Shown here piece by piece: positions 1 to 41,396 of a stretch of 41,396 bases of DNA (its first letter is position 1; every line of letters begins with the position of its first letter). The notes beneath the pieces are model-generated. The model was not told the origin of the DNA. It saw only the letters and a program-made list of their open reading frames with translations, and made no database searches. A program made the position numbers and the translations under genes. The stretch lies in the sequence record SRR20825010_911; one strand, written 5' to 3'.

Positions 1-23
1 AACCATTAGGGAAAACCGAAGGT

Positions 24-40
24 AATCCTCCGGCTCCACT
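24..40 (+). other. tmRNA/tRNA 3'-end-like fragment (possible att-site remnant)
   Basis: AATCCTCCGGCTCCACT resembles the ...AATCCCnCCGGCTCCAC 3' end of tmRNA but has no GGTTCG T-loop upstream; it is followed directly by a terminator-like hairpin. Confidence 0.35.
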
Positions 41-43
41 TCT

Positions 44-67
44 AAAACCACCTACGACTGGTTTTTT
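44..67 (+). terminator. Intrinsic terminator-like hairpin
   Basis: AAAACCA-cctacgac-TGGTTTT followed by further T residues. Confidence 0.45.
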
Positions 68-265
68 ACTCATTATTTTATATATTAATTCTTTATCGGT
101 ATTCGTGAACCTCATAACGTCGGTTTCGTTATGCCTCCGGGATTCGAAGGCCAGCGCGCCTTCATCAAAATATACACTTTAACTTTTTCCGTGAGCTGAA
201 CCGTTTCATTTTCATCAATCGGAAAACTAGAAATAATGGTATCTTCGGAACAACAATAAGTGAAT

Positions 266-550
266 ATGTCGAACGTCAAATCTTGGTTACGAACCCTCAT
301 TGACCTTTTGGAAGTCTTTTTTAACAGCTCGCAACAAAGCAAACGAGGCAGAACTTGGCACCAGCATGTGGTGCCCTATGAGGAAGGTTGGGCCGTACGT
401 CGCGAAGGCAACCAACGTATAACCAGTAAACATCGAAAACAGAGCACGGCCATACGCAAGGCCAAAAGTTTAGCCAAAAAATACAAGGCCGATGTAATTA
501 TTCATCGAGAGAGTGGCGGTATACGAGACCGGATAAGCCATGATGATTAA
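266..550 (+). CDS. DUF2188 family protein
   Basis: QHVVPYEEGWAVRREG...QSTAIRKAKSLAKK...VIIHRESGGIRD matches the DUF2188 pattern; ATG 266 preferred over GTG 260. Confidence 0.8.
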   Translation: MSNVKSWLRTLIDLLEVFFNSSQQSKRGRTWHQHVVPYEEGWAVRREGNQRITSKHRKQSTAIRKAKSLAKKYKADVIIHRESGGIRDRISHDD

Positions 551-962
551 GAAATAAATTCAGTATAGGAAGCCATTGGGCTTTTAAAAGAAATATGATC
601 CGGGTTGTAAATAAGAGGTTTTTTTTTACACCCTTATTAAATTTTAACATTTTAAAAATTAAAATGTTCGCAAAAAGTTAGTTTGCCATTTATTGAAAAT
701 CATCAACCAGAACCCTGAAATTTTATATGATTTTCAAAATTCTTGGTCTAAAATGGTTTATCAATATTTCTCGAGTTTTTATTTGTAATTGCTTAATTCA
801 AAAGAATATAAGTAGCTCTTGATCTTCCAATTTTGTTCAGCTTTTATCCAAAAAACATTGTATTAAATTCTTATATTCGATGCTTATAATTAGATTTTAA
901 AGGAAAATCTATTACTACTTTTCTTATATCAAAACCTATAAAAAACCTAAAACTAAAACATA

Positions 963-2534
963 TTGAAACCGCTTTACACCTGCTATATCCTACTCCTTCT
1001 TATAATTACTTCCTGTCAACAAGGCAAAAATCAAAAAGCATCAAAAGAACTGCCCAAAATTGCGATTGCCGGTCTAGGAATAGAAAGCAGCACCTTTTCA
1101 CCTGCCTTAACCCATGAAGAAGCCTTTCATGCCAAAGTAGGAGATTCTATATTCGCAAAATACCCATTTCTACAAGTCGATTCGTTAAATAGAACTAGGG
1201 CGCATTGGGTGCCTACCTTGGTGGGGAAGTCTTTGCCAGGCGGGACGGTCACCCGAGAGGCTTACGAATCCCTGGTAACCAAAACTTTATACTTATTGAA
1301 GGAAAATGGTCCCTATGACGGACTATTTTTTGATATCCACGGTGCCATGAGTGTGGTTGGGTTAGATGACCCAGAAGGTGACCTAATAGAACGTATTAGG
1401 GAAGTAATCGGTACCGAGGTACTTATATCTACCTCCATGGACCTTCACGGAAACGTGTCCGAAAAATTGGCAAAACATACCGATCTGATAACCTGTTATA
1501 GAATGGCTCCACATGAGGATGCCATCCAATCCAAAAAAAGGGCGGTCACCAATCTTCTGGATCGACTTGAAAATGGAACAGGCAAGCCCCAATACAAGGC
1601 TTGGATCCCAGTACCCATATTATTACCAGGTGAAAAAACCAGTACGCGAATTGAACCTGGCAAAAGCTTATATGCAAAAGTTCCTGATATAGCCAATGAA
1701 GAAGGTGTTATTGATGCCGCTATATGGATCGGATATGCCTGGGCAGATGAACCCCGCAACCATGCCGTGGTTATGGTTACAGGCGATGATAAGGAAAAAG
1801 TTGAAAAAGGGGCAGAAACATTGGCGCAAAGCTTTTGGGATGTTCGAAATCAATTTGATTTTGTTGCCCCAACGACAACATTGGAAGAAAGTTTAAAAAT
1901 GGCACTGTCCAGCCAAAAACATCCATTTATGATCAGTGATATGGGAGACAACCCAACTGCTGGTGGTGCAGGAGACGTTACTTGGACTTTGCAACAATTG
2001 TTGGCCAGGCCGGAATTTAAATCGGACAAAGGCCCTTCCTTGATCTATGCCTCGATACCAGGCCCGGAATTTGTTGAAAAGGCCCTTGAAATAGGTGTCG
2101 GCGGAAAAATTAAGGCAACGGCAGGTGCTGCAGTGGATGACCGATTTGCAGGTCCTTTGGAACTGGAAGGGACCATAGAAGCAATCAAGTCGGGAGATGT
2201 GAACGCAGAAGTGGAGGTCGTTGTTAAAATTGGAAGTATACAGGTAATCGTTACCAAAAAAAGAAAGCCATACCATTATTTAAGCGACTTCACCAATTTA
2301 GGTTTACATCCTAAAGAAACGGACATTATTGTGGTCAAAATAGGGTACTTGGTCCCAGATCTATATGATATGCGAGGGGATTGGGTCATGGCATTGACCC
2401 CTGGTGGGGTTGACCAGGATCTAAACCGACTTGGTTACGAACGTATCAAGAGACCTATGTTTCCATTGGACAGTACTATGCCCCAACCGGATTTGAAAGC
2501 CCATTTTATTCAGGCTTCCAATGCAACCGAATAA
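963..2534 (+). CDS. M81 family metallopeptidase (MlrC-like), lipoprotein
   Basis: Lipobox LIITSC; motifs ESSTFSP, DIHGAM, MDLHGN, YRMAPHED, DMGDNPTAGG and VVKIGYL. Confidence 0.9.
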   Translation: MKPLYTCYILLLLIITSCQQGKNQKASKELPKIAIAGLGIESSTFSPALTHEEAFHAKVGDSIFAKYPFLQVDSLNRTRAHWVPTLVGKSLPGGTVTREAYESLVTKTLYLLKENGPYDGLFFDIHGAMSVVGLDDPEGDLIERIREVIGTEVLISTSMDLHGNVSEKLAKHTDLITCYRMAPHEDAIQSKKRAVTNLLDRLENGTGKPQYKAWIPVPILLPGEKTSTRIEPGKSLYAKVPDIANEEGVIDAAIWIGYAWADEPRNHAVVMVTGDDKEKVEKGAETLAQSFWDVRNQFDFVAPTTTLEESLKMALSSQKHPFMISDMGDNPTAGGAGDVTWTLQQLLARPEFKSDKGPSLIYASIPGPEFVEKALEIGVGGKIKATAGAAVDDRFAGPLELEGTIEAIKSGDVNAEVEVVVKIGSIQVIVTKKRKPYHYLSDFTNLGLHPKETDIIVVKIGYLVPDLYDMRGDWVMALTPGGVDQDLNRLGYERIKRPMFPLDSTMPQPDLKAHFIQASNATE

Positions 2535-3009
2535 TTATAGATAACCATTTTTATGGCGTTCTGAGAGGGTGCGTTTACGGAAGTAACTGAACGTTCTTTT
2601 GGTGTAACCATCCACTGCCTCCGATTTTGGGGTCATGGGATAAGTAACGGCAAAACTCTTGTACCAGTTTGCCCTATTTATGTTTACACTTAGGTCCCAG
2701 CTAATACCCTTATATGGATCTGCGGCTGAACAAAGTGACCTTATTTCCTTAAAACAGATGGCTCCTTAGTCAATCTGAGAGTTTCGAAGGTTTAAAAAAC
2801 TTCAGTAAACTTAGTAACTTTAGTTTCTAGGAATCCCTTTCTGAAAATCCACGAAAAACTCTTGAATATTATAGAACTGAAACCTATAAGGTTACCCACT
2901 AGATTTTATAGTACCATCCATACATTTTTTACAACCAATAATACAATTCCTACAAAATACTGAGAATTAAGATATACCTTAATAGTAGCTGTAGGAAAAA
3001 AAACGGCTT

Positions 3010-3372
3010 ATGAAACTTTATAGAATAGTTTTTCCGGCACTCATTCTTTTTGTAATTCCAGTGCAATGGGGCTGTGTAAGTACCCGTATAGAAGCTAGTC
3101 CATATCAGGACAGTGTTGAGAATCTGGAATGTCTTAAAGAATCCAGTTGGAGCTATTACTGGGGCTTAAAGCAAAAACGCATAGATGCCAATCCAGAGGG
3201 AGCTGGTAACGAATGCCCATGTAGGGAAGGTGCCTTATCCTGGGTGGTGGTAAAAACCTCGTTTACCGACTTCCTTCTTAGTGCCGTTACATTAGGAATT
3301 GCGAATCATAGAACGGTTACCTATGGCTGTGCCCGACCACAGCAACCTACCGAACCCAGTTTGGACAATTAA
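3010..3372 (+). CDS. Bor/Iss-like lipoprotein
   Basis: Signal peptide ending QWGC; YYWGLKQKRID...C...KTSFTDFLLSAVTLGI...TVTYGC parallels lambda Bor (FFVSGIGQKKTVD...QTFVNGLLGFITLGI...RVYC). Confidence 0.7.
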   Translation: MKLYRIVFPALILFVIPVQWGCVSTRIEASPYQDSVENLECLKESSWSYYWGLKQKRIDANPEGAGNECPCREGALSWVVVKTSFTDFLLSAVTLGIANHRTVTYGCARPQQPTEPSLDN

Positions 3373-3383
3373 AACAAACCCTT

Positions 3384-4958
3384 ATGACTCCACTAGGAAT
3401 AGACCCACTGCCCATTCAACAATGGACCAATAAGCACGAGAATTTCACTCATAATCTTGTTCCCAATACTTCTTTTAAACTATGGAATCCACCAGGCCAA
3501 AAACATCGCGAACGTTATATGGCAACCACAAAAAATTTTCAATGGCTGATTAACCATGCCATTACCAACAATCTTAAATTACGTGCCATTGGAAGTGGCT
3601 GGTCATTTACAAAAATTGGGGTTACAGAAGGCGGATTAATTGACACGGCAGGCTTGAATTTTTCATTTCCAATTACCCAAAATTATACTAGCCCACATTA
3701 CGCAAGGCAACCGGAAGACCTTTACTTTCTACAATGTGGTGCTATTATCCACGAAGTCAATTCAAGATTGTCGGCGAAAAGCCCGCAAAGGTCAATAAAG
3801 GCATCCGGAGCGAGCAACGGCCAGACCATTGCGGGTGCCCTCTCCACAGGTACTCATGGTGCGGCCATTCGGGTTGGAGCAATTCCCGATTTCGTGGTAG
3901 GGCTCCATTTGATTACAGGTGCAAACAAACACATTTGGCTCGAAAGGGCTAGTTATCCTGTGGCCTCCCAAGAGTTTGTGAATTGGTTGGATGCGGACCT
4001 AGTCCAAGATGATGCACAGTTCAATGCTGCCATTGTCAGTTTTGGTAGTTTCGGTTTCATTCATGGAATCATGATAGAAACAGAACCACAATTTTTGCTT
4101 ACCGAATACCGTGAAGGTCCTATGGCCTATGACAATACCTTAAAAAATGCCATGAAAACAATGGATTTCACTGACCTAAATCTGCCAGGTACGGGACTCA
4201 ATGGGGATATGTACCATTTTGAGGTACTATTCAATATACATGAATTTGAACCGAACAATCCTGCTAAGGGAGCCTTCGTGAAATACATGTTCAAAAAGCC
4301 ATTTCAATTACCCCACATTCCCTTACAGCGTATTAACGATTTCACCTATGGCGATGATCTTTTAGGCATCATTTCTACTGTTTTGGACAAGTTGCCGGGG
4401 TCCGGTCTATTGATTCCGGCAATGGTAAACTTGATGTTCGGACTTGCTTTTAAACCAGAACCTCCTCGCGTAGGAACGATTAGGGAAATGTTCAATTATA
4501 CCAAATTTAGAGGTAAGGTAGCGAGTGCCGCAATGGCAATAGATATACAGGATTCTCCTAAAGCTGTTGAACTCATAGTTGAAGTAAACAAGCAGAAACC
4601 TTTTCCCGGCGGACTTTCCTTGCGCTACGTAAAAGGCACTAAGGCCACTTTGGGTTTCACCAAGTTCCCCAATACATGTGTATTGGAAATGGACGGTGTG
4701 GATGGCCAACCAGCAAGGGATTTCTTCCAAACCGTATGGAATAAATTGGAACTAGAAGGAATTTCGTATACCCTACATTGGGGTAAGATCAATTTTAATT
4801 TAAATGAGGTACGGGTAAAACAAATGTATGGGAACACCTCGGTCCAATCTTGGATAGATGCCCGAAACGAATTGCTCGACACCCCTGCAATGCCTGTATT
4901 TACGAATCAGTTTATTGAGCTATGCGGGTTGGATAAAGTAAATGGGGCGATAGTATAA
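3384..4958 (+). CDS. FAD-binding oxidoreductase, VAO/aldonolactone oxidase (ALO/GULO)-like
   Basis: RAIGSGWSF, QTIAGALSTGTHG, SFGSFGFI and C-terminal HWGK motifs. Confidence 0.85.
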   Translation: MTPLGIDPLPIQQWTNKHENFTHNLVPNTSFKLWNPPGQKHRERYMATTKNFQWLINHAITNNLKLRAIGSGWSFTKIGVTEGGLIDTAGLNFSFPITQNYTSPHYARQPEDLYFLQCGAIIHEVNSRLSAKSPQRSIKASGASNGQTIAGALSTGTHGAAIRVGAIPDFVVGLHLITGANKHIWLERASYPVASQEFVNWLDADLVQDDAQFNAAIVSFGSFGFIHGIMIETEPQFLLTEYREGPMAYDNTLKNAMKTMDFTDLNLPGTGLNGDMYHFEVLFNIHEFEPNNPAKGAFVKYMFKKPFQLPHIPLQRINDFTYGDDLLGIISTVLDKLPGSGLLIPAMVNLMFGLAFKPEPPRVGTIREMFNYTKFRGKVASAAMAIDIQDSPKAVELIVEVNKQKPFPGGLSLRYVKGTKATLGFTKFPNTCVLEMDGVDGQPARDFFQTVWNKLELEGISYTLHWGKINFNLNEVRVKQMYGNTSVQSWIDARNELLDTPAMPVFTNQFIELCGLDKVNGAIV

Positions 4959-5368
4959 AAGCTGGTAGTGCCAGCAGTTTTCTTGCTGACGTAAAGTGAA
5001 ATACCAAAAAAAGCCATTTAGACTAGATTCGCTTTTCCTTTCCGGAGAAACGATTAAATCCTGGACATTTTTATGATGCCCTTTGACTCTCCCTATAAAG
5101 ATTGGGTAATAGGGAAAGAGAGAGGTTAAAACATAACTGAAGTCATAAACCTTTTTTAATATATTTAGTTTTAATCTGGCCCATTAATTCGCAAAAAACT
5201 ACCGTAAGCTTTTTTATATAAATTTATAGTGTACATCCCGTCTAAAGGGTATAAACTAACATCAAATAGTTTGCCCCAACACCAAGAATATTATTGATCT
5301 TAGCCCATCCTTAGGTATTTCAAATCTGTATTTCATTTGTGGGACATAAACCTTCTTATACATTTATA

Positions 5369-5396
5369 ACCCCTCAAGACATCCGTCCTAAGGGGT
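5369..5396 (-). terminator. Stem-loop closing the metacaspase operon
   Basis: Minus strand ACCCCTTAGGAC-GGAT-GTCTTGAGGGGT is a 12-bp stem with two G-U pairs that form only on the minus strand; 15 nt after the stop at 5412; weak U tail. Confidence 0.6.
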
Positions 5397-5411
5397 ATAT
5401 TTTATTACGGG

Positions 5412-7139
5412 TTAAGCGTAGATTCGAACCGAACCACTTTTTAAAGTCAATAAAATGAACGTAGAATCCCCTGGTTCAATTTTTCCTGATGAAGTTAAAT
5501 TTTGCTCCCTTTGAAAACGGGTAATTGCGTTTCGCGTTTTAGAGCCATAAAGTCCATCCTCTACCAAAGGGGTTGTAGGCCCACCTTCTGAAATTGGGAC
5601 TAGGTTTAATTTACTTTGGACCAACAAAACATCATTGTACTTATTCTCTCCTTGGTGACCCACGGAATCGGAGATTTGTATATAACCCTCTTGTTCGCTT
5701 TCTCCCTCAGTGGAACCTGTATTTCCTGGACTGGGGCTAGGACCATTGTCAATATCAACGGTAGCGCCTATCAAATGCATGAAAGGTGCATGCTGACCGG
5801 ACCCGGACATAGCACTTTCCGAGACCATATGATTTTCCCATTCAGTTTCATTGCTACTAGATGTTGTTCCTATTCTTATATATAATCCCTCTGAATTCTT
5901 CAATTGATTCCAAGCATGAACTGGTATAGTAAACCGGCTACTTGTTAACCTATTGCTAACGCTGTTATCATTCCAAGAAAAAAAACTGTTCTGGGCTGTT
6001 CCATTGTCACTCCAGTACGTATAGTCAAACAATTGCTCGTTATTTACTATTTCTATATAGTAATAATTATTGCTTCCCTTTACAACATTAATTACCGGTT
6101 GACCATCATTGATATTCCAACTCGCAGGTGGATTGACCGAAGGATTCTGAGGTGTAGTGGTTGTTCCGGAAGTACCACCGGTAGTGGAGCTACCTGTTGT
6201 AGTACCGGTTCCACCACTAGTGATCGCAATAGGCCAACCAGGAGCATTCACTATAAAGGGTTTGTTTTGGGAAAAAATGGAAATGTTCTTTCCCAGTGTC
6301 ATAAAATTCGGATTTTGGTCTGCCTGGTTCGATGTAACCTTTTGGGCTATATCACTGTGAAACTTATTATGGGTTCCACCAAAGCTCCCGCTATTCCAAG
6401 TTTCTTTCACCTTACTGGTAAATAAACCATTAGTTCCGTAATCATAACTGAATTCATCATCTTGACATCCAGATATAAGTATAATAGACGCAGCAGGTTC
6501 CTGAGATTTCACACCTCTGAACATATTCTGTATTTCTCTATAATGATCTAAGTTTTCGGTATAATTTTTATAACTTATACTTGCCGGCATTAGCTTAATT
6601 TTCTTGCTTACGACTGATTTCGTATCGACGATTGAAAGCACATCTTTGTCAAAATTCTTGACAATCGTACTAAATGTCGATTTTGATTTTTTAAACTTCT
6701 GACTTTGAATAATGCTCTTAAGCATTGTACCACTATTGCAGCTATCTGATAAAACAAAAACCCGTACCCCTTCATTAAAACTGAGCCATAGGTTGTATAG
6801 TTCATCATCTAGAAATTGCCTATCAAAAAAAACCCAGGATTCATCTTGACCATCTGCTTCATCCCCTGTTGAATCCGGTATGGAAGACCCATGACCAGAG
6901 TATGTCAGTAAAAAGATATCTCCGTTTTGTAAGGTTTGGGCGTTTTGACTTATCTGCTCTATAATGTTGGCCGCTGTGGCTTGGTTATTCAAAAGAATGG
7001 TGGGTACGTACCCTTGTTTTTCAGCTATTTTCGATAAATCGTTTGCGTCGTTTACGCAACCCGAAAGTGGAAGTTTGGACCCGTATACTGCTGGGTCAAC
7101 TTCATTTAATCCGATGTGTAATGAAATTGCTCGTGCCAT
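5412..7139 (-). CDS. Metacaspase (peptidase C14) + unknown middle domain + C-terminal peptidoglycan-binding domain
   Basis: LSGCVNDA, YSGHG (His83), DEADGQDE, SDSCNSG (Cys134), ISGCQD, GLFT; G/T/S-rich linker; C-terminal DVLLVQSKLN...EDGLYGSKTRNAITRFQ...SGKIEPG is PG_binding_1-like; no signal peptide. Confidence 0.9.
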   Translation of the reverse strand: MARAISLHIGLNEVDPAVYGSKLPLSGCVNDANDLSKIAEKQGYVPTILLNNQATAANIIEQISQNAQTLQNGDIFLLTYSGHGSSIPDSTGDEADGQDESWVFFDRQFLDDELYNLWLSFNEGVRVFVLSDSCNSGTMLKSIIQSQKFKKSKSTFSTIVKNFDKDVLSIVDTKSVVSKKIKLMPASISYKNYTENLDHYREIQNMFRGVKSQEPAASIILISGCQDDEFSYDYGTNGLFTSKVKETWNSGSFGGTHNKFHSDIAQKVTSNQADQNPNFMTLGKNISIFSQNKPFIVNAPGWPIAITSGGTGTTTGSSTTGGTSGTTTTPQNPSVNPPASWNINDGQPVINVVKGSNNYYYIEIVNNEQLFDYTYWSDNGTAQNSFFSWNDNSVSNRLTSSRFTIPVHAWNQLKNSEGLYIRIGTTSSSNETEWENHMVSESAMSGSGQHAPFMHLIGATVDIDNGPSPSPGNTGSTEGESEQEGYIQISDSVGHQGENKYNDVLLVQSKLNLVPISEGGPTTPLVEDGLYGSKTRNAITRFQREQNLTSSGKIEPGDSTFILLTLKSGSVRIYA

Positions 7140-7150
7140 AATATTTATTA

Positions 7151-9916
7151 TTAAGTTATTTTATTACTTGTTATATTAATTATATTTCCAGTTGTACTAA
7201 AATTGTGATGTATCCAGCCTGACTCATAAGTAGTTCCGTTAGGTGCCCTATATTTTATAAAGTACCCGAAGAGTACACTTGAAACAATCTCGCTAATAGG
7301 TATTAGCAAAACAGATTCTTTTTCCTTTGACCCGTCTGTAAAATCGAGTTTTGTATATGGCGGTTGGTCTTGGATGCCTACATTGACTTCCAATAAATCC
7401 CCGTTTTCTGGACTACTGAACAAATCAAAACATATTATTTGTTGAAATAAATCTTCTATGTAGGCGTAGTTTTCTGATAGTGCCTGTTGATCAGTTTGTA
7501 TAGAGAAAATTGGTATGTAATCCTTGTGGTCAAGATCATGCCCTAAAATGTATGTTTCACCCGGAGCCACATTTTGCTGAACCGGTATTTCCTCTTCTCC
7601 CCCTTGTTCAATTTTTGCCAATCGATCAACATGAACGATACTTTCCAACTCATTGGTTATGTGAAGAGCTCCAGTAATATGTTCAATTCTTATACCCTCT
7701 CCAGACCAGGGTTGCGCAATAGAATCCAGGGTAACGACCATCTGCGTACTAAATACTTCCTCAGCATCTAGTTTCTTTTTGTAAATTCCTGTAATACCGC
7801 CACGCTCAAGCATTGATTTGCATAGTTGAGCATCCATAATATTGGTTTCCAAGGTGGCATGGATCGAATGTTCGAAGGTGAAGGTATTTGCTTTTTCAAT
7901 TACAGAATTGGATAGGTTCCAATTGATCGATTCTTCCCCGACCAATTCCGTGATATAGGTTATCTGTGCAGGATAGGCGGTAAAGTTGCTTAACCCCCTT
8001 TCTAGTTCTATCCTTTCATAATAGGTTATATTGGGCTGTAATTTTAAATCAACTACGCAACGACTGTCGGCTAAATTTTCTATATCCACCACCCCATGTA
8101 AAAATAGTTCAGGCGCAAATTTCTCTGGTGCCTCCAAACTTCTCGCTATTACATAGCTTTTAGGAACAACCACAAACATTTGTGGCATTACCTGTGATTT
8201 ATAAACCTCATACTTGGCATGATCCAACTCAATTATTTTCCTATAGAGCGGGGTTTTTATAATACCTAATCGCATGGGCTCGCTACAACCAATAGCTATC
8301 TTACTATCGTTTTTAAGTTCTGCAAAATAATCGCCATAAGAGTTACATTGAACCGTCAAATCCAACTTATGGGATATATTAATTGATTGTCTCACATATT
8401 CTTTCTTTTTTAATCGATCAATTGCTGCGGTGTTCCAATTAATATTGGAAACAGCCACCAATGAAGGGATATGAGCGGTAAGTACTGCGTTATTATTTGC
8501 CATAGCAAGAGATGGTTTCGGCAAACTGCGAATGGCTTTTTTTGAACTACTATCCTTTGGGGAGGCAAATCTTTTATTGCTGTTGTTTAATTTATTTAGA
8601 TTGGCCAACTGCACGGAATTGCCTAATTGCAGACCGCTTACCAAATAAGAAACATTGTCTCTTTTTCTTTGCATTGCATTGAAATAATAGCTTAAAATCA
8701 AAGTTGGTCTTGATGCTGGCGGCAATGAAGGTGTTGACAAAGCTCCGTATAGCAATCTGACCCAGTCATTGGAAACAGAAAATTTAAGTTTGACATGGTC
8801 CTTGTCCCTCTCCACTGTTGAGGCTTCCAAATAGGTTTGCTTTTGATTCCCTGCTGCATCCATGTAAGGTAGTTGAATACGATATAAAGGGTTTAAAATA
8901 TTGAGTAAACGGGTTTTCGTCTTTTCCCCTAAGGATGCGACCCAAGTTTTGTTTAAAAATTGCCTAAGGGTCACTACTAAATCTGCTTCCAGTGCGGGAG
9001 ACCCATCAGCCAAAATGCCAATATTTTTAATGGTAAATTGAAATGGTGCCGATTCAAATGACATACCATTGTTGGGTAGCAGTAATTCAAGGTCCGGTTT
9101 TACCCAATAGAGGTCTTTCTGTACATAATCTACCCAATAGTTATCATTCGTGCTATCCACTTTGGGTAGCATTGTTAGAAGGCTTGTATCAAAATAGGGA
9201 AGAATTGAAAATATAGGTCGGTTGAAATTTGGCCGAACCAACGAACTGGATACTAATGAATTGGATATATTGCTAGCTAGGTTAAACCTATCTTTTTTGG
9301 GGCTTGTCAAGTCTTGGTACAAAATAATCTGCTCATAAGCATTGGACTTTTTATTATCCAAGAAGATTTTTGGAGTAAACCTTAAAAGTCGTGTTTCTTC
9401 ATTTCCTATAAAGTAGTACTGAGTAGCTTTATCCAGAACCTGTTTAATTTTAAAAAAAATTGGTTCTTGTGCTGAAAAATCAACACTTTTCTTTTCCCAT
9501 ACATCGTAACATCGAAATTCATAGGAAAAAATAAGATCCTCATTACGAGCGTCATCAGGGTTAATGAATTTTTGGATTAAATCTTTATTGGGAGACAAAT
9601 TAAATTGAATGGTGTTCAACAAACCGCTAACTGCCTTTTCGGCCAACAAACCCTTGGAATCCAGAATTGACATCTTACCAGATTGAACAAAAGGCAATTT
9701 GACTTTACGCGATTCTTTAAAAAGGAACTTGATGACCATCTTGGCCATTACTATATTATCACCTGTAATATTCCCTTGAGAGTCTTGTACAATGATATCC
9801 AATTTACTTGTTGAGCCATCCTTATCAAACGTGAAAGAAAAAGGATATACCTTTCCCACGCCCAAGGACCTTACTACTTGGGTTTTTCTTTTATTTTGTT
9901 TGATATTGAACAACAT
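7151..9916 (-). CDS. Large hypothetical protein (921 aa), divergent internal repeats
   Basis: Long ORF in operon arrangement, 11 nt from the metacaspase start; no family recognised; no signal peptide or TM helix. Confidence 0.85.
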   Translation of the reverse strand: MLFNIKQNKRKTQVVRSLGVGKVYPFSFTFDKDGSTSKLDIIVQDSQGNITGDNIVMAKMVIKFLFKESRKVKLPFVQSGKMSILDSKGLLAEKAVSGLLNTIQFNLSPNKDLIQKFINPDDARNEDLIFSYEFRCYDVWEKKSVDFSAQEPIFFKIKQVLDKATQYYFIGNEETRLLRFTPKIFLDNKKSNAYEQIILYQDLTSPKKDRFNLASNISNSLVSSSLVRPNFNRPIFSILPYFDTSLLTMLPKVDSTNDNYWVDYVQKDLYWVKPDLELLLPNNGMSFESAPFQFTIKNIGILADGSPALEADLVVTLRQFLNKTWVASLGEKTKTRLLNILNPLYRIQLPYMDAAGNQKQTYLEASTVERDKDHVKLKFSVSNDWVRLLYGALSTPSLPPASRPTLILSYYFNAMQRKRDNVSYLVSGLQLGNSVQLANLNKLNNSNKRFASPKDSSSKKAIRSLPKPSLAMANNNAVLTAHIPSLVAVSNINWNTAAIDRLKKKEYVRQSINISHKLDLTVQCNSYGDYFAELKNDSKIAIGCSEPMRLGIIKTPLYRKIIELDHAKYEVYKSQVMPQMFVVVPKSYVIARSLEAPEKFAPELFLHGVVDIENLADSRCVVDLKLQPNITYYERIELERGLSNFTAYPAQITYITELVGEESINWNLSNSVIEKANTFTFEHSIHATLETNIMDAQLCKSMLERGGITGIYKKKLDAEEVFSTQMVVTLDSIAQPWSGEGIRIEHITGALHITNELESIVHVDRLAKIEQGGEEEIPVQQNVAPGETYILGHDLDHKDYIPIFSIQTDQQALSENYAYIEDLFQQIICFDLFSSPENGDLLEVNVGIQDQPPYTKLDFTDGSKEKESVLLIPISEIVSSVLFGYFIKYRAPNGTTYESGWIHHNFSTTGNIINITSNKIT

Positions 9917-9933
9917 TATTTACATTTTATTTA

Positions 9934-9973
9934 TTGCTGGAATCGGTATCCAATGAGGCACCGATCCCAGCAA
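9934..9973 (-). promoter_or_regulatory. Intercistronic stem-loop
   Basis: Minus strand TTGCTGGGATCGGT-12 nt-ACCGATTCCAGCAA is a 14-bp stem with one G-U pair and no U tract, lying between the 770-aa and 921-aa genes. Confidence 0.65.
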
Positions 9974-10012
9974 ATAATTTTTGTTATTTATTAACTATAG
10001 TAAATACACCTT

Positions 10013-12325
10013 CTATTGCGGTGGCATAACAGATGAGCGCTTATTTCTGCTTCTAGGTACTCTTCTAATTGCACCAACTGAGAACATCCCATTTGATTGA
10101 AGTTCCAGTACAGGCTCTTTTTCGGATATAGATCTTGTAGGAGGGAAAGAAACAGGAGGCCTGTAATCCGCCTCTGGCTCCAATCTTTCCGGAATAGTAT
10201 AAGTCCTTGCCACTACTACTCCTTCATCTTCTGGCGTTGGTACCGATACAATTAACGGTCCACTTCCAGCACTCCTTTTCCAAGGTCCTGTCCATTCCAT
10301 ACCTTTGGTGAAGATACTCCCCTGAACCACCACTCTTACTTGGTACTTATAATATGAATGTACCCCCTTGTCCGAGGTAAAGACCGACCAGTATCTGCCT
10401 TCCTGTTGGGTATCAAAATCGAATCTGAACTTTACGGGATCAAATCTGACATTACCTCTGGCATCTTTAATTTCCTCTCCATCCTCATCCGTTGCCTGAA
10501 AGGTAACTTCAACAAATTGCTGTGCATTCTCTAAAAAAACATTCAGGTTAATAGGTCCCACTTTAACCCTACCCGCTTCATCGGCGCGTACCTCCAAAAT
10601 GATGTCATTGCTCAAAGAACCATTTTCACCCGGGTCCAGATCTATCTCGTTATCTTCAATCTGAACCCTTGTATTTGGAAATTCAAATGGATCGGGCGGT
10701 TCCAGCATACTCACTTTACGTTTCACGTAGGTCAAATCAGCTTTCCAGCCGTCAGGTTTGTTTTCCACATGTTCCTCCAACTTTTGGGTAACGGCACATT
10801 CCCATGTCCTATCCGGATTATCTGTCGCTAAAAATGGTGGAATGGAACCTGTCCACATAATATCTCCACTTGTATTGGGGTATCCGATCTGTACACTCAT
10901 ATGGGATATTGGTTCACCTACCCAATTTTGCGCCAACTTTGGCCAGTTACAAACAGGCTTAACGATCCGTGCTAATTTTCGTGGCCAATCATCCAGATAC
11001 AATGTTTGGAAATAATGCGGTTCTTTCTCTGGATGCAATTCCAATTCTTCTGCCATGCCCTCAAGGGAACTACTTATCATATGTTCTTGAATGTATGATA
11101 TCTGACGTGTCTCGTGGTAGTACAAACTAAGGTTCGTAGAATCTCTTCTATATTTTAGAGCAACACCTGCACCTCCCAATCCAAGGAATCCACCACCGCC
11201 TGAAGCTTCCGCAGCCTCGACATCAGGTTGGGGTGGGTCGAAAATTACCGTTTTCGCCTGCTCCATAAATTTCTCAAGTATCATATCGGTGCGTTCGGTA
11301 ATTTGCTCTGCCACTTGCTCGGGGTTAGGAATCATGGCATTGTTAATTTTAACGTCAACGTCTATCGTTCCGTTCATTCGCATATTGTTCAATTCGGCCT
11401 TAACATCCGCTGAAAACCACAAATATCTACCCTTTGCATGCGCAGAGAAATGATCAAATATTCGCTCCCATTGACCCGTTATGGTTATTTCAAAAGCGGG
11501 TATCCAAAATGGCATTTTTATATTCATCGCTACATTTATAGGGGAATATGACCCATGAAATGCCGCCCATAATATACTTGCGGGGTATGATCCCACCAAT
11601 GCTGTAAAGGCGTTTTGCCCCATTGGATCAATACTTCCAGTGCCCGCGCCTTGCATATTCCAATACCAAGGCTCAATGTTCCGGGCAGATTTGGTTCTAC
11701 CATAATTGCGTGCACTAAAGCCCTTGCGACTTATAAATGAAGGAACAGATACTTTTCTATACGCCAAGGGTTTACTGCTTCTTGGGGCCGGACCACCAGG
11801 AATAACAGGTTCTTCAGTAACTGGATCCACAGGCTCAACCACACTCCCATCCTCAGCTGGAGACAGATTGGTTACACTTGTTTGATTATCTATTATCGCC
11901 ACAGGTCTGAAAATGGGAGTGACATTATTTCCTATCCCCCAAAAATAATCCTGTTTCCCTTTAAATTGCCTAATAATCTGACTTTGCGAATCCTCAAGTA
12001 CATGATTCGGAGGTGCGCTATTTACCGTAAAGCCCAACACTCCACCTGCCACCTCCTGGGTACCATCTTCTTCAGTTACTCCTATATTGGCATCGGAAGA
12101 CTGAATTCCAGCAAACCTGATCAGATTAAACATCAAAGGGTTCTCATCTCGTCCATCTTTCCTTGTAAGATGTACATAATTTGGTAGCCAATAAAACACT
12201 GGCGCTATACCAGCTTTTTGTAGCTCATAGTTATTCGCATCCGGATAATAGAGTAGTTCATATCCGTTGGAAACTATAGGTTGTCTGCCTCCCGCTAGGG
12301 TAGGTCCAATTGCGTTCATTGCCAT
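10013..12325 (-). CDS. Large hypothetical protein (770 aa)
   Basis: Long ORF with A-rich upstream region typical of Bacteroidota starts; Pro/acidic then Arg/Lys-rich loop, Gly-rich segment and beta-rich C-terminal domains; no signal peptide. Confidence 0.85.
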   Translation of the reverse strand: MAMNAIGPTLAGGRQPIVSNGYELLYYPDANNYELQKAGIAPVFYWLPNYVHLTRKDGRDENPLMFNLIRFAGIQSSDANIGVTEEDGTQEVAGGVLGFTVNSAPPNHVLEDSQSQIIRQFKGKQDYFWGIGNNVTPIFRPVAIIDNQTSVTNLSPAEDGSVVEPVDPVTEEPVIPGGPAPRSSKPLAYRKVSVPSFISRKGFSARNYGRTKSARNIEPWYWNMQGAGTGSIDPMGQNAFTALVGSYPASILWAAFHGSYSPINVAMNIKMPFWIPAFEITITGQWERIFDHFSAHAKGRYLWFSADVKAELNNMRMNGTIDVDVKINNAMIPNPEQVAEQITERTDMILEKFMEQAKTVIFDPPQPDVEAAEASGGGGFLGLGGAGVALKYRRDSTNLSLYYHETRQISYIQEHMISSSLEGMAEELELHPEKEPHYFQTLYLDDWPRKLARIVKPVCNWPKLAQNWVGEPISHMSVQIGYPNTSGDIMWTGSIPPFLATDNPDRTWECAVTQKLEEHVENKPDGWKADLTYVKRKVSMLEPPDPFEFPNTRVQIEDNEIDLDPGENGSLSNDIILEVRADEAGRVKVGPINLNVFLENAQQFVEVTFQATDEDGEEIKDARGNVRFDPVKFRFDFDTQQEGRYWSVFTSDKGVHSYYKYQVRVVVQGSIFTKGMEWTGPWKRSAGSGPLIVSVPTPEDEGVVVARTYTIPERLEPEADYRPPVSFPPTRSISEKEPVLELQSNGMFSVGAIRRVPRSRNKRSSVMPPQ

Positions 12326-12942
12326 AATTTTAATTTTTAAAGTTGCTAATTAATCCTTTTTGTAATCCTATTGCTCTGCTCCGCACATTTAGGTGCTGCT
12401 ACTTTTACAAGTTATTATTAAACGTATATCATCTATCTTTGGTCAGGTCACCATTGCCATTAATTTGAATATCTCTGCCCATTTTCAACAAAAACGGAAG
12501 AGAAGAAAATAACTACAATGATCGTGAGGTAGCAGGAATCCTCCCTAGTTACCAATGTTTTAGAACTTGGGCCACTATTCTTCCCTAATTCTACAAAACC
12601 ACTATTTCCGAGATATGACAACCCACGTTCCAACTACATCTTTTTTATCGCTTTTCAATACAATAAGGTTTTCATTACGCCTTGTTTCCGTCCCGAAAAT
12701 CTTATAAAACCTGCCCTTGACCCGACATTTCCCCGAACCTACTTTTAGGTATTATATTTTACATTTAATAAAATCTCACTAGGAGTTTTATCAATATTTA
12801 TTATTAAATGAGATAGTTAAACGGTTTATTCCGTAAACTTTTAATTAAGGGAGGAAAAATATGATTACACCTAACTATTTATGTTAGATGCCCTTTGGTC
12901 ACCCGAGTTTTCGGGACATGCACTGAACCAAGCAATATGAGA

Positions 12943-12991
12943 CTAAGATGAGAAACTCTAACCTTTAAAACAATCCCCATAAATGGGGATT
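12943..12991 (-). promoter_or_regulatory. 20-bp palindromic operator overlapping a putative Bacteroidota promoter
   Basis: AATCCCCAT-AA-ATGGGGATT (12972-12991); on the minus strand a TTG (-33, 12971-12973), 20-nt spacer and CATCTTAG (-7-like, 12943-12950). Confidence 0.55.
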
Positions 12992-13035
12992 TTTACAGTA
13001 AGCCGCTAAATATTAACCAAATAAGCCACCTACAA

Positions 13036-13725
13036 TCAAATAAATGCTGCAGCTTTTTTAACCAAATGTGCCGTATTCTTTACTTGAAATTTTTCAATCA
13101 AATTTTTGCGATGTGAGATGGCTGTATGACTGCTTATAAAAAGCATATTCGCTATTTCTTTAGAGGAAAAACCATTGGCTATAAGGCGCAGTACCTCTTG
13201 TTCCCTTGCGGAAATACATCCTAGTTCCTTTTTTGATGTTCCTTGTTCCTCCAAATTGTAAGAAAGCTCAAGGCAATGTTCTATTCGTTCCTTGTCAGAG
13301 ATATCCATCAGGTAATTAAACGCTAACGTCTGCCATTTTGTTCGGTGCAAGAAAATCTCATGCTCAAGGTAGATTTTTTTACCTGTTAAATTCGTAATAT
13401 GATAATACGTGGTAAGAGTTTGTTCCGAATGAAGACTCTCAAATAAACTACGAATTTGAGCCCAAAAAACAGGCACCTCCTCTGCATCTATTCTAGATAG
13501 CCAAAAACCCCAGCCTTCCTCCCATAAATTTTTAGAACATTCTCCAAAACTATTTATTAGATTTCGGTTACAATATAAAAAATTGCCCTTCTCAATCAGG
13601 TAAACAAACACCATCAAATTTTCTGAACGCTCACAAACCTCCAAGATTTTGCAAATTTCATTAGACAGTATTTTCCTACAAAAATCATAAGGATTCAAGC
13701 AGTCCTTAATATTAGTTAAATTCAT
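13036..13725 (-). CDS. LuxR-family transcriptional regulator with N-terminal PAS-like domain
   Basis: C-terminal ISAREQEVLRLIANGFSSKEIANMLFISSHTAISHRKNLIEKF HTH; N-terminal FVYLIEKGNFLYCN...FWLSRI...YHITNLTGKKIYL is PAS-like; no receiver motif. Confidence 0.9.
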   Translation of the reverse strand: MNLTNIKDCLNPYDFCRKILSNEICKILEVCERSENLMVFVYLIEKGNFLYCNRNLINSFGECSKNLWEEGWGFWLSRIDAEEVPVFWAQIRSLFESLHSEQTLTTYYHITNLTGKKIYLEHEIFLHRTKWQTLAFNYLMDISDKERIEHCLELSYNLEEQGTSKKELGCISAREQEVLRLIANGFSSKEIANMLFISSHTAISHRKNLIEKFQVKNTAHLVKKAAAFI

Positions 13726-14275
13726 GATTATGGGGTATTTACATAAAAGATACGATAAAACTAGAAGTAAGTAGTCTAGAACTGTATCGCTGGTAAGAAT
13801 TTATGTACAAATAACATTTTCCACCTAATACAAACGATCCCTCTAGGCCTCATTGGAAATTTAACTTCTTACATAAAGTTAACTTATGCAAGAAGTGTAT
13901 GAAATGAAAAATTGAAATTTACTTATCAAAAACGCCCTAAGGCAGTTATTACAATCTAACACCTTCCACATTGAACCCATTACAGCTCACAAATAATTTA
14001 AATAAGTCCATTATTTGCTCCAGCGAATTTACACACATGTCTCCAAGATTTTTGAACCCATATAATCAAAGCCAAGAGTTACATATTCCATGGGCAAAAA
14101 ATGCACAAGCTCCGAAAACCACAATTTACAAGCCATTTGACCGACAGGTCATAGACCTACCAACTCCAATTCTCAAACCCATTTCCTTAAGACATTATTA
14201 ACAATTAAGATTTTGTTAATACAGTAATACCGCTAAAAAAAGTATTTTAGGGAAAACCTAAATATAACCCTACCA

Positions 14276-15706
14276 TTGCAGACTAAAAGCACTTTCCTAA
14301 GATTAAAAACACAACTCAATCTAATAGGTGTTCAAAAAACCTTTGCATTTTGTTTTTTGATCTTTGTTCTGCTCTTCTTTGGCTGTTCCCCTAAATTTTC
14401 AAATTTAGCGTTACCTATAGATGACTTAAAGGAATTCTCTTATAGTGGCCCAAGTATCTTGGAAGACAAATGGTGGACCGCCTTCAACGATGAGCAACTT
14501 AATATTCTCATCGATTCCGCATTACAGTCCAACTTGGATCTTGCCGCTACATGGCAGCAATTTTTGGCTTCAAGAGCCATAGTAGCGCGTGAAGCCGGGG
14601 ATAAATGGCCGCAAATTGCAGCTAGCGCACAATCGGCCATAAATTTACCTGAACCCGATTTTGTGGGTGGGGAAAATACTCAATTGGGCCTTTCCGCCAA
14701 TTACGAACTAGATTTATGGGGCAGGATACGAAGTTCGGTACAGGCAGAAAAATTTAGGTCCGAAGCCAGTTTGTACGATTACCGAACTGCAGCTATATCC
14801 CTTTCTGCTGAAATTGCAACCACTTGGTACCAATTAATAGCGGCAAAAAAACAACTTCAAATTACAAAAGACCAAATATCTACAAACGAGGATATAATTA
14901 AACTTATAAGAACGAGGTTTGTTGGCGGTCAGATTAGGGCAGTGGACATTCTGAGACAGGCGCAGTTATTGGAAAGTACCAAAGAGCAGCAGATTATTTT
15001 TGAAACCAATGTAGCCCTTTTGGAAAATCAATTGGCGGTATTAATGGGCAAACAGCCTCAAATAAACGTTACTTTTGAAACCACCGATCTACCTACATTG
15101 CCAGAACTACCAGAGGCAGGTATGCCTCTGGAACTCATCAGGCGTAGACCGGACATACAACAATCCTACGCCGTATTGTTAGCAGCCGATAGGGATATGG
15201 CGTCGGCAGTGCGCAGTAAATATCCTAGATTATCAGTAAGTGCCAGGGGACAACTGCGATCCAATAGTTTTCAAAATCTGTTTGACAATTGGGCCTATAC
15301 CTTAGCCGGAAACATATTGGCTCCCTTATTCTATGGCGGACAGCTTAGTGCTGAAGTGGACAGGACCCAGGCCATTAAGCAACAAAGACTTTTGGAATAC
15401 GGACAGACCACTTTGGAGGCCTTTCAAGAGGTGGAAAATGGCTTGATTCAGGAAATAAAACAAAAGCAAAGGGTAGTCAATATTGGCAGACAATTGGAAT
15501 TGGCACAAAAAAGCAACAGGCAACTGCGGGTAGAATTCCTTAACGGATTTAGCCCCTACTTGGATGTACTTATAGGTTTGGATGCCGAACAACAACTCCG
15601 TAGGGATTACATAGTGTCCCAACGGCAATTAATTCTAATACGAATTGCACTGTACAGAGCATTGGCTGGCGGATTTGAAACCGAAAGAGAGATCGACAAT
15701 CAATAG
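14276..15706 (+). CDS. RND efflux outer membrane factor (TolC/OprM/NodT family lipoprotein)
   Basis: LLFFGC lipobox, WWTAFNDEQLN, YELDLWGRIR, LIRRRPDI, AFQEVENGL, LYRALAGG; exact start uncertain. Confidence 0.92.
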   Translation: MQTKSTFLRLKTQLNLIGVQKTFAFCFLIFVLLFFGCSPKFSNLALPIDDLKEFSYSGPSILEDKWWTAFNDEQLNILIDSALQSNLDLAATWQQFLASRAIVAREAGDKWPQIAASAQSAINLPEPDFVGGENTQLGLSANYELDLWGRIRSSVQAEKFRSEASLYDYRTAAISLSAEIATTWYQLIAAKKQLQITKDQISTNEDIIKLIRTRFVGGQIRAVDILRQAQLLESTKEQQIIFETNVALLENQLAVLMGKQPQINVTFETTDLPTLPELPEAGMPLELIRRRPDIQQSYAVLLAADRDMASAVRSKYPRLSVSARGQLRSNSFQNLFDNWAYTLAGNILAPLFYGGQLSAEVDRTQAIKQQRLLEYGQTTLEAFQEVENGLIQEIKQKQRVVNIGRQLELAQKSNRQLRVEFLNGFSPYLDVLIGLDAEQQLRRDYIVSQRQLILIRIALYRALAGGFETEREIDNQ

Positions 15707-15718
15707 AAAATAAAATTT

Positions 15719-16927
15719 ATGAGCAATAAAAAAATACTGTGGATATGTTTGGCAATACTCATTGCCGGGATTGCTATTACCACCCTTATATTTTCTACGG
15801 AACCGGAAGCAAAGACCGAAGGGGCAAGCATAGAAACTGCTATGTTAGTGGATGTGATTACCGTAAAAGTAGGTTCCTATGAACCCACCATATCAGCAAC
15901 GGGCACAGTGCAACCGGTGGAGGATATTACCTTAAGTCCGTTGGTATCCGGACAGATAATAAATAGGGATCCAGCTTTTACGCCCGGGGGATTCGTAAAA
16001 AAGAATCAACCGCTACTCCAAATAGACCCCTCGGATTATAGGAACACCCTGGAACTTAGAAAGAGCGAACTACTACAGTCCAAGACTACCTTGGATACCG
16101 AAATGGGCAGACAGCAAATAGCGGAACAAGATTTAATGCTAATAACCAACGATTCCCTTTTTAAAGACAATCCGCTATCCGCAGATGAGAGACAACTAAT
16201 ATTACGGCAGCCCCAGCTAAATGCCGTTAAGGCTACCATTGTTGGTGCCAAGGCCTCTGTGGACCAAGCGCAATTAAACTTGGAAAGAACTACTATTCGT
16301 GCTCCTTTTGATGCGCATATTCTTAGCCAGAACGTCACAGCTGGTTCCCAAGTTGGTCCAGGGGATGACTTAGGTAGGCTCGTTGGCACAGAGTATTACT
16401 GGGTTACAGCAACCGTACCGGTTTCCAAACTACAATGGCTTCACTTTCCCGAAAATGATAAAGACAGGGGTTCCGAAGTACTTATCAAGAATTCTACGGC
16501 CTGGCCCGAAGAGCAGTATCGGGAAGGTTATCTGGACAAAGAAATTGGTGCCTTGGACGGGCAGACCCGCCTGGCTAGGGTGCTGGTAAAAGTGGCAGAT
16601 CCACTTGCTAAAAATACCGATTTAGAAGGGAAGCCCAAATTAATGATAGGCACCTTTGTTGAAGTGGATATTCAGGCCAATAAATTGGACAATGTAGTTC
16701 GCCTAAGCAGGGATTATATTAGAAGTAACGAAACGGTCTGGGTGATGAAAGAGGGCAAATTGGAAATTCGTGAGGTTGATATCGTTCTCACAGATAATGA
16801 CTACGCCTACATCCGTAAGGGATTAGAAGAGGGAGAACAGATTGTTATCACAGATTTAAGTACCGTAAGCAATGGTATTGGACTAAGAACAAGGTCTGAA
16901 GGCTCCGAAAAAGAACCGACACAATAA
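15719..16927 (+). CDS. RND efflux periplasmic adaptor (membrane fusion protein)
   Basis: N-terminal TM anchor, ATGTVQP, VSGQI, LLQIDPSDY, LERTTIRAPFDA. Confidence 0.92.
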   Translation: MSNKKILWICLAILIAGIAITTLIFSTEPEAKTEGASIETAMLVDVITVKVGSYEPTISATGTVQPVEDITLSPLVSGQIINRDPAFTPGGFVKKNQPLLQIDPSDYRNTLELRKSELLQSKTTLDTEMGRQQIAEQDLMLITNDSLFKDNPLSADERQLILRQPQLNAVKATIVGAKASVDQAQLNLERTTIRAPFDAHILSQNVTAGSQVGPGDDLGRLVGTEYYWVTATVPVSKLQWLHFPENDKDRGSEVLIKNSTAWPEEQYREGYLDKEIGALDGQTRLARVLVKVADPLAKNTDLEGKPKLMIGTFVEVDIQANKLDNVVRLSRDYIRSNETVWVMKEGKLEIREVDIVLTDNDYAYIRKGLEEGEQIVITDLSTVSNGIGLRTRSEGSEKEPTQ

Positions 16928-16934
16928 ATAGACC

Positions 16935-19900
16935 ATGGACAAAAAGGAAAAGAAAGAAAATAAAACTCCTAGGAAAGAAGGTGCTATTGCCTATATGGCC
17001 AAAAACTCCATTGCCACCAACCTACTTATGTTAGTGCTTCTCGGCGGTGGAATATTTACCATGTTCAAAATACAAAAGGAGGTATTTCCGGAATTTCAGT
17101 TAGATTTTGTTGAAGTTTCAGTGGCCTATCCAGGTGCCTCCCCGGCAGAGGTAGAACAAGGTATTCTGCAACCCGTAGAGGAAGCCGTTAGGGCAGTTCA
17201 GGGAATCAAGGAAATTGCTTCCGAAGCCAATGAAGGCTCGGGACAGATTCTTATAGAACTTGTTGCGGGATCGGAACGCATGAAAGCCTTCCAAGATATT
17301 GATCAGGCCATCAATCGCATACGTACCTTTCCCGATGATATTGAACAGCCCATTGTAAGTCTACAATCCCGTCAACGGGATGTACTTCAAATTGGATTAT
17401 ATGGCAAGGCAGATATATGGACCTTGCGCCAATTGGCCGAACGCCTGCGCAATATCCTTCTCAGCAATCCCAAGATTACACAAGTGGAACTTGGAAATGT
17501 TCCCGATTATGAAACCAGGATCGAGATACCCCGCCACAACCTACAAAAATACAACCTGACCCTTGGACAGGTAGCGGACATAATTCAACAAAGCAGTAAT
17601 GACGTACCTGCCGGGGCTGTACAGACTCAAAGCGGAGAAATATTGCTTCGAATGCAGGAGCGGAAACAATGGGCCAAGGAATTTGGAAATATTACTGTGA
17701 TTTCCTCTGACTCTGGCGCCAAAGTAACCTTGGATGATATTGCCACCATAACCGATGGTTTTGAGGAAACCGGATTTCACGGACAATTCAATCAAGAAAA
17801 CTATGTAGAACTTCGCATTTTCCGAATTGGGAACCAGTCTCCTCTAGAGATTGCCGATGCCGTTGAGGGCATCATGGAAGATTTCCAACTGCCGCCTGGA
17901 ATCAAATATCGTACGGATAGCAATCGCGCTGCAGATTATAGGGAACGGCTATCACTACTGACAGAAAATGGAATTCTCGCCATTATCATTGTGCTGATTA
18001 TACTGACCCTATTTTTGGAGTATCGCCTAGCCTTCTGGGTAATGATGGGCATGACCGTTTCCTTTGTGGGCGGAATGATATTCCTACCACTCATCGGTAT
18101 CAGCGTAAATATGATTTCCATGTTCGGATTTTTGGTAGTGCTTGGTATTGTAGTAGATGATGCCATTGTGGTGGGTGAAAATGTCTATGAATACCGTCAG
18201 AAGGGATTTAGCCCCATTAAGGCCGCCATTGCGGGGACCAAAGATGTTTCCTTGCCGGTGGTCTTTAGCATTGTAACAACCATTATAGCTTTTGTACCCC
18301 TCTTGTTTATGCCCGGTGAAACTGGAAAATTCTGGCAGCCCTTACCTGCGGTTGTGATCGTTATTTTAGGCGTTTCACTACTTGAAGCACTATTTATTTT
18401 ACCATCCCATTTGGCTCATCTAAATAAGGAAACAAATAAGAACAAATGGGTTAAAAAGCTGGAAGGCTGGCAGCGCACTTTTGCCAATGCATTTGACCGT
18501 TTTATAGAAAATAAATATCGCCCGCTATTGGACAAATGTTTACAATACAGATATATTACCCTAACTGCTGCCGTTGCACTATTGCTTATTGTGGGAGGCT
18601 ATGGCTATAGTGGGCATATGGGACTGATTATGATGCCAGAAGTTGCGGCCGATGAAATAGAAGCTGGGGTTCGCTTACCGGTGGGCACAACCCCGGATCA
18701 GGCGGCCAAAGTAGCACATGCTATCTCCAACTCCACCCAACGCATGTTCGAGGAACACAATCTTTATGAAGTAGCGGAAGGAATAAAGACCAATGTTCGT
18801 GGGCAGAATTTTATAGACGTTGAAATCGTGATGTTGCCACCAGACCAACGCGATATTACAGCTGCCGAGATCATTGCCCTATGGCGCGATAATATTGGAG
18901 ACATTGAAGGGGTAGACCAAATTACCTTTGAGGCGGAAAGAGGCCCTGGTGGCGCAAGGCAGGCCATAAGCATAGACCTCAGCCATTCGGATATAAATGT
19001 GTTGGAAAAAGCTAGTGGTGCTTTTGTGGAAAGGATGAAAGCTTTTTCCAATACGCGTGATGTCACGGACAACTACAATAAGGGAAAAATGCAGTTCGAC
19101 TTTAAGCTATTGCCACAAGGCAGAAGCCTTGGACTCACTTCGGACGAGGTAGGGCGCCAGGTGCGCGATGGTTTCTTTGGAGCTTTGGCAATGAGACAGC
19201 TGCGGGGAATGAACGAAATTGAAGTACGGGTAAAACTACCGATTGATGAGCGTAAGGATATTCAAAACTTGGAAAATTTCTTGATCCGTACTCCAGGGGG
19301 GATAGAAGTTCCGTTGATGGATGTAGTGGAAGTGGAGCAAAGGGAAGCCTTTAGCAGTATCAATCGCAGGGACGGACGCAGAATAGTGAATGTTGGTATG
19401 GACGTTGAACCCGCCAATGCAGTTACCAGGGTCATCAATATGGTGCAGGAAGAAACACTACCACAATTACGTGCCGATTTTCCTGGAATCACTTGGAGCT
19501 TTGAAGGTAGTCAGGCAGATATGAGGGAAAGCACCAACACCCTTAGGGCAGGCTTCGCCATTGCCATGGGCTTAATATATGTATTGCTGGCCATAGCCTT
19601 TCACAGTTATGCGCAACCCTTAATTGTAATGACCGCCATTCCATTTGGTATAGTAGGTGCCGTTATAGGCCACATCTTACTTGGCTATGACCTCTCATTG
19701 GTAAGTTTAATGGGCGTTATAGCATTATCGGGAGTGGTAGTCAATGATTCTTTGATCATGATAGACTATGCCAACAAACGGCGGAAGGAAGGCAACCCCA
19801 TATACACTTCCATACACGAAGCAGGCCTTAGAAGATTTAGGCCCATTATGCTAACAACCATGACCACCTTTGGAGGTTTGGCCCCTATAATCCTTGAAAC

Positions 19901-20108
19901 TTCGAGTCAGGCCTATTATTTAATCCCTATGGCAATTTCTTTGGGATTCGGTATCGTATTTGCCACTGCCATCATTTTGGTCATTGTGCCCTGCTTATAT
20001 TTAACACTAGAGGATATACGGCTGATGATGGAAAAAGGTAGAACGGTAAGGCAAATGGATGTATCCAAAACCAAAGCCCCAGAAAACAGTGTACTAGTGG
20101 ATAAATAA
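16935..20108 (+). CDS. RND efflux permease (AcrB/AcrD/AcrF family)
   Basis: 1057 aa with multiple TM segments; [39 protein letters not shown]. Confidence 0.95.
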
Positions 20109-20316
20109 AATATCCTCAATTCATTCCTGAACGCATAAAAATATAAATGAAATAAAAGTTTTATCTACTCCCTTAAAGACATGTATTTCCAACAAAGGTT
20201 AGACACACGATCATTAACTATATAGTTGTATCAAGCAGGAGCTTTATATTCTTGCAAAAAAAACAAAGCAATTAACTAAATTGCGCTATTCCACAAAATA
20301 AACAGGGTGAATGATT

Positions 20317-20739
20317 TTAGAGTGAAGTGTTATGCAGCCCCTCTGTCTCTATAGTCTTGAACAGATCGGAAAGAATGGAATCCGACAATGGTTTTACTAT
20401 AAAGTCTTTTACTATATCATAGGTTTTGGCCCTTTCAATGTCCTGATTATCTATTGAAGAGCTCACTATATACACTCTTGGCTTGTTCTCAATGGGCAAT
20501 TTTACAAACTCATCCAAAAATTCCCATCCATCCATAATGGGCATATTGAGATCCAAAAAGATAACATCGGGTAGTTTTTCACCTGATCTAACCATTGAAG
20601 TAAGATTTTCCAAAGCTTCTTTTCCATCCTCATGTACAATAACAGAGGAACCAAAACTGCTGTTGTAGTTTAATAAAATTTTGGTTCCATAAACAAAAAT
20701 GGGATCATCATCTATAATACATACTGTCTCTATCTTCAT
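20317..20739 (-). CDS. Single-domain response regulator (CheY-like receiver)
   Basis: IIDDD, FLDLNMPIMDGWEFL, VSSS, IVKPL; no output domain. Confidence 0.92.
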   Translation of the reverse strand: MKIETVCIIDDDPIFVYGTKILLNYNSSFGSSVIVHEDGKEALENLTSMVRSGEKLPDVIFLDLNMPIMDGWEFLDEFVKLPIENKPRVYIVSSSIDNQDIERAKTYDIVKDFIVKPLSDSILSDLFKTIETEGLHNTSL

Positions 20740-20919
20740 AACCTTAAAAAGTGTAAAAAGGGATATTCAAACCAATTGTGCATAGTAATTTCCGAATAAT
20801 TACAGGGGGTTATTATTAAGCTATAATAATTCAGAAATAGCGCCAAGGATTTGACGTTCCTTATTTTGGGTAAGTTTATTTTTTATAATGTAATATTTTT
20901 CCTATAAATTGAGTTTGTG

Positions 20920-21000
20920 CAAATGTAGGGAAAAAATAGAAACCAAAATAGTGTATTTTAGTGCAAACACCTGCATTTCAACGGATAAAGCTGCATTTTA
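20920..21000 (-). promoter_or_regulatory. Promoter with three upstream direct repeats
   Basis: Minus-strand TACATTTG (-7, 20920-20927); plus-strand repeats GTGTATTTTA, CTGCATTTCA and CTGCATTTTA at 20951, 20971 and 20991. Confidence 0.45.
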
Positions 21001-21171
21001 TATAATAGTTCACACGATTTGCCTGCGGGAGGTATTTAATAATTGGCATAGGACTCCTACGTAGGTTGTTTAAGTACAATCACCCGCATGGCCAGAAGAG
21101 TTGCAAAAAATCAGATTTGCCACAACACCAATCGCTCTTGCTCCTACATTATTTTTATGGATCCAATAACC

Positions 21172-23487
21172 CTAAGCCCTATTCAATATATAGCTTTTAA
21201 CTTTTTTACCATCCTTTAATTCGTTCAATATCCAGGTATCCTTATTTTCGCCATCGAGCAATCTCCAATTCTTTTCAGGTTTTGTTAAAAGTTTTTTTAT
21301 ATCTCTAGGAAAGGCATTGGCTGCCCTTGCATTTTCCCAAGTTCTGATCACTTTAAATATGGCCTCCTTTTGCGGACAGCTTTCCACATCTTTCTGATTT
21401 AAATAAAGGCTATAGGTAGTACCAAGACCAACCGAAATTGCCTGTATATGTTCATATTGCTCCACCGTGGAATTGGCATTGATAGGAAAATTTCCACCCA
21501 TTCCCACGGGAAAATAATTGGCAAATGTTACATCCCTAAGATCCTTCCCCTGGCTAGTAGTGCTTCCCCATTCCCTAGTTTCCACATCATATAAATTCTT
21601 TCCCCCTCCTACGTTCCAAATACTTTGATAATGCCAAGAACCTTCGGATAAGGTTGCACCCGTAAATCGGATAGAAGGAATTCCATGCATAGCGGCCTTG
21701 TCGAACATTTTTCTAAAAAAGCGTTTGGCCGAATAATATCCGTGTCCATTATTAAACAAAAACTCCTGCCCGTCAAAATCGTAATAGCCCAGGCCATTAA
21801 TAAAACTTACATCGGCATAGTACTCCGCAATTTTATCCTGAAGCTGCATATTGGGTATCAATCCGTCATACCCATAATTAATTGTAACCTGCAATTTACA
21901 TATAGTATCATTGGTGCTGTGTTCGGTAGGCGTGGTTCCCCAATATCCCCGTTCTACATTTAACAGGCGATAGTGCTCCTCTTCCGAGATTCCTAGATAA
22001 TGGATAAGCTCCTTTCCTATTTTTACCATATTCAAGTTCTCCGCATGACCCTCCCAACTGGCAATCTCATCCAAATACTTGGGGTCATCCACAATTATTA
22101 GGGTATCCATTGTGCTAATATTATTTACCAACAAGCGTTTTTGTTGGCAACAAAGACTATCACTGGGAATTGGACTCGCATCCTTGGTACCAGGCGCCAA
22201 AGAAGTGGTTATAGGGGTCCTCCCAATGGTAAGGCCGTATTTTGCAGCCATATTGGCAAACTCCTTATGCGACAAATTACCAGAAGTCAGCTTCAATGGT
22301 TTCTTTTCGAAATCCTTTCCATCTATATATCCCTCGTTAGCTCGATCCGGACGCAAAAAGCTCTGATCGTACAAACTGATCGCTTTAAAGCCCAATCTGG
22401 AGGTATAGGATACAATACTATCGTAAAGGCCTCCACTGGTAATAGCGTCCGGAACATATGCGGTAGGGTCTTTCACCCATTTTCCGTCTATCTTGGGATA
22501 TGGAAGTCCTTCCGACAAAACAATATCCTGAATCACATCCATCAAGGCAGTGCTATCCGGACTACCCCATAGAGCTACCGAAGACCCAATATAATCAATA
22601 CCGGGCACAGGTTCAACTTGCAAATGGTTGGGTGTATTTGCCTGCATATTGGGTATCAGGGAAAAATAAACCTCTCTTTTTTTTGTTCTGTCCCTGGAAT
22701 TATAAGTGATAGAGATCCTTCCCTTATTATCAATTTCAGCAGCATTGCCGTACAAAATCCTATAATAAGGTTCCTTGTGGGCATAAAAGGCTACATCGCT
22801 GATTCCATTGCCCCCCAAGGTAAAAATTTGCCCCTCATATAGGTCTTCCGGCAATGGAAATTGAATAGTATCAGGGGAATGGATAACATATTGAAAAGGT
22901 GCGGCGTCTCCTATGGTCCTGGACGTTCCGCCCAAGGTATTATCGTCCAGGGCCAGCATCCCTAGGGCATAATTGACGGTTTCACTGGTATCACGGGCCA
23001 CTCCAATAATTTCCCCAAAAAGATTGGTAATATTGGTATGGATAGAACCCCATTGCACGCCTTCAATATCTTCCTGGTTGGTCAAGGAAACAAGGGTAAA
23101 TTTCAGATACTTGTCCTTCGGCTCAACCCTGATTTCAGCTCTGGAATTATTGGGATAGTCAAGCCTTATAGTATTATTTGGCAAATTAAATTCGGCACTC
23201 AGCGGCCGGTACAAGGTGTCTAGCTTGCTATTGTACAAAGTCAAAAGTGGAGAAGGCTTGTTCGTTGGACTCAGCTCCCTTGCTTGCACCTTTGTAAGGT
23301 CCTCTATGCTATAAATAAGTCCCTGCTCATTAATACTTATTTTCAAATAATTTGTAGTAAAACTGCTTTTTGAATTCTGGGAACAGCCAAGTACTAAAGT
23401 TAGTAATAGAAAGAGAAAAAATCCACGTCCATTTTTCTTTAAACAATGACCGATATTAAAAATTGTATCTATCAAATTGAAAACCAT
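21172..23487 (-). CDS. Hypothetical lipoprotein, possibly glycoside hydrolase-like
   Basis: Lipobox LVLGC; GYYDFDGQE and aromatic-rich barrel-like C-terminal half; function not established. Confidence 0.7.
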   Translation of the reverse strand: MVFNLIDTIFNIGHCLKKNGRGFFLFLLLTLVLGCSQNSKSSFTTNYLKISINEQGLIYSIEDLTKVQARELSPTNKPSPLLTLYNSKLDTLYRPLSAEFNLPNNTIRLDYPNNSRAEIRVEPKDKYLKFTLVSLTNQEDIEGVQWGSIHTNITNLFGEIIGVARDTSETVNYALGMLALDDNTLGGTSRTIGDAAPFQYVIHSPDTIQFPLPEDLYEGQIFTLGGNGISDVAFYAHKEPYYRILYGNAAEIDNKGRISITYNSRDRTKKREVYFSLIPNMQANTPNHLQVEPVPGIDYIGSSVALWGSPDSTALMDVIQDIVLSEGLPYPKIDGKWVKDPTAYVPDAITSGGLYDSIVSYTSRLGFKAISLYDQSFLRPDRANEGYIDGKDFEKKPLKLTSGNLSHKEFANMAAKYGLTIGRTPITTSLAPGTKDASPIPSDSLCCQQKRLLVNNISTMDTLIIVDDPKYLDEIASWEGHAENLNMVKIGKELIHYLGISEEEHYRLLNVERGYWGTTPTEHSTNDTICKLQVTINYGYDGLIPNMQLQDKIAEYYADVSFINGLGYYDFDGQEFLFNNGHGYYSAKRFFRKMFDKAAMHGIPSIRFTGATLSEGSWHYQSIWNVGGGKNLYDVETREWGSTTSQGKDLRDVTFANYFPVGMGGNFPINANSTVEQYEHIQAISVGLGTTYSLYLNQKDVESCPQKEAIFKVIRTWENARAANAFPRDIKKLLTKPEKNWRLLDGENKDTWILNELKDGKKVKSYILNRA

Positions 23488-23550
23488 TTATGATTTAAAA
23501 GATTACCTATTACCATTGCTAAAAACAAATCCTTGATAGTAGCAACATCT

Positions 23551-25971
23551 TTATTCAATATTTGTTTTGGAAATATCGATGTCGATAGCAAGACTGTCCT
23601 TTGCAATAGAATCCAGGGGCATCTCACCTGGAAATATTCCCTGAACGCTGTCAATTTCTATGGGTTTATCTTGTAGAATGGCAAGGGTATCCTTAATTCG
23701 CAATTCCTGTAAATAGGTAGAATCGGTTTGAGCAAACTCATAAGCCTCGGCTGCATTGGATTCCACAAAAGGCCTGCAGGGAAAATAATCAAAATCGTAC
23801 TCAAAATTAGTGAGCAAAGGTCTTTTCCAATAACTCAAATTCTTTAATATAGAGGCTACAATTGGCAGGGCAGTATTGGCACCAGACCCCATACTGGTAG
23901 ACGCAAATTGCACCCGTTTGTCAAAGGTGCCCACCCAAGAACCGACAACCAGCTCTGGTGAACAAGCAATAAACCAGCCATCGCCATTATTCTGGGTAGT
24001 TCCGGTCTTTCCAATAATATTAAAAGGAATCTCATAACCCAACAAACGCGACCCAGTGCCTTCCCTAATAACACCTTCCATCATTTTCTGCAAGGCCTTA
24101 ATATTTTCGGTGCTCGCCACCCTTCCTTCGTACCTCGGTTTTGCTTCAAACAAAACATTGCCCTGTTCATCTTCTATACGATCAATAGCATAAGGTTTTA
24201 CATTGTTTCCACCATTGGAAATACTGGCATATGCTGTTACCATTTCCAACAAACTGATATCGGCCGTACCCAATACGATGGATGGGACATTCGGAAGTTC
24301 CGATCCTATACCCATTTTCTTTGCCTGGTCCAAGACCCTCTCCGTTCCCGTTCTTAGTTGCAGGGTTACCGAAACCGTATTAATGGAATTTGCCAATGCA
24401 CCATGCATAGAATAACTGCCACCGTACTTATTATTGGAATTTCGGGGTCTCCAATCCTCGTATTTGGAATATGTGATTAGATTATTGTCATAATAGTTAC
24501 AAGGGTCCTCCCCTGCCTGCAAAGCAGCCAAATAGGTAATAGGCTTAAAAGTAGATCCGACCTGTCTAGGCGTAACAACATTATCTATTTGGCTAAATCC
24601 GTAATCGATACCACCTACATAGCCCATTATCCGCCCAGAAGCACTGCTAACAGCTATAACCCCAGCATGTAATCTATTGATACTTTTTGCGATAGAATCT
24701 TCCAAAGATTGCATTTGCTCTTCAAATCCCTTGCCGATTACCCAGTATTTTCTCTTCCGCTTTTCCTTGACAAAGGCTGCTATTTCCGCCTCGGTCCTAC
24801 CACTTTGTCGCATTTGCTGTACCTCCCTATTTTGATCCACCAACTTTTGAAGAAGCACTTCCCTACCTCCCTCGGTGGTTGCTGCCGCCCAATAGGTATC
24901 CATAAGTTTCTGAAGATTGTCCGCCTGTCTATGCAGGGCAGCTTCGGCATATTTCTGTATGTTGGTATTTAAGGTGGTATAAATGTTTAACCCGTCCGCC
25001 TCCAAATCGTAGATATGACCATCCGGCGCAGGGTTGTCCTCAGCCCACAAAGCAAACTCCGTTGCTACATAATCCTTGAAGTATGCAGAAAAAGAAGACA
25101 CTTTCTTTGGTGTTTGATAATTCAATTTTAAGGGAGTCTGGGCCTCTTCAAAAGTTTCAGGGGTGATATAATCGTATTTAAGCATTTGCGACAGAACCAC
25201 ATTCCGTCTCTGTTCGGCCCGTTCCGGAAAATTTCTTGGATTATAATAGGACGGGGCCTTTAGTAGGCCAACCAAGGTAGCGCTTTCGGGCAAGGTTAAT
25301 TCCTCTGGCGCCTTATTAAAGAAACGAAATGCCGCCTTTTCAATACCGTAGATATTTTCGCCAAAGGAAACTGTGTTGAAGTACAGCAATATAATATCCT
25401 CCTTATCGTAAATACTTTCCAGTCTTCTGGCAATGAATATCTCCCTAATTTTATTGATTGGTGTAGAAAGAAAGAACTGTTGCTCCCTCCCGAACAAATT
25501 TTTGGCCACCTGTTGGGTAATGGTACTACCTCCTCCTGCATTTTGTTGCAAAATGATGGATTTTATCAATACCCGTGCATAACTTTTGTAGTCTATCCCC
25601 CTATGCTCATAGAACCTTGAATCCTCCGTGGCTACTAGTGCCTGTATTAAAGGGGGTTTTATTTGCGAACTATCGGCATTTGATCTGTTTTGAAGATAAT
25701 AATACCCTATTGGCTCCTTATTGGAGGCATAGATCGTAGAGGTAACAGGGTTTTTTAGGCTTTTTAAATAAGCTTTGGTCGGTAATTTCCCAAAAGCACC
25801 TAGGTAAATAACCAGGAAAAATAAAAACAGACTACAAAATCCGGCAATAGCTGCAAATAGCAATGATTTAAAGGGATGTTGCCTAACATAGAACATTAAT
25901 CTACGGAACCTTGACCAGGTTTGCGCCAAAACATTTCTTATGCCTTTAATTATCATAATACCTTTTAACAA
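23551..25971 (-). CDS. Class A penicillin-binding protein (transglycosylase/transpeptidase, PBP1A-like)
   Basis: ATEDSRFYEH and GGSTITQQVAKNL (transglycosylase); GSTFK (SxxK), SIN (SxN) and KTG; start may be a later Met. Confidence 0.95.
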   Translation of the reverse strand: MLKGIMIIKGIRNVLAQTWSRFRRLMFYVRQHPFKSLLFAAIAGFCSLFLFFLVIYLGAFGKLPTKAYLKSLKNPVTSTIYASNKEPIGYYYLQNRSNADSSQIKPPLIQALVATEDSRFYEHRGIDYKSYARVLIKSIILQQNAGGGSTITQQVAKNLFGREQQFFLSTPINKIREIFIARRLESIYDKEDIILLYFNTVSFGENIYGIEKAAFRFFNKAPEELTLPESATLVGLLKAPSYYNPRNFPERAEQRRNVVLSQMLKYDYITPETFEEAQTPLKLNYQTPKKVSSFSAYFKDYVATEFALWAEDNPAPDGHIYDLEADGLNIYTTLNTNIQKYAEAALHRQADNLQKLMDTYWAAATTEGGREVLLQKLVDQNREVQQMRQSGRTEAEIAAFVKEKRKRKYWVIGKGFEEQMQSLEDSIAKSINRLHAGVIAVSSASGRIMGYVGGIDYGFSQIDNVVTPRQVGSTFKPITYLAALQAGEDPCNYYDNNLITYSKYEDWRPRNSNNKYGGSYSMHGALANSINTVSVTLQLRTGTERVLDQAKKMGIGSELPNVPSIVLGTADISLLEMVTAYASISNGGNNVKPYAIDRIEDEQGNVLFEAKPRYEGRVASTENIKALQKMMEGVIREGTGSRLLGYEIPFNIIGKTGTTQNNGDGWFIACSPELVVGSWVGTFDKRVQFASTSMGSGANTALPIVASILKNLSYWKRPLLTNFEYDFDYFPCRPFVESNAAEAYEFAQTDSTYLQELRIKDTLAILQDKPIEIDSVQGIFPGEMPLDSIAKDSLAIDIDISKTNIE

Positions 25972-26352
25972 ATTTCCGCAATTTAAATGCGATTACAAAT
26001 AAAAATAATCCAATATTCATTATCAGCTCTCTTTTTTACCTTAAATAAATTACAGTGTGATTGCAGAAAATATTTGTAACGAAAACCGAAAGTTCTAAAG
26101 TCATTATGTAATACAGAAGATTATAAATTGGATAGGGAACGGTTACAAATATTTATCAATGGACTTGGACCTTGCTGCAAAAACAGATTGTATTGACTTA
26201 TATCAGAAATAAACATAATTACACCGAATATATCCACATTAACTTTTATAATTTACAGTTGTTCTTTATCTTGCTGACTAATTGCTTTTTAGAGGTCCCA
26301 AATTCGTTTTAAAAGAATTATAATTTTAAGATAAATTGTAACATTTGCGCTT

Positions 26353-26360
26353 TATCTTTG
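26353..26360 (+). promoter_or_regulatory. Bacteroidota -7 promoter element upstream of apaG
   Basis: TATCTTTG matches TAnnTTTG. Confidence 0.45.
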
Positions 26361-26508
26361 TAAAACAATGTGGATTTCCTTTGAGCAAGGTAGATTGATA
26401 ACCGCATTAAATACATATCTAAAAAATACTGTATTTTTTGTTTTGATGGCATTATAGATTTTAATGCTTACAACCGGAAGTTTATTTACATATTTAGAAT
26501 CCGATCTT

Positions 26509-26895
26509 ATGATAACACAGGTAACAAAAGGCATTAAAATTTCGGTAAACACCAGTTTTGAAGGAACTTTCTTCAAGAACTACAAAATGCATTTTGCTTT
26601 CGGCTATACCATAACCATAGAAAACCAAAGCAAGGATTCGGTACAATTGACATCACGTCATTGGCAGATTTATGATTCCTTGAATGAATTGGAAGTATTG
26701 GACGGCGAAGGGGTAATTGGCAAAAAGCCGGTTATCAAACCCGGTGAATCCCATACCTACAGTTCCGGATGCCTTTTGGCTTCCACTATTGGGGCCATGA
26801 AGGGCCATTACAATATGGTAGGTATAAATAATTCCGAGAAATTCAGGGTGTACATTCCCACATTTAAGTTTAGTGCCCCATTTGCACTAAATTAA
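26509..26895 (+). CDS. apaG: ApaG (Co2+/Mg2+ efflux-associated protein)
   Basis: YTITIENQ, QLTSRHWQI, GEGVIGKKP, YSSGC; ATG 26509 (MITQVTKGIKISV) preferred. Confidence 0.95.
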   Translation: MITQVTKGIKISVNTSFEGTFFKNYKMHFAFGYTITIENQSKDSVQLTSRHWQIYDSLNELEVLDGEGVIGKKPVIKPGESHTYSSGCLLASTIGAMKGHYNMVGINNSEKFRVYIPTFKFSAPFALN

Positions 26896-27095
26896 ATTTC
26901 AAACCCTTCTTTTTTTATTAATATTTCCATCATGCTTTTTTATGGAAAACGCTGTGCACTGTTTTAACAACAATTACGGTATTTCCTTTTATTGCCATTC
27001 TTTCCCCGAATCCTAAAATTCACCTAGCTCTTAGTTTTATTTTCGCTGACGCATTTAGTACCTTTACCGTGAATTTGAACTTAAAAAAGAATATC

Positions 27096-28724
27096 ATGGG
27101 CAAAGGATTTTTTCAAGTCCCCACGGCATACAACGAACCTATTAAAAGTTATGCCCCGGGCACTCCAGAGCGGGAAGAAGTACTAAAGCAATACAGTGCC
27201 TATTTCAATGGCAAGGCAGACATTCCAATGTACATTGGCGGAAAAGATATTAAAACTGGAAACACCAGAACTATTTCCCCTCCCCACGACCATCAGCACA
27301 TAGTTGGCCAGTACCATACTGCCAGCAAGGAAGATGTATCCAATGCTGTATCCAACGCTTTGGAAGCTAGGAAAAAATGGGCAGATTTGGAGTGGGAGCA
27401 ACGCGCTGCCATATTCCTAAAGGCCGCTGAATTGATTTCGGGACCATATAGGGCAAAGATCAATGCCGCAACTATGATTGCGCAATCAAAAAATATACAT
27501 CAGGCCGAAATTGATTCTGCCTGTGAACTTATAGATTTCCTTCGTTTCAACGTTGAATATATGTCGCAGATCTACGAGGAACAGCCAGATTCTGCGGAAG
27601 GTATTTGGAACAGGGTGGAATACCGACCTTTGGAAGGCTTCATCTACGCCATAACCCCATTTAATTTCACTGCAATTGCCGGAAACCTTCCAGCAAGTGC
27701 GGCAATGATGGGAAATGTGGTATTATGGAAACCTAGTGATAGTCAGGTGTTTTCTGCCAAGGTAATCGTGGACATCTTTAAGGAAGCCGGACTACCCGAT
27801 GGCGTTATCAATGTGGTTTACGGAGATCCTGTAATGATTACAAAAGTAGCATTGGACAGTCCAGATTTCGCCGGAATCCACTACACAGGATCCACCCATG
27901 TATTTAAGGAATTGTGGAAACAAATTGGAAACAATATCCACAAATACAAAACCTATCCTAGGATTGTAGGTGAAACTGGGGGCAAGGATTTTATAATTGC
28001 GCACCCTACCGCCAACACAAAACAGGTTGCAACTGCCATTGCGAGGGGAGCTTTTGAATTCCAAGGCCAGAAATGTAGTGCGGCCTCCAGGGTTTATCTT
28101 CCAAAATCCACATCCAAGGAAATATTGGAATACGTAAAGGCTGATGTAGAATCATTCAACAAACCTGGTTCTCCCGAGGATATGGGCAACTTTATTACGG
28201 CGGTTATCCATGAAGCTTCTTTTGACAAATTGGCAAAGTACATTGACCAGGCCAAAAAGGACAAGAATGCCGAAATTTATGTGGGCGGAAATTATGACAA
28301 ATCCAAGGGCTACTTTATAGAGCCTACCGTGATAGTAACCACCGACCCAAAATATACCACCATGGAAACCGAACTTTTCGGCCCTGTGGTCACTATTTAC
28401 GTGTATGAGGACAAGGATTGGTCCAAAACGCTTACCTTGGTAGATAGCACCTCCGAATATGCACTTACGGGTGCCGTACTCTCTGGGGATCGTTATTCTA
28501 TTGCCGAAGCAACCAAAGCATTACAGAACTGTGCCGGCAACTTTTATATTAATGACAAACCTACAGGTGCCGTTGTAGGACAGCAACCATTTGGTGGTGC
28601 ACGAGCTTCCGGCACCAATGACAAGGCTGGTTCCGCACAAAACCTTTTGCGTTGGGTTTCCCCTAGGCTTATAAAGGAAACTTTTGTTACTCCAGTAGAT
28701 TATAGATATCCATTCCTGGGATAA
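27096..28724 (+). CDS. pruA: L-glutamate gamma-semialdehyde (P5C) dehydrogenase
   Basis: AITPFNFTAI, GETGGK, FQGQKCSA, ELFGP, QQPFGGARASGTNDKAG; ATG 27096 preferred. Confidence 0.96.
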   Translation: MGKGFFQVPTAYNEPIKSYAPGTPEREEVLKQYSAYFNGKADIPMYIGGKDIKTGNTRTISPPHDHQHIVGQYHTASKEDVSNAVSNALEARKKWADLEWEQRAAIFLKAAELISGPYRAKINAATMIAQSKNIHQAEIDSACELIDFLRFNVEYMSQIYEEQPDSAEGIWNRVEYRPLEGFIYAITPFNFTAIAGNLPASAAMMGNVVLWKPSDSQVFSAKVIVDIFKEAGLPDGVINVVYGDPVMITKVALDSPDFAGIHYTGSTHVFKELWKQIGNNIHKYKTYPRIVGETGGKDFIIAHPTANTKQVATAIARGAFEFQGQKCSAASRVYLPKSTSKEILEYVKADVESFNKPGSPEDMGNFITAVIHEASFDKLAKYIDQAKKDKNAEIYVGGNYDKSKGYFIEPTVIVTTDPKYTTMETELFGPVVTIYVYEDKDWSKTLTLVDSTSEYALTGAVLSGDRYSIAEATKALQNCAGNFYINDKPTGAVVGQQPFGGARASGTNDKAGSAQNLLRWVSPRLIKETFVTPVDYRYPFLG

Positions 28725-28743
28725 GGGAATACAAATAAATAAA

Positions 28744-28780
28744 CAAGGCCCGTATTTGCTTAGTGCAGATACGGGCCTTG
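28744..28780 (+). terminator. Long stem-loop after pruA
   Basis: CAAGGCCCGTATTTGC-TTAGT-GCAGATACGGGCCTTG is a 16-bp stem with one U-G pair. Confidence 0.75.
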
Positions 28781-28992
28781 CCTATTATATAAATCCACTC
28801 GCTCTTAACAGTCATTTTACTCCTAAAGCCCTTAATTTGGGCAGACTAAAGCCATCAATTTCGGAATAATACCGGGCAAAAGGATAGATTTAACATAAAT
28901 TAAACCAGCTTTCACACAATTATAATGTAAATTTAACGTTAACTTATTGTAAATTTACAGTGAATTTAAAGTTAACTCTAAAGCCCAAAGTC

Positions 28993-29121
28993 ATGAAAGA
29001 AAGTATCGAAAACAAAACTCCGAAAAAATCGAAAAGTTTTTCATTTAGGAATATCCCCAATTACATTAAGGCATACGCCAAAACTTGTAGGGAGTCTTAT
29101 TACCACATGTTAAGTCTATAA
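28993..29121 (+). CDS. Putative 42-aa small protein (not in the ORF track)
   Basis: MKESIENKTPKKSKSFSFRNIPNYIKAYAKTCRESYYHMLSL; A-rich leader, upstream promoter-like repeats, stop 2 nt from the rsmG stop. Confidence 0.5.
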   Translation: MKESIENKTPKKSKSFSFRNIPNYIKAYAKTCRESYYHMLSL

Positions 29122-29123
29122 AA

Positions 29124-29759
29124 TTAGCCCTTAAATTTTACGGGTAAGTAAACCAATTTTTTGGTTTCAAAGAATTCCTCTTCAAATATTGCCGAAAGAT
29201 CATAGACTTCAACGGTACGGTATTCCTTTAATTCTTCTTCAAGATCCCCTCCTTTTAAATAGAGGATTCCATTCTTACGTTCGTGTTCGGATTTCTTTTT
29301 TATTTTCCCTTTCACCCAATGCGTAAATGTCGGCATTGCCGCTACTGCCCTACTAACAATAAAATCGAACTGCCCCTTAATCTCTTCAACTCTCGAATTA
29401 ACCGCGGTGACATTTTCAATTTCCAATCCCGCAACAACTTCCTGAACTACTTTGATCTTTTTTCCAATGGCATCAACCAGTGTAAAATGGGTCTCGGGAT
29501 ATAAAATGGCCAAGGGAATCCCAGGAAACCCACCTCCGGTTCCTACATCCAAAACTTCCGCCCCGGGATTAAATTTTTGAAACTTGGCAATTGCCAATGA
29601 ATGGAGCACATGTCGCAAATACAGCTCATCTATATCCTTTCTGGAGACTACATTTATCTTTACGTTCCAATCCTGGTACAAATGTTGCAATTTTTCAATT
29701 TGCTGTTTCTGCAAATCCGTTAAATCTGGAAAATATTTATAAATGATTGTGTAGTCCAT
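29124..29759 (-). CDS. rsmG: 16S rRNA m7G527 methyltransferase
   Basis: WNVKINVVSR, HVLHSL, LDVGTGGGFPGIPLAI, VSRAVA, LKGG. Confidence 0.97.
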   Translation of the reverse strand: MDYTIIYKYFPDLTDLQKQQIEKLQHLYQDWNVKINVVSRKDIDELYLRHVLHSLAIAKFQKFNPGAEVLDVGTGGGFPGIPLAILYPETHFTLVDAIGKKIKVVQEVVAGLEIENVTAVNSRVEEIKGQFDFIVSRAVAAMPTFTHWVKGKIKKKSEHERKNGILYLKGGDLEEELKEYRTVEVYDLSAIFEEEFFETKKLVYLPVKFKG

Positions 29760-29779
29760 TATGATTCGTTAAATTTTTG

Positions 29780-29787
29780 CAAAAATA
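29780..29787 (-). promoter_or_regulatory. -7 promoter element for rsmG
   Basis: Minus-strand TATTTTTG about 20 nt upstream of the ATG. Confidence 0.5.
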
Positions 29788-29875
29788 GCACTTTAATGGG
29801 CATGGCCTACGTTTTAACAAAGCAGTTATACATAATTTGGGCTGTATTTGCCTTATATTTACAAAAAATTAAATC

Positions 29876-30979
29876 ATGGACAATAAACCCATAAGATTTT
29901 CAAGAAAAGACTCTGCACAGTTTTTCAAAACCCTAAATAAGCGTGTTAATGATTATTTCAAGGAAAACAACCTTAAAAAAACAGGGAACTGGAAATTGCA
30001 CTTAAAAACCGCAGTAATGTTTGCCTTATTTTTGGCCCCCTATTTTCTAATCCTAACCCTAGGGCTTCCAAATTGGGCGAATTTATTGCTCACCATTACT
30101 ATGGGAGTGGGCATGGCCGGAGTTGGGATGAATGTAATGCACGATGGAAATCACGGTTCCTATTCCAATAAAAAATGGGTAAACAAACTCATGGGCGGAA
30201 GTATCTACATCCTGGCGGGTAACGTTTACAACTGGCAGGTTCAACACAACGTATTGCACCACACCTACACCAATATCCACGAACACGATGAGGATTTGGA
30301 AGCAGGAAGGATCCTGAGGTTTTCAAAGCATGCCAAATGGCACAGATTCCATAAATTTCAACATTTTTACTCCATCTTCCTTTATGGCCTTCTTACATTT
30401 AACTGGGCCATAACCACGGATTTTCAACAGATGTACCGCTATACCAAAAGAAAATTGGCCTATGGCAAGTTCCCTAATCCGTTTATGAACTGGAGTATGC
30501 TGGTTGTAACCAAGCTTATATATCTAACCATCTGGATCGTGTTACCAATGGTATTTCTAGATGTTGCGTGGTGGAAAATTCTTTTAGGATTTTTCATAAT
30601 GCATTATGTTGCAGGAGTAATTCTGAGCGTAGTTTTTCAATTGGCACATGTTGTGGACGAAGCGGAAACGCCACTTCCAGAGAAGGACGGTACTATGAAA
30701 AATACTTGGGCCATCCATCAATTGTTCACTACTGTAAACTTTGGCACTAAAAACCGTATAGTAAACTGGTTTACAGGAGGTTTAAACCATCAGGTGGAAC
30801 ATCATATTTTCCCAAATATTAGTCATATACATTACACAAAAATTGCCAAAATTGTTAAAGAGACTGCAAATGAGTTTAATTTGCCGTACAACGAATATAA
30901 AACTACAAGAAAAGCTATAATTTCGCACTTCAAACATCTAAAGGAACTGGGCAAAAAACCCAAATTTCAATATCAGTAA
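29876..30979 (+). CDS. Membrane fatty acid (acyl-CoA) desaturase
   Basis: His boxes HDGNH, HNVLHH and QVEHH; TM segments. Confidence 0.95.
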   Translation: MDNKPIRFSRKDSAQFFKTLNKRVNDYFKENNLKKTGNWKLHLKTAVMFALFLAPYFLILTLGLPNWANLLLTITMGVGMAGVGMNVMHDGNHGSYSNKKWVNKLMGGSIYILAGNVYNWQVQHNVLHHTYTNIHEHDEDLEAGRILRFSKHAKWHRFHKFQHFYSIFLYGLLTFNWAITTDFQQMYRYTKRKLAYGKFPNPFMNWSMLVVTKLIYLTIWIVLPMVFLDVAWWKILLGFFIMHYVAGVILSVVFQLAHVVDEAETPLPEKDGTMKNTWAIHQLFTTVNFGTKNRIVNWFTGGLNHQVEHHIFPNISHIHYTKIAKIVKETANEFNLPYNEYKTTRKAIISHFKHLKELGKKPKFQYQ

Positions 30980-30993
30980 ATTATAATATACAA

Positions 30994-32178
30994 ATGAAGA
31001 ACCATTTATCCGATAGGATCAATTCCATGTCCACCTCGGCCACATTGGCTATGGCCGCTAAAGCCAGAGAATTAAAAAATGAAGGTAAAGATATCATTGG
31101 CTTAAGTCTTGGGGAACCTGACTTTAATATCCCTGATTTCATCAAGGAAGCTGCCAAAGAGGCCATAGACCAAAATTACAGCAGTTATTCCCCGGTGGAC
31201 GGCTATGCCGATTTAAAGCAGGCCATTGCCAATAAATTTAAACGGGACAATGGACTTACTTACGGCCTTAACCAGATTGTAGTCTCTACAGGAGCAAAAC
31301 AATCCTTGGCAAATATTGCTATGGTTATGCTCAATGATGGTGACGAGGTTATTCTACCAGCTCCTTATTGGGTAAGTTATAGCGATATTGTGAAATTGGC
31401 CCAAGGTGTGCCCGTAGAAGTACCTACAAGCATTGACACCGATTTTAAGATGACTCCGGAACAATTGGAGAAGGCCATTACGCCTAAGACCAAAATGATG
31501 TGGTTCAGCTCTCCATGTAATCCAAGTGGATCTGTTTACAACCAGGAAGAGTTGGAAGGTTTGGCCAAAGTATTGAGAAAGCATCCCAACATTTTTGTGG
31601 TATCGGATGAAATATATGAACATATCAATTTTAGAGGAGGACATGTAAGTATTGCCAATATAGAAGGCATGTACGATCGAACCATTACGGTAAACGGTGT
31701 TTCCAAGGCATTTGCTATGACCGGATGGCGTATTGGATATATAGGAGGTCCGGATTGGATTGCCAAGGCCTGTACCAAATTTCAGGGCCAGATTACCAGT
31801 GGTGCCAATTCTATTGCCCAACGTGCAACCATAGCTGCTCTTAATGCCCCGATTTCCTCCATTAAATTTATGATCGACGAATTCCATAAGAGACGCGATC
31901 TTGTCTTGGAACTATTGGGAGAAATAAAAGGATTTAACCTTAATGTCCCTGAGGGAGCATTTTATGTATTTCCCGATATCTCCAGCTTCTTTGGAAAAAC
32001 AATTAATGGTACATTGATCAATAATGCTTCCGATTTTGCGCTTTACCTTTTGGAAAAGGCAAATGTAGCTACCGTAACCGGTGAAGCTTTTGGAAATGAT
32101 AATTGCATACGTATTTCCTACGCGGCTTCAGAGAAGGAACTAAGGGAAGCAATGGCCAGAATAAAGGCAGTCTTATAA
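30994..32178 (+). CDS. PLP-dependent class I aminotransferase (aspartate aminotransferase-like)
   Basis: GEPDF, PCNPSG, SDEIY, SKAFAMTGWRIG, RISYA. Confidence 0.95.
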   Translation: MKNHLSDRINSMSTSATLAMAAKARELKNEGKDIIGLSLGEPDFNIPDFIKEAAKEAIDQNYSSYSPVDGYADLKQAIANKFKRDNGLTYGLNQIVVSTGAKQSLANIAMVMLNDGDEVILPAPYWVSYSDIVKLAQGVPVEVPTSIDTDFKMTPEQLEKAITPKTKMMWFSSPCNPSGSVYNQEELEGLAKVLRKHPNIFVVSDEIYEHINFRGGHVSIANIEGMYDRTITVNGVSKAFAMTGWRIGYIGGPDWIAKACTKFQGQITSGANSIAQRATIAALNAPISSIKFMIDEFHKRRDLVLELLGEIKGFNLNVPEGAFYVFPDISSFFGKTINGTLINNASDFALYLLEKANVATVTGEAFGNDNCIRISYAASEKELREAMARIKAVL

Positions 32179-32194
32179 TACAGACTTTAGTCTT

Positions 32195-32233
32195 AAAAAA
32201 AATGGACGTCGGTTAGGACGTCCATTTTTTTTT
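32195..32233. terminator. Bidirectional intrinsic terminator
   Basis: A8-TGGACGTC-ggttag-GACGTCCA-T9 between the convergent aminotransferase and trkH genes. Confidence 0.9.
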
Positions 32234-32249
32234 ACTTTTTTTTAATATT

Positions 32250-33740
32250 CTAAGTACGCTTCCAAAAATAGGGAGAAAACAGAATCAATACTGTGAATAA
32301 CTCCAACCTACCCAAGAGCATTAGAAAACCACACCACCATTTCCCCAGGGCCGGAAGGCTATTAAAATTGACCAACGGATTTAAAGTACCCAAGGCCGGA
32401 CCTACATTCCCCAGCGAGGAGGCTGCCCCCCCAATGGCACTTTCAAAGTCCAACCCCAGTGCACCAAGCACCAAGGATCCAATGATAAATAACAACATAT
32501 AGAGTACAAAAAATGCAATTATATTGTACACGATGTGTTCGGGTACCGTCTTGTTATTATAGCGAACAGGAATAACGGCATTGGTATGTAGGGTACGCTT
32601 AAATTCCAACAGGCCATTTTTGATGATTAGCAAATGCCTCATCACCTTGATGCCCCCTGCGGTTGAACCAGCAGAACCCCCAAGGAAAAACAGTCCAAAA
32701 AAGAATATGGTCAAAAAAGGCGTCCAGGAAGTAAAATCGGCAGTAACAAAGCCTGTTGTCGTAATAACCGAGACCACTTGAAACAAGGTATGTCTAAAGG
32801 CACTTTCCCCCTCTCCCAAAACCATAGGATGAAAATTGGACATCGGTACATTGGCCTGAAAATAAACAACCAAACTGGCCACTATGGTAAAGCAAAAAAT
32901 AAAAATGGAATAGAATTTAAATTCCTCATCCATTATCACTTTTTGCACCTTGCCCTTAAAGGCATAATAGCTTAATACGAAGTTGCTACCGGCTAAAAAC
33001 ATGAACAAAATAACAATATATTGTATTAAAGGTTGATCGTTCCAATAAGCCATACTGGCGTTTTTGGTAGAAAAACCTCCAGTGGAAAGGGTTGCCAAAG
33101 AATGGTTTACTGCATCAAAAAAAGACATTCCGGCCAATTTCAACAATAGGGTCTCGGCCACGGTATAGCTAAAGTAAATCAACCAAAGTCGCTTGGCTGT
33201 ATCCGTAATCCTTGGATGTAATTTGTCCCCACTTGGCCCAGGAGCCTCAGCGGCAAACAATTGCATTCCCCCAATACCCAATAAAGGCAAAATAGCAATT
33301 GCAAGAACTATAATCCCCATCCCACCTATCCAATGGGTTAAACTCCTCCACAATAGGATCCCTTCCGGTAAAACCTCTATATCGTCCACCACCGAAGCAC
33401 CAGTAGTAGTATACCCGGACATAGTCTCAAAAAAGGCGTTCGTGATGTCTGGAATGGCCCCTGAAAAAAGATAGGGCAACATCCCCGAGGCGGACATGAC
33501 CAACCAACCAAAAGTAACAATGATGTATCCTTCCTTTCGCTTAACCTCTTTTTTGTGGTTTCGCGTATAGAACATGGCCAAAACACCAACAAGCATGGTA
33601 ACCACTGCCGCTAGGGTAATATCCAAGGTAGCTCCATCATCATAGACTCCACTTACCACTGCAGCCAAAATCATAAAAAAACCATTACAAAGTAATAGCA
33701 ATCCCATGAGGTGAAAGATAATTTTCGAATTTAAGCCCAT
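32250..33740 (-). CDS. trkH: Trk potassium uptake membrane protein
   Basis: Pore motifs SGYTTTG, STGGFS, TTTGF, SSLGNVGP; GGIKVMR, LGRLE; ATG 33740 lies 1 nt after the trkA stop. Confidence 0.95.
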   Translation of the reverse strand: MGLNSKIIFHLMGLLLLCNGFFMILAAVVSGVYDDGATLDITLAAVVTMLVGVLAMFYTRNHKKEVKRKEGYIIVTFGWLVMSASGMLPYLFSGAIPDITNAFFETMSGYTTTGASVVDDIEVLPEGILLWRSLTHWIGGMGIIVLAIAILPLLGIGGMQLFAAEAPGPSGDKLHPRITDTAKRLWLIYFSYTVAETLLLKLAGMSFFDAVNHSLATLSTGGFSTKNASMAYWNDQPLIQYIVILFMFLAGSNFVLSYYAFKGKVQKVIMDEEFKFYSIFIFCFTIVASLVVYFQANVPMSNFHPMVLGEGESAFRHTLFQVVSVITTTGFVTADFTSWTPFLTIFFFGLFFLGGSAGSTAGGIKVMRHLLIIKNGLLEFKRTLHTNAVIPVRYNNKTVPEHIVYNIIAFFVLYMLLFIIGSLVLGALGLDFESAIGGAASSLGNVGPALGTLNPLVNFNSLPALGKWWCGFLMLLGRLELFTVLILFSPYFWKRT

Positions 33741-33741
33741 A

Positions 33742-35091
33742 CTAAAGGAATAGCTTTTCAATTTTCGGAATGGCACTTGGCAAACAACACACCACTACCC
33801 TATCGCCTTCTGTAATTCTAAAACCCCCTAAGGCAATAATCCCTTGATTATCGCGGATTACCCCTCCAATGGTAGCTTCCTCGGGAAATTCTAGCTCCCT
33901 AATTATTTGTCCGTTCACCTGCGATGTTGGCTTAACAATGAATTCTAAAATCTCTGCATTTAAATTATTCAGCCTGGTCATCGCTACAATTTCACCTTTG
34001 CGGATATGCCTGAAGATATTATTCGCAGCCAATAGCTTTTTATTTAGCAGGGTATCTATTCCTATGGAGTGTGATAATTGAAAATAATCCATATTCTCCA
34101 CTAGGGCAATTGTTTTTTTAACATTTTTGGATTTGGCAACCAAGCAAGACATTATATTCGTTTCAGAATTTCCGGTAACAGCCACGAAAGCATCCATGGC
34201 CTCCAAATTTTCCTCTTCCAAAAGCTCTACATTTCTACCATCACCATTAATGATGAGGGCATTGGGCAGCTCATCTGCCAAATCGAAAGCCTTTTCCTTA
34301 CTTTTCTCAATAAGCTTTACGTTAAACTTATTTCTGCAAAGATCACGGGCGGTTTTAAAGCCTACCTTACTACCGCCAAGTATCATCACGTTTTTGATTT
34401 CCTTCTTCTCCTTCCCGGTGAGTTTGTACAGTTCATCCAAGCCCTCTCTGGAAGTTATAAAATACACCTGATCATTATCCTTAAAAACAGTATCGCCCCT
34501 TGGCACTATTGTGTATTGGGTACCCATCCTTTGAATGGCGATGGGCATAAAATGTAGTTCAGAAAAAATCTGGGCTGCCTCCTTTACCGTCTTTCCTACA
34601 AAAGGTGCGGTACTCGGCAAGGATACACCCACCATAATCAGAAGACCTTCCTCAAATTCGTAAGTATTGTTAAATGCAGATTGATTCAACAATAGTTGAA
34701 TTTCGGTAGCTGCCAAAGCCTCCGGAGAAATAAGCTCATCTATACCCAAGTCCGGAAACCTAATGGCTTCCTTGTTATGAATAAATTCAGCGTTGGAGAT
34801 CCGGGCTATGGTACGCTTACATCCCAATTGTTTTGCCAACATGCACAAAGTAATATTAGTGGTCTCCGAAGAGGTTACTCCAATAACCAGATCGGATCTC
34901 TCTACCTGAGCATCCTTTAAAATGGCAATGGAAGTAGCATCTCCCCTAAGCACCCTAATATCCAAATGACTGTCTGCATAAGATAAACTATCCTTATTAC
35001 TATCTATCAGAGTAATATCCTGGGATTCGTAGGACAGTAATTTGGCCAAATGAAAACCTACTTCACCAGCCCCTGCAATAATAATTTTCAT
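33742..35091 (-). CDS. trkA: Trk potassium uptake NAD-binding subunit
   Basis: Two RCK units: MKIIIAGAGEVG and VMILGGSKVG. Confidence 0.96.
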   Translation of the reverse strand: MKIIIAGAGEVGFHLAKLLSYESQDITLIDSNKDSLSYADSHLDIRVLRGDATSIAILKDAQVERSDLVIGVTSSETTNITLCMLAKQLGCKRTIARISNAEFIHNKEAIRFPDLGIDELISPEALAATEIQLLLNQSAFNNTYEFEEGLLIMVGVSLPSTAPFVGKTVKEAAQIFSELHFMPIAIQRMGTQYTIVPRGDTVFKDNDQVYFITSREGLDELYKLTGKEKKEIKNVMILGGSKVGFKTARDLCRNKFNVKLIEKSKEKAFDLADELPNALIINGDGRNVELLEEENLEAMDAFVAVTGNSETNIMSCLVAKSKNVKKTIALVENMDYFQLSHSIGIDTLLNKKLLAANNIFRHIRKGEIVAMTRLNNLNAEILEFIVKPTSQVNGQIIRELEFPEEATIGGVIRDNQGIIALGGFRITEGDRVVVCCLPSAIPKIEKLFL

Positions 35092-35310
35092 CTGTTATAT
35101 AAATTGTTTTTCATCAATCGAAGTACACAATATTTAATGGTTAATCCTGTGTTGTTATAGTTTTACACCCCAAGTATCCTAAATTTAATTATAAACCAAA
35201 TCTATTTCCTTTGTACAACTCCTTTTCGAATTCCGAATCAATCCATTTTTCCCATATAGGAAAGAAGCTTGCTAAATCATATTTCAATTAAAATCTGACT
35301 GTAAGCGCGA

Positions 35311-35318
35311 CAAAATTA
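35311..35318 (-). promoter_or_regulatory. -7 promoter element upstream of trkA
   Basis: Minus-strand TAATTTTG. Confidence 0.35.
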
Positions 35319-35435
35319 CATAATTAAATTGGGTTGTATTCTAAAATACACCAGTTAAGCAGATAGAGGTCATCTCTTATTGTAAAAATTAGAAGTAAAT
35401 CTTTAGGTCTATATAGTATCTTTACCAAAAATTTA

Positions 35436-36170
35436 ATGATTATGGATAAAAAGGTGACCCCTTATAAAGATTCAACGCTAGGCAAAAAGGAACAGGTTAC
35501 AAAAATGTTTGATACCATTTCTGGAAATTACGATGGACTTAACAGGGTTATATCCTTTGGAATTGATATTAGATGGCGAAAGCGCGTAGTATCCATAGTC
35601 TCAGAAAAAAAACCTGCGAAAATTTTGGACATTGCTACCGGAACGGGCGACTTGGCCATTAACATGACCAAAACAGGGGCCAAAGAGATTATCGGCTTGG
35701 ATATTTCTCCAGGAATGTTGGAAGTTGGCAAAAGAAAAATTTTGGAAAAAAAACTGGGGGAAACTATCAAAATGATTGTTGGTGATAGTGAAAATCTGCC
35801 CTTTGAAAACAATTCCTTTGATGCCATTACAGTTGCCTTTGGAGTACGGAATTTTGAAAATCTTGAAAAAGGACTCAAGGAAATATATCGGGTCCTAAAG
35901 CCAGGAGGCTCATTTGTAGTTCTTGAAACCTCCATTCCCACAAAAACGCCCTTCAAACAAGGTTATAAATTCTACACCAAATTCATACTGCCGGCCATTG
36001 GAAAATTATTTTCCAAAGATCGCAGTGCCTATGCCTATTTATCCGAATCCGCAGCTGCCTTCCCCCATGGAAAACAGTTCAACAATATTTTGGCAAAAAT
36101 TGGGTTTATAGGTATAGACAATAGACCCCAAACATTTGGGGTTGCCTCTATTTACGTAGCTACAAAGTAA
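35436..36170 (+). CDS. ubiE: Demethylmenaquinone methyltransferase UbiE/MenG
   Basis: [36 protein letters not shown]. Confidence 0.95.
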
Positions 36171-36173
36171 AAT

Positions 36174-36869
36174 ATGAAAAATATTTTTGTTCTTTTTATT
36201 GCTTTTTGTACTCTGGGCAACACGGCCATGGCCCAGTTTAATGAAAAACCCGTAATGAACCTTGAAAATGAGGACAAGCCATTACTAAATTGGGGATATT
36301 TTTTAGGCTTCAATCAATATGACTTTAAATTTGAATACAAAGACGATCTACCCGATATTCTGGTGGACAAATCATTTGGATTTAACGTAGGGCTGATCGG
36401 GGAACTGCGACTTAACAAATTTTTGGATCTTCGCTTCGAACCTGGATTGCACTACAACCAGAGAAATTTGGGCTTTCCAGGGTTTGATAACGAAAGGGAT
36501 GCCATAAGGGAGGTAAAATCGACCTATATAAATTTTCCCTTGCTCCTAAAGGTCAGCACCCTAAGACTGGGGAATTGGAAACCATTTCTGGTTGGCGGGG
36601 CGTCAACCTCATTAAACCTGGGCAGTAATGAACAAAGTTTGGACGACAACAGCAGCGCCACTTTCCGAATGAAAAAGACCACCTATTATTACGAAATGGG
36701 TTTTGGGATCGATTTCTATTTGGAATATTTCAAGTTCACTCCCTCTATCCGCGGAGTTTTTGCCATTAATGATGAATTGGTACGTGATAATGACCCCAAT
36801 AGCCCATGGACTGGCAATGTTGAAGCAATGATGACCAGGGGACTTTTTATCAATTTTACCTTTGAGTAA
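36174..36869 (+). CDS. porT: Type IX secretion/gliding outer-membrane protein PorT/SprT
   Basis: Signal peptide; WGYFLGFN, GFNVGLIG, LRFEPG, GIDFYLEYFKFTPSIRG, terminal FTFE; position after ubiE. Confidence 0.88.
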   Translation: MKNIFVLFIAFCTLGNTAMAQFNEKPVMNLENEDKPLLNWGYFLGFNQYDFKFEYKDDLPDILVDKSFGFNVGLIGELRLNKFLDLRFEPGLHYNQRNLGFPGFDNERDAIREVKSTYINFPLLLKVSTLRLGNWKPFLVGGASTSLNLGSNEQSLDDNSSATFRMKKTTYYYEMGFGIDFYLEYFKFTPSIRGVFAINDELVRDNDPNSPWTGNVEAMMTRGLFINFTFE

Positions 36870-36873
36870 AGAA

Positions 36874-37596
36874 TTATCCCCTTCTAATTTCGTTCAACAA
36901 AATGGCAGTGGCTGTTGCCACATTTAAACTTTCAGTAGTTTTGGGCCCGAACTGTGGAATGCTAATTTTTTTCTCAACCAAGGCCTCAATGGCTTCCGAC
37001 ACCCCATTGGCCTCATTCCCCATTACCAATATTCCCCTTTTGGGAAATTTTTCCTTATAAACCTCTACACCATCCATAAACGCACCGTACACTGCAACCT
37101 CGGAATTGCTGAAAATCCTTTTCAAATCTCCGTACACAATATTTACCCTGGTTATGGATCCCATAGTTGCCTGAAGAACTTTAGGATTATAGCAATCCAC
37201 GGAATTGGATGAACATAGTAGGCTCTTGATCCCAAACCAATCGCAAAGACGAATAATAGTACCCATATTTCCAGGGTCCCGAACATCGTCCAAAGCAATG
37301 ATCCAATCAGAAAAATCCAATGGCTCGGGTACCGGAAAATGAAATACGCCCAAGACCTTATTTGGAGTGGACAATCCGCTCATTTTTTTCAATTCCCCCT
37401 CACTTATCACCTCAACAAAGTCTCCCTTAAACTCCAACACGGTGCTGTCCGTAACATATATTCTATAGACCTTCAGGGAAGAATTAAGCAGTTCCCGAAC
37501 TGTCTTTATCCCCTCCACCACAAACAACTTGTTTTGCGTTCGGTACTTTTTTTGCTGTAAATTTTTTATAAATTTTATTTGGCTTTTAACAACCAT
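36874..37596 (-). CDS. TrmH/SpoU family RNA methyltransferase
   Basis: DVRDPGNMGTIIR, MGNEANG, ESLNVATA; ATG 37596 preferred. Confidence 0.93.
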   Translation of the reverse strand: MVVKSQIKFIKNLQQKKYRTQNKLFVVEGIKTVRELLNSSLKVYRIYVTDSTVLEFKGDFVEVISEGELKKMSGLSTPNKVLGVFHFPVPEPLDFSDWIIALDDVRDPGNMGTIIRLCDWFGIKSLLCSSNSVDCYNPKVLQATMGSITRVNIVYGDLKRIFSNSEVAVYGAFMDGVEVYKEKFPKRGILVMGNEANGVSEAIEALVEKKISIPQFGPKTTESLNVATATAILLNEIRRG

Positions 37597-37638
37597 ACAA
37601 ATAATGTATTTTTGACTTCTATGAGGACACGGCCGTGT

Positions 37639-40215
37639 ATGCATTTAAACATTACGAAAATAGGATTATTATTGCTAGTAATTGCAATTACCTCCTGCAA
37701 TGCAATAAAAAGAGTTGGCGATGACGAACTCCTATTGACCAAAAACCTAATTTATGCCGATAGTGTAAAAGTTACCGACGAAGACATACATAGCCTTATT
37801 TTTCAAAAACCCAACAGCACCTTATTGGGATACCCCCTAAGATTAAATCTTTACAACCTTGCCAAGAAAAACCCAGATTCTTCCTATCAGGTCTGGTTGC
37901 ACAAAAAAGAAAAAAGAGAGCAGCGCCTCATCAATATACTATCTAAAAAACAGGTGGAAAGATTGGGAGAGTCCTTTTTGGTCAAAGGAGCCAGCGTATG
38001 GTTAAAGAATATTGGAGAACCTCCAACCATTATAGACACCTCCAGAACAAGAAGGTCGTTGCAAAGACTAAATGCCTATTATAAAAGTAAGGGATATTTT
38101 AATAACTCCACTACCTATAAAATAGATACCAGCGCTAGAAAGCAACGGGCCATTATGAACTACAGGTTAGATTTGGGCACACCTTATCTTATAGACTCGG
38201 TATCCACGAATATTACCTCCTCTGCCCTAGACTCCATCAACAAGGCAAACAAGAGTAATTCCTTTATAAAATCAGGGCAACGGATAGACCTCGACAATTT
38301 TAATAGTGAAAGGGAACGATTGACCAATCTTTTTAGAAACACCGGAATCCATAACTTTCAAGAGAGTTCCATTTCCTACGATTTAATTGGAGACACCACC
38401 AAACTGGGGAACAATCAAAAAATGGATATCCTTCTAAATATTGAAGATCTAAAAACCAGGACAGATAACGCACTTTCCACTTCGGAATACAAGGTACATA
38501 CCTTCAAGAAAATAAATATTTACACCAACTACACCTTCAACAATGGGTTGGACAGCCTAAAAAAGGTGGATTATAAAGATTTCACGATCTATTACCAAGG
38601 AAAACTGAGATACAAGCCAAAAACCCTTACAGATGCCGTTTTCTTAAAAAAGGACAGTATCTACAGGGAAATTAACCGGATTAGAACCTATAGACAAATT
38701 ACCAACCTTAACACTTTTAAATATCCCAATATTGAATTCGTAGCAGACAGTACAAATTCAGAATTAACGGCCAATATCTATCTGTCGCCCCGTCCTAGAT
38801 ATTCATTGGGTACCGATTTTGATGTAACCCATTCCAATATTCAATTTTTAGGAATAGGGTTTAGTCCATCCTTACAAGCCAGAAATTTGTTCAAAGGTGC
38901 AGAAAACCTGAGCATTTCAGGAAGGATAAGCATTGGGGCTTCTAGTGATCCGGACATAGCGGACAACCGCTTTTTCAACATATTGGAAACGGGAGCCGAT
39001 ATCAACCTTAATTTACCTCGAATTTGGTTCCCATTTGTAAATACATCCAGAATTATACCCAACTACATGCTTCCCAAGACCAAATTATCTATTGGAACGA
39101 GTTTTCAACAGAATATTGGCTTGGACAAGCAAACCTTGAATACTGTTTTTGGATATAATTGGTCCCCAACAGATTTCAAAAAGAATGCTGCCGAGCTACT
39201 AAATGTCCAATTTGTTCGCAATGTAAACCCAGACCGGTTCTTTGCAGTATATGAGAGCACCTATGAAAATTTGGATGAAATTGCCGACAATTATGAAACC
39301 GATCCCGCACTGGCCGAATATTATGAGACCGTTGATGGCAGTACGGATCTCCAGTTGATTATTCCTGAAGGTACTACGGGCTTTACCAACGCCATTCTAA
39401 ATGGAGATGTCACTTCTAGTGACAAGGATTTTGAGGATGTGAGCAGTATTGAGGAAAGGCGAATAAGGCTTACTGAAAACAATTTAATTTTCGCAAGCAA
39501 TTACACTTTTACCAAAAATAATAAAACTGGCACAGCTGATAACGATTTCTATCAGTTTAGGTTCAAATTGGAAAGTGCAGGGAACCTATTGTCCGGAATA
39601 TCCAAAATAATTCCATTCTACACTAGTGATGACGACAAACTCTTGGTATTTAACGTGCCCTTTTCCCAATATATAAAAACCGAATTCGACTACATAAAAC
39701 ATTGGAGCACTTCAAGGACGAATGTATTGGCCTTTAGGAGTTTCTTTGGTATTGCGATACCCTATGGAAATTCGGACAACATACCCTTCGTAAGAAGTTA
39801 TTTTGCCGGCGGTTCCAACGACAACCGCGCCTGGCTGCCTTATTCCCTGGGACCAGGCAGAACTGAAGACGTAAACGACTTTAACGAAGCAAATTTAAAA
39901 ATCGCCTTCAATTTGGAATATAGGTTTCCAATAGTTGGTGATATTAAAGGGGCTCTATTTGCCGATGCCGGTAACATCTGGAATGCCCTGGACAATGTTA
40001 CCGATGAAAAGGCCACCTTCGAAAATTTGGGCTCCTTGGCAGACATCGCTTTGGGAACCGGTCTTGGAATTCGTTACGATTTTACGTATTTTGTATTCAG
40101 GTTGGATATGGGTCTTAAAACTTATAATCCCGCTGAAGAATCTTCAAAAAGATGGTTTAGGGACTACAATCTATCCAACGCAGTATTCAACATAGGTATA
40201 AATTATCCTTTTTAA
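37639..40215 (+). CDS. tamL: Omp85-family translocation and assembly module lipoprotein TamL
   Basis: Lipobox IAITSC, POTRA-like region, YFAGGSNDNRAW, FADAGNIW, terminal GINYPF; start 37639 or 37621. Confidence 0.88.
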   Translation: MHLNITKIGLLLLVIAITSCNAIKRVGDDELLLTKNLIYADSVKVTDEDIHSLIFQKPNSTLLGYPLRLNLYNLAKKNPDSSYQVWLHKKEKREQRLINILSKKQVERLGESFLVKGASVWLKNIGEPPTIIDTSRTRRSLQRLNAYYKSKGYFNNSTTYKIDTSARKQRAIMNYRLDLGTPYLIDSVSTNITSSALDSINKANKSNSFIKSGQRIDLDNFNSERERLTNLFRNTGIHNFQESSISYDLIGDTTKLGNNQKMDILLNIEDLKTRTDNALSTSEYKVHTFKKINIYTNYTFNNGLDSLKKVDYKDFTIYYQGKLRYKPKTLTDAVFLKKDSIYREINRIRTYRQITNLNTFKYPNIEFVADSTNSELTANIYLSPRPRYSLGTDFDVTHSNIQFLGIGFSPSLQARNLFKGAENLSISGRISIGASSDPDIADNRFFNILETGADINLNLPRIWFPFVNTSRIIPNYMLPKTKLSIGTSFQQNIGLDKQTLNTVFGYNWSPTDFKKNAAELLNVQFVRNVNPDRFFAVYESTYENLDEIADNYETDPALAEYYETVDGSTDLQLIIPEGTTGFTNAILNGDVTSSDKDFEDVSSIEERRIRLTENNLIFASNYTFTKNNKTGTADNDFYQFRFKLESAGNLLSGISKIIPFYTSDDDKLLVFNVPFSQYIKTEFDYIKHWSTSRTNVLAFRSFFGIAIPYGNSDNIPFVRSYFAGGSNDNRAWLPYSLGPGRTEDVNDFNEANLKIAFNLEYRFPIVGDIKGALFADAGNIWNALDNVTDEKATFENLGSLADIALGTGLGIRYDFTYFVFRLDMGLKTYNPAEESSKRWFRDYNLSNAVFNIGINYPF

Positions 40216-40230
40216 AGCTGATTATTTTAT

Positions 40231-40238
40231 TACTTTTG
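40231..40238 (+). promoter_or_regulatory. -7 promoter element for fbaA
   Basis: TACTTTTG matches TAnnTTTG. Confidence 0.5.
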
Positions 40239-40274
40239 TCCCATCTTTTTAATTAACTACACTAAAACAAGAAT

Positions 40275-41342
40275 ATGGCACACAATATTAAACCAGGAGT
40301 TGCAACCGGAGATGAGGTACAGAAAATTTTCAATTATGCTAAAGAAAAAGGATTTGCCCTACCTGCTGTTAATGTTATAGGATCGAACACTATAAACGGA
40401 GTTTTGGAAACTGCTGCCAGTTTAAATGCTCCAGTAATTATACAGTTCTCGAACGGAGGAGCACAGTTCAATGCCGGAAAAGGCTTATCCAATGACGGTC
40501 AGCAAGCCGCTATTTTGGGTGCCGTTGCAGGAGCAAAGCACGTTCATCAATTGGCCGAAGCCTATGGTGCAACCGTTATATTGCACACAGACCATTGTGC
40601 CAAAAAATTATTGCCTTGGATAGATGGTTTGTTGGATGCAAGTGAAAAACATTTCAAGGAAACGGGAAAACCGTTATACAGCTCACACATGATAGACCTA
40701 TCGGAGGAGCCAATAGAAGAGAATATTGAAATTTGCAAAAAATATCTTGCCAGAATGAGCAAGATGGGAATGACCCTGGAAATAGAATTGGGAATCACAG
40801 GAGGTGAAGAGGATGGTGTGGACAACACGGATGTGGACGATTCCAAACTATATACACAACCGGAAGAGGTTGCCTATGCTTACGAAGAGCTTTCCAAAGT
40901 GAGCCCTAAATTTACCATTGCCGCCGCATTTGGTAATGTACACGGTGTTTACAAGCCTGGAAACGTAAAATTGACCCCAAAGATCCTTAAAAATTCGCAA
41001 GAATTTGTCACTGAGAAATACGGTGTTGAACACAACCATATCGATTTCGTATTCCATGGTGGATCGGGATCTACCGTTGAGGAAATACGTGAGGCTATAG
41101 GATATGGTGTTATTAAAATGAATATTGATACCGATTTACAGTATGCCTTCCTTGAAGGGATCAGGGACTATATCCAAGGTAAAAAGGACTATTTACAATC
41201 CCAGATCGGTAATCCAAACGGTGCCGACGAGCCAAACAAAAAGCATTACGACCCACGTGTTTGGTTAAGAGAAGGAGAAAAAACGTTTGTTACACGTCTT
41301 AAAAAGGCTTTTGAGGACCTTAATAATGTGAATACCCTATAA
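40275..41342 (+). CDS. fbaA: Class II fructose-bisphosphate aldolase
   Basis: HTDHCAKK, SHMIDLS, GNVHGVY, VFHGGSG, KMNIDTD. Confidence 0.97.
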   Translation: MAHNIKPGVATGDEVQKIFNYAKEKGFALPAVNVIGSNTINGVLETAASLNAPVIIQFSNGGAQFNAGKGLSNDGQQAAILGAVAGAKHVHQLAEAYGATVILHTDHCAKKLLPWIDGLLDASEKHFKETGKPLYSSHMIDLSEEPIEENIEICKKYLARMSKMGMTLEIELGITGGEEDGVDNTDVDDSKLYTQPEEVAYAYEELSKVSPKFTIAAAFGNVHGVYKPGNVKLTPKILKNSQEFVTEKYGVEHNHIDFVFHGGSGSTVEEIREAIGYGVIKMNIDTDLQYAFLEGIRDYIQGKKDYLQSQIGNPNGADEPNKKHYDPRVWLREGEKTFVTRLKKAFEDLNNVNTL

Positions 41343-41366
41343 TCCCCCAACCCAAAAAGAAAGCTT

Positions 41367-41396
41367 ATGTCGTCTTGGTTTAAAAGAAAGGAAAAA
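41367..41396 (+). CDS. accD: Acetyl-CoA carboxylase carboxyltransferase beta, 5' fragment (truncated by window edge)
   Basis: MSSWFKRKEK resembles the Bacteroidota AccD N-terminus and follows fbaA; only 10 codons visible. Confidence 0.6.
   Translation, partial: MSSWFKRKEK

Follow-up and report, generated by a model that had tools for sequence, protein, structure and literature searches.

What do two large proteins without a recognised family do beside a protease that ends in a peptidoglycan-binding domain? The question is raised by a gene cluster in a stretch of DNA of 41,396 nt from sequence record SRR20825010_911, referred to below as the window. An earlier note on this DNA had described a regulator, two large proteins and a metacaspase as a candidate undescribed system and had compared it with protease-activated pores. 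The undescribed, protease-linked character of the system stands, since a protease gene accompanies the homologues of the two large proteins and both of these lack a match to any characterised family. The likeness to CDC-like or gasdermin pores finds no support in sequence or fold.

Organisation of the locus

Four co-oriented open reading frames are present on the minus strand, as reported earlier. They are a regulator gene (13036–13725, 229 aa, LuxR/GerE-type), gene A (10013–12325, 770 aa), gene B (7151–9916, 921 aa) and gene C (5412–7139, 575 aa). A, the core protein, is strongly conserved and cannot be assigned to a known family. B is fast-evolving, with predicted beta-sandwich domains. C is a modular protease without signal peptide. 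The gaps are 96 nt between A and B and 11 nt between B and C, in agreement with the note. The cassette core consists of the three genes A, B and C and spans 6.9 kb.

The regulator, counted by the note as a member of the system, lies outside the operon. Its gene is a separate, lineage-specific transcription unit, located 710 nt upstream of A and closed by its own terminator-like hairpin (12969–12994, minus strand; 12-nt arms, 92% complementary, followed by a U run). The hairpin is kept in L001, an Arenibacter MAG, and the protein clusters only with the L001 copy. Of the PAS-LuxR architecture proposed for it, the GerE/LuxR helix-turn-helix (PF00196) is found at residues 172–224 (E 2.7e-15), but the PAS part is not, residues 1–165 having no Pfam family even at E ≤ 10. 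PAS domains are divergent.

The A–B gap folds at −30.3 kcal/mol (z −5.66; none of 200 shuffles is as good) and contains a stem-loop (9929–9978, minus strand; 19-nt arms, 84% complementary). Structured A–B gaps (z ≤ −3.8) are present in 11 of the 20 loci with a gap of at least 25 nt; four of these are close relatives. The stem-loop is possibly an attenuator or an mRNA-processing site. The terminal hairpin described 3′ of C is present at 5369–5396 (minus strand; −22.2 kcal/mol, z −2.63) and is likely the end of the operon. The palindromic operator does not stand out from chance. Promoter-like sites occur at the level of shuffled sequence (31 found, 28.4 expected), and only an AT-rich 17-nt palindrome (71% AT, 12325–12352) and a 10-nt inverted repeat (12762–12771 and 12801–12810) are observed.

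Distribution and genomic context

A single-protein search of genome contigs yielded only three loci; an alignment-based metagenome scan with A was used in its place, and 77 loci were collected. Among these, B follows A in 52 of the 54 loci with enough downstream DNA, and a protease/MID gene (MID, a domain described below) follows B in 30 of 36. The same trio is carried by a Deinococcus megaplasmid, where it is annotated as hypothetical, hypothetical and caspase. A, B and C thus keep a fixed gene order across several phyla. Members of the A, B and MID families number in the hundreds and are found in Bacteroidota, Actinomycetota, Chloroflexota, Deinococcota and Planctomycetota. Carriage is sporadic (1 of 401 Bacteroidota genomes sampled). 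Carriers belong to phyla with single and phyla with double membranes, and the cassette brings no export apparatus along. No conserved fourth gene that could serve as an immunity candidate was found among the loci compared.

In the window the cassette lies in an accessory island of 11.6 kb (2554–14173), which encodes a 120-aa ORF, a 524-aa FAD_binding_4 protein, C, B, A and the LuxR-type regulator. Positions 1–2553 and 14174–20000 match the nearest genome, G001, with 94–98% identity. The island is absent from G001, where only 147 nt separate its flanks. The island borders show no flanking direct repeats and no att-like sites. Comparison of the island with Rfam gives one sub-threshold match only (SurA, 20 bits at a gathering score of 100).

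A sample of 111 genes from the neighbourhood of 20 loci shows housekeeping and regulatory functions, including regulators of many kinds. Defence genes of known type do not stand out among them, as judged by a raw count without baseline. The PADLOC families listed are represented by one neighbour each, mostly through kinase-type models. A search of 50,697 phage records with A was negative. In the ESM Atlas, matches are limited to 'hypothetical protein' clusters without a name, whose recognition values are low (978 and 963). None of the 22 runs listed for the cassette is an RNA run. No description of the cassette, of A, B or MID was found in literature searches, supplements aside.

Proteins A and B

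When 8000 candidates were scored against A, 305 qualified as homologues at E ≤ 0.001. Identity is 45–94% among the 120 matches listed, and 45–60% across phyla; mean column identity is 46% (alignment A1). B gives only nine word-index matches, yet its profile detects it beside A with the regularity given above. Identity in B is 16–22% outside close kin, and cysteines C524 and C544 are invariant (alignment A2). The absence of a named family for either large protein, as noted earlier, is borne out. No match is observed in Pfam (E ≤ 0.1), NCBIfam, PADLOC or PHROGs, nor in PDB sequences searched with the family profiles.

The AF2 model of A (pLDDT 72) predicts an N-terminal domain, a disordered basic linker (173–218), very long strands (264–326 and 385–420) around a helix (335–362), two beta-sandwiches (449–706) and a disordered tail. 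The model of B (pLDDT 72) suggests beta-sandwich arrays, with disordered segments at 187–246 and 421–500. Comparison of the whole-protein models by Foldseek and VIA-align returns generic beta-sandwiches only. The gasdermin fold is absent from the rows for A and B, and for MACPF/CDC neither a Pfam profile match (E ≤ 0.1) nor such a fold in these rows is observed. A, B and MID are three protein families without name or fold assignment.

A and B were described earlier as paralogous. Direct comparison does not bear this out (BLASTP, best E 0.14); profile comparison does so for the N-terminal parts, where hhalign aligns A columns 24–412 with B columns 43–308 (probability 94%, E 1.3e-7) and the B profile matches A proteins at E 1e-4 to 4e-6. 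B is only a remote paralogue of A, with a signal confined to N-terminal parts at profile level. The linkers A 173–218 and B 421–500 are variable and basic across lineages. Their K+R fraction is alike in caspase-type and subtilase-type loci (A, 0.118 versus 0.099; B, 0.134 versus 0.111), so no co-variation of substrate and protease is seen.

Protein C

The N-terminus of C leads directly into a Peptidase_C14 domain of metacaspase type (PF00656; residues 20–280, 6300–7082, minus strand; E 3.6e-19, 69.8 bits at a cutoff of 21.4). With the PG_binding_1 domain near the C-terminus (residues 502–554, 5478–5636, minus strand; 27.5 bits at a cutoff of 23) it confirms the metacaspase with a peptidoglycan-binding domain proposed in the note. 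The catalytic dyad H83 and C134 and the motifs SGHG, SDSC(H/N)SG and SGCQD are invariant in all 16 C14-type C proteins. DSC(H/N)SG and SGCQD resemble motifs of metacaspases, and cleavage after Arg/Lys is putative for C. PADLOC recognises C only by its generic 'caspase' model (E 3.6e-10). PHROGs of endolysins match C in the PG-binding end only. A wall-binding domain is the only wall-directed domain found by Pfam in the C of the window, and no hydrolase domain is found there. Ser/Thr/Gly/Pro-rich low-complexity linkers are present.

Between protease and wall-directed end lies MID (residues 326–475, 5715–6164, minus strand), a new repeat of about 115 aa, present in 1–3 copies per protein and common to all protease types of the cassette. 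S8-type relatives match C only in the MID region (BLAST and profile; alignment A4). In a search of 1.84 billion proteins, 536 representatives match MID at E ≤ 0.001. MID has no relative among PDB sequences, no family in Pfam, NCBIfam, PADLOC or PHROGs, and no relationship to A or B was found.

The co-occurrence with a C14 protease, which the note had set as a test, holds for the protease partner but not for its class, as S8 subtilases are about as common. The 29 C proteins comprise 16 with C14 and 13 with S8; their wall-directed ends are PG_binding_1 (10), M15_3 (6), PG_binding_3 (2) and GH25 (1), while 10 have no recognisable wall domain. In a sample of 59 MID proteins, S8 (36) and C14 (16) are joined by astacin, C70 and M10 (matrixin), one each, and the wall hydrolases are M15_3 (7), M23 (3) and M15_2 (3). 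The protease label changes at least three times on a quick tree of 27 A proteins. The motif SxHxxGxAxD, which we take to be that of M15, is intact in four of the six M15_3 carriers. As read from domain content, the plan of C is an endoprotease of any class, 1–3 MID repeats and a peptidoglycan-binding or -cleaving domain.

Export signals are lacking, as stated earlier. No signal peptide or TM-grade segment is found in 29 C, 44 A and 40 B proteins, no T9SS sorting domain among the Pfam matches of the C proteins, and no N-terminal cysteine in A, B and C of the window. The only hydrophobic small ORF upstream of A (12460–12633) was considered as a holin but discarded, since this region lacks conservation in L001, a relative with 95% identity.

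Proposed function

The favoured explanation, given a probability of roughly one in three (0.35), is that the self-contained, horizontally moving A-B-C cassette is a protease-linked autolysis or cell-death module which lyses the expressing cell. Its purpose may be phage defence, altruistic release or development. The cassette would be induced, perhaps via the neighbouring LuxR-type regulator. MID would dock C onto A or B, and C would cut A or B at the long basic linkers, which are predicted to be disordered. The cytoplasmic membrane would then be breached by A, made in excess and perhaps with B as a seed. Through this breach C, wall-directed but signal-less, would reach the wall. The scheme would parallel holin-endolysin or gasdermin-caspase pairs, with components unrelated to theirs.

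Lysis of the producer is supported by the synteny of A, B and the protease gene, including the Deinococcus trio; by module swapping in C with the M15 motif mostly intact; and by the dyad conserved in every C14-type protein. It is further supported by the lack of a conserved immunity gene, by the sporadic, island-borne distribution, and by the precedent of bacterial gasdermins and of metacaspases fused to PG-binding or amidase domains. Holin-dependent endolysins lack a signal peptide or TM segment, and the absence of both from A, B and C is a further point in favour. The low-confidence linkers of the models (A 173–218; B 187–246 and 421–500) would suit cleavage, and the strong stem-loop after A fits a product made in excess. 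Against lysis of the producer stand four observations. The C of the window has no hydrolase, so lysis there would need another activity; linker K+R does not co-vary with protease type; the 111 neighbouring genes are housekeeping or regulatory; and the C linkers and the two invariant B cysteines also fit extracellular proteins.

The last observation points to an antibacterial weapon, an unlikely but the best-placed alternative. C would be bacteriolytic on the walls of other cells, A and B would carry, aim or translocate it, and exit would occur via lysis of a few cells or another export route. The fast evolution of B resembles that of a receptor-binding part, M23, M15 and GH25 are catalytic ends typically seen in lysins, and diverse regulators are encoded in the vicinity. 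Lysostaphin, zoocin A and archaeal Woldo are described as secreted modular peptidoglycan-hydrolase weapons (PMC12352652), and C resembles them, as portrayed there, in joining a binding to a lytic domain and in its patchy distribution, plasmid-biased in the weapons. Woldo and Danwoldo, however, have Tat signal peptides and act alone according to that account, whereas C has no signal and shares an operon with A and B. Sec, Tat and T9SS signals are absent from all A, B and C proteins examined, no conserved small neighbour could confer immunity, and the cassette occurs in single- and double-membrane phyla without export apparatus.

A non-lethal envelope or structural role is rather improbable. A and B would form a scaffold, intracellular or wall-associated, that is matured and tied to peptidoglycan by C, for example in a developmental or stress state. 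The conservation of A across phyla, among the matches listed, is unusual for a conflict protein; A and B are both modelled as beta-sandwich arrays; the neighbouring genes serve housekeeping and signalling, not defence; and attenuator-like stem-loops follow A, as they do major structural subunits. The very patchy, island-like distribution speaks against such a role, as does the free swapping of unrelated proteases and wall hydrolases, which is typical of effectors. As no export signal is present, the wall is also out of reach from the cytoplasm.

Still less probable is an immune sensor, in which the wall end of C would sense cytoplasmic peptidoglycan fragments, released by phage lysins or by damage to the wall, and activate the protease, which would then act on A and B. 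Wall-recognising domains in a cytoplasmic, signal-less protease, and the consistent wall specificity of the variable end domains, agree with it. The M15 zinc motif that looks intact in most carriers favours real enzymes, 10 of the 29 C proteins are without recognisable wall domain, and a defence-island context is not seen.

Membership of A and B, as highly diverged proteins, in one of the known pore-forming superfamilies (MACPF/CDC, gasdermin or aerolysin-like) is very improbable, for although very long paired strands with a helix are predicted mid-A, the fold-comparison rows are tied with many unrelated beta-sandwiches and contain no such fold, and Pfam and PDB searches give no match.

Comparison with known systems

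Of 50 bacterial gasdermins, 43 adjoin protease genes, among them C14 (n = 15) and CHAT (n = 23) (Johnson et al., bioRxiv 10.1101/2021.06.07.447441). Those operons, as presented in that preprint, share with the cassette a non-enzymatic effector gene beside a dedicated protease gene, a varying protease class (C14, CHAT and subtilase in gasdermin loci), a sporadic distribution and a proposed cell death by proteolytic release. They differ in having one partner instead of two large ones, and A (770 aa) and B (921 aa) have no gasdermin match in Pfam or fold; A, B and C also lack an N-terminal cysteine. Gasdermin-associated proteases are described there with TPR, LRR, WD40 or NACHT domains, whereas C has MID and wall-directed domains.

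A survey of prokaryotic metacaspases catalogued the C14 and PG-binding architecture (11 sequences, 1.6%) and connected fusions to amidase domains with autolysis and programmed cell death (Asplund-Samuelsson et al. 2012, PMC3501461). In its peptidoglycan passages the survey deals with single proteins and mentions neither the A-B-C cassette nor MID nor the subtilase swap. Among known anti-phage systems (PADLOC-DB 2.0), A and B have no match and C has the generic model only.

Phage endolysins are modular signal-less wall enzymes that are let through the membrane by a partner, the holin. C is likewise signal-less and wall-directed, with a PG-binding end that matches endolysin PHROGs. The cassette, however, contains no small membrane protein, the constant catalytic part of C is a protease, the C of the window has no hydrolase, and A is absent from the phage records searched. 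With the two-component CDC-like toxins of Bacteroidota the cassette would share the idea of two proteins and protease activation; A and B give no MACPF/CDC signal in the Pfam and fold comparisons, and the cassette is not confined to Bacteroidota.

A more far-reaching and more tentative proposal is that A and B represent a novel type of large soluble protein that breaches membranes under the control of a protease and has no relationship to gasdermins, MACPF/CDC proteins or holins. Their pore or lesion would let a signal-less protease-lysin of 60–130 kDa reach the wall, as a cellular, non-phage counterpart of holin-endolysin pairs spread horizontally across at least five phyla, and MID would be the adaptor by which any protease is plugged in.

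Significance

The gene order of A, B and MID ranks among the more rigid ones seen in accessory cassettes. Should the cassette kill or lyse cells, it would be a new executioner in bacterial programmed death and, in addition, a novel means of getting wall enzymes through the membrane. A role as a weapon would instead imply a novel export or delivery route. Either way, C is a natural library of protease-lysin fusions.

Cassette and its distribution

The minus-strand genes A, B and C of the window form a real, conserved and undescribed cassette. Homologues of A number 305 at E ≤ 0.001 among 8000 candidates scored. The 120 listed are 45–94% identical across 90% or more of the length, and every one is annotated 'hypothetical'; sources include Tenacibaculum, Cytophagales, Chitinophagaceae, Caldilinea, Deinococcus, Phycisphaerales, Amycolatopsis and Allorhizocola. 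B gives only 9 word-index matches because it evolves fast (16–22% identity outside close kin). A is absent from phage records (0 of 50,697). Scanning metagenome contigs with an alignment yielded 77 loci, 73 with A; ORFs came from a simple in-house caller and were labelled by profiles of A, B and MID (a domain of C) and by BLAST for protease domains. In 52 of the 54 loci that extend 600 nt or more past A on its downstream side, B is one of the two ORFs that come next on the strand of A. In the 36 loci where B is complete and the contig runs on for 600 nt or more, the gene after B is a protease/MID gene in 30. By this co-occurrence the core idea of the earlier note, a protease-linked undescribed system, stands; several details of that note (PAS label, palindromic operator) do not. 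Three of the six loci without a protease/MID gene after B carry in its place a related convergent gene of 290–646 aa (L035:15670-16542, L036:6639-8579, L049:8373-10160), without Pfam family in L036 and L049, the two scanned. No further conserved cassette gene was found in the locus neighbourhoods, the next largest cluster being a LuxR-type protein (6 loci). A Deinococcus taeanensis megaplasmid carries hypothetical, hypothetical and 'caspase family protein' genes behind a BTAD regulator.

Near-identical cassette DNA (window 5412-12325; at least half of sampled words) occurs in 6 runs of 5 studies; most are marine or seawater metagenomes, and one may be the run from which the window itself came. 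A conserved fourth gene of 835–836 aa directly follows subtilase-type C in L048:19547-22054, L050:10681-13191 and L065:8895-11405; the L050 copy, the only one scanned, is without Pfam family. Small stand-alone one-MID proteins follow the main C gene at L052:20151-20852, L046:12734-13696 and L072:10607-11530. In an Arenibacter MAG (L003:3967-5694) a frameshift or assembly error breaks the C gene into ORFs of 254 and 296 aa, which share 96–98% identity with the C of the window.

Gene layout and accessory island

ORF calling confirmed four co-oriented minus-strand genes: a LuxR-type regulator (13036-13725, 229 aa), A (10013-12325, 770 aa), B (7151-9916, 921 aa) and C (5412-7139, 575 aa), separated by 710, 96 and 11 nt. 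The sole Pfam match in the regulator is the GerE/LuxR HTH. Residues 1-165 find no Pfam family, not even at the loose threshold E ≤ 10, so the PAS domain assigned earlier is unsupported. In neighbour clustering across loci the regulator's only partner is the copy in the Arenibacter MAG. Hairpin search and folding place a terminator closing the regulator gene (12969-12994, minus strand) and, as the earlier note had it, a hairpin at the cassette's end, 3' of C (5369-5396, minus strand). The supposed palindromic operator reduces to a weak AT-rich palindrome, with promoter-like sites at shuffle level (31 vs 28.4). A relative with a 95% identical A protein shows little conservation of the 710-nt leader before A, keeping only the terminator and ~35 nt preceding the start codon. 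A strong stem-loop lies 3' of A (z −5.66). Among 20 loci whose A–B gap is 25 nt or longer, the gap is structured in 11, 4 of them close kin.

Window 1-2553 and 14174-20000 match the nearest genome compared (G001) at 94–98% identity; the interval between these flanks is 147 nt there vs 11.6 kb in the window. No repeats were found flanking this 11.6-kb island. Of 401 Bacteroidota genomes sampled, one has A, in a variant arrangement of two A-like genes in tandem plus a B-family gene. The island also carries (3010-4958, plus strand) a 120-aa ORF without family and a 524-aa FAD_binding_4 protein; both accompany the trio in the Arenibacter MAG and in no other locus. An ordinary RND efflux operon (OEP, HlyD-type, AcrB-type; 14276-20108, plus strand) starts right after the island and is conserved in G001. 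At 21172-23487 (minus strand) a 771-aa ORF without Pfam family adjoins a class A penicillin-binding protein (23551-25971). Variant locus L007 (G002:C10:66000-85999) holds A-like genes of 679 and 658 aa in tandem (12127-14166, 10101-12077), together with a gene of 174 aa and a B-family member (901 aa; 6892-9597; B-profile E 9.4e-20); the profiles used detected no MID or protease gene in it.

Proteins A and B

A and B have no match in Pfam, NCBIfam, PADLOC or PHROGs; the earlier reading recognised no named family for either. Family profiles of A, B and MID found no relative among PDB sequences (single match, E 0.16). The two proteins had been called paralogous; BLASTP of the window's own pair gives no significant match (best E 0.14), and the relation stands only as a remote, N-terminal one at profile level. 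The family profiles align (hhalign probability 94%, E 1.3e-7, A columns 24-412, B columns 43-308), the B profile matches A proteins at E 1e-4 to 4e-6, and single-linkage BLAST clustering merges the families; by sequence, the N-terminal parts of A and B are thus remotely paralogous. This shared part is shortened in the window's B. Confidence of the AF2 models is moderate (pLDDT 72 each). A is modelled with an N-terminal domain, disordered basic linker 173-218, very long strands 264-301, 304-326 and 385-420 around long helix 335-362 and a conserved Gly-rich loop, two beta-sandwiches at 449-706 and a disordered tail. B is modelled as a beta-sandwich string with disordered stretches 187-246 and 421-500; two cysteines are invariant in the family alignment.

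Protein C and the MID domain

Pfam finds in C the metacaspase and peptidoglycan-binding domains reported earlier (Peptidase_C14, E 3.6e-19; PG_binding_1, 27.5 bits vs cutoff 23). The third gene of many loci resembles the window's C only in residues ~325-475; this is MID, a new ~115-aa domain in 1–3 copies per protein, between protease and wall-directed end, unrelated in profile comparisons to A, B or any PDB sequence. Among 29 C proteins the protease is C14 in 16 (caspase dyad intact in 16/16) and S8 in 13, and wall-directed ends are PG_binding_1 (10), Peptidase_M15_3 (6), PG_binding_3 (2) and GH25 (1). In two loci a caspase-type gene and a subtilase-type gene occur together. At least 3 changes of protease label are needed on a quick tree built from 27 A proteins; the window falls within an all-caspase clade of 11. 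Searched against 1.84 billion proteins, the MID profile matches 536 representatives at E ≤ 0.001. From the domain content of 59 MID proteins, all at least 469 aa and chosen among 150 of the 536 matches listed, MID is almost confined to proteases of C's kind: S8 in 36, C14 in 16, astacin, C70 and M10 in one each; wall hydrolases are M15_3 (7), M23 (3), M15_2 (3) and GH25 (1). An IF2_N-like domain (PF04760) precedes the subtilase domain in 3 of the 59, S8-type (P0134 and two others).

C14 with PG-binding architecture alone was catalogued in 2012 in 11 sequences, and a role in programmed death was conjectured there (PMC3501461). Full-text literature searches found no description of the A-B-C cassette.

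Proposed role

The favoured reading of the cassette is a protease-linked lysis or cell-death module (probability about one in three). Holin-dependent endolysins are wall-binding or wall-cleaving enzymes without export signal; C is likewise wall-directed and signal-less. Gasdermin operons pair a non-enzymatic protein with an adjoining swappable protease (bioRxiv 10.1101/2021.06.07.447441), and A and B likewise lie beside a swappable protease. These two likenesses favour the module; the stem-loop 3' of A, the structured A–B gaps and the lack of a conserved immunity-like gene across loci argue weakly for it. Against it counts the window's C, which is without hydrolase domain.

Secreted modular wall hydrolases are known as weapons, and the two characterised in one such account bear Tat signal peptides (PMC12352652). 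The absence of export signals noted earlier for the trio extends to 29 C, 44 A and 40 B proteins, none with a signal-like N-terminus or TM-grade hydrophobic stretch; an antibacterial weapon, exported or released by lysis, is unlikely. Linker composition of A and B does not co-vary with protease type, which counts against the lysis module. A structural, non-lethal role is doubtful. C could, with its PG-binding end, be an immune caspase sensing muropeptides, which is improbable. The 111 neighbours sampled (20 long loci, no more than four ORFs per side, each 110 aa or longer) are mostly signalling, transport and metabolic genes. No defence-island signal was seen in raw PADLOC counts, without baseline, since at E ≤ 1e-10 each listed family matched a single neighbour, most being kinase-type models; this lack of defence context counts against the lysis module too. 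So does the lack of any likeness found between A/B and a pore former; that they are very divergent members of a known pore-former superfamily is very improbable.

For the lysis or cell-death module we infer cleavage, membrane action and lysis from the observed anatomy. C would dock via MID and cut A and B within their disordered linkers. A, with B, would then breach the membrane, and C would gain access to the wall.
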